64,000 bases of DNA from a virus, in the IMG/VR virus record IMGVR_UViG_3300031576_000037, positions 2,959-66,958 of that record, one strand, 5' to 3'. The translations under genes and the position numbers were made by a program. A model generated the notes under the pieces. That model did not search any database, was not told where the DNA came from, and saw only the letters and a list, made by a program, of their open reading frames with translations. This document shows positions 1-64,000 of this stretch, one piece after another; position 1 is the first letter of the stretch; each line of letters opens with the position of its first letter.

Positions 1-910
1 CCGTATCCTCAAACAATGCTGGCTGTGGTGGTGGAAAATTGCGATTGAATAACCGCAGAAAAGCGCGCCAGTTTGGAGATACCCGCATCAATGCTGTCAC
101 AATTGCGACGTGTTTTTCTAAATGCGGTTGCCCAATATCGCCAGTGAGAAATCTATGGTGATGCACCTTCCGTCGCCCCTTCTCCGTGGGCGGATTTAAC
201 TTCTCAAGTTCCTGTCTGATATTAAATGGCAACTGGTCATACACGAGTATGTTTGTGAGTTTGCCAGCATAGCGTGGCCCCTGTGGCCCTTTTTGCTGAT
301 AGTCTATTTGATCGAATCTCCACCCGCGCAATCGAAACATTTCCCGATAAAACTCTTCAGGGAATTTTTCCGCCCACGGCAGTAGTTCCTTTGAGATGTA
401 CAGCCCTAACAATTGTCGCAGTTCGTCTTTTGGCCTTATGTCTTGATAACCAGTCGCCTCATCAATCAAAGCATCAATGGCAACTGATTGCAGAGCGTTG
501 AGAACGATCTTGCATCGTTCGGCAATCGCAACCTGCTGCGCTCTTAGCTTAGCTCCCCCATACAGCGCATCTACATACACGCGGCAAACCAATGGGAAGA
601 TATTGCCCTTAAATCCGAACGCTGTGCCACGAAAACCTCCACTCGACAAAGGCTTGAATCTTATCGGCTTCATCGACCGAACTAACTCATCGGAAATAAA
701 AGATTTAAGGTTCTTTGCGGCTAAGAAAGGTGGGGTTTGCTCGACCGATGCTCCCTGGCCAGCAGGCGGATTTTTTGAGCGTCCCATAGCCTGAAGAAAT
801 CCAGCCTGAGTAATCACCCTTGATCCATCTTCAAGCACTGCGCAAGGAATGACTAGGTTGCCAATTTTCAATTCCCCTTCGTGAGTTGCTTTCAGAATTG
901 TTTCACTCAT
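1..910 (-). CDS. P63C domain-containing protein (3' end runs off the window)
   Basis: Missing from the ORF track because no stop lies in the window. Manual translation from ATG 910 gives MSETILKATHEGELKIGNLVIPCAVLEDGSRVITQ...ALIDEATGYQ...LLPWAEKFPEEFYREMFRLRGW...HHHRFLT. Homologous to 61755..62864. Confidence 0.85.
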   Translation of the reverse strand, partial: MSETILKATHEGELKIGNLVIPCAVLEDGSRVITQAGFLQAMGRSKNPPAGQGASVEQTPPFLAAKNLKSFISDELVRSMKPIRFKPLSSGGFRGTAFGFKGNIFPLVCRVYVDALYGGAKLRAQQVAIAERCKIVLNALQSVAIDALIDEATGYQDIRPKDELRQLLGLYISKELLPWAEKFPEEFYREMFRLRGWRFDQIDYQQKGPQGPRYAGKLTNILVYDQLPFNIRQELEKLNPPTEKGRRKVHHHRFLTGDIGQPHLEKHVAIVTALMRVSPNWRAFLRLFNRNFPPPQPALFEDT

Positions 911-1328
911 AAGTACCCCCGTTGACGTTATCTGGTAAACAAACGATCTGATTTAGAATTGCCCGTTGATTTGCATCAGCCCAAGCTTGCCGGATTTGCA
1001 TTGTGATTCTTGCAGCAGTGTTTTTGTTGATTTGAATCTGCTGCGCCAGATGTCGTATGGGCAACTGTCCCGGCGCGTGAGCGATTAGATAGATAGCGCA
1101 AAACCAAGTCTGAAGTGGTAAGCGGGTTTTATGAAAAATCGTACCCACTGTCACGCTAAAAGCCGAATTGCACGGATTACAATGGTGCCTATTCTCTGTT
1201 GGGAGCGGTGTTGAAAAGCGCATCTTGCAATAAGGGCAGATCGGCTTGCCCTGCCATCGCAGTGTCTCTAAGAACAGAATGCAATCTGACTTATTTGGGA
1301 AAAGAGCGTCCATCGCATCCATATCCAT
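903..1328 (-). CDS. IS1595-type transposase N-terminal zinc-ribbon/HTH protein (no DDE domain)
   Basis: LETLRW-x-CPYC...CNPC-x-FSVTVGTIFHKTRLPLQTWF matches the IS1595 Zn-ribbon pattern. Its stop overlaps the P63C start (ATGAGTGA). Confidence 0.75.
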   Translation of the reverse strand: MDMDAMDALFPNKSDCILFLETLRWQGKPICPYCKMRFSTPLPTENRHHCNPCNSAFSVTVGTIFHKTRLPLQTWFCAIYLIAHAPGQLPIRHLAQQIQINKNTAARITMQIRQAWADANQRAILNQIVCLPDNVNGGTYE

Positions 1329-1561
1329 TGCTCATTACCTCATGCGGGTAAGCTTATAGCAGCGTGATTGCCCGTTGTCACTTCCTTTGGCTAGGACAAA
1401 TCACAGTTTTCTTCCTTTAGCTCAGACATCGCGTTTTATCTCTGCCGGTAGGTGGGGCGGATATACGCTAAAAGGTCGGTTGATTTCATCTTGATTTCAA
1501 CTGGCCTTTGCTTTATGAGTTGCAGCGCATTCATGCTGAGAATTTTGCCAGAGGTCATATA

Positions 1562-3193
1562 ATGCCGGACAATTGGAAGAATAAACTCTATTTCGGGGAT
1601 AATCTCGGCATCCTGCGCGAGCACGTAGACGATGGGAGCGTAGACCTGATCTACCTTGACCCGCCTTTCAATTCAAACGCCAGTTACAATGTCCTTTTTC
1701 AAGAGAAGAGCGGGAAGAAATCCGCCGCACAGATCACGGCCTTTGAAGATACATGGCAATGGGGAATGGAGTCAGAGGAAGCTTTCCATGACATCGTAAC
1801 CAGCGGACGGCGGAAAGTCGCAGACCTGATGCAAGCCTTAAGATCGTTTCTGGGGCAAAGTGACATGATGGCATATCTGGCGATGATGACCCCGCGCCTG
1901 GTTGAACTGCACAGGACGTTGAAACCAACGGGCAGTCTATATCTACATTGTGATCCAACGGCCAGCCATTACTTGAAGATTGTTTTAGATGGCGTGTTTG
2001 AAAAAGGCGGGTTCCGCAACGAAATTATCTGGCAGCGCACGAATGCTCACAACATGCGAACAAAGGGATATGTCCGAGCGAATGACACTATTTTTTTCTA
2101 TACGAAAACTGACCAATTCACCTTTAACGCACAATACACCGAATATGGAATCGAACAGCTACGTAGGTTTAAGCCGGATGAAACCGGACGACTCTATAAA
2201 GCTGAAAATATGACGTTCTCAAATCCCAACCCAAACCGACAGTTTGAATGGAGAGGGGCACAACCCCCGCCAAATCGGTCATGGGGAGCCTCTTTAGAGC
2301 AGCTAGAAAAGTGGTACGCCGAAGGGCGCATTTTGTTAAAGAGAGACGGAACTCCGCGCCTAGATGGTTTGAAGATTTACCTAGACGAAACCAAAGGAAA
2401 GCCCCTTACTACCAATTGGACAGACATTGATAGAGTCAGCAATACATCAGGGGAGCGTCTAGGCTATCCCACACAGAAGCCGGAAGCGTTGCTTGAGCGC
2501 ATCATCCACGTCAACAGCAATGAAGGCGACGTTATACTAGACCCATTCTGCGGATGCGGGACAGCCATAGCCGTCGCTGAGCGTCTGCATCGTTGTTGGA
2601 TTGGAATTGATGTGACGCATCTGGCAATCACGCTTATTCGTCATCGGCTTCAAGACGCATTTCAATCCGAACTCTCACCCTATGAAATCATAGGCGCGCC
2701 AACCGATACGCCGGGCGCAGAAGCATTGGCGCAGGTTGACCGCTACCAATTCCAATGGTGGGCATTGGGTTTGATCGGCGCGATGCCCGCGCAGGATAAA
2801 AAGAAGGGCGCAGATAGCGGCATAGACGGGTTCATCAATTTTTTCGAGGAGAAAAGCGAGAAGGCAAGGAAGATCGTTGTCCAGGTCAAAAGCGGGCATG
2901 TAAAAGTCTCAGACATCCGAGACCTGAAAGGGACAATGGAGCGCGAAAAAGCCGCAATCGGCGCTTTCATTACGCTGGAAACGCCAACCAAGCCAATGTT
3001 GACGGAAGCGGCGGCGGCTGGCTTCTATGAATCGCAATGGTTCGCTGGCCAGCAATTTCCGCGCTTACAAGTGCTCACTATTGAAGAGCTACTGAACGGC
3101 ATGACGCTCAAATATCCACGCTTGCACGTCGAAACATTCAAGCGGGCAGAACGTCAAAGCAAATCGAAGACAAAACAAGAGAAGCTGTTTTAG
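1562..3193 (+). CDS. Site-specific DNA methyltransferase (N6/N4, beta-class) with C-terminal Mrr-like endonuclease domain
   Basis: LIYLDPPF, YPTQKPEALL and LDPFCGCGT motifs; C-terminal D-x-GIDG...VQVKSG. Start placed at ATG 1562 after GAGG, as in the paralog. Confidence 0.9.
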   Translation: MPDNWKNKLYFGDNLGILREHVDDGSVDLIYLDPPFNSNASYNVLFQEKSGKKSAAQITAFEDTWQWGMESEEAFHDIVTSGRRKVADLMQALRSFLGQSDMMAYLAMMTPRLVELHRTLKPTGSLYLHCDPTASHYLKIVLDGVFEKGGFRNEIIWQRTNAHNMRTKGYVRANDTIFFYTKTDQFTFNAQYTEYGIEQLRRFKPDETGRLYKAENMTFSNPNPNRQFEWRGAQPPPNRSWGASLEQLEKWYAEGRILLKRDGTPRLDGLKIYLDETKGKPLTTNWTDIDRVSNTSGERLGYPTQKPEALLERIIHVNSNEGDVILDPFCGCGTAIAVAERLHRCWIGIDVTHLAITLIRHRLQDAFQSELSPYEIIGAPTDTPGAEALAQVDRYQFQWWALGLIGAMPAQDKKKGADSGIDGFINFFEEKSEKARKIVVQVKSGHVKVSDIRDLKGTMEREKAAIGAFITLETPTKPMLTEAAAAGFYESQWFAGQQFPRLQVLTIEELLNGMTLKYPRLHVETFKRAERQSKSKTKQEKLF

Positions 3194-3223
3194 CGCAGCC
3201 AAGCACTTTGCGTCCTAAAGTCA

Positions 3224-3247
3224 GGTGAGCCAAGTATATTTTTACCC
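3224..3247. mobile_element. Putative IS1595-family terminal inverted repeat (right end)
   Basis: GGTGAGCCAAGTATATTTTTACCC follows the MTase and sits where the downstream gene loses its N-terminus. The family resemblance is from memory and the partner end is not in the window. Confidence 0.4.
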
Positions 3248-3249
3248 AA

Positions 3250-3627
3250 CATTACTCGCGATTGCATTATGCCGACGGGCGCCAACCGCTATTGTTTGTT
3301 GGGCCTGGTGAGAAGATGGTACTCATCACGCCCAACGCTGATGCCTTGTTCGTCTGGCGGAAATTTATTTCCGGGGATAGGCAAGAGGGCGTCAATTGCG
3401 CGGTTTTTCGCAATGAATCGGCCAGATTGAGCAGCGAGTTGATTGCAGTAGCGGAGAGGCTCGCTTGGCAGCGATGGCCTGGACGGCGGTTATACACCTA
3501 TGTCAACCCGCGTAAGGTGCGCTCACAGAATCCGGGTTGTTGTTTTATGAAGGCGGGATGGCGAAAATGTGGAGAGACAAAACGCCATCGCCTGTTGATT
3601 TTTGAGCGTTGGCCAGACAACGCCTGA
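3250..3627 (+). pseudogene. 5'-truncated Mom-like/GNAT-fold phage protein (putative DNA modification)
   Basis: HYSR..YADGR..FVGPGEK..FRNE..LYTYV..NPGCCFMKAGW. In-frame stop at 3226 and no good start or RBS. Confidence 0.5.
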
Positions 3628-3741
3628 CGATAACGGGCTGACGGCGGCGGGCGGCACGATCATCACTTCCGCCATCGCGCCTGCGCCCTGCGTCACCTGC
3701 ACGGCTGACCCGCCCTGCGCGGTCTGCATTGGCGACTGTCT

Positions 3742-4074
3742 TTGATGCAAATTCAGATGGGCAAGAATATGTGCGTAGCGAAGAGGATTCCTGATGGCGG
3801 TACTTGGAAGCCGCGCTCCTTGTTCACTCCTGCCCGCCTCGCCGTCCTCCAGGCGCTGGCCGACGGCTGGCAGATCGCCGTCTACGCCGACCAATCCGGA
3901 CTGCGGTGGCGAAGCAATGACGGCAAACGCAGCTATCGGGGTTACGTCGTCCGCCCCGCCACGCTGCGGCCATTGATTGAGGCGGGATTGATTGGGGTCG
4001 TCGGTGAGGGCGGGAACCTGGCCAGGCTGACCGAGGCTGGGCGGAGAGCTTTGAAGTCAGCGCCGCCGGATTAG
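3742..4074 (+). CDS. Hypothetical protein, winged-helix-like
   Basis: Ends in LIEAGLI...LTEAGRRAL, similar to the next ORF. Confidence 0.55.
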   Translation: MMQIQMGKNMCVAKRIPDGGTWKPRSLFTPARLAVLQALADGWQIAVYADQSGLRWRSNDGKRSYRGYVVRPATLRPLIEAGLIGVVGEGGNLARLTEAGRRALKSAPPD

Positions 4075-4082
4075 CAAACTAT

Positions 4083-4358
4083 ATGAAGCTATCAGCAAAA
4101 ACACTCGCCGCCCTACAGATCATCCGCGCCCATCCCGGCATCCAGCCGCGCGAGTTTGCGCGTCTGATGTGGCCTGACTCCGATGGCTTCCGCCGCTCGT
4201 CCAGATGCGGACGCGGATCAAGCAGGGGCGGCGGCATGAATCTGGCGGGCGGCGGCTACCTGGGCAGGTTGCGCAGGTGCGGGCTGATTACGTGGGATCA
4301 GTCATTAACTGAGGCGGGACTAGAAGCTTTGGAGTCGCCGCAGAAGATGTGCAGATAA
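4083..4358 (+). CDS. Hypothetical protein, winged-helix-like
   Basis: IIRAHPGIQPREFARLM...LRRCGLI...LTEAGLEAL. Confidence 0.6.
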   Translation: MKLSAKTLAALQIIRAHPGIQPREFARLMWPDSDGFRRSSRCGRGSSRGGGMNLAGGGYLGRLRRCGLITWDQSLTEAGLEALESPQKMCR

Positions 4359-4467
4359 CGAACATTATCTTGACAACCGGCGCAGATAGTGCTGTCCTCT
4401 ATCCATGGAAATCACTCCGCAGGATCAAGACCGATTATTATCAAATGACCGAGAAAGGTAGCACATT

Positions 4468-4794
4468 ATGTCAATAACTTTTTCCACCACCGCCTCGCCA
4501 TCCACACTGCGCCCGAAGAATATGCTTCAACTTTTCGGCTCGCACACGGTCTACCTGCTTCGTTGGGGCGGCGTGCTGCACTTATTGTTCGACGTGCGGG
4601 ATTGGAGTGAGGCTGCGTACCGCTTCGGTGAAACCGTCGCGCAATTTGTGCCGGCAGAGCGTCGCTGGTATTACGTAAGTTCCGCCTTCGATGATGCCCG
4701 GATGACGCAGTCGGAACTTGAGATACTAGTCGCCGATAACGTAGTCTGCGTGCTAGGCAAGGACTGCCCGAAACACAAATCTCAAACTGCGTGA
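4468..4794 (+). CDS. Hypothetical phage protein
   Basis: ATG after GAAAGG; coupled to the next ORF by GTGA. Confidence 0.55.
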   Translation: MSITFSTTASPSTLRPKNMLQLFGSHTVYLLRWGGVLHLLFDVRDWSEAAYRFGETVAQFVPAERRWYYVSSAFDDARMTQSELEILVADNVVCVLGKDCPKHKSQTA

Positions 4795-4982
4795 CTGGAA
4801 TGTTTTGGGATTCTGGTAAGTTAACGGTCAGGCTGAGCAGTGGTCGCGGGTGCACGCTTTTCGCCCGCAACCTCCCCACCCCTACTGGAAACCAGAGACA
4901 ATTTGAGTTGTGGATCGAGCGCGCATGCAGGCGGTGTTTCAAGATCGCGGGCACTTATGAGGAAGAAACCGCACAAGACTAA
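4791..4982 (+). CDS. Small hypothetical protein
   Basis: GTGA overlap with the upstream stop. Confidence 0.4.
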   Translation: MTGMFWDSGKLTVRLSSGRGCTLFARNLPTPTGNQRQFELWIERACRRCFKIAGTYEEETAQD

Positions 4983-5811
4983 GTCCACCTCTGAGGTTGA
5001 TTTCTGGCTTGCTGAATGGCTCAAGCCGACCGGCAACCGCCGTAGTAGGCACACGGCAATGGCCTACCGGCGCGACATCCAGCAGTTCCTTGAATATGTG
5101 GCCAAGCCGTTTGATCAGACTACAGTGATTGATATTATGGGGTATCAGTCGCGCCTGGCCGATCAATACGGTGAAGACAAAACCCGCGCACGAAAGCTGG
5201 CTAGCGTTTGCAGCTTCTACAGGTTTCTGAATAACCGAGAAGTCACAAACGTCAACCTGTCGAAAATCGAACGCGGCAGGATCGAACGCGGCGTGAACCA
5301 TGACAAGCTTCTGACGCCTGAACAGGTGCGCGCGATCATCGCCGTCGTCGAAGCTGACGCCCTGCATCACGCGCTCCTCCGGTTCTTTTACCTGACCGGC
5401 GTAAGGATCAGCGAGGCGCTGGGCTTGCGCTGGCGTGATCTGCGCAAGCTGCCGGACGGCGGCGAGGCGCACATTATCGGCAAGCGACGCAAGTACCGGC
5501 TGGTGTTTGTCTCTGATGAATTGTGGATGGATTTGATGAGTCTGCGCGGCGCGGCAGATGATGCGGCCTATGTCTTCCCTCTCGGCGAAAATCATGTGCG
5601 ATATATCGTCAGGAAGGCGGGCAAGGTCGCAGGCGTTGAAGGTGCGCATCCGCATCAGTTTCGCCACGCCTTTGTCTCGCACCTGTTGGCCGAAGGCGTG
5701 CCACTCCCTGATGTTTCGGAACTAGCTGGTCATAGCAGCGTAGCAATGACTAGTGTTTATGCGCATCCAACGAAGGGGCGGAACGTGACTGAAAAACTGA
5801 AGGTGCGCTAA
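4957..5811 (+). CDS. Tyrosine recombinase (XerC/D-like integrase/resolvase)
   Basis: SAM-like N-domain (TAMAYRRDIQQF); catalytic TGVRISE, GKRRK, HQFRH, LAGH, VYAH. Confidence 0.92.
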   Translation: MRKKPHKTKSTSEVDFWLAEWLKPTGNRRSRHTAMAYRRDIQQFLEYVAKPFDQTTVIDIMGYQSRLADQYGEDKTRARKLASVCSFYRFLNNREVTNVNLSKIERGRIERGVNHDKLLTPEQVRAIIAVVEADALHHALLRFFYLTGVRISEALGLRWRDLRKLPDGGEAHIIGKRRKYRLVFVSDELWMDLMSLRGAADDAAYVFPLGENHVRYIVRKAGKVAGVEGAHPHQFRHAFVSHLLAEGVPLPDVSELAGHSSVAMTSVYAHPTKGRNVTEKLKVR

Positions 5812-5909
5812 CCTACAGCACGATGAGGATATACCAATGAGTGACACCAAACCTGCTGGCTTCGGCCAGCCCCTGTGCTGGTCTCTGAAATCGCCCTGCC
5901 TAAAAATGC

Positions 5910-5945
5910 AAAAAGCCCGCCGGAACCTAACCCGGCGGGCTTTTT
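5910..5945. terminator. Bidirectional intrinsic terminator
   Basis: AAAAA-GCCCGCCGG-loop-CCGGCGGGC-TTTTT between convergent genes. Confidence 0.85.
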
Positions 5946-6118
5946 GCGCTTCATTAACGTGTAACCGATATAATGGCGCAGGCTCAGTTTATCAATATGA
6001 TTGACGCCTGAGCCTGTGGAGCTTTGTTTCCGTTGCTCGCTGCGGCGTTCTCAGCCATTGGGGTCGCCGCGTGCGTACCTTATACGCCTGCTTCCCTGCC
6101 GCGTCAACTCTTCTCCTA

Positions 6119-9100
6119 CTACTTCCCTTCCAATCCCACCGGCGCACGCTTAGCACTTGGCGCGGTGCGTTTCGGCTTTTCCAGGCCGACCGGTGATTGC
6201 GTGGTGCGCTTTGGCTTTGCTCCTGCCTGATAACTTGACACACCAAAACCGCCGAATGCAGGAATAGCCCAAGCTGCACCTAACGCGCCGCCCCCTGCCG
6301 TCCGGTAGGCGTCGTAGAGGTCGCGGGCCATTATTGGGGTGGCTCGCTCAAGCAGTGCGTCTGTCATTGTGACTGGCTTGCCCCTGTAATTCTCGCCCGT
6401 CAGCCAGTCCGCGGCCAAGCCAGCCACCGGCGATGACTTCCCCCGCGCGAATCTTTTCATTGTGTTGATCATGTGGCCTATCGCCGCCCGCCGGTCGCGC
6501 TCCGTCTTCGCAGTTGCCCGCGCCTTCGCTGCCTGGAACATCCTAGTAGCGAACACGGCGTATTGCTGCATTCCGCCCGTCAGGTCATAGTGATACCTGC
6601 CATTGATGACGACCTTGCCGAAGTCGGCGTCATCAGGATCGCTGCCCACGGTAATCGGGAAGCCTGCCGCGCCTGCCGCTGCTGCTGCGCCCAATGCCGC
6701 GCCCAGTACTAATACGTGCTGCGCCAGGTCGCCCAGCATCTTGCCTCGGAATGCCGGATCGGCCTTGACGTAGCGCGCCGGATTCAGCATCTGGATGCGG
6801 CTCATCACCCAGCGCGGAGACCAGAGGAAGTTGGCCAGGAACGGGACAGCGCCCTCGTAGTCGCCAAAGCTACCGCGTCCGGTTGAGATATTGACCCAAT
6901 CGGCCATCTGTTTGTAGGCTTCAGGGTTGCTATCGAAGGTCGCTCCCCGCCGCGCCATGTAGTCAGCATGCTCATTGTATTTGGCGGCGCGCAGCATATC
7001 GAGCAGTGTGGTGTTGCCGCGCTCGGTTTGCTTGTAGAGGGGGATATTTTGCATAGCGCGCGAGATGTAGCCGTCTTCCCTGTCGCTGAGCCGGTTGCCG
7101 TGCTCAACCTTGACCTGATTGATCAGGTGGAGTCCGGCCTTGCGCATCTCGACAGCGCGCGGATCAGCCCCAATCTCGGCGTTCAGTCGGGCGAAGTTCC
7201 CGCTCTTCATTGCGGAAAGGCCGGAGCGCAACAGGCGCGCAGTCTTGACGGGACGAAAGACCAGGCCCGGCAGGTTGTAGAAGCCGCCCTGCCGGAAGGC
7301 GAAGGACAGATCAAGTCCGCCGAGGAAGGTACGCGGGGCGGCAGCGATGTCTCCCGCCTTGAATTTCTCGCCGAAGGAGCGCGCCATCTCTTCCCGCGCG
7401 GCGAAGAGCCTGGCCCCGTCGTTCGTGTTCGTCGCATCTATGACTTCATTAATCAAGTCGTTGAGTTTTTGGTTTTGTTTCGGCGTGAATGTGGTATTAG
7501 CCAGTTTCGCGGACATCCCCTGCGCCCACTGCGCTATATCCCAGCCGGTCGGCAGGGGAACTTTCGGCAGGGGCGCTTTCGGGCGTGTCTTCCGTCCCTG
7601 AAAAACGCCGCCGAATGCGCCCAGCACCTGCCCGCCCGGCGCCTCGCCGGGAAGCGCGCCTAGGCTGAAGATTGGGCGGGTTCCGGCTTTGTCTGCGCCT
7701 GCTGTTCGAGGAGTCTCTGCAGCGCCGGTTTCCCTCCCCTCTTTTGTGCCTTCTTCGCCTGCTCCACGAGAGCGGAGAGGGCGTCCGGCGACAGCCCCGC
7801 CAGTTCCGGCGGCGGCGTTTCGTTGTACAATGCCTTGAATTGTCTCACCGCCTGGGCGGTATTCGGGTCGTCGGCCATGTTTCTCCTTTGCCTGCCTGAG
7901 TGCGGCGCGCATTTCAGGCGTAGCGTGCAACGGCTCAAATGATTCAGGGGCGCGGCGCTCAGTGCGGAACGAGATATTTTCCATGTACTCGTTCAGCCAG
8001 CTCGTCGCTTCGTCCAGCGTCAAGCCGAGTTTATCATACTGCCCGCCTAAGACGTGAGCGATAGTTTCGGACGTGTACTGGTCGGGATGATAACCGCTAC
8101 GCGCCAGAGCCTGGCTGAGCTTGTCGGCCTGCGGCTGCGCGTCGAACCATCCCTGGGTCGTTTTGTACTGACGCTCGGCGTTGTGGCTCAATTCGTGATA
8201 GACCGTGCGACGGGTTTCGCTGAATCCGCGCGTGCCCGCAATATACAGGACTCGGCCATATTGATCCGCCGTCTCTTCAAGCGCGCGCGCCAGTGCCTCG
8301 ATTTGCGCATCAGCGGCTGCGCGCTCCGCTTCGGGTTTATTGCGCCAGGAGTTTTTTTCCGTGCGAATTGCGTCCGCGAACTCGTAAGCTTCATCGGCTG
8401 ACAGGTTCGCGCCGTATATCGGCGTATGCTGGTATGTCTCTCCGCGTTCCTTTGCCTTGCGCAACTGTAACAAATGCTCTGCCCGATCAATCCAGAAGTG
8501 CGCCTGCTCGTTACCATAAATCACATTGGCGCGGGACTCGCTCTTCGATGAGCGGGTTCGGGTGTTGGTGGCGATGTCGGTCGCGGATTGGGCGTCGCTC
8601 AGTGGGGCAGGCTGAAAATCAGAGGTGCGCGGCTCGCGCTGGAACAGCGGCTGCCCCTGCATCACGGAATCGCGCATCGCGGGGGTGATAGTAACAGAGT
8701 GGACAGCGGCATATCGCTGTTCAGGCTCACGCATTTCCGTACCATCAACCTGGCGGGCATATTGCTTTGCCGCTGCCTCATCTGCGCCAAAACGATTGAC
8801 GATTTGATTCTCCTTGATAACGACCCATTCACCGGCAGCACTCTCTATGCGCTCAGTCGGCACACTGCCCTGTTCGACTTTTATTCCCCATTTTTTGACG
8901 TACCGATTAACGAAGGAAGGCAGGATTTGATCGTAAAAACCTCTCATTCCCTCGCCGCCGACTTTGAGGTCAACGCCGCCCAGCGCCAGCGTATCCTGCC
9001 CTTCACCATATTGGCGGGTCGCAAATTGATCTGGCTGTTGCCGCAGCAGCCGCTCTGCCACTTCCTTGCCGACAACATCAGGTAACCCGCTTTCGTCTTG

Positions 9101-12100
9101 CAGGTGCTTGCTGATCAGGACTTGTCCGTCTTTGATTGCCCGGATGGTCTTGCTTGCCGGCGTCCATAAGACCTCATCAACTTGTTTGCTCAGGTCGGAT
9201 CGCTCGGCCTGCGTCTCTCCCGTAGCCCACGCGATCTTGTCATATCCATTCTCGGCGCCATAACGCAGCATCCGCTTGAAGGCAAGTTCTGGCCAGGAGG
9301 TTTTGAAGGGAGCATCGGGGACACTACCACGAGCTTGCCCCGCTTCAAGCTTGGCCTGCTCGGAAACCAACTCGCGCTGCTCAGTTGCCAGTTTTTCACG
9401 CTCTTCAATCGGCGGAATTTTATCAAACCGATCTTGAATTTCTTCAAGTCGCTGATTGATAGACTTAATGCGCGCGGCCACGCCTGGCGCATACCCCCAT
9501 TTCCGTCCCGCCTGATGCCAATCGCTCTGAATCTCTTCGATAAATAGCGTCCGCTTCCCGCCTGCGTCCGTGCGCTCGTTAAAGCGAATATGGGCGAGGA
9601 CGTTGGACTCGCCCCAATGGGGAGATTGAAACGAAGGCCGACTTTTTTCCCATTCTTCCTGTTGCTGATCATTAAGCCGCTGAAGGGCGCTGGCGACGGC
9701 GGCCTCTTCGCTTGGATGTGAGCCGTAAAACGGACGCCCATGTACCTGCTCCGGCGGCAGAACATGCCAACGGGCATTTGGCGGCTGACTTGAATCAACG
9801 CCGACTCTGTAGCCGTCCGGTAATTGCGTAATACGCTCAGGGGGCTGCTCAGGTCTGATTTCCGGCATCGTCAGCAGCAATTCACGGTAACTGCCCTCTT
9901 CCGTGCCGGGAAGGGTAAGTTGCGAATATTTCGTGTCGCCGCTAGTTGCCCTGTCAGCCACTTGCTGCGCCTCTTCGAGCGAGCCTGTCTCAAGCGGCTC
10001 ACCGCGTAACGCTATTCCTGCGGTCTGCCAAACGTTATTACCCCGGCGAATAGCTATTGAGTTGTCTTCGTTGTACCAGGTATCACCATCCTGATGCCAT
10101 TGGTGCGCACGGATACCATGCGTTACTTCCTGTACTGTTACCTGATTCGCCCGCACAAAATCCAGCACGTCCTGCTTTGTGACGTTCGCCTGCGGTCGCA
10201 GCCATTCGGCTAGACCGAGCCAGTCCAACTCTTCTTTCTTCACGCCGTTCTGCGGATTCGTGGCGATAGCGAGAGCCTGCGCGCCGCTGGCTTTATTCGG
10301 CATCTTCTGTTCAATCACGCGCTCAAGCTGACTGTAGAAACCTGGCGCTCGCTCCCGCTCTGGAAGCGGTTTCCGTGCGCCTGCCGCCGCCTCCGGCTCA
10401 TCCCCCTGCTCCCGCTTCCGCAATCCCCCCTCGTCCACCTTGACCGTCGCCCCGTCGCTCGGATCGTAGACCATTACCTTGCCGCGGCGGTCGTAGCCCC
10501 GGACCGTGCCGCGCAATGTGGTCTTGCCCTCAGTCCATTCCACTTTATCGCCGTGCGCGAATGGCTGGCCGGACTGAGGGGCAGCGGGGATTTCGTCGCT
10601 GATGAGGATGGCATTGGCGCGCTCCTGTTCAGGTGTGGGAGCCTGTTTTTCCACGTCCGCTTCGGTTTCTGCTGCTGCCTTTGTTTCAGCGCGAGTTTTG
10701 GGCTGAAGATCGGGATAGTCGGCGAGCACTTCGGCGGGTACGGGCCTGCCTTTGCGGAGAGCGTTTTCTACGCCGCGCCGTAATGCTTGGGCGCCAAACG
10801 CATTTAATAACTCAGTTTTATTGTAGTTTGGCGTACTCCACCAATCATTGACCTCCATATCAGCAGCCAGGATATGCTTAAAAACTCCATATGGTGATAG
10901 CTGCCTTTTCTGCTCAGGGGATAACGTTTGTCGCCTGGCGGCTTGTGGCACAGGTTGCCCGGTACGCTCCTCGTAAGCCTCGCGATATTGCGGGTGTTGC
11001 TTAATATTCGGATAGCGTGAGAGCACACGATGGGGTACGTTCTCGCCGCGTCCAACTGCCGCCGCGACCATGTTTTCGTGTTGCTGTCCATCCAGACGGG
11101 CTAATGTAGAACCTTGCCTGCGGCGCTCAGAGATATATTCATCACGCGACATCTCCCACGGCTCTTTCGCCGCTACCTTCCTTTCCGTCTCCCTTTCCTT
11201 CACAAACGCCGCATTCTGATTGCCCGCTGTCCGGGGATTCTGAATGACGTGCGGCTCGCCTTCGCCATCAAGCACACGCAGGTGTCCCTTCGCAACGCCG
11301 GATTGATCGGGCGCCTCGGTGACTGCGCCGAATTGAGTGTGCTGGATTTTGCGGCCTTCGGGCTGGGTGGGTTCGGGCTTGCCAAACGTGCCCGTACCGC
11401 GCTCTTCCTGTGCGCTTACGGAAACATCTCTTTCATCAATTCGTCTATCGCGGCCCTGGTTATCGCCCGCTTGCGCCTCAGCGCCTCTTCGTCCGGCACG
11501 GCCACGGGCTTCGTCAACAGCTTGCGTGAACCATTTGTCTGCGAAGTGCTGGCTGAGTCCGTGGTCTTTGGCAATGGCGGCGACAGAATCTTTAAGCCGT
11601 GCCTGTTCGCGTTTGGATTGCGGTTGTGTGGCATTGTCGAGAGTCCTCAGTAAGTTGTCTATCCTACCATCAACGATGAAATTTTGATATGAATTCTGCG
11701 ATTCCAGGAAATCAGCGACTGTTTCGCGGAACGTCTGTTTTAAGCTGTCGCTGATTTCCCCGCCCCTCTGTCTCGCCGCAATTTGCAGCCGCCGGTACGC
11801 ACCCCGCAGGTCGTCCAGGTCAAGTTCCGAAGATCGCGGTTTATCACCTTTCTCGGCCAGCGCGTTGAGCGTGTCCTGTGCGGCGGTTGTCCACTCAGGA
11901 TTTACCGCGCCACCCTCTTCACTCAGGTAATAGGACGGCATCGGTGGCAGGTCAAGTAGCTCACGTAATTCAGGATGTTCGGCTAGCGCGGGGAGAGTAC
12001 GCCCGGTGTTCATTTTATGCGCCCGCTCTGCAAACTTGCCGAAGACGCCCTTGTGTGCGGCTTCCCGTTCCTGTGTCCGACGGGCGATTTGCTGCCCCTG

Positions 12101-15100
12101 GCGTTCGACCAGGGTCTGGGCGCGACGCTCAACGGCAGATTGAGTTTCAGCGGCAGTTTCTGCCTGTTTCGCCTGATCGAAGAAATCGCCGACTTCGCGC
12201 AACGCACCGGTCGTTCCCTCTGAAATCTCACTTGGCTCTGTGATGCCCTGCGCTGGTGTTTGCGGCCCCGCTGTGACGTTTTCCATAGAGGAAGGCAGTG
12301 GTTGTGACGGCCCCGCTTCCGGGGGCAGATTCCCGTAATACTCCGCCTCTTCCTCTGTCAATCGCCGCTCAAGTCCGCGCGTGTCAACCCGCCCTTCCTT
12401 GCCGGACTCGCGCAGGTAGTCCAGCACGTCGTTCTCGGTCACACTGCGATCAGTGAATGGCCGTCCATCCGGCAGCGTGAAGCCGCCCTCATCGAGCATC
12501 ACTTGCACGTCGCTGAGCGGCACGCCGCCCTCGCGCCGCACCAGGCCGACAATGCCTGCCTCTTTCGCCCCCAGCATCGCCCGCTCACCAGCATCGGACA
12601 CACGGATGCCCTTCCCGCCTGTTTTACGCTTCAGGTATTCAATCGGCGAGAGTTGGCCGGTCGGCTTGCGGCGCGGCTGCGGCTGCGCTTGCTGCGCGGC
12701 TTCCTGCTGTCTGACCAACTCGCCGAACTTACCGCTCGGAGATTCGGGCGCTGCTGGTACGCCGCCTGCGGGATTCATCACTGAGCCGAGTAATGGCGCG
12801 GATGGCGGGGTTTGCGGCTGCGGCACAGTCAATTCCCGCGTCGGCGCGGCCTCCATCCTCTGCTGCACGCGCTGCGTCTCCCGTTGCTGAGCCGCCGCTC
12901 TCCGGGCATTGGTCATCGCCTGCCCCCGGTTGCCCGCCGCCGTGCCGATCTCGCGGTCAATCGCGTCCTGGGCGGCAACGGCCTCCGGCGACTGCGGACG
13001 CCCCATTGTCCGGCGCAGGGATTTCAGATGGCGATGCGCCAGCTCATAGGCTCGTGCAGCTTCCGCAAAGCGCCCGGCTCGCTCGTGCTCGGCGGCTTCG
13101 ATCTTCGCGTCATCGGCGGCGGCGCGTAGGGCGCCAGTGGTGGTTGGCGCAGCTTCCCCGGTTTGGGGCGCGACTACCCCAGTCAGAGGCTCGGTTTCCG
13201 CCTGAATTGTTCCACGCGCTGGCTGCGCTCTCTCAGGGGCTTCCAGAGGTGCGGTAACTGGCGGCTGCGCCGTGATTTGCTGCTTGGCTAGCTCAATTGC
13301 CGCAGACCGTGAAACGTTGCTCGGATGTTCCACAAAGTGTTTCACGCCGTCTACCGTAACCGTCGTCAACGCGCGGCCCTTCGCCGGCGTCTCCGGCGTC
13401 TCGCCCGGCTCGTAAACCCGAATGCCCGGCTGCGCTGCTGGCTCGGCTGTCTCAGCCTGTGGCTTCCTGCCAAGCGCCGCGAGCCTTTCGGCGGCCTGGG
13501 TGAGCCGTCCGGTGGTTCCAGCCTGGGCGGGGGGCTGCGCTGCTTCTTGCTGCGCCAGGAACTCAGTCGGAGTCGGGATTACATCGGGAGCGCCTGCCGC
13601 TTCCGCCTGCTGGCGAAATTCGGCTGTGCGGGTAGTTTGCGGGAGATTGGTGATCCGGGTTTCGACGCCGGCTCGCTCAGGCGCGACGGGACGAATAGGT
13701 AACCGGGTGAGCGGCGTTTGGGGTTCGGCGCGGACGGCCTGAATATCCTGTTGACGCTGCGCGCCCGCCCTCGCCGCGCTCAATCCCTGCATTCCCCCGC
13801 CGAGGATGCCGCCAAGTACGGCGGCTTCGATTACCCCGCGCGAGGCCGGGCGGCTCGGATCATACCCGCCAACCATGGCGGCGTTGATGTTATTCAGGTA
13901 TTCCTGTAGCCCTTCTTGGCCCGCCTCTTCCATGATGTTCACCGCGCGATGAATAAACGCCTGTTTCAGCCCGAACTTATTCAACATGCGTCCAATGCCC
14001 AGCGCCTCGGTCAGTCCGGTTGCGCCCGCCATCGCAATCGCCCGGTCGCGTTTCGCCGGATCAACGCCAGCATTCTCCATCTCGCGTGCGATCTCTCCGG
14101 CATTCATTGCCGCGCCGAGCATGGCGGCAGTTTTTGCGCCGCCGCCAGCCAGACCGCCAGCCACAAATGGAACCAATGATCCTGCTGCGCGTGGAATCTT
14201 GGCCGTCACCCAACTTTGATTTGACGGGTCTATCGGAGTTGCGGCTTCGATTGCCTGCTCGACCGGACGCATAACTGGGCGTACCTTCTCGGCCAAGCGC
14301 AACTCATCGCCTTGACCGCCCAATCCTATTGCAGAGAGCACTGGTGTGCCGATACGACGATCTATCAGATCGGCCAACTCCGCTACGCCCGTCGGGATGC
14401 GCGCCAAACCAGTGCCCGCCGCCCGCAGGAATTGATTCGTTGGCTCGCTGACCGAGCGCGGAATCCAGGGCGACGACTCGCTTGCTGTTATCGGAGATGG
14501 TTTGGCAGTGATTGGCGGCGCAGACGGCTGTTGTTCATACCACCGCATCAGGTCAGGCGCGGCAGTTTGTGGCGGTGAAACTGGTTTGGGTTTTCGCGCA
14601 GGCGTCAGGGGCACAGCAGGCGAGGCGGAATAAGGCTGCGCTGAGGGCTTCGGCGATGGCACAGACGGGGGCTGCTCCCAGAAACGCATCAGGCCGTCCC
14701 TGGGTTCCGTTGTGGCTGATGCCGCTTCCATCTCTTTCAGGAATTCAGTCGGGCTTTGCGGCTGAGCATAAGCCCGCGTCTCAGCGTAAGGCGGCACTCC
14801 ACCATACTTTCGCACGGCTCCCGGCCCCGCATTGTAGGCCGCTTTCGCTTTTGTCCAGTCGCCGCCGAAATCGTCCAGCTGCCTTTTCAGGTAGGTCAGT
14901 CCACCGGTGATATTCTGGTCGAGGTCTTCAGGGTCAACCTTCAGTTCCTTTGCAGTGCCAGGCATCAACTGCATAGCGCCGATGGCTCCTGCCGACGAGC
15001 GCCGCTTACCGGAGATGACAGCGGGGCTGTGGCCGCTCTCCCGCCTGAACACGTCACGCGCCAGCTCGCGCGGCACGCCGAGCCGGTCGGCCTCCGTGTC

Positions 15101-15172
15101 CACGCGCTCTTTGGCGTAGTCAACGAGGAACTGCGACGGTCTGGGCCGTTTTGGTTGTTGTCCCTGTGGCAT
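6119..15172 (-). CDS. Giant virion ejection / polyvalent protein with N-terminal lytic transglycosylase (SLT)
   Basis: RRESG..GAIGAMQLMPGT..AAYNAGPG (SLT); GFYSQLE..GVKKEEL and IEEIQSDWHQ blocks seen in large phage ejection proteins; HELSH zincin-like motif. 3017 aa, last gene of the late operon. Confidence 0.85.
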   Translation of the reverse strand: MPQGQQPKRPRPSQFLVDYAKERVDTEADRLGVPRELARDVFRRESGHSPAVISGKRRSSAGAIGAMQLMPGTAKELKVDPEDLDQNITGGLTYLKRQLDDFGGDWTKAKAAYNAGPGAVRKYGGVPPYAETRAYAQPQSPTEFLKEMEAASATTEPRDGLMRFWEQPPSVPSPKPSAQPYSASPAVPLTPARKPKPVSPPQTAAPDLMRWYEQQPSAPPITAKPSPITASESSPWIPRSVSEPTNQFLRAAGTGLARIPTGVAELADLIDRRIGTPVLSAIGLGGQGDELRLAEKVRPVMRPVEQAIEAATPIDPSNQSWVTAKIPRAAGSLVPFVAGGLAGGGAKTAAMLGAAMNAGEIAREMENAGVDPAKRDRAIAMAGATGLTEALGIGRMLNKFGLKQAFIHRAVNIMEEAGQEGLQEYLNNINAAMVGGYDPSRPASRGVIEAAVLGGILGGGMQGLSAARAGAQRQQDIQAVRAEPQTPLTRLPIRPVAPERAGVETRITNLPQTTRTAEFRQQAEAAGAPDVIPTPTEFLAQQEAAQPPAQAGTTGRLTQAAERLAALGRKPQAETAEPAAQPGIRVYEPGETPETPAKGRALTTVTVDGVKHFVEHPSNVSRSAAIELAKQQITAQPPVTAPLEAPERAQPARGTIQAETEPLTGVVAPQTGEAAPTTTGALRAAADDAKIEAAEHERAGRFAEAARAYELAHRHLKSLRRTMGRPQSPEAVAAQDAIDREIGTAAGNRGQAMTNARRAAAQQRETQRVQQRMEAAPTRELTVPQPQTPPSAPLLGSVMNPAGGVPAAPESPSGKFGELVRQQEAAQQAQPQPRRKPTGQLSPIEYLKRKTGGKGIRVSDAGERAMLGAKEAGIVGLVRREGGVPLSDVQVMLDEGGFTLPDGRPFTDRSVTENDVLDYLRESGKEGRVDTRGLERRLTEEEAEYYGNLPPEAGPSQPLPSSMENVTAGPQTPAQGITEPSEISEGTTGALREVGDFFDQAKQAETAAETQSAVERRAQTLVERQGQQIARRTQEREAAHKGVFGKFAERAHKMNTGRTLPALAEHPELRELLDLPPMPSYYLSEEGGAVNPEWTTAAQDTLNALAEKGDKPRSSELDLDDLRGAYRRLQIAARQRGGEISDSLKQTFRETVADFLESQNSYQNFIVDGRIDNLLRTLDNATQPQSKREQARLKDSVAAIAKDHGLSQHFADKWFTQAVDEARGRAGRRGAEAQAGDNQGRDRRIDERDVSVSAQEERGTGTFGKPEPTQPEGRKIQHTQFGAVTEAPDQSGVAKGHLRVLDGEGEPHVIQNPRTAGNQNAAFVKERETERKVAAKEPWEMSRDEYISERRRQGSTLARLDGQQHENMVAAAVGRGENVPHRVLSRYPNIKQHPQYREAYEERTGQPVPQAARRQTLSPEQKRQLSPYGVFKHILAADMEVNDWWSTPNYNKTELLNAFGAQALRRGVENALRKGRPVPAEVLADYPDLQPKTRAETKAAAETEADVEKQAPTPEQERANAILISDEIPAAPQSGQPFAHGDKVEWTEGKTTLRGTVRGYDRRGKVMVYDPSDGATVKVDEGGLRKREQGDEPEAAAGARKPLPERERAPGFYSQLERVIEQKMPNKASGAQALAIATNPQNGVKKEELDWLGLAEWLRPQANVTKQDVLDFVRANQVTVQEVTHGIRAHQWHQDGDTWYNEDNSIAIRRGNNVWQTAGIALRGEPLETGSLEEAQQVADRATSGDTKYSQLTLPGTEEGSYRELLLTMPEIRPEQPPERITQLPDGYRVGVDSSQPPNARWHVLPPEQVHGRPFYGSHPSEEAAVASALQRLNDQQQEEWEKSRPSFQSPHWGESNVLAHIRFNERTDAGGKRTLFIEEIQSDWHQAGRKWGYAPGVAARIKSINQRLEEIQDRFDKIPPIEEREKLATEQRELVSEQAKLEAGQARGSVPDAPFKTSWPELAFKRMLRYGAENGYDKIAWATGETQAERSDLSKQVDEVLWTPASKTIRAIKDGQVLISKHLQDESGLPDVVGKEVAERLLRQQPDQFATRQYGEGQDTLALGGVDLKVGGEGMRGFYDQILPSFVNRYVKKWGIKVEQGSVPTERIESAAGEWVVIKENQIVNRFGADEAAAKQYARQVDGTEMREPEQRYAAVHSVTITPAMRDSVMQGQPLFQREPRTSDFQPAPLSDAQSATDIATNTRTRSSKSESRANVIYGNEQAHFWIDRAEHLLQLRKAKERGETYQHTPIYGANLSADEAYEFADAIRTEKNSWRNKPEAERAAADAQIEALARALEETADQYGRVLYIAGTRGFSETRRTVYHELSHNAERQYKTTQGWFDAQPQADKLSQALARSGYHPDQYTSETIAHVLGGQYDKLGLTLDEATSWLNEYMENISFRTERRAPESFEPLHATPEMRAALRQAKEKHGRRPEYRPGGETIQGIVQRNAAAGTGGAVAGRPLRSRGAGEEGTKEGRETGAAETPRTAGADKAGTRPIFSLGALPGEAPGGQVLGAFGGVFQGRKTRPKAPLPKVPLPTGWDIAQWAQGMSAKLANTTFTPKQNQKLNDLINEVIDATNTNDGARLFAAREEMARSFGEKFKAGDIAAAPRTFLGGLDLSFAFRQGGFYNLPGLVFRPVKTARLLRSGLSAMKSGNFARLNAEIGADPRAVEMRKAGLHLINQVKVEHGNRLSDREDGYISRAMQNIPLYKQTERGNTTLLDMLRAAKYNEHADYMARRGATFDSNPEAYKQMADWVNISTGRGSFGDYEGAVPFLANFLWSPRWVMSRIQMLNPARYVKADPAFRGKMLGDLAQHVLVLGAALGAAAAAGAAGFPITVGSDPDDADFGKVVINGRYHYDLTGGMQQYAVFATRMFQAAKARATAKTERDRRAAIGHMINTMKRFARGKSSPVAGLAADWLTGENYRGKPVTMTDALLERATPIMARDLYDAYRTAGGGALGAAWAIPAFGGFGVSSYQAGAKPKRTTQSPVGLEKPKRTAPSAKRAPVGLEGK

Positions 15173-15175
15173 TGG

Positions 15176-16777
15176 CTATTGCTGCACCTTAAGACCGTCG
15201 TTCTCAAATGCTTTTTGCGCATCAGCAAAGCTCAGGTTATATCGGTCGGCATACTTTTGCACGGTTGCGCGCGACACAGGGCGTCCGCCGCCTTGTGGGG
15301 CGGCACGCTGTGGCACTGGCTGTCCGCCGCTCGACCCTTGCGCTTGCGGAATCCCCTTGACGTAATTCCAGCCCGAGCCAGCCGGGTCTTCGCCGGTCTC
15401 GAAATATCTTCCATGTGTCTGGCCGAGGGCCTTGGCGGCTGAATTGTATTGAGTCTGCGCGCGCTGCGCAGCGATCTTTAACTGCTCGTTATCGTATGCG
15501 TTTTGCGCATCAGTCTTATCTGGGTTCTTCTGGAAGCCGCGCCACGCCGCCCACGCGCCGTCGGCGTTGGCCTTCAGCTCCGTTACGCGATTGGCTGCGG
15601 TCGCGGCCTGTGCGGGGATGCCTTTCTCGGCGGCTTCCTTCGGATCGAACTTCACGTCCCAGCTCTTTGTCACCGGATTCCAAATGCCTTCACGAGTGCT
15701 GATCGCCCCCGGCGGTTTTGTTTCGGCAAACCTCGGCGCCCCCTTAAGCGGCTGCTTTGTCGCTGGATCGCGCACTAATTCATCCGTTTCACCATCGCGT
15801 AAGAACCCCTCTGCATCTATGTATCTGGTACGTGCTCGCGGCTGCGGCGGCGGCTTCGGACGTCTCCGTTCTTCAGCCCGCGCCTTATACTCGTCGGCTC
15901 GCGCTGCGCGCTCTGCTCTCCTGGCCCGCATTTCATCGGGAAAGTCTTTCCATTCCTCTTCCAGCATCCCCGTCCGCGCCGCCCTTGCCCGCCGTTCCGC
16001 TTCCTCTTGTTCCTGTTGGCTCCGTCGCTGCTGGTCGGCCACCAGGCGCGGCTCCTGCGTTGTGCGAAACAAGTATTCCCGCCCCGTCGTCGGGCTGATC
16101 GTCGTGCCCACGCCGCCAGTCGCCGCGCCGCCCAGGAAGCGCGCCAGCATATTCGGGTCGTTCGGATTGGCGTTGACCGCCTCCGCGCCGCCCGCCAATG
16201 TAGCGAGCAGAATGTCCTTCCAATTGCGCTTCACCCCGGCAAAATTGCCCTGTTCGTCGAGTTTTTGTTTCTCCCGGATGAATTGATCGCGGCGAAAAGC
16301 CATTGGATCGCTGATTGGCTCGCCTCGATAATCACCCAGGGATGGCTCGAGGACTGGGCGCGGCTTGGCCATCTCCGGCATCACCCGGTCGAAGTCTTCC
16401 ATTGCCAGCCGCGAGGTCGCAGTCAGGTCAGGCGCTTCGCGCGGAGGAATCGGCTCAGGCAGGCGTTCAGGCGTGAACAGCAATGGCGTCGGACGGGCCG
16501 GAGCCGGCAGCGCAGTGGTCTCAGATGGGATAGGAAAAGGCACATCAGGAATGATGCCGCGCATAGCTGGGCGAGTCGGGTACGGCGTCGCTATCTCCGG
16601 CTCTGGCACTGGCACTGGCAGCGAACGGGTAGGGGGGATTGGGCCGCGATCAGATTCAGGTGTAATGAATGGGACAATGCCGCGCCGTTTCGCAACCGGA
16701 TTGACATCCCGCGCGGGCGCAGCTATGCCCTGATCAGCCAGACGCTTTCTTGCTGCTCGAATTAACGCACCAAACAT
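15176..16777 (-). CDS. Putative DNA ejection/internal virion protein
   Basis: Directly upstream of the giant protein; Pro-rich, Gly/Ala hydrophobic segment, coiled coil. Confidence 0.55.
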   Translation of the reverse strand: MFGALIRAARKRLADQGIAAPARDVNPVAKRRGIVPFITPESDRGPIPPTRSLPVPVPEPEIATPYPTRPAMRGIIPDVPFPIPSETTALPAPARPTPLLFTPERLPEPIPPREAPDLTATSRLAMEDFDRVMPEMAKPRPVLEPSLGDYRGEPISDPMAFRRDQFIREKQKLDEQGNFAGVKRNWKDILLATLAGGAEAVNANPNDPNMLARFLGGAATGGVGTTISPTTGREYLFRTTQEPRLVADQQRRSQQEQEEAERRARAARTGMLEEEWKDFPDEMRARRAERAARADEYKARAEERRRPKPPPQPRARTRYIDAEGFLRDGETDELVRDPATKQPLKGAPRFAETKPPGAISTREGIWNPVTKSWDVKFDPKEAAEKGIPAQAATAANRVTELKANADGAWAAWRGFQKNPDKTDAQNAYDNEQLKIAAQRAQTQYNSAAKALGQTHGRYFETGEDPAGSGWNYVKGIPQAQGSSGGQPVPQRAAPQGGGRPVSRATVQKYADRYNLSFADAQKAFENDGLKVQQ

Positions 16778-16787
16778 TTTGGTTCCT

Positions 16788-17255
16788 CTAGGGTTTTGCG
16801 GGCGGCGTGGCCTGCGGAGAGGCAGGCTTTTTGACCAGTTGAATCGGCTCAGTATCGAGCGGCGCGGCGTTCCTGAATTCGTATTTGTCCAGGTCTTCGG
16901 CTTTCACCCCATGCTTGGCCAGCGATTTCACCAAAGCCGCATTCAGGGCATTCTGCTCGCCTTTGGCCTGCTCTTCGAGCTTGGCCGCCTGCTCGCGCAG
17001 CGACCTGAGGTCATTCGCCAGCGTCAGCAGCCGCAATTGAATCAGCCGGAGTTTGTCGGTCTCTTCAGCGGTCAGCCTGACTTGTTCAGGCAAGGCAGCT
17101 TCGGGCTTGGCGGGTGCGGCTTTTTCAGTTGTGGGTTTGCCATTTTGCGGCGCTGGTTCCTGCGCCAGCACGATGGTGATAATGAATAGCCAGAAGCCCA
17201 ATACACCGAGTATCAGGCCAAGCTTAAGGAAGGAGAATTGGTTGTTAGTTTGCAT
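16788..17255 (-). CDS. Signal-peptide/membrane-anchored coiled-coil protein
   Basis: Hydrophobic N-terminus ending VLA-QE, then a coiled coil. Confidence 0.6.
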   Translation of the reverse strand: MQTNNQFSFLKLGLILGVLGFWLFIITIVLAQEPAPQNGKPTTEKAAPAKPEAALPEQVRLTAEETDKLRLIQLRLLTLANDLRSLREQAAKLEEQAKGEQNALNAALVKSLAKHGVKAEDLDKYEFRNAAPLDTEPIQLVKKPASPQATPPAKP

Positions 17256-17268
17256 TGATTGTCCCAGG

Positions 17269-18147
17269 TTACTTATTAATCACGAAGAACCCGACACTGG
17301 TCTCTGCCGCACATCCAGCAGTCAGGCTCACAGTGAAGCTACCCGAGGCTGGCACTACACTCTGAATCTGGCAGGTAGCATCATTGGTGCGTTTTACCGC
17401 AAAGACGATGGAGTTGGTTGTTACCAGTGAATTGGTCACTACCAATGATGAGGCGGCTGCGGCGAAGTTTATCGTGCCTGAAGGTTTGTTAATGGTTTGC
17501 GCCCCGGTCGTGCCGGAGGCGGTATTAGTCGCAGGCCACACCGGGAGAGCGTTTCCGGTGATGCGAAACGATTCCTGCGTCGCGGCACTATTGACGGTGT
17601 TGAAAACGATGTCGCTGGTGCGCGTGGCATCTGTCGCATTTGTCCAGACTGCATCCATCGCCGCCGCATCTCGATTGGCCGTCGTTGAACTTTCCAATCT
17701 AAACTGAAGCCGCGAGCCAAAACCCGCCGCTGGTGTTCCGGTCGAAGAGTGCTGCACGTCGAGCAGGATGTCGGCGGCGGCGGTTGTGGCGTTGTCAATT
17801 GAAATAGCAGGAGCCGAGACCGTGAATATGTGCGCCCCCGTCCACGTCGGCGCAATCGCCTGACTAAGCGCCGGAGCGCCATCCGAGCGCAGGAAGGTCG
17901 TGGCCGAGCCGTTGACGGCAGCAAGGCCAATGGTTGCAGTAGGGTTTGCGCCGCTGCCGCCGCCGGTTACGATTGTTGCGACTCGGCCATTTATCGTGAG
18001 TGTGCCATTACTGACCTCGATGGTAGTGATGCCATTCCGGCTGGGACTGCCGTCAATCTCTTTGGCGCGGAGCGGCGGCGTAGACTGAGCCAGCACCACG
18101 GAGTTCGCGGCGCACAAAAGAATCAGAATAATCAGTGCTTTTTGCAT
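17269..18147 (-). CDS. Tail-fibre-like protein with signal peptide
   Basis: MQKALIILILLCAANSVVLA-Q; shares KE(I/L)DGSP..VSNGTLT and RSD(G/A)APA..PTWTG modules with the 3187-aa protein. Confidence 0.65.
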   Translation of the reverse strand: MQKALIILILLCAANSVVLAQSTPPLRAKEIDGSPSRNGITTIEVSNGTLTINGRVATIVTGGGSGANPTATIGLAAVNGSATTFLRSDGAPALSQAIAPTWTGAHIFTVSAPAISIDNATTAAADILLDVQHSSTGTPAAGFGSRLQFRLESSTTANRDAAAMDAVWTNATDATRTSDIVFNTVNSAATQESFRITGNALPVWPATNTASGTTGAQTINKPSGTINFAAAASSLVVTNSLVTTNSIVFAVKRTNDATCQIQSVVPASGSFTVSLTAGCAAETSVGFFVINK

Positions 18148-18172
18148 TGGTGATCCTGGTTGGTTAAGGAAA

Positions 18173-18949
18173 TCAGAACCCTGTCACAGGCGAGAAGAAA
18201 TCGCCAGTGGTTGGCGCTCCTGCCGCTGCTATCGCCGGAAACCGCATCGCTCGCGGCTTGACAAACGCATAGGGATCGGCGTGCAGCCACTGCGCCTCTA
18301 ACAGGAGCAAAGGGCGGTTATAAAGGTAAATGTACTCACTGTCGTGCCAGGCCCGAAAACCAGTGGTGTTACTGGCCCGGAGAACTATTGCGCTCGCCGC
18401 GTCATCAGCCAGTGTGCCAGTGGCGTTGAAGTCCTCGACCCGGGTGGGGACTGCGCCATTAACATATAACTGGTATTCACTCCCGGCAATTCCACCATGA
18501 TGGGCAGCAACAATGGAATACCAGGTGTTGATGGCAGGCGTAAACCCGACCCGGTTGTAGCCGGTGGTGTAATTACGGCGGAAGTAGAGCGTATCAGGCG
18601 CGCCATTGACGATATGCACCCCGGCGAGCTTGATGAACAGGATACTCTGGTCAGTCAATCCCCCGGCATACCTCACCCTCATGGCATGGGACAGGCGAGG
18701 CATGGTGTTTACATCGGCGTGGGCCGGGATAGTCACCACCCCACCCGACAAGGCGAACCCGCCTGGCGATGCTACCCGGCTGACGGTCTGACTGAAGGCC
18801 AGCGCATAGCGACCGGTTAAATCAGCCCACTGATTGCCCCCGGGAGGGGTTACGAAAGCGTAGAGCAGTCCCTGCGCGAGGGGATGTCCCCAGTTGATTG
18901 CATCCCCGGGCTGTGCTTCCAGTTGTGAGCGTCGCTTGTTTCCAATCAT
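18173..18949 (-). CDS. LamG/concanavalin A-like virion protein
   Basis: INWGHPLAQGL, NTWYSIVAA..LYVNG, YLYNRPL; ATGA overlap with the upstream gene. Confidence 0.65.
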   Translation of the reverse strand: MIGNKRRSQLEAQPGDAINWGHPLAQGLLYAFVTPPGGNQWADLTGRYALAFSQTVSRVASPGGFALSGGVVTIPAHADVNTMPRLSHAMRVRYAGGLTDQSILFIKLAGVHIVNGAPDTLYFRRNYTTGYNRVGFTPAINTWYSIVAAHHGGIAGSEYQLYVNGAVPTRVEDFNATGTLADDAASAIVLRASNTTGFRAWHDSEYIYLYNRPLLLLEAQWLHADPYAFVKPRAMRFPAIAAAGAPTTGDFFSPVTGF

Positions 18950-19428
18950 ACCGATTGACTTAGCACTCCTTGGTATATCTTGGCATGGTTGGCCTCGGTC
19001 GCGTCGAGCGCCCCGCCTGTGCGGTTCTCGATGATCAGGCCCCACTTCTCGGGCAGCGTGCCGCCAAAGGCTGCTGCTACGGAGAACGGACCGCCGAGGT
19101 AAGTAACCGCAACCGCTACCGCGTTGACGATACCGACCAGTCTTGCGTTGGTAGGCACGGTCAGGGTGATGGCGGCATCAGTCGCGCCCGCGTTCTCAGT
19201 ACGGGTCGTACCTCCGTCTACTGTGGCGTAGGCGTAGATATAGACCGCGCCGCTGGCAGTCACGCCGCTCGCGCCGGTCTTCACTTTGAGGAAGACCAGG
19301 GCGTCGAGGAACAGGTTCGTGGCGTTGTCAACCTCAGTCGCCTGCCTCGCCGCGTTGTTAGCGAGCGATGCTAACGTACAAGTGATCGCCTGGTTGCTGG
19401 TTCCGAATTTTTCTTTGATGTCAGCCAT
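18946..19428 (-). CDS. Putative virion structural protein
   Basis: TLASLAN..EVDN, beta-rich; AAGGA RBS. Confidence 0.6.
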   Translation of the reverse strand: MADIKEKFGTSNQAITCTLASLANNAARQATEVDNATNLFLDALVFLKVKTGASGVTASGAVYIYAYATVDGGTTRTENAGATDAAITLTVPTNARLVGIVNAVAVAVTYLGGPFSVAAAFGGTLPEKWGLIIENRTGGALDATEANHAKIYQGVLSQSV

Positions 19429-19504
19429 AGTGTGTTATCCTTAGCGAGCAATGAAAGATGAGAGCGATGACGACGCCTGTGCGCTCGGATTGGCGACCAC
19501 CAAC

Positions 19505-22500
19505 CTAATATCCCTTCGCCAGTCCAGTCCCGCGCCAGCGTTGCTTGTTGCCTAATCGCGCCTGGCGGCGCCCCTTAGCGCGCCGGATTCTGTCTCCGAT
19601 GAAAAACAGTAGTAACAGCCAGGTCCAATCAAGACCAAATCCCTTTATAAATCCCACCACTCGCCACCTATTTGCGCTACTGCTGTAAATACCAGTCATG
19701 TAGTCACACTTTAAAGCGGTGATTGTAAGCGTTATCCCGGTTATGTCCGTTCCAAAGATAAATCCTCCTGCGCCGCTCGCCAACGTAATCGTTCTGCCCC
19801 CAGTCGGATCCTGGCAGAACTCCCACACCGCCTGCTGGTCGGCCACCGGGCCGATAGGGGCATCGAGCGTTCGGTTGCCGGCCAACGTTGCCTTGAACCT
19901 GTTGCCCAGGCTGGCGTCCGTGGCGATGTTCGCAGCGTCAGTCAGCGTAACCGGAGTCGAGGAGGTCGCCTTGTTGAATAGGATCGGCCCGTCGAACTGC
20001 GACTTCCCGGCCTTAACCCAGAACGCCAGCGGGGTGGTCAACGTCATATTCGCTCCCGCTGCTGGCGCGTTGACGATGGTGAAGCTGCTCGCGGTTGTGA
20101 TCGTCTCGGCGGCAGTCGCTGAGTACGTCACGCGGGGCACGCTGATCTCGCTCTGCTCGGTGAATGCGCCACCACCGGAAGTGAATTGCCTGGTCGCGGT
20201 CGCGCCGAGGACGATCCCCTGCGCTTCAGTGTCGGCGGCCAGGGCAGTGTCAGCCGGAGTAGTGATCTTGAAATGGAACGGCGAGCCGGAGGAACGGGCG
20301 GCAGGCGATATAGTGGTCGCGCCGAATGCCTCTGTCACCACCACATTCGTCGTCCCGCGCTGCACTCGCAGCAAATCGGCGGTCGCGGCGGAATTGCCGC
20401 TCACCAACAAGGGAACGTGACCGGCGGCGCTGGCCAGTGCGCGGATCGCGTAGCTGTTCGTGATAGTAGCGTTCGTTCCGGCGGCAGGCGATGAGACATC
20501 GAGCGTAATAGCATCGGTCAGGGTGCTGGCGGCGACGAAGCTGTAGGTCGCGCCCTGAATTCGCATCCCCCGCTGCAACGTCAGCGCGCCAGTCGCGTGC
20601 TGCACGTCACGAGCGAGATTGATGTTCACGTCAACCGCTTCCGCTGAGGCGGTCAGGCCAGTGTGAGCCGGAGCGGTCAGCGTCCAGACCGTCGGAGTGC
20701 CAGAGGCAGCGGCGTCGCTGTTGAAAGTGGCGTAGCCGGGCGAGGTGAGCGACAGCCGCGAAGTCGTATTCGTCATGATGTCGAGCGTGTGAGCGGTCTG
20801 ACCGCCTAATAGCAATGACGACCCGTCGCTGGTGAAAATGCCCTGGATCACGCTGCTGTTGGAGTCAACCCGAATGCCATTATTGCTGGCGTCGGCCCGG
20901 ACATGGAGCATCGCCGCCGAGTCGGTGTTGACGCCGATCCCCCCGGTTCCCTTCGGGTTGATTCTGATATTCTCATTCGCCCCGCTGGAAAGCGCCGTCA
21001 ACGTTACTCCACTGCCAGCCGCATTTCCCGTTACGCTCAAACCCGTCGCCGCGCTGCCTACATTGGCGACGACCCTGAAAGCCGGATTCGTGTTTCCATT
21101 CGGCCCCACAGCCAAGGCAGCGGCTGCGGCGCTGCTGACGGTCTGTGCGGCGGTAAACGTTTGGGCGAGATTGGTTCCGGCCAGCGTATAGTCGGCATCC
21201 TGCGGCGTCAGGACTCTAATGGTAGCCGTCGTCAGCCCGTCCACCTCGAAGCGGATTTCCTTTGTGCCATCAGTTGAACCTTCAACCAACGACACAGTAT
21301 CCGTGAACGGCGGCGATGTCCCGCAGCCGGCGCAGGATGTAACGGTCAGCGCCCCCGCCTTGTCCACCTTGAACTTGCTCACCCCGCCGACCTGCAAGTC
21401 CATCAACAATGAAGCGGCGGCGCTCGCCGTGTCAGTGATATTGGTCTTGATAGCGGTGAACGTTACGCCCGCGCTGTTCCACGTCTGCGTGGCGTCAAAC
21501 AGGCGGGTATCCGCCGTCACCGTGCCGCCGGTGACAAACAATTTGTGCGTCGCGTCAGCCGCCCCGCCAATCCCCAGCCGCGCAAACTGCGGCGTCGAGG
21601 CGGTCGCTATATCCTGGGGAGTCGAGAGCGTAATTGACCCCGCTCCATTGGTGACGGTGATTTGATTCGCTGTGCCGGTCAATGCCGCGAGGGTATAACC
21701 GGAGCCATTGCCGATAAGTAATTGACCGTTCGTTGGCGTTCCGGTCAGACCCGTGCCGCCACTGCCTATCGGCAGCGCGCTTCCCAGGGTGAGCAGCCCT
21801 GCTGAATCAAGTGTCAGCTTCGCCGCGCCGCCATAGCTGGCTTTGATCAGGTTGGTGGTGACGCCGGTCGTCGCAGTGTTCGTGGTATCTACCGCTAAGA
21901 CGTTCAGGGTAGTGGTGGTGTTCGAGACGCCAGTATTGAGTGTGGGCTTGATGAGGACACCGCTGAACGTCCTCGTGTTAGTGTCGTTCTTAGTGAGAGA
22001 GAACGTCGCGTCCATCGCCCCGACGGTGTTGTCAGCGTCAGTCAAGATCGTCTTGCCGGTCAACTCCACGCCGGCTGCCGGTGCAGCCTCACCTAATCCC
22101 AGGGCGGCGAATTGTGGCGTCGCGGCGGTGTGGATACTCTGCGGCAGGCTCAGCGTCGGGTTGCCCGCGACACCATCGCCGTTCGACACGTTGACCTGGT
22201 TAGCCGTACCGGTGATTGTCCGCGCTGCGCCTGTTCCCGCGCCGGTTCTCGCCCACAAGCCGTTAGTCGCGTTGTCACCGAGCGCCGTCAGGTCACTGTC
22301 AAGGCGAGCGTTCGCTACTACGCCGGTCGTGATACTCGAACCATTGAGCGCAGTCAGGGATGCGCCGCTTCCGCTGAAGAGTTGCGCCGTCACGGTTCCG
22401 GAGTCGGTGACGGTCAGCCGGTCAGCGAAAGCAGTGGCGTCAATCCGGCCCTGGAGCGTCCAGGTAGATGCTCCGGCATTGGTAGTGACATCAACGAAGG

Positions 22501-25500
22501 TCTTCCAATCTGCGCTATGACCCGCAGTATCGAATGAAGTCCCGGTAAGGATCAGATTGTGAGAGTCGCGGGTTCCCGCCGCGCCTGGCTGGGCAATCGT
22601 AATGGTATAAGCATCTGCCGGTGTAGTCCCGACGTTATGGGTATGAGCGCCAGTCCAGGCGAAGGCAGTAGCCTGATTGACGGAGAGGGTGCGATCTGCG
22701 CTGAGATCGCCGCCACCGATTATGCCGGTTCCATTGGAGATGGTTCGGCCTGTACCCAGAACAGTTCCGCCTCCGCTCGGAGCCGTCCAAGCGGCGTCAG
22801 TGGCATTGCTGCCCAGGTAGGTATTGGCGGCCCCAATCGCCAGGCGCTGCCAGGTCGGAGTCGCGCTCTGACCGGTAATCAGGTCGCCACGCACCACGGT
22901 CGCTGCGGTAGAGTCGGTATGGGTGGCGGACAGGATATTATGGCTCGTTCCTCCACACCCGATACATGAGGTAACGGTGATGTTGCCGGCCTTATCGGCC
23001 TTGAACTTGCTAACCCCTCCTACCTGCAAATCAATCAATAATGAAGCGGCAGCAGAGGCAGTATCAGTGATGTTCGTCTTGAGGGCGGTGAAGGTGACTC
23101 CGGCGCTGTTCCACGTCTGAGTCGCGTCGTACAGATGAGTATCCGCTGTGACTGTACCGCCTGTAACGAATAGCTTGTGGGCAGCATCTGCCGCGCCCCC
23201 AACGCCGAGGCGGGCGAACTGCGGCGCGCTGGCTGTGGCGATGTCCTGCGGCGTCGAGAGGACGGGATTTCCGGCTACCCCGTCGCCATTCGAGACATTC
23301 ACCTGATTAGCCGTGCCAGTGATAGTCCTGGCTGCGCCCGTCCCAGCTCCCGTCCGCGCCCACAAGCCGTTGGTAGCATTGTCGCCAAGCGCGGTTAAGT
23401 CGCTATCCAGCCGCGCATTGGCTACTGTCCCGGTCGTTAGGTTTGAGGCATTAAGGGCCGTCAGGGCCGAACCATCCCCGCTGAAGCTTGTGGCGGTCAC
23501 GGCCCCCCCAGAGGAGACCAGGAATTGTTGCACTCCCCCATAAGCCAACCTGATGAGGTTGGTGGTTAGCCCGGTAACAGCCGTGTTCGTAGTGTCCACG
23601 CTGACGATATTCAGCGTGGTGGTAGTGTTCGATGCACCGGTGTTCAGCGTGGGCTTGATGAATACTCCGGCGAATGTCCGCGTGTTGGTGTTGTCTTTGG
23701 TGAGGGAGAAAGCAACATCCGCTCCGCCAACTGTATTGTCGGCGTCCGTGCTGATTGTCTTGCCGGTGAGTTCCAGCCCGGCGGCGGGCGCAGCTTCTCC
23801 CAGCCCCAACGCCGCAAACTGCGGAGTGGCAGCGGTGTGGATGTTTTGCGGGGTTGAGAGCGTAACGTTGCCGTTCGCCCCGCCATCGGTAATGATAACC
23901 TGGTTCGCCGTGCCAGTCAGCACCCGCTCGGCTGAGAGCGTGGCATCCAGCCCCAGCACAACGTAAGAAGCCCCGGTCGGCGCTCCCCCGCCCGCGCCGA
24001 TGCAATCCACCGTCGCTCCATTCTCCCGGCATTTGAATTTATTGGCGGTTGAGTCGTACCAAACGTCGCCATTCAGGAGCGATGTGGGAGCGCCCGCCTG
24101 TGCGCCGATGTTCAGCCCGGCATTCGTGGCGTTCGGATTGAAGGTCTGCCGCGCCCCGTCTGCAAAGTCCAGCGCACCAGTGTCATTGATTGCCAATCGC
24201 TCAGTGAAGGCTCCGGCGTCGAGGTTCGACATGATCCGCCACTTCGATCCCCCAGCGTTAGTTAGAGCCTGAGCATAGTGCAGCCAGATAGCCGAATGTC
24301 CGACGGTATCGAACGAGGTCGCCTTGACCCTGAACGTATGGCTATCCCGCACCCCGGCGACTCCGGGTTGGGCGATGTCGAGCAGGATGGCGTCGCCGGG
24401 CGTTGTGCCGGGATTGAAAGTGTGTAAGCCGGTCCAAGTCGGCAACAGGCTCTGAAGAATGGCGGGCGCGGCATCCGAACGCATCGCTGTTGTTGCCGAA
24501 CCAGTGATGGCCGTAGTTGTAACGTTGGCCGAAGGCCCAGCGAAACCGCTGAATCCCCCCGGGAGATCAGCAGCTTGAATCGCCGAAGAGACGAAATTAG
24601 TCCCATCCCCGCGAAGGTAATTCCCACTGGCAGCCAGACTGTTCACCTGGAAACCGGTAGTCGCGTTGGCTACACCGCCGGAAGTTACGATGAATTGCAC
24701 CACGCCTCCGTAGCGGAGGTGAAGAAGATTCGTCGTTACCCCGGTGGTCACGGTATTGGCAGTATCGACTGCGAGGACATTGAGCGTGGTATTGGCGTTG
24801 CTGGCCCCGGCGTTGATTGTAGGCTTGATGAACTCGCCGAAGTAGGTTCGGGTGAGGGCATCGTTCTTGGTTAAGCTGAATAGCGTGCTGAGACCGGCGA
24901 TGCTGTTGTTGGCTTCAGTGTCAATGGTTTTACCAAGCAGGTCTATTCCGGCTTCGGCGGGCGCGGTAGTCCCTGCTCCCAGGCGTCCGACCTGGAAAGC
25001 AGCCGAAGTGTGCAGGTCTTGCGGCGCGCCGACCGTGATGTTCCCATTCGCCCCGCCGTCAGTCAGTATGATCTGATTCGCCGTGCCGGTCAGGACTCTC
25101 TCAGCGGTCAATCCAGCGTCGAGCGCCAGCGTTACGTATTGCGCGCCGGTCGGCGCGCCGCCGCCCGCACCCGACAGGTCGCGCCACGCCCCGTTCAGGT
25201 AAGCCCACGCCTTGTACTGTCCATTAATGGTATCGGATTCCAGGACAAAGGCATTTGCGCTGTCATAAGTCGTGGGCACGCCTGTCGGGGTGTCGCTCGT
25301 GCGCGGCAGATAGACAAAACCATCTGTCGCAGTGGTCGCCAGCGCATCTTTGGCGAAAACCGAATTGAGCTTGCCGCCCGACGGGGCGAACCGCGCCTCA
25401 GTCGAGCCGACCAGGTTCAGCCGCAGCAAATCGCCGGTCGCCGAAGTCGTGTGATCTATGACCTGGCCGATGTGGGCGGCGTTGTTCGGCTTGATTCGCA

Positions 25501-28500
25501 GGCCGACCGAGCGGGTCAGCGTGGCGTTCGTTCCGGCGGTGGGAGTCTCAATCTCGACGTTGATTGCGTCAGTCACGGTGGACGCCGCGACGAAGCCGAG
25601 CGTCCGGCCCCGGAAGCGCACGTCGCGGTTGAGCGTGATCGCGCCGGTCGCGTACTGTTTTGTGCCCGATAAATCGAAGAGCAGGTCGGTGTCTTCCGCG
25701 CCCGCCGCCAGGGTAGTGTGGGCGCCGCCCGTGACAGTGAGGGCGACCGGAGAGCCGGAGGCCGCTGCTGCCTGGGTCAGCGTAATCGCCGAGGTCGAAG
25801 GCTGCGCCAGGATCGAATCGCCGGTGGCCGTAGCCGAGGTGAATTTGGGGATTTGATTCGTCGTGCCGGAGCCGGAGATGCTGCCGAAATTCGTATAAGC
25901 GCCGCTATTGGCCGAGAATTGCCACGCCTGCGTCGAGGCGTTGTAGGTAATCCGGCCCCGATTGGCCGGGGCGACGGCGGCAGATTGCCCGGCGGCCTGC
26001 TCGACGTAGGCGTCGCTGGCTGCGCCGATCAGGGTCAGGCTGGTCGGATCAATCGCCCCACCGACAGTCAGCTTGCCGGTCACGTTGGCGTTGCCGGTGA
26101 TCGTCACCGTCGAGCCGGACTCGCTCACCAGCGAATCGCCGATGGCCGTTGCGCTGGTGAACTTGGGCAGCTTGCCCGCCGTGCCGGAGCCGGTGATGCC
26201 GCTGGCGGAAGTCGCCATATTCGAGACCACACGCCAATCTCCCGCGCCGCTCTCGTTCGGAACCAGGATCACGGCCTGCCCGGTGACGTTCAGCACAAAC
26301 GTCGAGCCGTTGACCGTGCCGCCGCTACCTGCCGCCAGAGTAATATTGTTGGTTCCGGCTGCTGCAATGTCCTTGATGATCAACTGCTCGCCGACCCGGT
26401 AAAGCCCCGGCCAGGGCAGCGTAATCGTGCAGGGCGCGGCGCAACTCGATTCGACGTAGCGCAGTCCCGTCCGGGCATAAGTCGAAGTGGACGTGACGGT
26501 GACGCGGGCGAAGCCGCCATCCGAGCGTCCGAGCGGCGTGACCCGCGTGTTGGTCGTGTCGTAATAAGTAGTGACGCGCGCCGCCGAGCCGCCAGTCAGC
26601 ACGCGCGGGCCCAGTCCCTCAGCTACCAGCGGCGGCTGGTCGTTCGAGTGGATAGCTGAGGCGTTCGCGTAAGAGGATTCAGGCCCGTCGAAGATGCTCG
26701 TCTCATCTATCGTGCCGCGCGAGAAATAGGCCGGGAATGAAGCCGAATCCACGTCGTAATCCGCCACCCGCTTGCCCGAGGTAGCTCCTCCTGACGGATA
26801 GAATGTGCAGCCCGTGCAGGAGAAATTCGAGTTGCGATAGGCTTGAATTCCGGTCAGCGTCCAGTTCTCGACGTTGCACTGGTAGCAATACACCGCAGCG
26901 GCCTGATCGGTCGTATCGCCGTCTACGCCGTTCTTTTTACCTATCGCCATCCAGCGGGTATTGGCCACCGAGCCGTCAATCCCGTTGCAGCTCTCGCAGT
27001 AGACATCGCCGCCCTTGACCCGGTAGCCCGCGAGCAGCGTGCCGCCCGCCGCGTGCACATAGATGTCGCGCAGGTAAATGCCGGGATGGTCGTTGGCGTC
27101 AATCAGGATCGGGTAATTGACGTTCCCGCTGAAATCCATCTTCTCGAAGGCCGATGAGAAGGCTTTGGTAATATAGAGGCCATAGCTGCCGGTGTCGGTA
27201 ATAGACACGTCAGAGACGAAGAAGCCGGAGTAATCAGCCGTGCCTTGCAGCGACAATCCAATCTGACTCGCGCCGGTCGCATTGCCGTCAATCGTCAAGC
27301 GCCGAATCGAGGAATCGGAAGCTGTCGCGGTGACGCCGATAATGCTGGCATTCGACGTGGACGTGATGATCGTCTTGGCCCGCCCATCGCCCACCAGATG
27401 GGTGTTGCCCGCCATCGTCAGGCCCGTCACCAGGTACGTGCCCGCCGAGACATAACATTCCTTGCCGCCTGCCGCGGCCGCCGCTGTGATGCAATTTTGA
27501 ATTGCCGTCGTGTCGTTCGTTGTCCCATTACCCACCGCGCCGTAATCCAGTCGGGCGTTGAGCGCCTGCCGGATGTTCGAGGTCGGGAAAGCCGTGTTCC
27601 AGGAAAGCGTGCCGGCGCCGTCGTTGGTCAATGCGCCCGAAGCATTCGAGGCCGGCCAGGTGTAATTCAAGCTGCGGATCGAGGCGCTACCATCGCTGCG
27701 CACGCGGAAGAGCGCCGAGCCGGTCGAATCCGTCGCCCGCAGGAAATCGCCGGTCTGCGAGGCGATTCCCTTGAGCGTCAACATATTGGTATTGACCGCG
27801 CGGGTTGCTGAACCCGACAGGATAATCTGGTCGGTATCTATCCGCAGGCGCGAGAGAGCCTGCGTGGTAAAAATGTGGATATTGTCTTGGAAGACGTACT
27901 CAGGATTGCCGGGGTCGGTGGCTATGTCACGGAAGAGGTCAGTGGCGGTCGCCAGGGTATTCGAGGCCGAGAACAGCGCGAGATAATTGGTGCTGCCGGA
28001 ACCGGTGAGCTTGTTGTTGAAGGTCGTCCAGTCGGCGGATGAGAGCGCGCCCCGGACAGTCGCGGACGCGGTCGGGAAATTGAAGGTGTGGGTCGTGCCG
28101 GACGATGAGATATTGAAGTCGGAACCGCTCGTGCCCGGCGCGAAGGTCTGAGTTGCGCCGGTCAAGCCATTGAGCGAGGTAATCCCGCCGCCCCCGCCGC
28201 CTCCGCCCGTTACGATGGTGACGACGCCGCTGCCGTTGTCGGTCAGGGTGCCGTTGCTGACCTGCAAGGTATTGACGCCCGTGATCAGCGGCGAACCGTC
28301 CAGCTCCTTGATGACGCTGAGGTATTTTACATCAGACTGCGAGCGAGTGTAGGCGTTGACGTCCTGGGCGATGACCGCCGTCGAGTTGTACGCGCACAGA
28401 TCAGGCCAGTTGGTCGCCGATGGAATGGCGGGCACAGCAAAGGAAGAAAAGCAGTCGTAGAACGAGATGCGCGAGCCGCTGTCCCGATAGAACGCGGCGA

Positions 28501-29068
28501 TATATCGCGCCTGCTGATTGGTCGGGCTGTCAACCGTCGCGTCCAGCGCAAGCTGGGGGATGAAAAGCGTCTCAATGCCCGACACGTTCAGGATGGACGC
28601 GGCGACTCGCCGATACCACGCGCCCGAATCCGGCGCGCCGGTCTGCACGATGCAGGTCGTGGTCGAGCCGGAGCAGACGCCGAGCGGACGGAACGGCCCG
28701 GCGGCGGGATCAACGTACAACCTCAGCTCCACCCACTTGCGCCAGATGGCTGTCACGCTTGCGCTGGTTGCGCCCGTGTAAACGCCGGTCAGCGTGGCGC
28801 TTGACACGCTGGTAACATAGGCGACGGTGTAATTTATCCCGTTCAGCGTGATGGTAAAGCCGCCCTTGCCTACCCAATTCGAGCGAAAGGCCGCCGCGCT
28901 CGTGATCGTCGCACTGTTGTTCGTGGCCGAGACCGTCAGCGTGACATCATTGCCGATGTTCTGCGCGCTGAAATTCGGGATTTGCGACGCGGAGATCGTG
29001 ACTTCGGTGGCCGATGCTCTAACCGTCAAAGCGCAGAGTAGCGCACAAAGAAGGAATAGCTTTTTCAT
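19505..29068 (-). CDS. Giant tail fibre/adhesin (3187 aa) with pectate-lyase-like beta-helix and internal repeats
   Basis: LDYGAVGNGTTNDTTAIQ tailspike motif; T/A/G-rich repeated modules; start at MKKLFLLCALL. Confidence 0.8.
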   Translation of the reverse strand: MKKLFLLCALLCALTVRASATEVTISASQIPNFSAQNIGNDVTLTVSATNNSATITSAAAFRSNWVGKGGFTITLNGINYTVAYVTSVSSATLTGVYTGATSASVTAIWRKWVELRLYVDPAAGPFRPLGVCSGSTTTCIVQTGAPDSGAWYRRVAASILNVSGIETLFIPQLALDATVDSPTNQQARYIAAFYRDSGSRISFYDCFSSFAVPAIPSATNWPDLCAYNSTAVIAQDVNAYTRSQSDVKYLSVIKELDGSPLITGVNTLQVSNGTLTDNGSGVVTIVTGGGGGGGGITSLNGLTGATQTFAPGTSGSDFNISSSGTTHTFNFPTASATVRGALSSADWTTFNNKLTGSGSTNYLALFSASNTLATATDLFRDIATDPGNPEYVFQDNIHIFTTQALSRLRIDTDQIILSGSATRAVNTNMLTLKGIASQTGDFLRATDSTGSALFRVRSDGSASIRSLNYTWPASNASGALTNDGAGTLSWNTAFPTSNIRQALNARLDYGAVGNGTTNDTTAIQNCITAAAAAGGKECYVSAGTYLVTGLTMAGNTHLVGDGRAKTIITSTSNASIIGVTATASDSSIRRLTIDGNATGASQIGLSLQGTADYSGFFVSDVSITDTGSYGLYITKAFSSAFEKMDFSGNVNYPILIDANDHPGIYLRDIYVHAAGGTLLAGYRVKGGDVYCESCNGIDGSVANTRWMAIGKKNGVDGDTTDQAAAVYCYQCNVENWTLTGIQAYRNSNFSCTGCTFYPSGGATSGKRVADYDVDSASFPAYFSRGTIDETSIFDGPESSYANASAIHSNDQPPLVAEGLGPRVLTGGSAARVTTYYDTTNTRVTPLGRSDGGFARVTVTSTSTYARTGLRYVESSCAAPCTITLPWPGLYRVGEQLIIKDIAAAGTNNITLAAGSGGTVNGSTFVLNVTGQAVILVPNESGAGDWRVVSNMATSASGITGSGTAGKLPKFTSATAIGDSLVSESGSTVTITGNANVTGKLTVGGAIDPTSLTLIGAASDAYVEQAAGQSAAVAPANRGRITYNASTQAWQFSANSGAYTNFGSISGSGTTNQIPKFTSATATGDSILAQPSTSAITLTQAAAASGSPVALTVTGGAHTTLAAGAEDTDLLFDLSGTKQYATGAITLNRDVRFRGRTLGFVAASTVTDAINVEIETPTAGTNATLTRSVGLRIKPNNAAHIGQVIDHTTSATGDLLRLNLVGSTEARFAPSGGKLNSVFAKDALATTATDGFVYLPRTSDTPTGVPTTYDSANAFVLESDTINGQYKAWAYLNGAWRDLSGAGGGAPTGAQYVTLALDAGLTAERVLTGTANQIILTDGGANGNITVGAPQDLHTSAAFQVGRLGAGTTAPAEAGIDLLGKTIDTEANNSIAGLSTLFSLTKNDALTRTYFGEFIKPTINAGASNANTTLNVLAVDTANTVTTGVTTNLLHLRYGGVVQFIVTSGGVANATTGFQVNSLAASGNYLRGDGTNFVSSAIQAADLPGGFSGFAGPSANVTTTAITGSATTAMRSDAAPAILQSLLPTWTGLHTFNPGTTPGDAILLDIAQPGVAGVRDSHTFRVKATSFDTVGHSAIWLHYAQALTNAGGSKWRIMSNLDAGAFTERLAINDTGALDFADGARQTFNPNATNAGLNIGAQAGAPTSLLNGDVWYDSTANKFKCRENGATVDCIGAGGGAPTGASYVVLGLDATLSAERVLTGTANQVIITDGGANGNVTLSTPQNIHTAATPQFAALGLGEAAPAAGLELTGKTISTDADNTVGGADVAFSLTKDNTNTRTFAGVFIKPTLNTGASNTTTTLNIVSVDTTNTAVTGLTTNLIRLAYGGVQQFLVSSGGAVTATSFSGDGSALTALNASNLTTGTVANARLDSDLTALGDNATNGLWARTGAGTGAARTITGTANQVNVSNGDGVAGNPVLSTPQDIATASAPQFARLGVGGAADAAHKLFVTGGTVTADTHLYDATQTWNSAGVTFTALKTNITDTASAAASLLIDLQVGGVSKFKADKAGNITVTSCIGCGGTSHNILSATHTDSTAATVVRGDLITGQSATPTWQRLAIGAANTYLGSNATDAAWTAPSGGGTVLGTGRTISNGTGIIGGGDLSADRTLSVNQATAFAWTGAHTHNVGTTPADAYTITIAQPGAAGTRDSHNLILTGTSFDTAGHSADWKTFVDVTTNAGASTWTLQGRIDATAFADRLTVTDSGTVTAQLFSGSGASLTALNGSSITTGVVANARLDSDLTALGDNATNGLWARTGAGTGAARTITGTANQVNVSNGDGVAGNPTLSLPQSIHTAATPQFAALGLGEAAPAAGVELTGKTILTDADNTVGAMDATFSLTKNDTNTRTFSGVLIKPTLNTGVSNTTTTLNVLAVDTTNTATTGVTTNLIKASYGGAAKLTLDSAGLLTLGSALPIGSGGTGLTGTPTNGQLLIGNGSGYTLAALTGTANQITVTNGAGSITLSTPQDIATASTPQFARLGIGGAADATHKLFVTGGTVTADTRLFDATQTWNSAGVTFTAIKTNITDTASAAASLLMDLQVGGVSKFKVDKAGALTVTSCAGCGTSPPFTDTVSLVEGSTDGTKEIRFEVDGLTTATIRVLTPQDADYTLAGTNLAQTFTAAQTVSSAAAAALAVGPNGNTNPAFRVVANVGSAATGLSVTGNAAGSGVTLTALSSGANENIRINPKGTGGIGVNTDSAAMLHVRADASNNGIRVDSNSSVIQGIFTSDGSSLLLGGQTAHTLDIMTNTTSRLSLTSPGYATFNSDAAASGTPTVWTLTAPAHTGLTASAEAVDVNINLARDVQHATGALTLQRGMRIQGATYSFVAASTLTDAITLDVSSPAAGTNATITNSYAIRALASAAGHVPLLVSGNSAATADLLRVQRGTTNVVVTEAFGATTISPAARSSGSPFHFKITTPADTALAADTEAQGIVLGATATRQFTSGGGAFTEQSEISVPRVTYSATAAETITTASSFTIVNAPAAGANMTLTTPLAFWVKAGKSQFDGPILFNKATSSTPVTLTDAANIATDASLGNRFKATLAGNRTLDAPIGPVADQQAVWEFCQDPTGGRTITLASGAGGFIFGTDITGITLTITALKCDYMTGIYSSSANRWRVVGFIKGFGLDWTWLLLLFFIGDRIRRAKGRRQARLGNKQRWRGTGLAKGY
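22157..23425 (-). repeat. Intragenic repeat: identical 54-aa block at 22157..22318 and 23264..23425
   Basis: VANARLDSDLTALGDNATNGLWARTGAGTGAARTITGTANQVNVSNGDGVAGNP occurs twice with heavy synonymous change. Confidence 0.9.
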
Positions 29069-29093
29069 TGAATCAACAAGTACGCAGGGAAAC

Positions 29094-29411
29094 TTAGGCT
29101 GCGATTTCCTCCGGGAATACCAGCCTCGCCGCATCTATGGAGAGCAACGTCGGTTCAGGCACGCGCGCCAGATTGATGCTGGCGACCTGCACGAGCAAAG
29201 CTGGCAGTTGCTGTTGCCCATTGACACCGGCATTCAATGGAGTCGTCTGAAACGCCACCCCGGATTCCCAATAGCCTTCCGTAATGCCCTGCTCACGCAA
29301 AAGCAGTTCGGTGATCTCGGTCAGGCTAAATGAGTAGCGGTTGATCTCAGGCACGATCAGCGTTTCCCTTTCCGCCACTCGCTCGGCGAAATCGGCTTTT
29401 CCGATACCCAC
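29094..29411 (-). CDS. Hypothetical protein
   Basis: Fills the operon gap; the start may lie further downstream. Confidence 0.55.
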   Translation of the reverse strand: MGIGKADFAERVAERETLIVPEINRYSFSLTEITELLLREQGITEGYWESGVAFQTTPLNAGVNGQQQLPALLVQVASINLARVPEPTLLSIDAARLVFPEEIAA

Positions 29412-30061
29412 AGCCCCAGTTTCCTCAGCTTCGCATTTCCCTGCGCTTGCGCATAGTCGGCTTTCTCATTAGCCGTGAGCGTGCGTCCGTACTGCGGATA
29501 GTTCCAGGCCCAGCCGCTGGCCGCCTGCTGCAACCCCACATCCAGCCGCTTGCCTGATGCGTCATCCAGAAAAACCCGCACGGTGTGACGCCGCCAGATT
29601 GAATCATAGCCGCGCAACTCAATCGTCACGTGCTTGCCCAGCACCAGCGTCCGCAGCGCATCGCGGGATTCGATAGCGTAGGGCTGATGGCCGCGAATTT
29701 CCGGGGCGTCTATCCCGACGATTCTCAGATTGCGGCGTCCAAAAGTGCGGCCAACCTTGATCTGGCATCCTATATTGTCGCCATCATAAACACTGTTCAC
29801 CGTGCAGGTGACGGTCTTGAATTTGGCTTGCGCCCAGCCGGTCCCGGCGCAGAACAGCCATAGACAGAAAGTCAGCAGCGCGATCTGCCCGGGCTTCACC
29901 CAATCGGCGAGCCTGGAATCACCGCCTGCCTCATCAACCACTTCCGGCATATACGCCTCTTCCGGTATATCGAATGCGGCGATCATGGCTGCCCGGTCGC
30001 CCTGCTTCAGCCCGCATTCAGGCAGGTCTTCAAGCAGCGTCACTGTATCGGGTTCTTGCAT
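29357..30061 (-). CDS. Thermonuclease (SNase-like) with N-terminal DUF4926-like segment and internal signal-like peptide
   Basis: VYDGDN..LRIVGIDAPE..GWAWNY..AKLRKLGLW..P.EWRK; N-terminal DTVTLLEDLPECGLKQGD. Confidence 0.8.
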   Translation of the reverse strand: MQEPDTVTLLEDLPECGLKQGDRAAMIAAFDIPEEAYMPEVVDEAGGDSRLADWVKPGQIALLTFCLWLFCAGTGWAQAKFKTVTCTVNSVYDGDNIGCQIKVGRTFGRRNLRIVGIDAPEIRGHQPYAIESRDALRTLVLGKHVTIELRGYDSIWRRHTVRVFLDDASGKRLDVGLQQAASGWAWNYPQYGRTLTANEKADYAQAQGNAKLRKLGLWVSEKPISPSEWRKGKR

Positions 30062-30068
30062 AATTCCC

Positions 30069-30500
30069 TCATCGAGTTAGTTGCTGCAATGTCACCGTCA
30101 CGGTTCCGCCGGTGACGTTCGTCGTTACCCGCGCCCGCGCGAAGCGGAACGGGCCGGGGAACGTGCCGGACTGCATGCTGTTCGCCCCCGGCGCGGCGGT
30201 GAAGTTCAGCCGGTCAATCTCCGCCCACGTGCCAGCATAAGCGGACGTGTCAGCGACCTCGATCACTACTTCGCCCGCCGTGACGCCGGTTGACCAGATG
30301 ACTGAATAACCCAACTGCGCGGCCTGATTGACCGCCTGCATCGAGCCGGTTCCGGTGGTCGCAGCATTCAGGGATGTGAAGACGCCCCCGCCCTGCTGTG
30401 ATTGAACGGACGGCGCAAGATGGTCGAGCGAGTGAATCGCCAGCGCGAGCAGGAGCGCGCAGCCGGCGGCTTGCCAGAAACGTAATTTATTGGTGTTCAT
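30069..30500 (-). CDS. Putative virion protein with signal peptide
   Basis: Hydrophobic N-terminus followed by a beta-sandwich-like body (FRFARARVTT..GGTVTV). Confidence 0.6.
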   Translation of the reverse strand: MNTNKLRFWQAAGCALLLALAIHSLDHLAPSVQSQQGGGVFTSLNAATTGTGSMQAVNQAAQLGYSVIWSTGVTAGEVVIEVADTSAYAGTWAEIDRLNFTAAPGANSMQSGTFPGPFRFARARVTTNVTGGTVTVTLQQLTR

Positions 30501-31290
30501 GATTGTCACCCTCAAGATTAACGAATCGTTGGCGCCAGTTCGCGCGGCGCTCTTCGAGGTTTAGCAGGTCGCCCAGCCCATAGACCCAATCGTTGATCTT
30601 CGGGCACATCACCCGTCGGCCAGCGCCGGGCTGCAAGCACTTCGTGCAGAGCGGCCAGTAGTCGGCGTTGGCGCCCATATCCCGACCGAAATACCGGGCG
30701 ACGTTTTGCGGGACACCGAGCAGGCTGCTGGCTTCCCACACGTCATCTTCCGTCCAATCTTTCAGCGGATAGACGAAGCGAACGCCGTGGCGCTCGACGG
30801 CGAAATCAGCCAGCGGGATTGGCCCGTGAAGCGGGTCAACATCGTCGCTCCGATGGCCGATGAACAGGCAATCGAAATAGCGGCTGGCTGTCTGGCGCGG
30901 CGCAGTCAGCTTTTCAATTGCGCAGAGAGCGTTGACGTCCGGTTCGTACCCCGGCTCGGCTTCCAGCGGAAAATAGATCACGACGTTGGGAGCCAACTGA
31001 TATACCTCAATTAACTCAACCTGGTCGCCTTTCGCCACCACGTCACGGAAGCCTGGTTGCACGTCCACCAGGTTGAATTTCCAGTCCGCAATGAGCGCAT
31101 CGGCAAAGGCGTGCTTGGTCGGATGGTCGAATCCGCGAAAGTAGGCGACGGGAACGTCTGGTTGAACGCCCAGTGTCAAACGTAACAACACCTGAGAATC
31201 CCGGCCTCCGCTCCACAGGACGAGCGGCGCACGAGCAGACCGCAGCGCTGCAGTAATCAATTGTTGCGCGTCATTAAGTCTCTGCGTCAT
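30487..31290 (-). CDS. PAPS-reductase-family (PP-loop) protein
   Basis: VLWSGGRDS, IGHRSDD, YPLKDWTEDDVW, C-terminal CTKC..CPK. Confidence 0.8.
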   Translation of the reverse strand: MTQRLNDAQQLITAALRSARAPLVLWSGGRDSQVLLRLTLGVQPDVPVAYFRGFDHPTKHAFADALIADWKFNLVDVQPGFRDVVAKGDQVELIEVYQLAPNVVIYFPLEAEPGYEPDVNALCAIEKLTAPRQTASRYFDCLFIGHRSDDVDPLHGPIPLADFAVERHGVRFVYPLKDWTEDDVWEASSLLGVPQNVARYFGRDMGANADYWPLCTKCLQPGAGRRVMCPKINDWVYGLGDLLNLEERRANWRQRFVNLEGDNHEHQ

Positions 31291-31721
31291 GCCGCAATCC
31301 CAACCGACGTGGCGGCGCTAATCAGCGAGCCCCCCCAGCCGGGTTTTTGCTGAATTTGCGTGTTGTAGCCAGATTGTTTACGTTTGGCTGTCAGGTCGGC
31401 CAGCGACTGCAATTGCGCCATCCGCAACCTCTGCGCCTCGGTATTGCCCTGCGCCAGCGCCAGCGCCTTCGATGCCATCAGGTCTTCGCGCCCCAGGCCC
31501 ATCAGCCGATTGCGTGCGACCTGGGATGGAATCCCAGAGTAATTGGCGTACTGATCGGCCAGGTCGCGCTCGGCGCTGGCGTACTGCGCCTGCACCGCAG
31601 GTTCGAGCAGTTGCGTGCCGGGACGATAGGCGCGGAACGCCTCGATGTCCGGCGTTTCGAGCACCTCCGATAGATTCTCAAACGGCGATTTGATCGCTTC
31701 AGTGGACGGCTTAAAGCCCAT
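31287..31721 (-). CDS. Putative small ejection/pilot protein
   Basis: Helical and Gln-rich with a C-terminal Gly/Ala tail; follows the GNAT gene. Confidence 0.5.
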   Translation of the reverse strand: MGFKPSTEAIKSPFENLSEVLETPDIEAFRAYRPGTQLLEPAVQAQYASAERDLADQYANYSGIPSQVARNRLMGLGREDLMASKALALAQGNTEAQRLRMAQLQSLADLTAKRKQSGYNTQIQQKPGWGGSLISAATSVGIAA

Positions 31722-32160
31722 ACAGGTAGTCAGCTAAATTGTGTTCAAAACGATTGGGAGCGACTTCCCGCCAACTCATCAATCGAGCCAATTTGCGCAC
31801 CGGCGCGCGCCGGTGGTCGTCGGGAAACGTCGCCGTTAACTGCCAGAAGCCTAAATCCTCAAAATAGCTCCGTTGCAGTTCCGCCAGCATCCTGATGATC
31901 GGGCGGACGCGGGGATGCCGCGGCGTGATCAGGATGAACTCGCAGGAGCCTTTCGCTTTCAGCGTCAGGCCGGGAAACGCCAGCAACCGACCGTCGTCCT
32001 CAATGGCGAAGGCTATCGAATCGTCCTGGGCGCAGAACTCGGCCAGGGAGCCGAGTTTTAATATCTCGCCGTATAGCTCCGGCTGCCCCACCATCCATTG
32101 CCACGCCTGGGCGAATACGGCTTCATCTGCCGGAAGGAATAAGCGTCGCAATCGGATCAC
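31711..32160 (-). CDS. GNAT-fold-like phage protein
   Basis: FEDLGFWQLTATFP..VRKLARLMSW; position after the nozzle gene as in T7/P22-like layouts. Confidence 0.5.
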   Translation of the reverse strand: MIRLRRLFLPADEAVFAQAWQWMVGQPELYGEILKLGSLAEFCAQDDSIAFAIEDDGRLLAFPGLTLKAKGSCEFILITPRHPRVRPIIRMLAELQRSYFEDLGFWQLTATFPDDHRRAPVRKLARLMSWREVAPNRFEHNLADYLYGL

Positions 32161-34190
32161 TGGACGAAGCCATCCCGCAACGCCACGTCCAAATCCAATC
32201 CCTCGAACAATCGGAAGTTGGCCGGCGCAGAGAAGTCCACCCGGAAAGCAATCGAATGGAAATGCCGGTTCAGCTTCCAGACGGGAAAGTGTTTTGCTAC
32301 CAAGCTCAGATTGGAGAGCGTGCGACTTGATGGCGACGGATACGGGACGAGCGGCGCGACCAGTCCCGGAATCAGGTGGTAATAATCCAGGTCGTAATAG
32401 AGATTGATCGTCCCGGCGTAGAGTCCGCTCAGCTTGACCCGCCGGATGAGCTTGGTGAATTCCGCCCCGCCGAAATCATCAAAGCCGACGGCTACATAAC
32501 CGCTCAGACTCGTGCCGCCCCGGTCCCACTCATAAGCCTTGCCGTCGGTGGTGACGAAATACAGCCGTTCATTGACCGTGGCGACTCCGCAAACCGTGAA
32601 GTCGGCGGTTGCGCCGTCGCCGAGCAGCACCGGAGTATTCCAGTTCCCCGTCCTGACGTTGAACGACCAGGCTTTCGTTTGCCACTTGCCGCCAGCGGCC
32701 AGGACTGCATTGGCCTGGAAGATCACCACCCAACTGTTTTTCGGATCGAAGGCGACGAAGGCGCGGGCGTTGTCAATATTGGCCAGGTCGGGCCAGACCG
32801 GAAGCGAGAAATCGCTTTCGATATTGCGTCCATCCGTCGTGCGAATGAAGTTGTCGCCGGCCAGCCCGTAGAAATAATCGTACGCAACGCAGCCTGAATA
32901 CTGATGCAGGAAGCCGGCCAGCCCGAACGGGATGGTAATCAGCGGCGAGACAGCCGAATCGGTGAAGCGCCCGACGTTCAGGTAATTGGCCGAGGTGAAA
33001 TAACAGACTGCATCAGTTGTGCGGACGCCGACCTTGCCGATATGCACGCCGTTGATCTCCTCGGCGGGCGTGATGAAGGTGTAGGCGACCGGCGAGAAGG
33101 CTTCCGGGTTGTTGTGCTTGCTGACCGCAATCCCCGGCCCCGGAGCCTGCGGATTGCCGGAGCCATCCGGCGCATCGCCCCAACTGCAAAACAGCAGGAA
33201 GTCGCCGGCGGATTTGACGTAGAGCGCGGGCGGCGGCGGAAAGTTGTCGTCCACGTACCGCTCGCCCAATTCCCCGTCGTACCATTCCACCGTATGCGGG
33301 CCGACGGTCGGGTATTCGCCGAGCAGGAACCAGGCGGTTCCGGCCAGCGAGTCGCTGTTCAGGCTGACCCACAAGTAGGCGGAGGTCTGACCTTCCGAGG
33401 CGTCGAAAGCCGCAAACGTGACCTGGAACCGCTGCCCCGCCGCCAGCGTGACCTTAACCGGCGTCGAGGCCAAGCCGTGGCCGGGGAAGCCGGTGCGCTT
33501 CTTCGAAGCGCGGAAAGTGTAATCGTGCGCCTGCATCCCCTTCGTTCCGCCCGCCACCGCCACCACCGTTGGCGCGGTTGGCCGGGTGAAGCCGACCGGA
33601 CGCACATCGTAAGTCCCGCCCGGTATCGGATAGGCGACCTGCGGCGACGAGGTTGCGGTCAGGGATGCGCTCAGTGGCGAAGCGTTGATCCTTAAGACGC
33701 CGCGCCCGACCGCGAAGATCGCCTCTTCGCGGTAACGAACCGCATTGCCGGCCTGGAGCGACAGCCGTTCCGGCTGTGTCCGGGTGACGGGATGCAGGTT
33801 TGGGACGAGCTTGACCGCCAATCCCGCTGCGCTGGACGAGGGGCGGGGCAAGACGACGATGCTGGTATTGCTGACGATCTTGACGACCAGGAACAACTCA
33901 CGGTCAATCAGGATATGCTGGTACGGAACCATGTCCGTCAGCGCGGTCGCGCCGCCCGAAAACGTCACGGTGTCGGTCGTGGTCGCGGTCGTAGCTGTAT
34001 ATCCGAGCGTGGTTGGCGTGTTCGTCTCCGACAGGTCTGACCAGCCGCCGAAGACCCGCGAGTAGCCCGCTGCCTCGAAAATCGCGTTCTGCCCGGCGAT
34101 GCAGGTTCCAGGCAGCGCCACCGTCAACGGCTGATTCGGGTAGTAACGGTCAATTACCCAGCGTTTCGGCGATAGTGATCTCAGTGACAT
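32157..34190 (-). CDS. Putative tail nozzle / DNA stabilization protein
   Basis: 677 aa, beta-rich, SKHNNPEAF propeller-like motif; follows the adaptor genes. Confidence 0.6.
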   Translation of the reverse strand: MSLRSLSPKRWVIDRYYPNQPLTVALPGTCIAGQNAIFEAAGYSRVFGGWSDLSETNTPTTLGYTATTATTTDTVTFSGGATALTDMVPYQHILIDRELFLVVKIVSNTSIVVLPRPSSSAAGLAVKLVPNLHPVTRTQPERLSLQAGNAVRYREEAIFAVGRGVLRINASPLSASLTATSSPQVAYPIPGGTYDVRPVGFTRPTAPTVVAVAGGTKGMQAHDYTFRASKKRTGFPGHGLASTPVKVTLAAGQRFQVTFAAFDASEGQTSAYLWVSLNSDSLAGTAWFLLGEYPTVGPHTVEWYDGELGERYVDDNFPPPPALYVKSAGDFLLFCSWGDAPDGSGNPQAPGPGIAVSKHNNPEAFSPVAYTFITPAEEINGVHIGKVGVRTTDAVCYFTSANYLNVGRFTDSAVSPLITIPFGLAGFLHQYSGCVAYDYFYGLAGDNFIRTTDGRNIESDFSLPVWPDLANIDNARAFVAFDPKNSWVVIFQANAVLAAGGKWQTKAWSFNVRTGNWNTPVLLGDGATADFTVCGVATVNERLYFVTTDGKAYEWDRGGTSLSGYVAVGFDDFGGAEFTKLIRRVKLSGLYAGTINLYYDLDYYHLIPGLVAPLVPYPSPSSRTLSNLSLVAKHFPVWKLNRHFHSIAFRVDFSAPANFRLFEGLDLDVALRDGFVQ

Positions 34191-34750
34191 CAGGCGGCAG
34201 CGATCTGGTGCGCGGGTAGCAAGCCAGCCAGGACGCTCACGGCGTCAGCTTCCAATTCAACCGGCAGGTCGGTCAGGGTATTGAGCGGAATGAACGGCGC
34301 AATGATTGTGACCGGTCCCGGCGTCCCGACCTTCCCGGCGGCGACGTTCTCAATCCCGCGCTGGCGGGTCACGAGGTTGTTGTCCCTGACGGCAAAGTAG
34401 CCGAAATCGGGATTGAGCCGGCGGTCGAGGTCTTGCCAGGCTCGCTTGAAGACGTAGGGGCTCACCTGGTCAACGTCGTCGGCGTCATAAAATGTCGCCC
34501 AACATAGACCGTCGGTCAGGACGTTCGCCAGGGCGCCCAGGGCAATCACCCCATTCGTGACCGGGACGGCGCTGTAGGTTTTGGTGAGCCGGGGGCGCAG
34601 CATCGCGTTGGCAGCGTTTTGGCGCGCCAGCCGTTGCAGCGCGTTCGGGACGAGCAAATGCGCATTGTCCTCGTAAATGCGGGATTCGGTCGGCGACAGA
34701 CCGCCGCGCGCCATGCGAGCCGCGCGTAATACATATTGATCACGGGTCAT
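34190..34750 (-). CDS. Putative head-tail adaptor-like protein
   Basis: Gene order; C-terminal DLPVELEADAV. Confidence 0.5.
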   Translation of the reverse strand: MTRDQYVLRAARMARGGLSPTESRIYEDNAHLLVPNALQRLARQNAANAMLRPRLTKTYSAVPVTNGVIALGALANVLTDGLCWATFYDADDVDQVSPYVFKRAWQDLDRRLNPDFGYFAVRDNNLVTRQRGIENVAAGKVGTPGPVTIIAPFIPLNTLTDLPVELEADAVSVLAGLLPAHQIAAA

Positions 34751-34753
34751 TTT

Positions 34754-35470
34754 TTAGGCCGCCGGCCGAGCCGGAAAATCGGAGGCGGTGGCGTTCAGGC
34801 CGCGCTCGCGCAGCGCCGTGTAATAAGCTTGCAGGAAAGCCGCGCCTTCCGAGATGAAGCTGCCAGCCTTCATACACAGCCGCCCGGCTGCGCCGTCAGC
34901 CGCCACCACGCCGAATTCATCGGGCAACGGCGACAGGTCGGTCGCCGCATCGAAGAGGCTGTCCAACTCGCTATAGGTCGTGTAGGGGCGGTCATATTTG
35001 AAATACTCGACCGTCGCATTGCCGCTCAACGTGTGGTAGAGAATAGTCCCGTCCGTGGCGTAGAAATAGAAATTCAGGCCGTCGAGCAGGCCTCCGGATT
35101 GCTGCCCGCGAACGTCGAAAATATCGGAAGCCGAGCGTTCGACCAGCGAGCGCCCCGTCACCGCGTCATAGACCGCGCCATAAGGCCCCATGGCCGACGG
35201 CAGTTGCCCGCCGTGCGCGACGGTAGTCGTCAGGCGGTACTGCTGGCGGCGCGGATCGCCCTCGGTCTTGCAGATGAAGCCGACGATCTCGATGCAGGTG
35301 TCAACGATGGCCGTGCGGACAGCCGAGCGGTTGAACGCGCCGTCGTCCATCTCGTTGTTCGTCTTCGGAATGACGCGGTAATTCGTCTCGCCGGTCGGCT
35401 CGTCGTCGGCCTTGAGCGCGGCGAGCCGGGAAGCGACCTCGCTTTCAATAAACACAAAAGGAGTACTCAT
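34754..35470 (-). CDS. Putative head-tail adaptor-like protein
   Basis: Gene order; C-terminal SPLPDEFGVVAADGAA. Confidence 0.5.
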   Translation of the reverse strand: MSTPFVFIESEVASRLAALKADDEPTGETNYRVIPKTNNEMDDGAFNRSAVRTAIVDTCIEIVGFICKTEGDPRRQQYRLTTTVAHGGQLPSAMGPYGAVYDAVTGRSLVERSASDIFDVRGQQSGGLLDGLNFYFYATDGTILYHTLSGNATVEYFKYDRPYTTYSELDSLFDAATDLSPLPDEFGVVAADGAAGRLCMKAGSFISEGAAFLQAYYTALRERGLNATASDFPARPAA

Positions 35471-35476
35471 TGCCCG

Positions 35477-36256
35477 CTACCAATCAAGTCCATCCCCGAC
35501 CCAATCGCCATAGCCATTCGGCTCGCCCGTGCCAGCCTGGAAAGCCGTCGTAATGTAATCCTCGAACGCCCGCCGGAATTCCGCTTCCTGCTTGAGCAGT
35601 CCGTCTTCGATCTGTGCCTGATATGCCTGCATCGCTTTCATCGCGTCCAGCGGATTGACACCCGCCGCCTCCGTCCCCAGCAGCCGCGACCACCAGCAGT
35701 ACCGCAGGCAGGCGATGGCCGCGCTGATCCTGAGGTAACGATGGAACGGCGAATTGACCGGCAGGGTGTCGCCCAGGCGCGGCTCCGGGATTTCGCCGGT
35801 CTCGAACCAGATGCGGTAACGCGCATTGCCGTTCGGGATCGGAACCAGTTCCAGCTTCGGCTGGTTGTATTCCCAATAAGGAATGGCCGCGACTGCGGTA
35901 TGGGCGGCTCCGCCTGCCCGCGCCCGCGTCTCGCCGCGCCATAACTGATCCACGTCCTGCCGGTTGGTCATGTCCAGCTTGCGGGTCGCATGAAATGAGT
36001 TGTTCGGGTCAATCGTGTGCACGCGGACAGGCTTGCCGTACTCTGGCCCGCCCAGGCTGTAAGACGGCTGGCCGGGCTGGGTCGTGATGTCATAAGACCG
36101 CAGCGACCAGCCCGCGCCGGTATTCTGCTGCTCGCTGTGGCGCAGTTGGGCCACATCCCCGGCCTTCTGCAAGATTAAATCCATCCCTGGCGCGTGCGCG
36201 TCGGGCTGGTCGAGGTCGAGTCTGACCTCGGCGATGAGGCGGTCGTAGTCGAGCAT
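35477..36256 (-). CDS. Putative head-tail adaptor protein
   Basis: LIAEVRLDLDQ..ITTQPGQPSYSL..LELVPIP..PFHRYL. Confidence 0.6.
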   Translation of the reverse strand: MLDYDRLIAEVRLDLDQPDAHAPGMDLILQKAGDVAQLRHSEQQNTGAGWSLRSYDITTQPGQPSYSLGGPEYGKPVRVHTIDPNNSFHATRKLDMTNRQDVDQLWRGETRARAGGAAHTAVAAIPYWEYNQPKLELVPIPNGNARYRIWFETGEIPEPRLGDTLPVNSPFHRYLRISAAIACLRYCWWSRLLGTEAAGVNPLDAMKAMQAYQAQIEDGLLKQEAEFRRAFEDYITTAFQAGTGEPNGYGDWVGDGLDW

Positions 36257-36264
36257 TGTCGGGC

Positions 36265-37233
36265 TTACCGGGCTACTGGCGCCTGGTAGTCAGGCGAGAG
36301 TTTTAATTTACGCTTGGGAGCGGCAGTGGCGGTCTCTCCGTTTTTATCACCCTCGCCGTCAGCCGCACCATTGCCGTTACCCCCGATGCGATCCAGCGCC
36401 CCGACCATCGAGCGGAATAACTCCATCATCTGGGCTTCGCGCTGCGCAGCCTGCTGCTCGCGTTCTTCCATCTTTCTGAGGATTTCCTCGGTGGCGCGGG
36501 ATTGGCTGACGATGGCGGCGGTCTGGTTGTTGACCACTTCCTGCATCTGCTCTTCGAGCGGCTTGAGACCGGCGAATTCGAGCATCCGGCGGTCTCGCAC
36601 CGAGTACCGCTTCGGCACATCCGACGTGATGTCCTTGATTTGCGCGTGCCGCTGGGTCATCTGTTGCTGGCAATACTGGTCGCATCGCTCGATGGCGGCC
36701 AAAACCTGCCGGGCGATCTCCGCCACCATCCGGCCCCCAGGCGACGAATCAGCCGCCAGCAGGACCTCGCCCAGCCGCGTCCGGTAGCCGCCAGCAGTCA
36801 GCGTGCGGTTGATGGTCTGCGGGATGCTGCCGAAAAGCTTCTCGTTGATCTGCGCCGCCTTGAACTGCGCGGCGGGCATCCCGGCCAGGGATGGAATCTC
36901 CATCAGCCCTTCCGCCCCGAACCGCTGGAAAAGGCCGGTGGCAATCGGGCCGGGCGCATCGAGATAGGTCGCTACGTCCAGCGGATCATCGCCGGTCTTG
37001 CGCAGGATGCGGCTGGTATCGCCGCCCAACACGTAAGTCAGGCAATTGCGCTCCGGGGCCTGGATCGAGGTGATCACGCCCGCCTCGACCGAGCCGCCCG
37101 GAATCTGCGGACACGACACGCTCATAAACGGCGTGAAAACATAGCGGGTCTTGTGCTCGTCTAGCCACTGGATGTGGCGCTCTTCGACCTGACGCAGATT
37201 ATCGGCGTCGGCCTGGGTTGCTGTTGCTGTCAT
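36265..37233 (-). CDS. Hypothetical phage protein (C-terminal coiled coil)
   Basis: ATG after AAGGA; within the late operon. Confidence 0.65.
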   Translation of the reverse strand: MTATATQADADNLRQVEERHIQWLDEHKTRYVFTPFMSVSCPQIPGGSVEAGVITSIQAPERNCLTYVLGGDTSRILRKTGDDPLDVATYLDAPGPIATGLFQRFGAEGLMEIPSLAGMPAAQFKAAQINEKLFGSIPQTINRTLTAGGYRTRLGEVLLAADSSPGGRMVAEIARQVLAAIERCDQYCQQQMTQRHAQIKDITSDVPKRYSVRDRRMLEFAGLKPLEEQMQEVVNNQTAAIVSQSRATEEILRKMEEREQQAAQREAQMMELFRSMVGALDRIGGNGNGAADGEGDKNGETATAAPKRKLKLSPDYQAPVAR

Positions 37234-37240
37234 AAAATCC

Positions 37241-38020
37241 TTAATTGTTGCAGATAGGCAGGGAGACGTGTCCCTTGACGCGCGGCCCATAATCCCACCA
37301 ATGCCGCAGGGTATTCAACTCGTGGCGGCGGATATACTCCCGCTCGGTTGCCGCGCGGTTCTGCTGCTTCATCCAACCCGCCAGCCATTGGTAATAGCCC
37401 AGCATTTTGTCCGCTTCCGTGCTCGGCGCGTCAGGCCGGGAGACTCCCGCCTGTTGGCGCTCGGCCAATCCCTGCCGCACGGTATCGAGGTCAAACTGAT
37501 CAGGCTCGCGGTAGCGTCCCCAACACTTACGTCCGAGGCGGACGGCTTCCAAGCAGCAAATTCGCCAACCTCCCTCGCCTATAACCTGCGAATGTTCGAG
37601 GATGGGAGTGGCGGTCACGTAAATCCCGCCCACCGTCCGGGCTTCCGCGTAAGTGTCGCCGTCGGGGTCAGCGCCAGCCTTTTCCTCTAGCGGATTAAGA
37701 TGGAGACGGGGGACGTACGCTTCAATGAAGTAGCGCGGCACGCCGATCCAATCGTAACGCGGCTCGATCAAGCCCGTGGACGGGCTGATCACGTCACGCC
37801 TGACCCGCCTGTGGGCGTAACGCGGGCGATAGAGCTTCTGGTATCTGTCCCAGGTTTCCGTCGTCCGCAGGTCCTGCCCCCAGACCAGTCGCAGGCGCGG
37901 AGTTCCGTCCGCCTCGAGGCCGACGATGGAGTCGAGCGATGCCTGGAACCGCGCGAACTCCACCGCCGCCATCGGCGAGGCGACATTCTCCGTCCAGTCG
38001 GTCGCGTCGAGGCCGGTCAC
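37241..38020 (-). CDS. Hypothetical phage protein
   Basis: Operon-filling ORF, RLRLVWGQD motif. Confidence 0.6.
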   Translation of the reverse strand: MTGLDATDWTENVASPMAAVEFARFQASLDSIVGLEADGTPRLRLVWGQDLRTTETWDRYQKLYRPRYAHRRVRRDVISPSTGLIEPRYDWIGVPRYFIEAYVPRLHLNPLEEKAGADPDGDTYAEARTVGGIYVTATPILEHSQVIGEGGWRICCLEAVRLGRKCWGRYREPDQFDLDTVRQGLAERQQAGVSRPDAPSTEADKMLGYYQWLAGWMKQQNRAATEREYIRRHELNTLRHWWDYGPRVKGHVSLPICNN

Positions 38021-38021
38021 T

Positions 38022-38354
38022 TTATTGGCCCTGCCGCGTCCAGAAGTTGCAGCGAACGGTGATGGCCGACAGGTCGGTCGCCGCCGTCACTTCGCCGAAT
38101 GCGCCGCCGGCATCCTGAAAGAACGCCATCAGCTTGTTGTTGGTCGTATCCCAGATGAGCGAATACCCGCCAGCCACGCCCGCCGGGGAGCCGATAGGCT
38201 CGACGCCCACAATCGAGCGCGCGCCGAACCTCTGCGCCGAGATAGCGTAGCCGCCGGTCGGGTAGGAGTTGTCGAGCAAGACATCGGCGGGATAGACGCG
38301 GTGTTTACCGAGCACGTCGCCGCCCTGCTTGAGCTTGGTCACTGTTGCAGCCAT
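38022..38354 (-). CDS. Putative capsid decoration/cement protein
   Basis: Immediately after the capsid gene; DNSYPTGGY..EVTAATDLS; GGAGG RBS. Confidence 0.6.
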   Translation of the reverse strand: MAATVTKLKQGGDVLGKHRVYPADVLLDNSYPTGGYAISAQRFGARSIVGVEPIGSPAGVAGGYSLIWDTTNNKLMAFFQDAGGAFGEVTAATDLSAITVRCNFWTRQGQ

Positions 38355-38375
38355 AAAAAGCCTCCAGGGAAAATG

Positions 38376-38403
38376 GCGGAGCAACGAAGCTTCGCTGCTC
38401 CGC
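38376..38403 (-). other. Strong stem-loop after the capsid gene
   Basis: GCGGAGCAGCGAAGCTTCGTTGCTCCGC on the minus strand, with a short U-run and an upstream GCGGAGCA duplicate. Confidence 0.6.
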
Positions 38404-38427
38404 TGCTCCGCTGTCAATCGTCACGGA

Positions 38428-39717
38428 CTAACTCGTGCCCAGGTAGTTGAACAGGGTGGCGGCGTTGCTGACATCGAAATTCCGCAGCACCAGGTGCTGG
38501 TTCGGATGATCGATGGTCCAGTTATCCGCACAACCGTAGTTCACGTAGAACTCGCCCTTGCCGCGCTGGTTCGTGCCCTGCTTCTGGGTAAACATCGGCT
38601 GGCCCGGCAAGCGGAACGGCCCGGTGTCGCGCTGCACCACGTGCACCATGTCGCTCAGGTCGACCCCGTACATCGCATCCGGGTCGGCCTGCGGAAACGG
38701 CTCGAAAACCGAATCCTCATAGCGCGCATTCTTGAAGGCCGTGTTGTAGGTGTCGTCCTTCGAGGCGAAGCGGAACATGTTCCAGCCCGGCGTCTTGTAG
38801 ATCGAGATGAGCGATGGCGAGGCGAACAGCTTGAATGTCGGATTGACGCCCGTGCCATTGCGCAGCGCCGATTTTTGCAGCGCCCGCTCGATGTAGTAGT
38901 TGCTGATTTCGTTCTGGCCGGCGTCCACGTAGGGCGTCTGGTAGCGATCCTGGTTCGTCACCAGCGTCCCTTCCCAGTAGCCCGTCTTGCCGCCGGCGAT
39001 GAGGTAGGCCAGGCCGTGCGGGAACTGCCGCCAGGAACTGCCAGGGACGAGGTACGCGCCGGTGGCCGGCGCGCTGCCCAGGGCCGCCGTCAGTGTGACC
39101 TGGTTGTTCGTCCAGTCCACTCCGCCTTCGGCGACCAGGATGGCGGAAGCCGAGAGCACGTCCGCCGACGTGTAGAGGTCGTAGGGCACGCCGGGGCGCA
39201 GTTGCGAGACGCCGTAGGCCCGGGCGTGCGTCCCGTTCGGCGTGGTTTGCAGGTTGAGCACCGTGGTAGTCGAGCCGCTGGTGAGCGTGCCGAGCTTGCC
39301 GGAACCGTCTCCGGCGAAGTGGAATTCCTGTCGCTGGGCAAAACCCTTCATCAGCAATTCCAACTCCTCGGCGATGGTCTGCAATGTCCCGTCCAGCCCC
39401 TGCTGGTAATCGTCGTAAGTGCCCTGCGCGATTTCATAAGTGACGGCCTGCGTGACCGCAAAGGTCTTGAGCCGCGACCGGACGTAGGCGACGCCTTGCG
39501 GATAGTCCATATTGGAAGCGCCCGCCTTGATGGTCGTGCGGACTTCCGACAGCACCGCCTTCTCGCGGCCTTTCTGGTTGACTCGCTGGGTCTTGGCCAC
39601 CGCCCTGACCTTCTTGGTGACGGGGGCGTTGAGGTCTTCGATGTTGGCGACGTTGCGGTCGAGATACGCCTGCAAAACAGCGTCCACCGCAGTCGTAGAG
39701 ATGTCTTGAACAGCCAT
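38428..39717 (-). CDS. Major capsid protein
   Basis: 429 aa downstream of portal and scaffold; FAGDGSG..PHGLAYLI pattern; TAAGGAG RBS; strongly biased codons. Confidence 0.8.
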   Translation of the reverse strand: MAVQDISTTAVDAVLQAYLDRNVANIEDLNAPVTKKVRAVAKTQRVNQKGREKAVLSEVRTTIKAGASNMDYPQGVAYVRSRLKTFAVTQAVTYEIAQGTYDDYQQGLDGTLQTIAEELELLMKGFAQRQEFHFAGDGSGKLGTLTSGSTTTVLNLQTTPNGTHARAYGVSQLRPGVPYDLYTSADVLSASAILVAEGGVDWTNNQVTLTAALGSAPATGAYLVPGSSWRQFPHGLAYLIAGGKTGYWEGTLVTNQDRYQTPYVDAGQNEISNYYIERALQKSALRNGTGVNPTFKLFASPSLISIYKTPGWNMFRFASKDDTYNTAFKNARYEDSVFEPFPQADPDAMYGVDLSDMVHVVQRDTGPFRLPGQPMFTQKQGTNQRGKGEFYVNYGCADNWTIDHPNQHLVLRNFDVSNAATLFNYLGTS

Positions 39718-39752
39718 AATGATTGCTCCTTATAAATGCGGAATCAGTCGGG

Positions 39753-39785
39753 AAATAAAGCCGGGCGTTGCGAGCAACGCCCGGT
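39753..39785 (-). terminator. Stem-loop/terminator between scaffold and capsid genes
   Basis: CCGGGCGTTGC-TC-GCAACGCCCGG followed by CTTTATTT on the minus strand. Confidence 0.6.
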
Positions 39786-39818
39786 GAAAGAAAAAGGAGA
39801 GTGATGAAGAAATAAGTC

Positions 39819-41210
39819 TTAGCCCGCGCCCACGCCGAACTCGCGCATAATATCGTTGATAGTGGTGGCGACCCGCTCGCTCGGCGGTTGGCCGGGCGGG
39901 AATTGGGGCTGTCTGGCCGGCGGGGGCGCGGCGGGCACTTTCGGCCCGGAAGCGCCATTCTGCGGCGGCGGCGGGGGCGCAGTCGGCTTGCGGCGCGGCG
40001 GGGTGGCGGCGGCAGCCCTCCGCCAAGCCGCGTCAAAGAGTTTCTTGTATTGACCCTGCCCGCCGTTGATCTGCAGCGGATTGCCGTCCTTGAACCGGTG
40101 ATAGAGCGCGTCCGTCACCTTGCGCGCCTCGCTCTTCTCGTCCCAGAAGGCGTTTTGCAGGTCAATATAGGCGAGCGCCGCAATCCCGGCGGCTTCGAGC
40201 GGCGAAAGCCCCAGACCTTCGCCTTTCTGCTGGTATTCCTGGAAAACGCTCATCTGGTAATCGCCGAGCTGCCTGGTCGCCTTCCATTCCGTCTCGGCGG
40301 CGCGCTGCTGCTCGGATTGCGCCCGGGCGGTCTCCGCCTGCTGCTGGCTGTCGAAAATGAACTGCTTGTCCCGCAGGTCTTCCACTACGACCTCCAAGGG
40401 GGCCAGCCGCATATCCTCGCGCTTGGCCGGACTGAGCCGGCGGTAGGTATCGTGTAATTCAGCCGGGATATTCTGTTGCAGCCATTCCTGCTCGGCTGTG
40501 GCGTCCACCGGCGGCGTGTAGCCACCCATCTTCGCCACCGTTTGGTAAGCGTCGTAATGACGCGGATCGAGGCCGAGCCGGTGGAGCAGATAATCGCGGT
40601 TGTATTGAATCTGGCCGTCGGCGTTCGGATCGTTCAGGATGGCCACAATCAGATCGTCGTAGATCGTGCCCTCGACCCGACGCACCCCATCAAGAAAGCG
40701 ACCCAGATAGGTAGCGCCCGGCGGCACGTTCTCTTCGTCCTCAATCGGCAGCGCGCCCCGCAACAGGTCGCCCGCCAATTGAGTGACACCCGGCAGGTTG
40801 CCGCGCCCGCCGGCATACTCAATCGCCTGCTCGATCTGTTGCAGCGTCTGCGCCTGCCCGACGGTAGTCTTGAGCGCGTCGTGCACTTGCTGCCAGTATT
40901 CCTGTGACTTGCCCGGATCGGCCAAAGCCGAAGCGAACGCATCATCGGAGAGCAGCGCAGCGTAAGGGTCGGCGGCGTCCTGTTCGGCCAGCAGCTTCTC
41001 CCACCAGTCATCAGCCAGAGTTTCGGTCTCAGTCGGCGCGCCTGATTCTTCCGGCGTTGCCGCCGGCTGCCCGAAGCTCAGGTCGGGCTGCGCATCAGGC
41101 GCGGCGGTCGCCGGAACGGTCCCCGCCGGCTGACTGAACTCACTTATGATGTCGCCGATGGCGGTGGGCGCGGCGGGCGCTTCCGGCGCGGTTACGGTTT
41201 CTTCTGGCAT
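39819..41210 (-). CDS. Putative scaffolding protein
   Basis: Acidic Pro/Ala-rich N-terminus, coiled coil, Pro-rich C-terminus; directly before the capsid gene. Confidence 0.65.
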   Translation of the reverse strand: MPEETVTAPEAPAAPTAIGDIISEFSQPAGTVPATAAPDAQPDLSFGQPAATPEESGAPTETETLADDWWEKLLAEQDAADPYAALLSDDAFASALADPGKSQEYWQQVHDALKTTVGQAQTLQQIEQAIEYAGGRGNLPGVTQLAGDLLRGALPIEDEENVPPGATYLGRFLDGVRRVEGTIYDDLIVAILNDPNADGQIQYNRDYLLHRLGLDPRHYDAYQTVAKMGGYTPPVDATAEQEWLQQNIPAELHDTYRRLSPAKREDMRLAPLEVVVEDLRDKQFIFDSQQQAETARAQSEQQRAAETEWKATRQLGDYQMSVFQEYQQKGEGLGLSPLEAAGIAALAYIDLQNAFWDEKSEARKVTDALYHRFKDGNPLQINGGQGQYKKLFDAAWRRAAAATPPRRKPTAPPPPPQNGASGPKVPAAPPPARQPQFPPGQPPSERVATTINDIMREFGVGAG

Positions 41211-41230
41211 GTGTTGTCCCTGAAAAATAG

Positions 41231-41298
41231 AAAAGCCGCCGTCACCTGATGCCTTGCGGCTATCGGTTATCGGCGGCGTGACCTCGAAAGGTGTGGCC
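41231..41298 (-). terminator. Terminator hairpin preceded by GGCCAC mini-hairpin motif (copy 1)
   Basis: GGCCAC-ACC-TTTCGA-GGT-CAC-GCCGCC...GGCGGC-TTTT. Confidence 0.75.
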
Positions 41299-41315
41299 TG
41301 GATTGCAGCGAGCGA

Positions 41316-41660
41316 TTACTGCCTGCGGGCTATCGCCTGGACGTGGCGCTCAAATGCGGTGCGCGCCGGATTCTTCAGCGCATATTCGGCGGCGGCAACG
41401 TACGTGGCGCGGGTGTTTTCCAGCAACTGCTGCCAGGGCGGAAAACCGGCGGCGTCGCCGCCCTGCGCCTCGCGCAGTTTCGCATAAGCGAGCGCCGCCA
41501 GCTCGTTCGCACCGAGCGCCTGCTTAACCGGTTTTGCCGGTTTATCCGGCCTCACCGTTTTCGGCCGCACCGCCGACAGCTTAGCGGGAACAGGCGCTAC
41601 TTTAGCTTTGACCGCGCGGCTTGACTTTGGCTCTTCGGCTTTCTTTGATTTCTTCTTCAT
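41316..41660 (-). CDS. Hypothetical protein with Lys-rich N-terminus
   Basis: ATG after AGGA; late operon. Confidence 0.6.
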   Translation of the reverse strand: MKKKSKKAEEPKSSRAVKAKVAPVPAKLSAVRPKTVRPDKPAKPVKQALGANELAALAYAKLREAQGGDAAGFPPWQQLLENTRATYVAAAEYALKNPARTAFERHVQAIARRQ

Positions 41661-41793
41661 AATGTCCTGTTACTGGCGGCGCGCCCTTCGGTCTACGGGC
41701 ATTGTAGGTTGCGGCGGCAATCCGCTTCGCTTCGGCGTCGCTTTTTCCGCGCTTCTTCAATGCAGCTTTGATTGCTAAATACATCGCTGGCAT
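41602..41793 (-). CDS. Small basic hypothetical protein
   Basis: MPAMYLAIKAALKKRGKSDAEAKRIAAATYN, directly after the portal stop. Confidence 0.5.
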   Translation of the reverse strand: MPAMYLAIKAALKKRGKSDAEAKRIAAATYNARRPKGAPPVTGHYEEEIKESRRAKVKPRGQS

Positions 41794-41794
41794 A

Positions 41795-44224
41795 TCAGTA
41801 CCCCAGCATTGGATTCGGCGACGGCATTGCGGCTTGCGGCTCAGCCGCCATCGGATTACGCTCAGGCACGGGCTGCGGTTTGGCATCCACACCCGCTTTC
41901 CCGTTCTGGTTATTCATCTGCATCTGCTGCCCCATCTGCTGCGATTGCACAGCCATCGGCCCGGCAGCGGCGGCTTGCGCCATCAACACCTGCTCATTGA
42001 TCAACGCCGAATAATGCTCGTGAATCCGGATGATCACGGCCTGCTGCACCGCCTCCGGCGCGCCGCGTCCCTCGGCGCTGCCCAGCCAGTCCCGGTAATA
42101 GTGAATTTTCACGTCGTGGCCGAGCGTGTAGGGATTGACCGGGGAGAGCGCATACAACTGCTCCGGCGCAATCTGCCCGCCCGCCGCTTCCGCCGCCTGC
42201 AACATCAGGTCAATCACCTCCTCGCACTCTTCCAGCTTCTCGCGCTGCCGCTCGAAAGTGAAATCGGTCTTGAAGATTTCGTTGATCTGCCTGAGCGAGG
42301 ACGGATTGAGCAGGCTGAGCGGCTGCAGGATCGAGACCACCTGTGCGCCCTCCATCACCGCTGCCCGCTTCTCTATCTCCAGATTCGGCATAAAGCTGCC
42401 CGGTTTGACCCAGGCGATGAAGTTCGTGCGGATCGAAACCGCCCTGACCTGCCGCGCCTGCCGCTCGCCGGTCAGCCTGTCCACGTCGTGCACCAGCCGC
42501 AGATCGCCGTAATGCTTCTGCGCCAGCAGCAACCGCTTGACCGAAGCCTCTTTCAGCACCCCGGCATAGATCGCCAGATAGGTATTGTGCGCGGCCTGGG
42601 ATTTCGACAGTCTGATCTTCGAGGCGGTCGCGGTCCAGTTGGGCACGCCGGGGAAATCGCCCTGGCTGCTGTAAGCCTTGAGCGCCTGCTGAATCTCGGC
42701 GTCCATATCCTGCAAATAGCCGAAGACCTGCGGATTGATGCCGGGCGGAACGACGTGCGCGAAATGATGCCCGACCTGCGTGCCTTCGGGAAGCGTCGCA
42801 TTGTTGATCGAGATGACGTTATCAAGCCGGTTGAAGAGCCTTGAATCCTGGAAGACCCGCCCATTGACCGCAATGCTCGGCTGCAGTGTCTTTTGCAGGT
42901 AACGGAACGTGCCGGACTTGAGCACATTGGTCTGGCGCTGCGCCTCCACGCCGTCTTCGATGCCGGCCCCGACCTGCTGGCCGAACACGATGCCGTAGCG
43001 CCCATCGGTGAAGCGATCCCCGTGGTCTTCCCGGTAGACATTCAGGAAGTTCGGCAGGCCCGGCGCCGTCAGGATGCACATCCCCCCGGGGAAAGCATCG
43101 GCCAACCGCTCACCCGCCGGAATCGTCTCGCCGTCGGGCAACGTGACCGGCGCCTTGAGCGAATAGAAGGCCAGCATTTCGGGCCGATACCAGAACCGCT
43201 GGACGAGCGCATTATCGCTATCATCCTCGCCAGTCTCCACTCCGCCGCCGCGTTGCCGGGCGGCCCGGCGCATCACCCGCTCAGCGTGCATCGCCTCGTC
43301 GCGTCCCCACCGCTCGTCATCCGCCGTGCCGTCGAGCTTACCGTACACAGCTTCGATCTGCTCCTTCGGCAAATCCTCTTCGGCGTAACGCCAGGGCGAA
43401 TCCGCCGGGCCGGTGGTCAGGCTGTAGCGCAGCGACCAGGCCGGAAACGGACGCATCACCACTTCGCCGGACTGTTTCCAGCCCTGGTCGGCCAGCAGCG
43501 CGTCGTCTATCCGCACGCCCGGCATCGGCACCGGGGAGACGGCTGGTGAGCCACAGGTCAGGCAGGCCGCATTCTCCTGCGCCTCGCCCACGTCGCCACA
43601 GTCCAGGCATTCCTGCCACATCGCACCCGGCAATTCGAGCGGCGCGTACTCCTCGAACCACTCGTAACCGTTGCGGTCGTCCGGGTCATACCAATGCTCA
43701 AAATGGTAGTTTCCGCAAAGCTGGCCGCCTTTGGCGATCAGTTGCAGGTTCTCTTCCGTCAGGTGCAGGCGGTTAAAATAAGCATTGAGCGTCTGCAGCT
43801 CGTCAATCGCCCGCTCCGCTTTCCGCTCGTCCTCGTCCAGCACGGCGAATAACGTTTCCGGCGATGACCCCACCCACATATCCGTCACGGTGTCGCTGTA
43901 AGGCCGGAGCTTGTTATAAACGTAGAGCGGCTGGTCAATCCCGCGAAGCTGCCGGATGTCGTAGCCAAAAGTCCCGCGCGGCACCAGGATTTGATGTCCG
44001 CAGTAGTAGAGCGCCGACCGCAGCCACGTCATGTAGTAGCCGCGCCACAGACTGGCTTGCCGTTCCAGTAGTTTGTCATTGAGGCTCTTAAAGTGCCGGA
44101 AGAAGTCAACCGGCTCGACCTTGTCGCGCCGCATTGCATCCGTAGACACGTTGCCGACCTTTTGCGCTTCCTGGATGCTGCGCAGCCGGGTATCCCAGCC
44201 GATTTGATCCTGAACCGAGAGCAT
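41795..44224 (-). CDS. Portal protein
   Basis: 809 aa between terL and scaffold; LYVYNKLRP and TATASKI motifs; M/Q/P-rich tail as in P22-like portals. Confidence 0.8.
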   Translation of the reverse strand: MLSVQDQIGWDTRLRSIQEAQKVGNVSTDAMRRDKVEPVDFFRHFKSLNDKLLERQASLWRGYYMTWLRSALYYCGHQILVPRGTFGYDIRQLRGIDQPLYVYNKLRPYSDTVTDMWVGSSPETLFAVLDEDERKAERAIDELQTLNAYFNRLHLTEENLQLIAKGGQLCGNYHFEHWYDPDDRNGYEWFEEYAPLELPGAMWQECLDCGDVGEAQENAACLTCGSPAVSPVPMPGVRIDDALLADQGWKQSGEVVMRPFPAWSLRYSLTTGPADSPWRYAEEDLPKEQIEAVYGKLDGTADDERWGRDEAMHAERVMRRAARQRGGGVETGEDDSDNALVQRFWYRPEMLAFYSLKAPVTLPDGETIPAGERLADAFPGGMCILTAPGLPNFLNVYREDHGDRFTDGRYGIVFGQQVGAGIEDGVEAQRQTNVLKSGTFRYLQKTLQPSIAVNGRVFQDSRLFNRLDNVISINNATLPEGTQVGHHFAHVVPPGINPQVFGYLQDMDAEIQQALKAYSSQGDFPGVPNWTATASKIRLSKSQAAHNTYLAIYAGVLKEASVKRLLLAQKHYGDLRLVHDVDRLTGERQARQVRAVSIRTNFIAWVKPGSFMPNLEIEKRAAVMEGAQVVSILQPLSLLNPSSLRQINEIFKTDFTFERQREKLEECEEVIDLMLQAAEAAGGQIAPEQLYALSPVNPYTLGHDVKIHYYRDWLGSAEGRGAPEAVQQAVIIRIHEHYSALINEQVLMAQAAAAGPMAVQSQQMGQQMQMNNQNGKAGVDAKPQPVPERNPMAAEPQAAMPSPNPMLGY

Positions 44225-44227
44225 TGC

Positions 44228-44566
44228 TTACCAGCCTCCCGCTATCGCCACCTTAACCGGACTCTCGTCGCCATACCGCGCGGCCCAGGCGTGCAGCGGA
44301 TTCTCACCCGGCGGCACGTTGCTCCCCGCCCAGGTGAAAAAGATGTCACGGTCATCCGGCGACCAGTGGGCGTCAGGTCTGTCGGCTGGCGCTTCCGGCT
44401 CGGATGGCCGTGACGTAGTCCCAGTCACCCCAGGGGAAGAAACGAACTTCAGCCCCAACCGCTCTGTCCAGGCTGAACGGTAAAAGTCCCGCTCAGCGAT
44501 CAGCTCGGCGATCCGGGCTTCGAGTAACGCGATAATCGCGCTGTGAGTGCGGCGGGAGATCAGCAC
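44228..44566 (-). CDS. Hypothetical protein
   Basis: Operon-filling ORF with a short coiled coil. Confidence 0.55.
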   Translation of the reverse strand: MLISRRTHSAIIALLEARIAELIAERDFYRSAWTERLGLKFVSSPGVTGTTSRPSEPEAPADRPDAHWSPDDRDIFFTWAGSNVPPGENPLHAWAARYGDESPVKVAIAGGW

Positions 44567-44569
44567 TGA

Positions 44570-44902
44570 TTAAGCCCAGAACCGGAAGCCGGACTGATAG
44601 CTGTTGGTGAGCGCCGAGTTCGCCGTCGTCAGCACCGCGCGCAATCCGTCCATCGTGTCGGCGGCGGCGATGTTCGTAGCGGTAAAAATGTCGGCGTCGC
44701 AGGCGGCCTGGATTGAACGCTGGTGGAACTGCACGTCCTGACCCTGCACCCAGCGTTTGCTGCCGGGCACAAACAGGTCAATCAGCCCCTGCTTGGTCGT
44801 CAGCGCCAGGATGTCGGCGTTGACAATCGCGCCGGACGCGGCGTTCAAGGCGTTCATCGCACCAGCAGCGATGATTGGTTTCTCGTATTCCATTGCGGCC
44901 AT
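44570..44902 (-). CDS. Hypothetical, probably highly expressed late protein
   Basis: ATG 44902 with a capsid-like leader (TAAGGAG). Confidence 0.65.
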   Translation of the reverse strand: MAAMEYEKPIIAAGAMNALNAASGAIVNADILALTTKQGLIDLFVPGSKRWVQGQDVQFHQRSIQAACDADIFTATNIAAADTMDGLRAVLTTANSALTNSYQSGFRFWA

Positions 44903-44931
44903 AGAATTACTCCTTATAAGTGCGGAAAAAG

Positions 44932-44998
44932 AAAAAGCCGCCAAACTCTGAGCGTTGAGGTTCAGAGACGTTGGCGGCGTGGTCTAAACGACGTGGCC
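44932..44998 (-). terminator. Terminator hairpin preceded by GGCCAC mini-hairpin motif (copy 2)
   Basis: GGCCAC-GTC-GTTTA-GAC-CAC-GCCGCC...GGCGGC-TTTTT. Confidence 0.75.
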
Positions 44999-45000
44999 TC

Positions 45001-45246
45001 CTATTCGAATTTGAAAAAATGCCTGAACTGCTCTTTCAGACCGAAATAGATTACCACAATCTTCAAGATCGCCAGCCCGTGTCTCACGATCTTTGTGACG
45101 GCCTCGGCGCGCGTCATCTCCGGCGCCATCAATGGCGCAGCTACATTCACCGTCTCGGATGCTGTCCGGTCATCCACGTAATGCGCATGAGTCACGCTAT
45201 ACGTCCTCGTTGCCGGGATATTATCCGTCACGCCGTCTGGCCCCAT
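45001..45246 (-). CDS. Small hypothetical protein
   Basis: Overlaps the terL end; stop directly before the terminator motif. Confidence 0.5.
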   Translation of the reverse strand: MGPDGVTDNIPATRTYSVTHAHYVDDRTASETVNVAAPLMAPEMTRAEAVTKIVRHGLAILKIVVIYFGLKEQFRHFFKFE

Positions 45247-47111
45247 ATCCGCTCAAACTCCCCTTTCATCTCTTCCTCAATCGCCGCCTCAGCCTCCGCT
45301 ACTGCCCTGACTCGCGCCATCTCCCAGCCGTCCGTCCATGCGGCTTGGCCGGATTCGAGCGCGGAGAGGCGGAGCCGACCGGCGAGGGCGGCTTCGATCT
45401 GCTCCTGGCGGCTCAGCGGCGCTGCATCAGCGCCCCAATCTGCGCAAATCATTCTCGTGCTATCGACCGCATCATCCTCCGCCTTCATCGGCAGATTGAG
45501 CGATACCCCGCCCACCCCTGATACATCAGGCCGATATCGCCACCCCAGCGTCTGCCGCCGGTGCGTCATCAACCCCCGATCGTCGCGCGGGGCCAGCAGC
45601 TGATCATCGTCAACCACGTCAAACCAGCCCGGCGCGCCCAGCCGGCAGTTCCCGTCCGGCAATCTCTCGTCGGCGAAAAACGGATGCGGCCTGGCTCGAT
45701 CCACCCGCAGGAAATGCCGCCACTGGCTGATGCCCGCCGTCTTCGCCGAGTCGCAGGACTGGAACGGCAGATTGTATTTCTCGCGGTAGGTCTTGCGCTC
45801 CGACAATGCCTCGTGCGACATCCGCCAGCGAACGACCTGCTCACCCTCCCACATTACCCGCTTCACCGTCTCCGCCTGCCCGTCCACGCTGACGCTGGTG
45901 AATACGAGGCCCCGATACCGAAACCGAGCGCCCGGCAACCGTGAGTTCATTGCCGCCGTCGCAATCCACGTCCACGCGCTCAGGTGTCCGGCAGTGAAGC
46001 CGACGTCGTGCCCGGCCTCGCACAGCCAGTGCTCCGGGATGCGGCGCTCGCCGAAGACCGCCTCAAACTGCGACCACGTGATGACGTGCACAGCCTCGTC
46101 GTATTCGGGAATAACTCTTCCCTGCTCGCTGGCCGCGAAATCGTGCTGGTACTCCGCCAGGAAAGCTTCGAGGCCGGAATTATCGAGGAATTTCTGACAA
46201 GCTGCCAGGTCAATATCCGGCCAGGTCGGACGCCCTTCCACGATCACGCTGCGCTGCCCCTCATCCGTCTGCCGCGCTTCGATCCGCAGTCCCTCGAATG
46301 CCGGGAATGGCCCCGACTCGCGCCGCACCGTCAGCACACTCGTCCGGCGCGTCAGGATTTGATTGAAGACGCTGTTGCGGTGAATCAGGTTCTGCGCGCC
46401 GAGGATGACCGTCTCGCGCGTGCCGGCTGGAATAATTGAGCGGGCAATCGTTTCCAGCTTGTTCTGGACGATCAGCGGCGAGTCGGCGTGGTCGTCTATA
46501 TCATCGAGCGCAATCAGAGTCGGTCGTGCATCGCCCACGCGCCCGCCGCGTACTCCCACGTCCAAGCCCACTGGCCTGATGGCCCAGCCGCCGCGCGTCC
46601 GCAGGAAATCCTGTCGCCAGCCGTATTGATTGCCGTGCTTGCCGACCTGCGGATTGGCCAAGTGCGGGTAGTAACGGGCGACATCCTCGCTCTCCAACCG
46701 CTCGCGGATCGCCGCGACGTGCCCCTCGGCCATTGCCTGCGTGCCGGAGACATAGAGCACGTAGCCCTTGCCGATCAACGCGCCCTCGGCGATGGCCGCC
46801 CACTCGACCGCACTGGATTTGCCCATCCCCCGCGCCCAGATCGCCAGGAATGCCTGCTCACTATTGGTGATCGGCGCACCCGACCGGCGCCGCTGAATGT
46901 GCGACCAGAACCAGTCCCAGAACTCGGCGTGGAATGGCGCGAAGCTGCCGGTGAACGTCTTCGGCCCGACCGCCCGCAGCCAGGTGCGCCAATCTTTTTC
47001 AATCTCTGCGCCGGGATGTGGGGGCTTGCGATTGCGCGCCGCCACCAACTGCAGATGCTCTTGGCGGAGGGCGGCGAGGCGGGACTGGCTTACCTGGCTC
47101 GTTTCGGCCAT
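45228..47111 (-). CDS. terL: Terminase large subunit
   Basis: Walker A WARGMGKS, Walker B LIALDDID, AEYQHDF, nuclease GHDVG..EDDAVD. Confidence 0.9.
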   Translation of the reverse strand: MAETSQVSQSRLAALRQEHLQLVAARNRKPPHPGAEIEKDWRTWLRAVGPKTFTGSFAPFHAEFWDWFWSHIQRRRSGAPITNSEQAFLAIWARGMGKSSAVEWAAIAEGALIGKGYVLYVSGTQAMAEGHVAAIRERLESEDVARYYPHLANPQVGKHGNQYGWRQDFLRTRGGWAIRPVGLDVGVRGGRVGDARPTLIALDDIDDHADSPLIVQNKLETIARSIIPAGTRETVILGAQNLIHRNSVFNQILTRRTSVLTVRRESGPFPAFEGLRIEARQTDEGQRSVIVEGRPTWPDIDLAACQKFLDNSGLEAFLAEYQHDFAASEQGRVIPEYDEAVHVITWSQFEAVFGERRIPEHWLCEAGHDVGFTAGHLSAWTWIATAAMNSRLPGARFRYRGLVFTSVSVDGQAETVKRVMWEGEQVVRWRMSHEALSERKTYREKYNLPFQSCDSAKTAGISQWRHFLRVDRARPHPFFADERLPDGNCRLGAPGWFDVVDDDQLLAPRDDRGLMTHRRQTLGWRYRPDVSGVGGVSLNLPMKAEDDAVDSTRMICADWGADAAPLSRQEQIEAALAGRLRLSALESGQAAWTDGWEMARVRAVAEAEAAIEEEMKGEFERIWGQTA

Positions 47112-47249
47112 CGCCCGACCATCCCGCCGAAAACGTAGGGCGCCAGCCAGCCCAGGTCAATCCGGCAATCCTCGCAGTAGTTCCAGAGATGCCTGCACAG
47201 AACACTAACCGGCCACAAAACCAGGCGCATCACTTCTTCACCCCGCCCG

Positions 47250-47660
47250 TCAATGACAGGGCGGCAATGGACACTCGCAGAATCGGGGATGACAATAGCT
47301 TTTACACACGAATGATTCGATCACTGAGCCGTCCGCGTCGCACGTTCGATGCCGGGCGCACTTGCAGGCTACCCGCTTCCCTTTCGGCGCATGACTGCAC
47401 GGATGCTCAGGAATCTTGTGCTCCGGGTTGCCCGGCTCGTCGTCCGGCGGCGGCGGGTCCTGCGCAAAAGCGACAGCGACAAGGCGCACGCCGTAGCCGA
47501 GCGACGGGCCAGCCAGCCAGCCGGCGCAGGCCAGGGCGAGCCAGAGCGCGAGCACGGCAGCCATCTTCAGTTTGGGACTCATCAACTTTTTCCGCTCCCA
47601 TTCCCACCACAGCCGGCAAACCAGCAGCCAGAAAATAAGCCAGAGCAGGATTCCGGTCAC
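47250..47660 (-). CDS. Membrane/secreted Cys-rich protein
   Basis: Hydrophobic segments followed by an 8-Cys C-terminus. Confidence 0.55.
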   Translation of the reverse strand: MTGILLWLIFWLLVCRLWWEWERKKLMSPKLKMAAVLALWLALACAGWLAGPSLGYGVRLVAVAFAQDPPPPDDEPGNPEHKIPEHPCSHAPKGKRVACKCARHRTCDADGSVIESFVCKSYCHPRFCECPLPPCH

Positions 47661-48043
47661 GGTGATTCGACCGGCTCATACTCAACATCGCCGTCAAGCA
47701 TCGTCATTGCGGCAAAATATTCAGCGTCGAATCGCGGTGGGGTAAAAATCCCCGGCGCCCTGGCTGTGTCCCGGCTGAGCCGCCCATTCAAATCCGCAAT
47801 CAAATCCTCGTGCCTGCCCGATGATCCCAGCAATGTTTCGACTTCAATTTCCAGCGCCGCCACCCGCACGAGCAGAGATGCGCATCCGGCGCATTCGCCA
47901 TCCCGATCCGGCCAGCCGGGCTCAGGCGGTAACTCAATAGCGCGCGAAGCCTGGGCGTCGGCGACGGTGTAGGCCGGGGCTGATGCGGGCAGACAGCGGT
48001 TCCCCGCCGGACTGCCGCCGATGATGCGAGGCGGTTTTTTCAC
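47657..48043 (-). CDS. Hypothetical protein (CxxC + coiled coil)
   Basis: GTGA-coupled to both neighbours. Confidence 0.55.
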   Translation of the reverse strand: MKKPPRIIGGSPAGNRCLPASAPAYTVADAQASRAIELPPEPGWPDRDGECAGCASLLVRVAALEIEVETLLGSSGRHEDLIADLNGRLSRDTARAPGIFTPPRFDAEYFAAMTMLDGDVEYEPVESP

Positions 48044-48513
48044 GCTATGTGCTCCGGGTCAGCCTGCGCCCAGTCGAATTCAGGTCGCCCATTCCGGCCA
48101 ATTGGCGCCGCAACCGGCACGCGGGCGGGCGCAGGGCGGCGGACTTCCAGGGCGGAAATCCGGTCGCGCAGGCCGTCAGCGAGTCGCTGTAGAGCGGCGT
48201 TGTCGCGCTCGCAGGCTTCGAGCCGGTCCCGGCACTCGTACACTTGCTCGGCCAGCGTCGGCGGGACGGAATCAGGCTGGCGCTCCACGTCAATCACGCC
48301 GCCCTGGGCGCAATTCGTGATGCCCAGCGGATCGTCATTCCGATGCACGCTGTCACGTGTCACGCCGCAATGTGTCACGGCCCCCACCGTCACGCCAGCA
48401 GCGAGCGCGAAACCGCCGTCACATGTCACGATCTTGCCACGCCTCTTCCACTGGCGCGCTGTGGCCGGTGTCACGCCGAGGGCGCGGGCAAAGTCTGCCA
48501 AGGTTTCAGCCAT
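48040..48513 (-). CDS. wHTH + coiled-coil DNA-binding protein (Nu1/Xis-like N-terminus)
   Basis: TLADFARALGVTPATARQWKRRGKI followed by a coiled coil. Confidence 0.65.
   Translation of the reverse strand: MAETLADFARALGVTPATARQWKRRGKIVTCDGGFALAAGVTVGAVTHCGVTRDSVHRNDDPLGITNCAQGGVIDVERQPDSVPPTLAEQVYECRDRLEACERDNAALQRLADGLRDRISALEVRRPAPARVPVAAPIGRNGRPEFDWAQADPEHIA
48351..48475. repeat. Seven YGTCACR heptads inside the wHTH gene
   Basis: GTCAC at 48352, 48359, 48374, 48389, 48418, 48425 and 48470. Confidence 0.75.
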
Positions 48514-48531
48514 TTATTAATAATTATGTGG

Positions 48532-48560
48532 TTGCCTGCTCATCCGGCTGCGGATACAAT
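48532..48560 (+). promoter_or_regulatory. Sigma70-type promoter with operator-like palindrome; likely leaderless transcript
   Basis: TTGCCT-17-TACAAT, ATG 6 nt downstream, spacer contains ATCCG-GCTG-CGGAT. Confidence 0.7.
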
Positions 48561-48566
48561 GCTGGT

Positions 48567-49073
48567 ATGAATTTAGCAGCATTGACCAAGAAAGCACGGC
48601 GCACGGCGACATCCAATAATCGCAGGGCGCACGAGATGTACGGCAGTCTCGGCAATCTGCACTGGCGCGACGTGCGCGACCTCTATTTACAATCCGATGG
48701 CGTATGCGCCTATTGCAAGCGTCGCGTGGGTATCGCCAATCTGTCACTAGACCACGTTTACCCGCTCAACCTCGGCGGCAGCAATACGATAGAGAACTGC
48801 GTCCTGTGTTGCCGCTCTTGCAATTCGCTAAAATCCAACAAAACGCTTGAGCAGATTGCAGGCTGTGTTCACGTCTCAATCGTGGCCTCGCTGTTAAGCG
48901 TCACGCCTATGGCGGTCTACCTACGCATCCAACAAGGCAATGTTCCCGGCGCATACAGCAACGGCAATCAATGCTTTGTTCCGCGCGAATACGTGCAGGA
49001 TATGCTGCCGCCGGATTTCGATAACTTTATCTATTACGCCGAGCTACGGGAGCAAAAGCGAGGCAGACAATGA
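48567..49073 (+). CDS. HNH endonuclease with C-terminal HTH-like domain
   Basis: CAYC..LDHVYPL..GGSN..N..CCRSCN..K; C-terminal VASLLSVTPMAVYLRIQQG. Confidence 0.85.
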   Translation: MNLAALTKKARRTATSNNRRAHEMYGSLGNLHWRDVRDLYLQSDGVCAYCKRRVGIANLSLDHVYPLNLGGSNTIENCVLCCRSCNSLKSNKTLEQIAGCVHVSIVASLLSVTPMAVYLRIQQGNVPGAYSNGNQCFVPREYVQDMLPPDFDNFIYYAELREQKRGRQ

Positions 49074-49339
49074 AAGCCAACACGCTATTAACCCTGCGCC
49101 AATTTTGGGCGCTACACCTAGTGAGCGATACAAGCGGGGACTTCAGTAACCCAGATCACTCATTGCGCTACCTGCGTGACTGGTGCAGGAAGCACGTCAT
49201 TCCCACGTCCGCGTGCATCCGCCTCGGCACACAGTGGCTGATTACTGATCCTCAAATGGCGCTCCAGGCAATCCACGATCGTCCAAGGGCCGGCAATCCC
49301 AACTGGGGAAATCGGCATGTAGGCGCATTTTCTTCTTGA
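49070..49339 (+). CDS. Small MerR/Xis-like wHTH protein
   Basis: LRYLRDWCRK..IRLGTQWLI..RPRAGNPNW. Confidence 0.6.
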   Translation: MKANTLLTLRQFWALHLVSDTSGDFSNPDHSLRYLRDWCRKHVIPTSACIRLGTQWLITDPQMALQAIHDRPRAGNPNWGNRHVGAFSS

Positions 49340-49364
49340 CTTTTCATCCGGCTGCGGATAGAAT
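49336..49364 (+). promoter_or_regulatory. Sigma70-type promoter with the same operator-like palindrome
   Basis: TTGACT-17-TAGAAT; TCATCCGGCTGCGGATA is shared with the 48532 promoter. Confidence 0.75.
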
Positions 49365-49417
49365 GCGCTTGTCAGTTGGAAGTATCAACGCGCGGAAGCG
49401 CACAACAAGGAGCCACG

Positions 49418-49627
49418 ATGACCAACAACGAAATCATGGCAAAGGCGCTAGGCATCGGACAGTCACTGACACGCGAACGATGGTACGAGATGTCCGCGCT
49501 CGAAGCGGAGGCGTGGTGTAAGCTGGTAATCAACCGATATTACCATATCCCTGCCGAGAACGAGGTACGGGAGATTACGCACCTCGCCATGCAATATGTG
49601 ATTAACAACCAACGGGAGATCATTTAA
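49418..49627 (+). CDS. Small hypothetical early protein
   Basis: AAGGAG RBS before the ATG. Confidence 0.6.
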   Translation: MTNNEIMAKALGIGQSLTRERWYEMSALEAEAWCKLVINRYYHIPAENEVREITHLAMQYVINNQREII

Positions 49628-49643
49628 TCAATGCCCCGCTGCC

Positions 49644-49750
49644 GAGCGGCGCTATCCGGGAGCATCGATCAAAACTGCAATTTATCGCGCCCTCGGCTTC
49701 GAACCGCCGGAGCACGGCGGGAAGCGGGAGGGCGCAGGGAGAAAAGAAAT
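49644..49750 (+). repeat. ~110-bp hairpin-leader repeat, copy 1
   Basis: Near-identical to 55183..55294. Confidence 0.85.
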
Positions 49751-49985
49751 AACCAAGAGCAAGCAAGTAAGATTCTTACAACTACAAAGAGAGGTCGCCA
49801 GCGGCAAGCAAGATATTGACCTGGCGGATTTCGCGCGACGTTTTGCCGCGCGCGTCAAGGATGCACCGGTGACCATCAGTTTTGATCCCGAAAACTGGAC
49901 TTGGGATGACGTCGGACACTACTTAGGGTACGGCGTGCTAAGCGTCGCAGATATTCGCTCAATGATCCACGGCGGACTCAACTAG
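49749..49985 (+). pseudogene. 78-aa ORF starting at ATA (mutated or non-canonical start)
   Basis: ATA occupies the position of the ATG in repeat copy 2; the frame is open to TAG 49983-49985 (ITKSKQVRFLQLQREV...). Confidence 0.5.
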
Positions 49986-50038
49986 CCGACATCGCACACT
50001 GAAGAGCCTGCCCGATGGCAAATCCTTTTCAGCCTAAT

Positions 50039-50530
50039 TCACCCCGCGCCCGCCGGCGCAGCCAGCAACAGCGGCGCGCACTCCGGGTCAACCTCGCAGA
50101 GCGCCGCAATCGCCTGCTTGCGGTCGCCATTGAAGAGCGGCAGCCAGTTAGCCAGATAGCCCTCGGCCTCCTCGCGGGTGACGCGGTGGCGGTATTCGGC
50201 GATTTCGGTAGGCTCGTCATTGTAGAGCAGGAATTTATCGGCACAGATGCCAAGCAGCGTCACGCCCTTGTCGTCGAGCGTCGCGCCGTCGGCGAGGTCG
50301 CGGTAGCGTTTCAGCAGGCGGTCAACGAGGTCGCCGAAGCCTTGGGCAATCTCGTGCTTTTTAATACGTGCCAATTGCACTGCCTGCGGATTACCCAAGG
50401 CGCGCGACACCACGGGACGAGATACGCCAAACGCTTTAGCCACAGCTAATTGCGTACCAAGTTCGGGCAACGCCGCAACCATTTCGGCTTTAGCCTCAAT
50501 TGAAATATTAGTTTTACCTGCGCGGCTCAC
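50039..50530 (-). CDS. HTH protein, candidate terminase small subunit
   Basis: EAKAEMVAAL..QLAVAKAFGVSRPVVSR, then helical GICADKFLL..PTEI. Confidence 0.55.
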   Translation of the reverse strand: MSRAGKTNISIEAKAEMVAALPELGTQLAVAKAFGVSRPVVSRALGNPQAVQLARIKKHEIAQGFGDLVDRLLKRYRDLADGATLDDKGVTLLGICADKFLLYNDEPTEIAEYRHRVTREEAEGYLANWLPLFNGDRKQAIAALCEVDPECAPLLLAAPAGAG

Positions 50531-50691
50531 ATTAAAACCTGTAAGTAATTAATCCTAGAGCAGCGCGCTGCAATCCTACGTAATGCCCGACGCTCCATTG
50601 CCTGAGCGTTTCGCACTCTATTCCCAGCGCGCGCGGGACGGCCTGCCAATCCTCAGCGCGATGACGCCGAGTAATTCCCTCTCCCGTCCGC

Positions 50692-51162
50692 TCAAATCTC
50701 TATCTCAGCGCTGATAATCCCGTCCGTCCGCTCGCCCTCGCCCATCCGGTTCAGGCAATGGTCGCAGCCGGCATAGCCAGCCGCAAGCGCCGCATCCACG
50801 CTGGTAAATGGAACTGGCTCGGCGATTTCCGCGACCTGGCAATCTCCGGACGCGAAAGCGCGAACATGGAACTCTCCGCTCTGCGCGTTGGCCACGACCG
50901 GCGCGAGAGCGATGGGCTGACCGCCACGTGATTTTTCGGGCTTCTGTTTCCGTTTGCGGTGGGGTTTCGGCATAAGCTCTGTCGTAATTTGCTCGAATGA
51001 GTCCGCCAGGTCGCCGGCCTCAATCACGTCACGGAGATATTCGACCACCAGGGCGCAGGCGCGCTCGATGCGGTCGGCGGCTGGGCATTGGGTATCATCG
51101 GCCAGGGCGCGCAGATCACTGCGGATTTTGGTAGCGCGGGTGGCGGAGTCAGCGAAGGTCAT
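50692..51162 (-). CDS. Hypothetical protein with C-terminal Ada-like metal-binding domain
   Basis: SGEFH..C..FTSVDAALAAGYAGCDHC. Confidence 0.6.
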   Translation of the reverse strand: MTFADSATRATKIRSDLRALADDTQCPAADRIERACALVVEYLRDVIEAGDLADSFEQITTELMPKPHRKRKQKPEKSRGGQPIALAPVVANAQSGEFHVRAFASGDCQVAEIAEPVPFTSVDAALAAGYAGCDHCLNRMGEGERTDGIISAEIEI

Positions 51163-51311
51163 TGATCAACTCAGATGGCGGGCACTAGGAACGAAAATCC
51201 CGACTGGCGATTGAAAAATCAGGCCCGCGTCAACGTGAAACCGGTAAATCGTGGCTGACCACGTGGGGAGTAAGACCGGCGCGGGCCATCACAACCTAAC
51301 CGAGAGGAAAT

Positions 51312-51560
51312 ATGACACACAAGCAAAAACAACAAGAAGCGCGCAAGCAGATCAGGGAGTTACTGAACAACGCGCTGCCGACGTTGGATGCCAAGCCGCA
51401 ACAAGCAATCTATAGCGGCGCAGTGCCTGACGAATATTTCGCGGCAGGCAATTACTTGCTCGCAAAGGCTATCGTTGATAGCTGGTGCTGTGATCGCAAC
51501 TATGTGGGCCTGAACTCGCGCACTAACAGAGAATTTGCCAATATCCACCTTCACGGTTAG
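51312..51560 (+). CDS. Hypothetical early protein
   Basis: GAGG RBS after a structured leader. Confidence 0.6.
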   Translation: MTHKQKQQEARKQIRELLNNALPTLDAKPQQAIYSGAVPDEYFAAGNYLLAKAIVDSWCCDRNYVGLNSRTNREFANIHLHG

Positions 51561-51571
51561 CGGAGAAAACG

Positions 51572-51991
51572 ATGCGCAAGAAATACAATCCAACCGACGA
51601 ACAGAAAGCCAAAGCCCAGGCACGCCGCGAGGATTTTCGGAAACTTGCCAGGCTGGTTTCCGAGATGACCGACGAGCAGCGATTGGCGATGCTTTCCAGC
51701 ATCGGCGCAGTTCCAACCTGCGCGGGCCGGGCGTTGTCGCCTTTCAATTCCTGCCTCTTGCTTCATCAACTCCCTGCCGCATCGCTGGTCGGCGGATTCA
51801 ATCAATGGAACAAGGTCGGTCGCAGCGTGCGTAAGGGCGAGCACGGACTGATGATCTGGATTCCCTGCGCGCAAAAAGTGCAGCAGGAAACGCCGGTCGC
51901 CGGCGATCTAACCGAGGACAAACTGCGCTTCGTCCTGGGAACGGTATTCGACGTTTCCCAGACCGACGAAATTGCCAGTCACCCCCAATAA
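51572..51991 (+). CDS. ArdC-like N-terminal ssDNA-binding domain protein
   Basis: SPFNSCLL..Q..VGGFNQWNKVGRSVRKGEHGLMIWIP..VFDVSQT. Confidence 0.8.
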   Translation: MRKKYNPTDEQKAKAQARREDFRKLARLVSEMTDEQRLAMLSSIGAVPTCAGRALSPFNSCLLLHQLPAASLVGGFNQWNKVGRSVRKGEHGLMIWIPCAQKVQQETPVAGDLTEDKLRFVLGTVFDVSQTDEIASHPQ

Positions 51992-52299
51992 ACCCCACCT
52001 GCCGTAGTCACCGGCACGATGTACTCCGCCGCTTTCGGCTCGATCACTACCACCACGCCGCCTTCGGTTTCATCTTCATAGCGGATGCGCTGAAGAGATT
52101 TATCAATCTGAAACCGATACGTCACGACCGGATTCAGCAGCGTCGGCTCAGACTCTGCCTGATCGTCGCCCGGCATTTCCGCCTGCACGCGCGCCAGCAC
52201 AGCGCCGAAATTCGGCACGGCTGATTCGGCCTGCTCCGCCATCTGCCGCTCGACCTCAGCCGGGACTATCGTATCCTGGCCGCAGTTAATTATTTCCAT
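51979..52299 (-). CDS. Hypothetical protein
   Basis: Continues the minus-strand operon. Confidence 0.55.
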   Translation of the reverse strand: MEIINCGQDTIVPAEVERQMAEQAESAVPNFGAVLARVQAEMPGDDQAESEPTLLNPVVTYRFQIDKSLQRIRYEDETEGGVVVVIEPKAAEYIVPVTTAGGVYWG

Positions 52300-52314
52300 T
52301 TCGATTTCGATTTC

Positions 52315-52416
52315 TCAGAGCCGCCTGATCCGCACCCTGCCCGCGTCGTAACCGACCAAGTAGCCGAGCACCAAGCCGAAGGCGAGGGCAGCGACTGCGG
52401 CGAGCAAGCAGACCAT
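52315..52416 (-). CDS. 33-aa single-TM peptide
   Basis: Manual translation MVCLLAAVAALAFGLVLGYLVGYDAGRVRIRRL; TGATG coupling. Confidence 0.45.
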   Translation of the reverse strand: MVCLLAAVAALAFGLVLGYLVGYDAGRVRIRRL

Positions 52417-52502
52417 CACGAGTCCATCACGAGGCAGACAATCACCGCCCACAGCAGCAATCCGAGCACAATGAGGAAGCCGATCAATAATGCCGTAGCC
52501 AT
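52416..52502 (-). CDS. 28-aa single-TM peptide
   Basis: Manual translation MATALLIGFLIVLGLLLWAVIVCLVMDS, directly after the upstream stop. Confidence 0.45.
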   Translation of the reverse strand: MATALLIGFLIVLGLLLWAVIVCLVMDS

Positions 52503-52503
52503 T

Positions 52504-52839
52504 TCACACCGCCAGTCCCGGCAGACAATACTGCGCCGCGACCTCGCGCGGAATCTGGTCGCGGGCGAGGCAGCGCGGATCGTAGATCGCCGCACGATCG
52601 ACCAGCCGCCAGGACGATGGAATGGAGACCTCGATCTGCGTCAGGGTGTCGCGCAGCCGCAGATAGCCGTTTTCCAGCCAGCCGTCAACGCCGTCCCGCA
52701 ATCGCGCCACACGCTCACCCGCCGAACTCACGACGAATAGCCCGCGCCGCACGTAGTCCCACCACCAAACGGCGGGGATGCGGTGACGACCGCCGGGGAG
52801 CTTGATCGAGTAATGTTTGGATTTTGAGCGGCGGGCCAT
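52504..52839 (-). CDS. Hypothetical protein, first gene of the leftward operon
   Basis: ATG start MARRSKSK, downstream of the leftward promoter. Confidence 0.5.
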   Translation of the reverse strand: MARRSKSKHYSIKLPGGRHRIPAVWWWDYVRRGLFVVSSAGERVARLRDGVDGWLENGYLRLRDTLTQIEVSIPSSWRLVDRAAIYDPRCLARDQIPREVAAQYCLPGLAV

Positions 52840-52957
52840 AGGAAGCGACGCGGGCACACCTCGACCGAGATATGCGCGTCAGGGCTACGACCGTGCGGAC
52901 GGGAGCGCCTGAGTGATTCTTATTGGGATTGGGATTTAGACTTCAGCGGGCGCAATC

Positions 52958-52985
52958 ATTATAGCGGATACGGTAAGGAGCGCAA
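52958..52985 (-). promoter_or_regulatory. Putative leftward promoter
   Basis: TTGCGC-16-TATAAT on the minus strand in the divergent gap. Confidence 0.5.
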
Positions 52986-53054
52986 GCGGAAATTGACGGG
53001 CGGGCGAATTATCGGACGGGGGATATTTTTTTTTCAGTGTGTCCTTATTATTCC

Positions 53055-53083
53055 TTGACAGCCGTGTCTCTATTGTTTATACT
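53055..53083 (+). promoter_or_regulatory. Strong rightward early promoter
   Basis: TTGACA-17-TATACT with an upstream T-tract. Confidence 0.8.
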
Positions 53084-53169
53084 GCGTCTGTCAGTTGATG
53101 GGCAATTGACGGCGCGGCGACGGGCGGCATTGGGCAACCGAAGGACAATAAGAAAAAGGAAATCCATCC

Positions 53170-53421
53170 ATGGCACAGAGCAGATTAAAATCAACTACCA
53201 GCATGAGCAACACCGGATACCACCAGAACGGAAAACCTAACTGGTGGGCGCGCATCGGACAGGGCGACGATGCGGAATTCCTGCAAATCCCGTGGGCGCG
53301 CGGCGATCAGGCGCTTGATTGCATCGTCAATGTTCCGCCTGACACCACCGTCTACATTGGCGCGGGCAAGGGCTCGCGCAAGACTGTCCGCCAAACAGTG
53401 ACCACTACATCCATCGAGTAA
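53170..53421 (+). CDS. Hypothetical early protein
   Basis: AAGGA RBS. Confidence 0.6.
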   Translation: MAQSRLKSTTSMSNTGYHQNGKPNWWARIGQGDDAEFLQIPWARGDQALDCIVNVPPDTTVYIGAGKGSRKTVRQTVTTTSIE

Positions 53422-53520
53422 CGCTTATCGTCCGCCTGTGGCTCCTGCGGCTCAATGCCGGGCGCTCGATAGCGCATTCCACGGGCGGGCGCAAAGACGG
53501 CGACACGAAAAAGGAGAAAC

Positions 53521-53931
53521 ATGGATTTCAGCATTTACACGACAGACACAATGACCGTCCTCAACGGCGGCGATATCGCCAGAGGTGAGTGGTCAGAATT
53601 CGATGAGGCGTCCTCATATGAACGGCGCAAGCCGGCATCCTACGCCGTTCGGGAGGCGATTGACGCGGCAATCAAGATTGCCTACGCGCTCGCCTGCGAG
53701 CAAGGCGTGCAGGTCATACCTTACAGCGGCGCCAACCCGAAGATTCGGGACGATGGCAGGATCGCCGCAGCCGTCGCCAATATCCGCGAGGCGATGGAGG
53801 CGCGGCGGCAGAAGCTGGCGGGGCAAGCGCCGGCTCCGCAATACGCCTGCGCTGGCGCTCGTGATGGCTGCCGTGCGCGCGTCGTCTATCAAGGCGATTA
53901 CTGCGCCCGCTGCCAACATGACGAGGATTAA
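53521..53931 (+). CDS. Hypothetical early protein with C-terminal Cys cluster
   Basis: AAGGAG RBS; C..C..CARC. Confidence 0.65.
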   Translation: MDFSIYTTDTMTVLNGGDIARGEWSEFDEASSYERRKPASYAVREAIDAAIKIAYALACEQGVQVIPYSGANPKIRDDGRIAAAVANIREAMEARRQKLAGQAPAPQYACAGARDGCRARVVYQGDYCARCQHDED

Positions 53932-53935
53932 GTAG

Positions 53936-54475
53936 ATGTTTAAACCCATTATCGCCGCCCGCGTCAACCACGCCGAACTCAAGGCGGCGACGCGGACGGC
54001 TCACTCCATCACCGCCGACTCCGATCACCGTGCGCAGGCACAAGCGATCGTTGACCGGCTGAGACTCCATCAGCCGGAGACGGTTTCACAGTTAATCCGC
54101 GTCATCTGCGGACTGCCTCCCGCCCCAGTCGCCGCCCAGTCGCTGGCCGACGGCGACGAGGCGCGGATAACGCGTATTTACGCGAAGGTGAGCGAGGCGG
54201 AAAGGGTGATAGTCAGTCGCTTCCTGGTGGACTATGCACGCGCGCGGAAGCTATCCGCGCGAATCGAAGCGCGGCTGCGACGCCTAGCGAGTTGGATCGA
54301 GGCACACAAAGAGCAGCGCGCGTCAAGGTCCCGCTCGCTACCTGCGCAGCTTGTCCGCGCGGTGATCGGGCTTGAGCCGTCGGGCGTGGGCGCGCCGACG
54401 GGCAACCAAAATGCAGCAAGGCCCGCGCAGAAGCGGGCAAGGAGAAAAAATGCCACGAATCAAGGTAAAAATTGA
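53936..54475 (+). CDS. Hypothetical protein, possibly tandem RHH-like regulator
   Basis: Duplicated SQLIRVICGLPP / AQLVRAVIGLEP; ends GAPTGNQNA. Confidence 0.55.
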   Translation: MFKPIIAARVNHAELKAATRTAHSITADSDHRAQAQAIVDRLRLHQPETVSQLIRVICGLPPAPVAAQSLADGDEARITRIYAKVSEAERVIVSRFLVDYARARKLSARIEARLRRLASWIEAHKEQRASRSRSLPAQLVRAVIGLEPSGVGAPTGNQNAARPAQKRARRKNATNQGKN

Positions 54476-54719
54476 ATGGGGCAGCGAGCGGCAGGCGCGC
54501 ATCGCTGCCAACATGTTCTCGGCGCAGCGAGATGGCTGCGTCACAACTTACGTGGAGCCGGATTCGCCGGCCCTGAGGCAGGCCCTCGCCAATCTGGCGG
54601 AGGGCAGTGACGCGCTGAGCGTCATCATCACGCCAACGACGGACAGCGTGACGCCTCACACGCCCGCGTCGTTTTTCTCTGCCGTCGAGGCGGAGCGCAG
54701 CCGCGAGATCGAAGACTAA
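54450..54719 (+). CDS. Hypothetical early protein
   Basis: AAGGAG RBS before ATG 54450. Confidence 0.55.
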   Translation: MPRIKVKIEWGSERQARIAANMFSAQRDGCVTTYVEPDSPALRQALANLAEGSDALSVIITPTTDSVTPHTPASFFSAVEAERSREIED

Positions 54720-54840
54720 TATGCCTAAAATCTCACTCCACTGGCCGAGAGCGCGCTGAAGAGGCAGGCCGGACGCGCCGCCCGTGGGCGCAAACTTTAA
54801 CGCAGCTAAGGCCCGCGCTGGGCGGGCAAGAGGACACATT

Positions 54841-55125
54841 ATGAGACGACTGCCATCACAGACGGCGGCCGCGGTTGAAACGGCCATATGGTATTTCAAC
54901 CGATACGGCAACCTACGGCTCAACGAGCCGTGCGATTGCGGAGCGCAAGTCCGCCACAACAACGGCGGGAATTACCACGCCATCGTCCGCCTGGCCAAGG
55001 ATGGTGGTCAGGTTTTCATGAGAAGAGAGGATTCCACTTGCGAGCTGTTGGCTCCCGCGAAATGGGAGCCGATCGGAGAGGATGAAGCACTCAACTATAT
55101 CCGCGAGCACGCGGATTGGCTGTAG
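54841..55125 (+). CDS. Hypothetical early protein
   Basis: GAGGA RBS; CDCG..HNNGGNYH. Confidence 0.6.
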   Translation: MRRLPSQTAAAVETAIWYFNRYGNLRLNEPCDCGAQVRHNNGGNYHAIVRLAKDGGQVFMRREDSTCELLAPAKWEPIGEDEALNYIREHADWL

Positions 55126-55182
55126 TGTTTAGTCTCTTTTTCATCAGAGAACGTGCTGCCGGATGCGCGGCTCGCCGTAATT

Positions 55183-55294
55183 GAGCGGCGCTATCCGGGG
55201 CGGGAGCCTCAATCAAAACTGCAATCTATTGCGCCCTCGGCTTCGAGCCGCCAGATCCCGGCGGGAAGCGGGAGGGCGCAGGGAGAAAAGAAAT
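55183..55294 (+). repeat. ~110-bp hairpin-leader repeat, copy 2
   Basis: Ends in AGGGAGAAAAGAAAT(G), supplying the RBS and start of the FGE gene. Confidence 0.85.
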
Positions 55295-56030
55295 GGACGA
55301 GCAAGAGATTGACATGGGTAGCCTGGTCGGGCTAAAGATGATCTACATCCCCGGCGGCGAATTCACGATGGGATCGAACGCCAGGGAGGATTCTGGTGCC
55401 TATGGCTATGCCTATGCGTATGGCGCCGACGACGCCGACGACGACGCCTACGCAATACCAGCGCATCGGGTGGAGATCTCGCCGTTCTGTATTAGTGAGT
55501 GCCCGATTACGCAAGCGCAGTATAGCACTATGATCGGAGAGAATCCCTCGTATTTCCAAGGCAGCAATCTCCCTGTCGAAGAAGTCCCGTGGGACAAGGC
55601 GGCTGAATTCTGCCGCCAACTCTCACAGTTGGAGGGCAGGGACTACCGGCTGCCCACTGAAGACGAGTGGGAATGTGCATGCCGGGCCGGTTCGGACGGC
55701 TCGTACTGCTTCGGGGATGATCCGGCGCAACTCGGCGAATACGCCTGGTACGCCGACAACTCCGGCGACGAGACGCATCCGGTCGGGCAACTGAAGCCGA
55801 ACGCCTGGGGCTTGTACGATATGCACGGCAACGTTTGGGAATGGTGCCAGGACCTGTATGTCCCCGCAGGATCAAGGGACGGCAAGTGTCGCGTCCTGCG
55901 GGGAGGTGCCTGGTTCAGCGATCATCTCAGTACACGCGCCGCCTCCCGCTACGTTGTCAATTCGCTCGCCCGATTCGACTTTAGTTTCGGGTTCAGGGTG
56001 GTGAGTGATTTCAGGCTCCGATTATTTTGA
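55293..56030 (+). CDS. FGE-sulfatase (SUMF1/CLec-fold) domain protein; DGR-target-like
   Basis: IPGGEFTMGS, RLPTEDEWE, PNAWGLYDMHGNVWEWC, RVLRGGAW..FGFRVV. Confidence 0.92.
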   Translation: MDEQEIDMGSLVGLKMIYIPGGEFTMGSNAREDSGAYGYAYAYGADDADDDAYAIPAHRVEISPFCISECPITQAQYSTMIGENPSYFQGSNLPVEEVPWDKAAEFCRQLSQLEGRDYRLPTEDEWECACRAGSDGSYCFGDDPAQLGEYAWYADNSGDETHPVGQLKPNAWGLYDMHGNVWEWCQDLYVPAGSRDGKCRVLRGGAWFSDHLSTRAASRYVVNSLARFDFSFGFRVVSDFRLRLF

Positions 56031-56559
56031 CGCTGCCCACGGGGGAAGCGCGTGGCTGAGGTCGCGCAAAGACCAACCATCAACCACAAATCGGCTTGGG
56101 ATCGGGTGCAACTTGAGGACTAAAAATCGTGCGCGCCCATGACAACGAATGGATCGCGGCTCTCTCGCGGCACTTCCCCCGACTCAGCGAACGGGAAGGC
56201 AGCATGCCGCGCGCCGAGGTGCCGCAGCGGATGGTGGCGTTGGCGGCGGGACAGGAATAATTTCCACTCTCAGCCGGAAAAGTCTTGACGCCCCGCCCCG
56301 CTCTCCCAAAAGGCTCGATGATCCGCCCTTCTCCGCCCTTCTCCGCGCTCGACCTGAGCGAGACTGAAACTACCCTGACCGATGATGCCCTGCCCGCCAA
56401 GCCGCCACGCAGCCAGCGCTGGCTCGAGCCGCGACACCGGGGCAGACCGGCTGTCCAGCGGCCCTGCTACCGCGAGTCGCTGAATGCTTATGTGTTCAAT
56501 CCCATTATGGTTTTGTACCGGCTGAAAGCGCCGACCGAGCGCGAAAGGTCGCCCGCCGA

Positions 56560-56588
56560 TTGACGCCACGCCGGAGCAGGCGCATAAT
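56560..56588 (+). promoter_or_regulatory. Putative promoter
   Basis: TTGACG-17-CATAAT followed by a hairpin-rich leader. Confidence 0.55.
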
Positions 56589-56806
56589 CCCGCCCGCCAG
56601 CGGCGTTTGTTGTCACCCGGCGCGTCAGGTGAGGCGCTGGTCGCCGCTGAGCTTGAAAATAAAAGTGCCCTGCCGGTTAATCGTGCGACCAACCGGCAAG
56701 GCGTGCCTCAACAACGTCAGGGGTTGCGAGGCGACCGCAATTTACAACAGCTATTCGTGAATTGTCACGCCTGCCCAACTCCCTCGCTAAAAACAAGGAT
56801 GGGAGT

Positions 56807-57472
56807 ATGAACGACATTCAACAGATCGAAGCCCAAAAGCACCGCAGATATTTTGCCATCGGTTTAGCCGTCGTCGGCGGCGGCATCGCCCTGGCCAGTT
56901 TCTCTTCAACCTACGCGATCAACCTCGAATCGTTCGCCGATTGGTCGGGCAATCTGTCGCGCGGATTGGCTCTATGCGCGTCAATCGGCATTGAGGTCAT
57001 GTTCTGCCTGGTTATTTACGCCATCAGCTACGCGCTCGTCGGCGGCCAGGAGAAGTTTCTCGGCGTGCTGTCGCTGGCATTTCTGCTATTTGTGATGGCC
57101 ACGAACTATGTCATTCATCGGCAGATCGTCAAAGGCATTCGGCTGTCGGAATGGCAGCAGGGATATTACGACTGGGCTGGCGCGCTGGCGCTGTTCGGCG
57201 TCCTACTGATCATCGTGCTGTTCGGCGCGGTCAGTTACGAAGCGCGCGAGCGGCGCGAAAAGCGCGAAGTCCAAACGCTGGCTGCGCGCCGGGCATTGGA
57301 ATGGAAAAAGGCTCTGATCCACTCTGAGGCTTTTACCGCATCGCTTGACGCGCACAAACCGGCAGTGCTGGCCGAAATGAAAAGACAGCTTGCCCTGCCC
57401 GCCGTCGCTGAGACAAAGCCAGGCATCGGCCTGGCTCCGAATCCAAAAGCAGGGGACGAGTCAAAAAACTAA
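56807..57472 (+). CDS. Four-TM membrane protein
   Basis: GGGAG RBS; four hydrophobic helices then a charged helix. Confidence 0.7.
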   Translation: MNDIQQIEAQKHRRYFAIGLAVVGGGIALASFSSTYAINLESFADWSGNLSRGLALCASIGIEVMFCLVIYAISYALVGGQEKFLGVLSLAFLLFVMATNYVIHRQIVKGIRLSEWQQGYYDWAGALALFGVLLIIVLFGAVSYEARERREKREVQTLAARRALEWKKALIHSEAFTASLDAHKPAVLAEMKRQLALPAVAETKPGIGLAPNPKAGDESKN

Positions 57473-57831
57473 TAGCGCCGCTGGGCACAACAGCCCCAGA
57501 GCAGGGAAGGGAAGGGCCCTTCCCTGTTGCATCGGCGGCGCACAATGTCGCACGCGCAACACACACTGCGCAGGAAGAAACTGAGAGCGGCAGACTGGAA
57601 CCGGCTGGCCGCGCTGATGTCGTTGTCGGCGCCGAGGGCGATCTTGGCGGTGATGGCCACGGCGAAGATAGCCTGCGGGTGGTAGGCAGGGGCAAGGAGA
57701 CGCGGCGGGAGAATCGGGGTGATGGCGGGTGGCAAGATGGGGCGGGGGCGGATCGAAGGGGGGATGGTGAGCGTGAGGCAACGCTTACAGATACCCCTAC
57801 AAAACGCGCTCCGGCAACGCATACAAACACC

Positions 57832-57905
57832 GAAGCCTGTAGTACTACAAAATCGCCAGGGCTAAGACTTGTTTCTGTCGAAGTCTGTAGTACTACAAAA
57901 TCGCC
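57832..57905. repeat. 26-bp direct repeat (48-bp period) with palindromic core TGTAGTACTACA
   Basis: GAAGyCTGTAGTACTACAAAATCGCC at 57832 and 57880. Confidence 0.85.
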
Positions 57906-58150
57906 GCAAAACACACGGCAAAAAGACCTTATCAACACCGCTAACAATCTATGGAAACGCCTACAAAACAAGCCGCCGAAACCGCCCAAGCACACGCTCA
58001 ATCCATCGGGAAAGCGGCGTATCGGTAGGACGACGCGGACAGGGTTTGAAATCCTGCGGCGTGCTCAATGTGAAGAATGCAAGATTGAAATCCGGCTGGT
58101 TGCTGGCTATATTAGCGCGACGCAAATGATTGGGTTAGGAAGGCTAAATT

Positions 58151-58423
58151 ATGAGACACAAATTGGCATCGTCAGGAACATCCTGCGCAAACGGCTCGCC
58201 TTCGTTGAGCAGCGCCTTATCGGTTTACGATGTGCCCGGTGTAGTGCTCGACGCACGGGAGCAGATCGCGCCCTTGCTTAAACACACCGACACGGATGTT
58301 CAAGCTATGGCGCGGGCCGTGTTCGACCTACTCGAAATAGCATTGAAAGCGATGGCAACGGGCGATTTAGGTGACCTAGTGGTCGCCGAAAGCGATATAC
58401 CTGAAAGCCTGGCTATTGTGTAG
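58151..58423 (+). CDS. Hypothetical protein
   Basis: ATG after GGAAGG; plausible composition. Confidence 0.4.
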   Translation: MRHKLASSGTSCANGSPSLSSALSVYDVPGVVLDAREQIAPLLKHTDTDVQAMARAVFDLLEIALKAMATGDLGDLVVAESDIPESLAIV

Positions 58424-58620
58424 GCGTATCTTTACTAATCGCGCGCTCAAACGCCGCCAGCCTCTCTTCCTCTGCGCGCTGCAACCGGGATTGACGTTCA
58501 AGCGCCGCCATCAGGGAAGGACGCATGCTTGCTATCAGATCAACCTTATCCTGATATAGCGTGGTGAACTCTTCAACCGAACTCGCCATCACCATCACGC
58601 TTTTAGTGGTCAACCCGCCC

Positions 58621-59344
58621 CATCCTGAGCTTGTTGGAATTCGTTGGCGAAAAGTGCATCCGCCTGTTTGCCCTGTTGATTTGCGGCATCCGCGTTAGCG
58701 AAGTGCAGTGTGATGAAATTTGGGGCTTCGTTCAAATGAAAGAGAAGACCAAACACGCCAAAGGCAAAGAAGACGATGACACGTTGGGCGATGCCTGGTG
58801 TTATGTCGGGATGGAACGCAACACCAAGCTGATTCTCACTTGGCATCTTGGTCGCCGGACAACTGAAGACACAGAGATTTTTACGGAGAAATTGAACTAC
58901 GCGACAGAGGGCAATTTTGAGATTTACACAGACGGCTTTCCGGCCTACAAAGACGCCATCATTCTGAGCTTGGGCACTCGCGTTGACTTCGCGCAGATCA
59001 TCAAGATTTACGGCAAGCCCGAAGGCGAAGAGCATCGCTACTCGCCTTCACAGGTGATCGAAATCAACAAGATTGCGGTTCACGGAAACCCCAATATGGA
59101 AGCGGCGGGAACGAGCCACATTGAGCGCCAGAATCTGACCATCAGAATGGGCAATCGCCGGATGACGCGATTGACGAATGCGTTCTCAAAGAAGTGGATC
59201 AATCTCGATTACTCTTACGCGCTGCATTTCTTCCACTACAATTTCATTCGCATTCACTCGACGCTGAGAGTTACGCCCGCGATGGAATCGAAGATCACTG
59301 ATCGTATTTGGACTTGGGAAGAATTGCTGAGGGCGCAGATTTGA
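58621..59344 (+). pseudogene. IS1-family DDE transposase, 5'-truncated
   Basis: QCDEIWGFV, YTDG, TSHIERQNLTIR, RLTNAFSKK, HSTLRVTPAM; lacks the Zn-finger/HTH present in the 61677 copy. Confidence 0.85.
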
Positions 59345-59359
59345 AGCGCCCTTGCCGCC

Positions 59360-61060
59360 TCACTCGAACAAGCTGGCCTGATCATTCCCGCCCGCGCTTT
59401 CTTCCTGAGCTTTCTTGAGCGTGATAGATGAAGGCGGCATCTTCACTTCCGCGCCGCTCAATAGCTCTTCAATGGTCAAAATCTGCAAGCGCGGATAATC
59501 CTTGTTCCATCCGGTCGAATGATAAAAGCCCGCCGCTGTCACCTCAGTCTTCATATCGCGGCTGGCCGATTCCAGCGTGATGAAAACTCCCATTGCGGCC
59601 TTCTCGCGTTCAATCGTGCCTTTCAAGTCTCGGATGTCGCCGCTCTTCACCTTGCCGCTTTTGACTTGCACCAGCAACCGCTTTGGCTTGCCGCCTGTGT
59701 CATCAATAAAGGTGATCACGCCGTCAATCCCTTTGTCGCTGCCTTTCTTGCCTTGTCTGCTTCCGGCTTCGCCGCCCAATGGGCGGGCTTTGATAAGCGA
59801 CAATGCCCACCACTGGAATTGATAGCGGTCATCCTGCGCGAGTTGTCGCGCTGATCCTAAGTCTTCAGGCTCACCGATGACTTGATAGTCTTTCTTCTCG
59901 ACTAAATTGAAGGCGTCTTTCAGCCGGTATTTTTGCAGCGCGATGGCCAAATGCGTCACGTCAATGCCAATCCATTTGCGCCCAAGCTTCTGCGCTGCGG
60001 CGATGGTTGTCCCGCAACCGCAGAAGGGATCAAGTACAACGTCGCCTTCGTTGCTGCTCGCGCTGATAATTCTTTCGAGCAACGCAAGCGGCTTTTGTGT
60101 GGGATAGCCCAGACGTTCAGCGGCATTCGCGGAGATAGGAGCAATATCAGTCCAGACATCCGGTATAGCCGCGCCCTCTAGTTGGTCTGCGTACCATTTA
60201 AGGCGCGGCGTTCCGTCTTTCTTCTTAGGCCAATAAATCAATCCTGCCTTGTCCAAAGCATCCAATTTATCTTGAACGGTGTCGCCTTTAATGCCCAGAC
60301 TGTCAATGATCGCTCCCGGCAATGCCCAATGCCTGCCCACTTTTGTTGGGTCAATGCCTCTCCACTGCTTTCCGCTTTCTCCGTGACGCACGCCCGAACC
60401 TGTCAGGGTGACAGGCTGAAAAAGCCTGTCTGAATTATCATCGGAACATGTGAAATGCTTGGCAATATATTCGGGGTCGTGCGCGCCTTTGATGTTTGTC
60501 CATGTGAATCGGTTATCTTTGGAATAAAAGAGAATCGTGTCATGTACCGGAGCAAACCGCTGCGCAGACCCGTGCGCGTGAGTGCGCTTCCAAATAATTT
60601 CATTTCTGAGTCGATCGGCGCCAAAGATGGAATCCAAGACAACCTTTAGATAATGGTCTGCCGTTGGGTCACAGTGTAGATATAGGCTTCCTGTTGGCTT
60701 CAGAACGCGATGTAATGCGACCAGTCGCGCGGCCATCATCACCAAATAAGCCATCATCTGATTTGTCCCGATGAACTGGCGTAATGCGCCAATCATATTT
60801 GAGATGCGCTCATCGCCTTCGGTCACAAGCACCTGATAGGTTTCTTCGGCCTTCGCGTTCCAATGCCATGTATCCTCAAAGGCTGTGATCTGCGCTTCGG
60901 CTTCCTTGCCGCTTTCGTCTTTGAAAAGCACGTTGTAATTGCGGTTTGAATTGAAAGGCGGGTCAAGATAAATCAGGCTCACGCTCGCGCTGGGCACATA
61001 TTGGCGTAAAATGTCCAAGTTGTCGCCGTAATAGAGCGTGTTCTTCCAATCATCTGGCAT
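59360..61060 (-). CDS. Site-specific DNA methyltransferase with C-terminal Mrr-like endonuclease domain (paralog of 1562..3193)
   Basis: LIYLDPPF, YPTQKP, LDPFCGCGT, DKGIDG..VQVKSG. Confidence 0.9.
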   Translation of the reverse strand: MPDDWKNTLYYGDNLDILRQYVPSASVSLIYLDPPFNSNRNYNVLFKDESGKEAEAQITAFEDTWHWNAKAEETYQVLVTEGDERISNMIGALRQFIGTNQMMAYLVMMAARLVALHRVLKPTGSLYLHCDPTADHYLKVVLDSIFGADRLRNEIIWKRTHAHGSAQRFAPVHDTILFYSKDNRFTWTNIKGAHDPEYIAKHFTCSDDNSDRLFQPVTLTGSGVRHGESGKQWRGIDPTKVGRHWALPGAIIDSLGIKGDTVQDKLDALDKAGLIYWPKKKDGTPRLKWYADQLEGAAIPDVWTDIAPISANAAERLGYPTQKPLALLERIISASSNEGDVVLDPFCGCGTTIAAAQKLGRKWIGIDVTHLAIALQKYRLKDAFNLVEKKDYQVIGEPEDLGSARQLAQDDRYQFQWWALSLIKARPLGGEAGSRQGKKGSDKGIDGVITFIDDTGGKPKRLLVQVKSGKVKSGDIRDLKGTIEREKAAMGVFITLESASRDMKTEVTAAGFYHSTGWNKDYPRLQILTIEELLSGAEVKMPPSSITLKKAQEESAGGNDQASLFE

Positions 61061-61182
61061 CGTGTGACCTCTGGTGAAATTTGCCAGATTCTATGTGTTG
61101 CTGAGAGTGGCGGTCAACGAAGGATGCGGCGGGTTTGTGGGATAAAGTGCTTTATCTGATTCGATTTGAGGGCAGATACCCA

Positions 61183-61207
61183 AGCAACACAAGAATAGGA
61201 CACGACC
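61183..61207. mobile_element. IS1-type terminal repeat (inner element)
   Basis: AGCAAC-N7-TAGGACA-CG-ACC; sits exactly where transposase homology stops. Confidence 0.7.
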
Positions 61208-61677
61208 CGCCTGCCGAGTTGATAGGCCAGCACAAGCTTCGATTCCGCTTCGATCCCGACGAACGTGTAAGCGTCGCCGATTTTTGGATTAGTTAAGTCT
61301 GCCTCTGTGACCTTGTGCCCTTCCTTCTTTTGGACAAATCCCCAAATTTCATCAGCCTCAACATAACCAACCGGAACATTGACGATCTTCTCTTCCATCA
61401 CCTTTTCACATTTCGCGCCAACCACGTTCAACAGATGCAGAATCGTGTCACGATGAACTTCCGCAATGCGCTCCGTGCTGCGAACTGAATTGCCTTCGAC
61501 CAACAACCTGAGGCAGAGCAGAACGGTTTTGCGGTCAAGGCGGATTTCCTTCTTTTCAGTGATGAAAGTTTTCGAGCAGAAATCGCAGTGGTAACGCTGA
61601 TTGCCGAGCTTGTCTGTACCGTAGCGGCGGGTCTTACCTGAGCATTGCGGGCATTGCGGGTTGTCATTGAAGGTCAT
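61208..61677 (-). pseudogene. IS1-family transposase N-terminal half, interrupted after LGRR
   Basis: CPQC..QRYHCDFC Zn finger, LVEGNSVRSTERI HTH, EADEIWGFV. Confidence 0.85.
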
Positions 61678-61754
61678 TTGTGAGCCCTGCCTTTCTCTGG
61701 CGATTGGCTCACTATTTGGTTGTTCAGGCCAGCGTGAGCAATTTGGAGGGAAAT

Positions 61755-62864
61755 ATGTCTGACAAAGCTCATGATGGTCTGAACAACCAAAACGAGACTG
61801 AGAATGCGGATGCGACAGAGGCAGCAAAAGCTTTATCTCGGTTAGGCGCTTCAAAGGGCGGCAGGGCGAGAGCGTCTCTACTCTCGCCTGAAGAACGGAA
61901 AGCCATTGCGCGAAAGGCAGTCCAAACACGGTGGGCAAAGAAAAAGGGCATTCCGCCTGAAGATCAGCAAGTATCAAGTTCATTGGACCAACCCCAAGAG
62001 GAGTCCAAAATCATGCCTTTCTCGTTGCCTATAGCCATTTTTCAAGGCAAGCTGAAAATCGGCGATGCCGAGTTTACCTGTTACGTCCTAGATAACGGGA
62101 AACGAGTTCTTGCCCAGCGCGAGGTTGTCCGGCTTTTCACCGGCCACGCGAAGGGAAATTTGGGGAGATATTTGGAAGCCCACAATCTTCAGAGCTTTAT
62201 CAATAAAAACGCGATACTGCGGCAGACGGTAAGGTTCATCTTGCCGGGAACCCGCCTTGAGGGCGATGGGTACGAAGCATTGCTAATTCTGGATATTTGC
62301 GATGCTTATCTACTGGCCAGAGACAAGGAAGCACTTTTTGATAATCAACTACACCTAGCTAGGCAGGCCGAAATCATCACGCGCGCTTGCGCAAAAATCG
62401 GCATCATCGCCCTGATTGATGAGGCTACTGGCTACCAGGAATTCAGAAAGAAGCAGGAACTTCAAATTAAACTCCAGGCATTTATCGCCGAAGAAATGCA
62501 GGAGTGGGCAAAAATGTTTCGAGATGAATTTTGGTTTGAATTGGCGCGCCTTGAAGGTGTCCACTACTCCCCACGCTCTAGGCCGTTGCGCTGGGGAAAG
62601 TACATTATGATGTTTGTCTACGACGCTGTAGACGGTGACGTTGGCAGGGAGCTGCGGAAGAAAAATCCCAATCCGCACTTCCTGAAAAATCACCATCAAT
62701 GGCTAAAGAAGTTTGGCCGAGCTAAAGTCCACGATCAGATTGAGCGGGTGATTACGATCATGAAGCTTTGTAATGACATGGATGACTTCAGAAAGAAATT
62801 TTCGAGAGTGTTCAAGAAGACGCCAACTCAAATGGGATTTGAGGACATCAGTTGGGGAGAGTAG
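61755..62864 (+). CDS. P63C domain protein with N-terminal KGG-like basic motif
   Basis: GASKGGRARA..ERKAIARKA..RW; ALIDEATGYQ; WAKMFRDEFW; HHQWL; GGAGG RBS. Confidence 0.88.
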   Translation: MSDKAHDGLNNQNETENADATEAAKALSRLGASKGGRARASLLSPEERKAIARKAVQTRWAKKKGIPPEDQQVSSSLDQPQEESKIMPFSLPIAIFQGKLKIGDAEFTCYVLDNGKRVLAQREVVRLFTGHAKGNLGRYLEAHNLQSFINKNAILRQTVRFILPGTRLEGDGYEALLILDICDAYLLARDKEALFDNQLHLARQAEIITRACAKIGIIALIDEATGYQEFRKKQELQIKLQAFIAEEMQEWAKMFRDEFWFELARLEGVHYSPRSRPLRWGKYIMMFVYDAVDGDVGRELRKKNPNPHFLKNHHQWLKKFGRAKVHDQIERVITIMKLCNDMDDFRKKFSRVFKKTPTQMGFEDISWGE

Positions 62865-62960
62865 GCCGGCTCACCGGTTAAGCTTTCAGGCGTCAGAACG
62901 GGTTGCCACTAGAAATTGAAATAGGAAATGGCGAATAACCGCAAGAAGAGAGAGGGGGCG

Positions 62961-63125
62961 CTAGCACCCCTCTGTTTTAATTGTTCGAGTCTTCTTTGCC
63001 GCTTTCTTGCTCGCCTTCTTCGCTGGCCTCTCAGCCGTCAACTCGCTTACAACGTCGAACGCCATTACGTTGACATCATCGTCTCCGCGCTTGCTTGCTT
63101 TGGTTTTCTTGGTGTTTTTCTTCAT
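62961..63125 (-). CDS. Small basic IS-associated protein (54 aa)
   Basis: Manual translation MKKNTKKTKASKRGDDDVNVMAFDVVSELTAERPAKK...; GGAG RBS. Confidence 0.5.
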   Translation of the reverse strand: MKKNTKKTKASKRGDDDVNVMAFDVVSELTAERPAKKASKKAAKKTRTIKTEGC

Positions 63126-63185
63126 ACTCCGACTATATCAAGTCGGTTTGATTTAGCAAGAGAGAAGCGGGCAATGCTGTTGCTC

Positions 63186-63210
63186 AGCAACTTTCTATTA
63201 GGACATTACC
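63186..63210. mobile_element. IS1-type terminal repeat (outer element)
   Basis: AGCAAC-N7-TAGGACA-TT-ACC; the reverse complement begins GGTAATG like IS1 ends. Confidence 0.7.
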
Positions 63211-63239
63211 CGACGGCCAGACGCTCAGCACCGAGCAGC

Positions 63240-63862
63240 GTCTCAACCCCTATCGGATTGAGCAAACATTTCTACTTCGTTGTCGCCCGCAACGGACGCA
63301 GCGGACAGGATAGTCTCAACCCCTATCGGATTGAGCAAACATTTCTACTTCGATCAATCGCGAATAGTTCGCGTAAATTCAAGGTCTCAACCCCTATCGG
63401 ATTGAGCAAACATTTCTACTGTTATGGAGTTGGTATTTGTTGCTCCACGCACAGCGTCTCAACCCCTATCGGATTGAGCAAACATTTCTACATAGTATTC
63501 GGTCTTCCAAGTCTTCTTTACTTCTGAGTCTCAACCCCTATCGGATTGAGCAAACATTTCTACTCAGCACAAAGGACAATGGAGAAAGAGACGAATGTCA
63601 GTCTCAACCCCTATCGGATTGAGCAAACATTTCTACTTGCCCGTGAGGGCGTGCTACCGCACGTGCGAATCGGGTCTCAACCCCTATCGGATTGAGCAAA
63701 CATTTCTACTCATCGGAGTGGTGGAAGCAGCACCTCAATCTGACTGATGACGAAGTCTCAATCCCTATCGGACTGAACAAACGTTTCTACGTGGCTTGCT
63801 ACATTGATGAGTCGGATCGGGAGCCAGTCTCAATCCCTATCGGACTGAACAAACGTTTCTAC
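63240..63862 (-). CRISPR. CRISPR array, 9 x 36-bp repeats and 8 complete spacers; no cas genes in window
   Basis: GTCTCAACCCCTATCGGATTGAGCAAACATTTCTAC at 63240, 63313, 63384, 63456, 63528, 63601 and 63674; variant at 63755 and 63827. Spacers 35-37 nt, one of 45 nt. Strand inferred from G-U pairs and the 3' GAGAC end. Confidence 0.96.
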
Positions 63863-63872
63863 AAGCGGGCGA

Positions 63873-64000
63873 AGGCCGGTGCGCGCTGGCGCCTTCTTTC
63901 CCAAAACGGCTTTCGTGGTGGACTGGGAGCGGGAGATGCTGCGGTGTCCGCAAGGAGTCGAGATGAGTTGTCAGCTTGGGAAGACCGTGCATTTTCCGGC
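63873..64000 (+). pseudogene. IS1182-like transposase internal fragment
   Basis: RPVRAGAFFPKTAFVVDWEREMLRCPQGVEMSCQLGKTVHFP with no start; runs off the window. Confidence 0.6.

Follow-up and report, generated by a model that had tools for sequence, protein, structure and literature searches.

Late genes with predicted Sec leaders

Coordinates are those of the window, the whole 64,000-nucleotide stretch that was analyzed. The 67-kb record from which it comes is a soil-type, podovirus-like phage. It is temperate, because it encodes a tyrosine integrase (4840..5811, plus strand; PF00589, E 4.2e-27). A portal-like 809-aa protein and a large terminase (41795..47111, minus strand; phrog_38, E 5.3e-18) identify the element as a tailed phage. 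A search of 50,697 deposited phage records gave no match to the terminase, and thus no cultured relative of the clade. The upstream late genes (30487..34750, minus strand) encode a 186-aa protein, a 677-aa protein that is kept throughout the terminase clade, two small proteins, and a PAPS-reductase-like protein, with no PDB sequence match for these products. The 186-aa and 677-aa proteins are designated adaptor-like and nozzle-like from their size and position. A 533-aa protein and a 3017-aa giant protein (6119..16777, minus strand) are, judged by position and domain, internal (ejection) virion proteins, a pair that can be likened to T7 gp15 and gp16. The giant protein, which has a homolog in the closest relative, G001, carries a PF01464 lytic transglycosylase domain at its N terminus (residues 27 to 125, E 7.9e-18).

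Leaders were called with a home-made rule, not SignalP. The rule required a positive n-region, a 9-residue core with a mean hydropathy of at least 2.0, small residues at -1 and -3, and a nonhydrophobic start of the mature protein; it scored 4.6 to 5.5% of other phage ORFs positive. Five of the 70 ORFs in the record were positive, four of them within 16788-30515, the span in which leaders were found on 4 of 10 consecutive late genes with intergenic gaps of -55 to 76 nt. A sequence-only reading had proposed that four genes of this tail block begin with Sec-type signal peptides, and all four (3187, 292, 155, and 148 aa) were found, on the minus strand. Promoter- and terminator-like sites were not enriched around the leader-bearing genes, and their GC content was the same as that of their neighbors. 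The leader-bearing genes and the virion genes are predicted to form one operon.

The tail fiber (3187 aa; 19505..29068, minus strand) is read from the leader-bearing Met codon at 29068, 25 nt past the stop of the upstream gene. The ORF extends over 19505-29134, and its longest form (3209 aa) begins 22 codons upstream of that Met. The leader, residues 1 to 20 (29009-29068), reads MKKLF...RASA↓TEV, where the arrow marks the predicted cleavage site, and contains a TTG codon. Right after the leader lies a conserved N-terminal domain (about residues 21 to 250) with no Pfam or PHROG match. In a model of the fiber N terminus (pLDDT 78.8), a helix at residues 2 to 13 is followed by beta domains, and residues 40 to 111 resemble small beta-barrels found in tail and tailspike proteins of phages at Z 7 to 8, a range that the structure-search tool calls common. 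Of the top 15 matches to this segment, 13 were proteins of phage particles, for the most part from tails or tailspikes. The shaft is long and has repeat modules common to leaderless fibers of other phages; its motif (residues 295 to 385 and beyond) occurs in 466 viral stretches, in which the ORFs begin with ordinary fiber N termini.

The closely spaced cysteines to which attention had been drawn as a sign of periplasmic folding are present, with five CxxC pairs at residues 713, 750, 773, 2057, and 2601 of the 3209-aa ORF and 22 cysteines, mostly in close pairs, in the mature fiber. Cysteine density was higher in leader-bearing family members (p=0.002), but the bias toward even numbers was only 57:43 (p=0.10). 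The cysteines would therefore be a weak argument for folding in the periplasm.

Two leaderless genes (18173..19428, minus strand) lie between the fiber gene and the 292-aa gene. Their products, of 160 aa (18946-19428) and about 259 to 290 aa (18173-19045), had no Pfam or PHROG match. The 292-aa fiber-like protein (17269..18147, minus strand) has a leader with predicted cleavage after residue 20 (SVVLA↓QS), and its C-terminal 90 residues or so (17272-17541) are a widespread phage fiber-tip domain with 135 viral relatives. Leaders were present on 9 of 66 complete ORFs among its homologs, most of the others having classic fiber N termini.

The 148-aa ORF (p148; 30069-30515, minus strand) has a leader-like N terminus. 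The ATG at 30500, with a GAGGGTGA ribosome-binding site 5 nt before it, is very probably where translation starts, which would give 143 aa (30069..30500); no ATG, GTG, or TTG occurs past the hydrophobic segment. The protein is beta-rich, and its leader-like N terminus was found in this phage only, the homologs in G001 (113 aa) and G420 (117 aa, 31% identity, E 7e-8) being leaderless. The adjacent gene (29357..30061, minus strand) encodes a DUF4926 and staphylococcal-nuclease-like protein (SNase; PF16277, PF00565). An internal signal had been suggested for it, and a hydrophobic segment is indeed present, preceded by an in-frame GTG at 29899. A start there would place a canonical leader (WAQA↓KF) at the N terminus and would yield a secreted SNase on its own.

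The 155-aa protein (16788..17255, minus strand) begins with a 20-residue hydrophobic stretch ending IVLA↓QE, followed by a Pro/Lys/Ala linker, a coiled coil, and a Pro-rich tail. Homologs with clear cleavable-type leaders occur in G001 (125 aa), G420 (146 aa), and G419 (132 aa), and no further homolog was found among 5.8 billion proteins. The product is predicted to be an exported or membrane-anchored envelope protein. Rather than belonging to the fiber, it may be anchored in a membrane or act in lysis or ejection. We regard it as a serious, if still doubtful, alternative for this protein alone that it is a spanin-like lysis protein anchored in the inner membrane or a small ejection protein, comparable to T7 gp14, which precedes gp15 and gp16 as the 155-aa protein precedes the 533-aa and 3017-aa proteins. 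The hydrophobic stretch is long enough to span a membrane, the rest of the layout would suit such a protein, and the gene is always the last before the ejection-protein genes in G000, G001, G419, and G420. However, no lipoprotein ORF is embedded in or adjacent to the gene, the leaders of the homologs are shorter, of the cleavable type, and end A↓Q, and the protein is absent from the leaderless genome G421 (a record that is 60% complete).

Conservation of the leader in the fiber family

A search with the first 280 residues of the fiber found 214 clusters, 68 of them at E<=1e-30. Family members are 96 to 2767 aa long, and the alignments begin at residue 1. Fibers usually combine a conserved N-terminal domain with distal parts that vary. 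The rule called a leader, mostly ending A↓TD(V/I), in 114 of the 150 members listed from the 214 clusters, a frequency which argues that the leaders did not arise by chance. Another 17 of the 150 listed members are leaderless and start, with M-S-(N/D)-I-T, exactly at the predicted cleavage site of the others; the leader is thus separable and not part of the fold. Within the family the leader was gained or lost at least seven times, which suggests that export is dispensable for the fold and counts against an export route. The predicted leaders as a whole are canonical, conserved despite divergence, and beyond chance expectation.

Glutamine at +1 and the likely host

The residue most often found at +1 of the phage leaders was glutamine (16 of 64 calls), which accounts for 4.4% of residues. 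Glutamine was likewise commonest (17 of 65) at +1 of exported proteins in 400 kb sampled from a Pyrinomonadaceae chromosome with a related prophage, and Pyrinomonadaceae (Acidobacteriota) is the likely host family. A +1 preference matters only after cleavage, so this preference argues for real processing of the leaders. Gln at +1 of signal-peptidase-I substrates has been described as the Bacteroidetes Q-rule (PMC5837995, PMC10653852), and PMC5837995 calls it specific to Bacteroidetes. The leaders of this clade have the same Gln, but the likely host belongs to the Acidobacteriota.

Leaders in related and other phages

In G001, whose terminase is 68% identical, leaders were found on three syntenic proteins (374, 973, and 125 aa). 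Seven of the 12 terminase-clade genomes have their leader-bearing ORFs clustered in the fiber region, and adjacent leader-bearing pairs pooled over the clade numbered 15 versus 4.3 expected, a count that 0 of 10,000 shuffles reached. These ORFs match Peptidase_S74 (an endosialidase chaperone domain), PHROG tail-fiber families, pectate-lyase folds, and a K1-lyase C-domain, and by position and homology the leader-bearing proteins are predicted tail fibers or tailspikes. Beyond the clade, 16 of 118 fiber-like ORFs on other viral contigs had leaders versus 86 of 1,711 other ORFs of the same loci (about threefold; Fisher p=0.0006), and leader-bearing fiber-like ORFs were found in myo-, sipho-, and podo-type modules.

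Proposed export route and alternatives

Secretion signals of the ordinary bacterial kind on the tail fibers of this phage and of many uncultured relatives suggest that the parts that recognize the host probably mature outside the cytoplasm, the site at which tailed-phage particles are built. The reading that we favor, with a probability of about 0.52, is that the fibers are exported, cleaved, and folded in the periplasm and join the particles late; it draws on the leaders, their conservation and placement, and the host-like cleavage-site preference. Of these steps, export has good support, and late joining is an inference. The fiber, the 292-aa protein, and their small neighbors would be made with genuine Sec/signal-peptidase-I leaders and moved by Sec across the inner membrane. 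The leader would be cut after ...ASA in the fiber and after ...VLA, before Gln, in two of the others, and the mature proteins would fold and trimerize in the oxidizing periplasm while heads with tail stubs assembled in the cytoplasm as usual. The domain of about 230 residues after the fiber leader would serve as a docking module that can reach the tail only when lysis opens the inner membrane, or following the burst, shifting fiber attachment to the envelope or the lysate. In podoviruses fiber attachment is the last, independent step of assembly. No holin or endolysin was recognized in the record by Pfam and PHROG searches, and a scan of ORFs of 80 to 1500 aa, in one piece, of G420 and G412 turned up no signal peptidase or Dsb protein encoded by the phages; the mixing step is thus one that we purely infer. 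The further suggestion that the fibers are displayed on the host surface found no support, as there was no outer-membrane routing signal.

It is possible, although in our view rather unlikely, that the proteins are exported without becoming particle parts and serve as accessory proteins, in the periplasm or released, made up of fiber and tailspike modules. Such proteins might be enzymes that cut glycans and thereby destroy the nascent receptor at the surface, which could block superinfection and the loss of progeny on debris, or they might aid release from capsule or biofilm or act as lysogenic-conversion products. The pectate-lyase, K1-lyase, and endosialidase-type domains on leader-bearing proteins and the putative secreted SNase in the same block fit such roles. 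So do locus L070, where a complete leaderless fiber and an assembly protein precede the leader-bearing genes (a moron-like position), and genomes G411 and G412, where the anchor-type protein with a partial N-domain is leaderless and the next four to six fiber-like proteins bear leaders. Leader-bearing prophage genes of Porphyromonas gingivalis are read by their authors as host-envelope modifiers (PMC10367356), and the lambda moron Lom, which has a leader, is encoded between tail genes (PMC12309495). However, in G000, G001, G419, and G420 the conserved N-domain occurs only on a leader-bearing protein, and no leaderless fiber candidate is recognizable. In G421 a leaderless member with the same domain is the sole fiber candidate and occupies the same place, in the order nozzle-like gene, two small genes, fiber, and giant protein. 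The packing of the genes in the late operon, with the GC content of their neighbors and no promoter or terminator signs of their own, and the structural annotation of Cellulophaga counterparts also speak for particle parts.

In another reading, the hydrophobic N termini play no part in export during infection. The fibers would then be assembled in the cytoplasm, with the segment retained, removed by another protease, or bypassed by a second, leaderless translation start, or else the segment would act as a temporary membrane tether or a membrane-active tip. Leaderless family members function, as the 17 listed members and the repeated switches indicate, a protein of 3187 aa is a heavy load for Sec, the fiber leader contains a TTG codon, and a virion protein, P22 gp7, is proteolytically processed to gp7* (bioRxiv 10.64898/2026.09.03.749273). 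We nevertheless consider this improbable given the full n/h/c layout with small -3 and -1 residues and the host-like Gln at +1, the start of leaderless members at the cleavage site, which places the segment outside the fold, the co-occurrence of leaders on adjacent genes, and the lack of an in-frame start past the leader in p148. It is hardly credible that the leaders are an annotation artifact, left untranslated because translation really begins downstream. The choice of start calls for care in the fiber, whose longest ORF begins before the leader Met, but the leader is kept in 114 of the 150 listed homologs, from independent assemblies, a strong ribosome-binding site precedes the p148 ATG, gaps to upstream genes are short, and no start downstream of the hydrophobic segment was found in p148 or the fiber family.

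Comparison with known systems

Our literature search found no description of tail fibers using an export route. In P. gingivalis, SignalP-predicted Sec/SPI leaders that expose Gln were reported on prophage genes and read as an adaptation to the host secretion system (PMC10367356). These genes differ from those described here in that they have no assigned function, are considered envelope modifying, and are not connected there with tail fibers or particle assembly. A closer likeness is the cultured Cellulophaga phage phi46:3 (Pachyviridae), a short-tailed podovirus with a genome of about 73 kb, in which five consecutive genes, gp079 to gp083 (312 to 843 aa), have Q-rule leaders. Four of the five are annotated as structural proteins in record KC821622.1, by similarity to phi18:3 gp85-87. 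The phages thus share consecutive late leader-bearing proteins with Gln after the leader, the structural label being a similarity-based annotation, but differ in host phylum, and the phi46:3 proteins had no BLASTP match to clade proteins at E<=1e-3. We found no paper on leaders of Cellulophaga phage structural proteins.

T7 gp17 and P22 gp9 have a conserved N-terminal docking domain and variable distal parts and attach in the last step of assembly, which works in vitro on finished particles. The clade fiber resembles them in its conserved N-terminal domain and variable distal parts; in contrast, they are leaderless and fold in the cytoplasm, and the clade N-domain was not found in their sequence families (Pfam, PHROG). 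The filamentous-phage coat and adsorption proteins pVIII and pIII, virion proteins that include the receptor-binding one, have Sec leaders and mature at or beyond the inner membrane, but those phages are nontailed, have single-stranded DNA, and are extruded without lysis, whereas the phage described here is tailed and terminase packaged. Lambda Bor, signal or SAR endolysins, and spanins are Sec dependent and encoded in or beside tail or lysis modules. Lambda Lom is another Sec-dependent phage protein encoded near tail genes (PMC12309495). None of these is a fiber or tailspike homolog, whereas here the leaders are on the fiber family itself, and, in contrast to morons, the leader-bearing genes lie inside the operon and are free of moron signatures.

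Leaders of the tail-block proteins

Four proteins encoded on the minus strand of the tail block, the 3,187-residue fibre (19505..29068), p292 (17269..18147), p155 (16788..17255), and p148 (30069..30500), begin with N termini that pass our own rule for Sec leaders of the signal peptidase I type. Leaders of this type have a positively charged n-region, an uncharged h-region of about 7 to 15 residues, small residues at -3 and -1, and a total length of 15 to 35 residues. The h-region of p155 has 20 residues and is borderline with a membrane anchor. The leaders of p292 and p155 both end in VLA followed by Gln. The initiating Met of the fibre leader lies at 29068, with the stop codon of the upstream gene 25 nt before it. 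The ATG of p148 at 30500 has the ribosome-binding site GAGGGTGA, and no start codon follows farther downstream.

Everything that the sequence-only reading had listed (the leaders, an internal hydrophobic segment in the SNase, and closely spaced cysteine pairs in the fibre) is present. All five CxxC pairs exist. Cysteine parity, taken as a sign of oxidative folding, gives a weak signal. The SNase gene (29357-30061, minus strand), inside the tail block, encodes a DUF4926 domain joined to a staphylococcal-nuclease-like domain via the hydrophobic segment, and an in-frame GTG at 29899 would give it a canonical leader. The predicted product is either a membrane-anchored periplasmic nuclease or one secreted from that GTG.

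A conserved fibre N-domain with a separable leader

A phmmer search with fibre residues 1 to 280 against 1.84 billion representatives returned 214 matches of 96 to 2,767 residues to the N-domain, 68 of them at E ≤ 1e-30, with alignments that start at residue 1 in the query and the match alike. Among the 150 matches listed, 114 passed the leader rule (median cleavage position 20), and another 3 have apparent leaders that it failed to flag; fragments and other regions make up 16. The remaining 17 are leaderless, and their Met-Ser-(Asn/Asp)-Ile-Thr start falls precisely at the predicted cleavage point (+1/-1 position) of the others. Leaders are kept down to about 35% identity, and the leaderless state takes at least seven changes on a FastTree phylogeny of 124 rows, which left out rows under 200 residues and the 16 fragments. 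The leader is therefore an N-terminal extension that can be separated from a conserved domain of about 230 residues; it has been retained over long divergence and lost (or gained) several times.

This domain is found on proteins of 250 to 2,767 residues whose distal parts are exchangeable, an architecture that would suit an N-terminal module for docking to the particle. In the predicted model a helix at residues 2 to 13 is set apart from the beta domains. A VIA-wide fold search gave only a sub-domain likeness, limited to N-domain residues 40 to 111 (Z 7 to 8, rmsd 1.9 to 2.6 over 67 to 89 residues). Foldseek against the PDB yielded no convincing whole-domain match (best TM 0.18 to 0.26), and a BFVD search returned weak matches only, to uncharacterised phage proteins. 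The N-domain was absent from the five Pyrinomonadaceae genomes searched, 401 Acidobacteriota genomes gave just two weak partial matches, and a metagenome scan (A4) gave two short contigs.

Organization of the late genes

The record is a single virus record of 66,958 bp, of which the window covers 2959-66958. A block with a GC content of about 0.6 occupies roughly 6 to 58 kb, and the lower-GC flanks hold IS fragments together with a pair of genes for methylase-nuclease fusions. The phage is temperate, given an integrase gene at 4840-5811. All late genes are on the minus strand. The large terminase (45228-47111; phrog_38, E 5e-18) is followed in the gene list by an 809-residue portal-like protein, head-region genes, proteins of 186 and 677 residues, two small proteins, a PAPS-reductase-like protein, the leader-gene block, and a 533-residue protein; a 3,017-residue protein on the same strand begins with a lytic transglycosylase domain (PF01464) in its first 125 residues. 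Size and position suggest that the 186- and 677-residue proteins are the adaptor and the nozzle, respectively; a PDB sequence search with an alignment of the 677-residue protein and with the 186-residue protein returned nothing useful. Gene order and domains resemble a T7-type arrangement, with an adaptor, a nozzle, and internal proteins for ejection. The gaps between genes in the late block are only -55 to 76 nt, and promoter- and terminator-like sites, as scored with E. coli-type consensus sequences, were not above shuffles. These two properties place the leader genes in one operon with virion genes. The element has a terminase and a portal-like protein, and the fibre gene belongs to its late structural operon.

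The PAPS-reductase-like gene (30487-31290, minus strand; PF01507, phrog_424) lies between the nozzle-like and fibre genes. Such a gene has this placement in several clade members and adjoins the fibre genes in an unrelated myovirus-type locus; besides the window, the instances are in G420, G409, G413, G002, and L017. The giant internal proteins range from 1,738 to 4,829 residues across the clade (window 6119-15172, minus strand; G420 38643-53132), and the transglycosylase of the window's protein is at its extreme N terminus. On either side of the phage block, in opposite orientations, are two paralogous N6/N4 DNA-methylase genes with a fused Mrr-type nuclease domain (1508-3193, plus strand; 59360-61060, minus strand), beside IS1595- and IS1-like fragments (903-1328 and 58631-59344) and lower-GC DNA; these regions may be flanking host DNA or form a composite mobile frame. 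The early region encodes a formylglycine-generating-enzyme-like (FGE-sulfatase) domain (55293-56030, plus strand; PF03781, E 1e-45) that PHROGs labels 'kinase'. A protein with an ArdC-N-like anti-restriction domain is encoded at 51572-51991 (plus strand; PF08401, phrog_7245). The ORF that opens the record (G000:C1:45-380), upstream of the window, consists of tandem 8-residue units (LAEPRATQ/W).

Leaders in related and unrelated phages

The closest relative, G001, is syntenic and has a terminase 68% identical to that of the window. Its 374-residue homologue of the fibre N-domain, its 973-residue pectate-lyase-type protein matching fibre residues 531 to 860, and its 125-residue p155 homologue all have leaders; its p148 homologue has none. 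The leader-bearing fibres of two other clade genomes, G419 and G420 (2,349 and 2,560 residues), are flanked by more leader-bearing proteins, and in a third, G421, a leaderless 712-residue family member occupies the same position among neighbours without leaders. Leader clusters were present in 7 of the 12 terminase-clade genomes and in none of the other 5. Pooled, there were 15 adjacent leader pairs versus 4.3 expected, a number reached in 0 of 10,000 shuffles. The clustered proteins of G411, G412, G410, and G001 match Peptidase_S74, PHROG tail-fibre families, pectate-lyase folds, and a K1-lyase C-domain.

Neither the window's fibre nor p292 itself matches a Pfam or PHROG model. Hundreds of viral fibre ORFs, mostly with ordinary leaderless N termini, share the shaft motif of the fibre and the C-domain of p292. 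The p292 C-domain itself (about 90 residues; 17272-17541, minus strand) has at least 135 relatives on viral contigs at 40 to 77% identity, ends fibres of many architectures, and matches no Pfam or PHROG model; it is a very common but unnamed fibre-tip domain. In two sets of 80 viral loci, leaders were found on 9 of 66 and 7 of 52 (one doubtful) fibre-like ORFs with complete N termini, versus 41 of 900 and 45 of 811 other ORFs of at least 100 residues (pooled Fisher p = 0.0006). These loci include P2-type baseplate, tape-measure, and podovirus-like modules, with a GC content of 0.41 to 0.63.

Other searches returned little. Viral contigs held no relative of p148, and the p155 search returned only itself. 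Three matches of p292 to cultured phages were weak and uninformative, neither the fibre of viral locus L065 nor the clade terminase matched a cultured phage, and no cultured member of this clade was found. Among the ORFs of 80 to 1,500 residues scanned in G420 and G412 there was no phage-borne signal peptidase, Dsb protein, or chaperone; the scan yielded only GH19 endolysin-like genes, an integrase, and a repressor. A 202-residue protein of G412 (35565-36173; L209:15565-16173) has a lipobox-like I-L-A-C within its leader and may be an outer-membrane spanin or another lipoprotein of lysis; a short distance downstream of its gene is one for a GH19 endolysin-like protein (L209:16924-17517).

Host and cleavage-site preference

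All seven relatives of the terminase in cellular genomes (33 to 46% identity), one of them in a closed chromosome, are in Pyrinomonadaceae or Pyrinomonadales assemblies, which points to Acidobacteriota as hosts of the wider clade rather than identifying the host of this record. Gln is the most common +1 residue of the clade's leaders (16 of 64, versus 4.4% Gln overall). It is also the most common in a 400-kb sample (20 stretches) of that closed Pyrinomonadaceae chromosome, G004, with 17 of 65 leader calls; in 29 of the 65 an admissible site precedes Gln. A preference for Gln acts only on the new N terminus, which argues that the leaders are actually cut, and the host-like Gln at +1 is an indirect hint of translocation and cleavage. 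One paper calls this Q-rule specific to Bacteroidetes (PMC5837995); it may extend to Pyrinomonadaceae.

Proposed assembly route and alternative explanations

The sequence-only reading had proposed that these appendages may follow an unusual route through the periplasm, a proposal that the analysis supports in part. In such a route, Sec would export the proteins of the fibre module with cleavage of their leaders, the module would fold in the periplasm, and it would dock late onto cytoplasmic particles, after the inner membrane opens. The first steps are well supported by the logic of the leaders. Late docking we infer, because in podoviruses the fibre or tailspike joins last in an independent step and because four genomes offered no leaderless fibre candidate. 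Speculatively, export could permit oxidative folding and periplasmic modification, keep receptor-binding or glycan-cutting activity off cytoplasmic precursors, or allow nascent receptor to be cut in the envelope.

The main alternative is that the leader proteins are exported accessory proteins rather than parts of the particle. The dispensability of the leader in evolution speaks against export and late docking, as do p148 homologues without a leader, a leaderless anchor-type protein in G411 and G412 whose neighbours have leaders, the weak cysteine parity signal, and the absence of recognised lysis genes from the record. The accessory-protein explanation fits some loci, such as L070, better than it fits that of the window. 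A moron would be expected to have its own promoter and terminator, a deviating composition, and the character of a dispensable insertion; the leader genes instead are closely spaced within the late block, have a GC content of 0.58 to 0.62 like their neighbours, and are syntenic in relatives. The first half of an i-spanin description, a membrane span at the N terminus with a coiled coil in the periplasm, fits p155, but neither within its gene nor adjacent to it on that strand is there a lipobox ORF of at least 25 residues that could complete a two-component spanin. Reading p292 as a type IX secretion (T9SS) cargo, with a leader and a conserved C-domain, is rejected because no Pfam family, and so no sorting domain of the Por_Secre_tail type, matched at E ≤ 0.01 and because most leaderless phage fibres also end in this C-domain.

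We prefer export with late docking and, at a probability of a little under one half, extend it to several unrelated tailed-phage lineages: the present podovirus-like clade linked to Acidobacteriota, myo-, sipho-, and podoviruses of the Bacteroidota type, and the Pachyviridae cultured on Cellulophaga. In these, the receptor-binding module would be Sec exported, matured in the periplasm, and added at lysis when the inner membrane opens, a two-compartment Caudoviricetes route toggled by leader gain and loss.

If fibres are exported, completion of the particle relies on host Sec and signal peptidase and on the mode of lysis, possibly also on host Dsb or glutaminyl-cyclase machinery, and the fibres could carry periplasmic modifications. 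The envelope of infected cells would contain receptor-binding or receptor-cutting proteins before the burst, and pipelines that drop leader-bearing proteins as 'host' or 'moron' would miss receptor-binding proteins. The route is also relevant to heterologous production of fibres and depolymerases.

Comparison with known systems

Tailed-phage assembly is classically wholly cytoplasmic. The route proposed here is possibly new, whereas the proteins themselves, tail fibres, are of a known kind. One study took the absence of a leader as a sign of phage origin for a fibre-like protein (PMC6199706). In a literature search largely confined to openly accessible papers, we found no published description of Sec leaders on tailed-phage fibres. 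The nearest in print are the Q-rule leader genes of Porphyromonas gingivalis phages, described as of unknown function (PMC10367356). For Cellulophaga phage phi46:3, which is in culture, the GenBank record shows Q-rule leaders on the products of five consecutive genes, gp079 to gp083. These proteins are not homologous to those of this clade, and four of them are annotated 'structural protein' by similarity to phi18:3. The cultured Cellulophaga phages make the export route amenable to a direct test.
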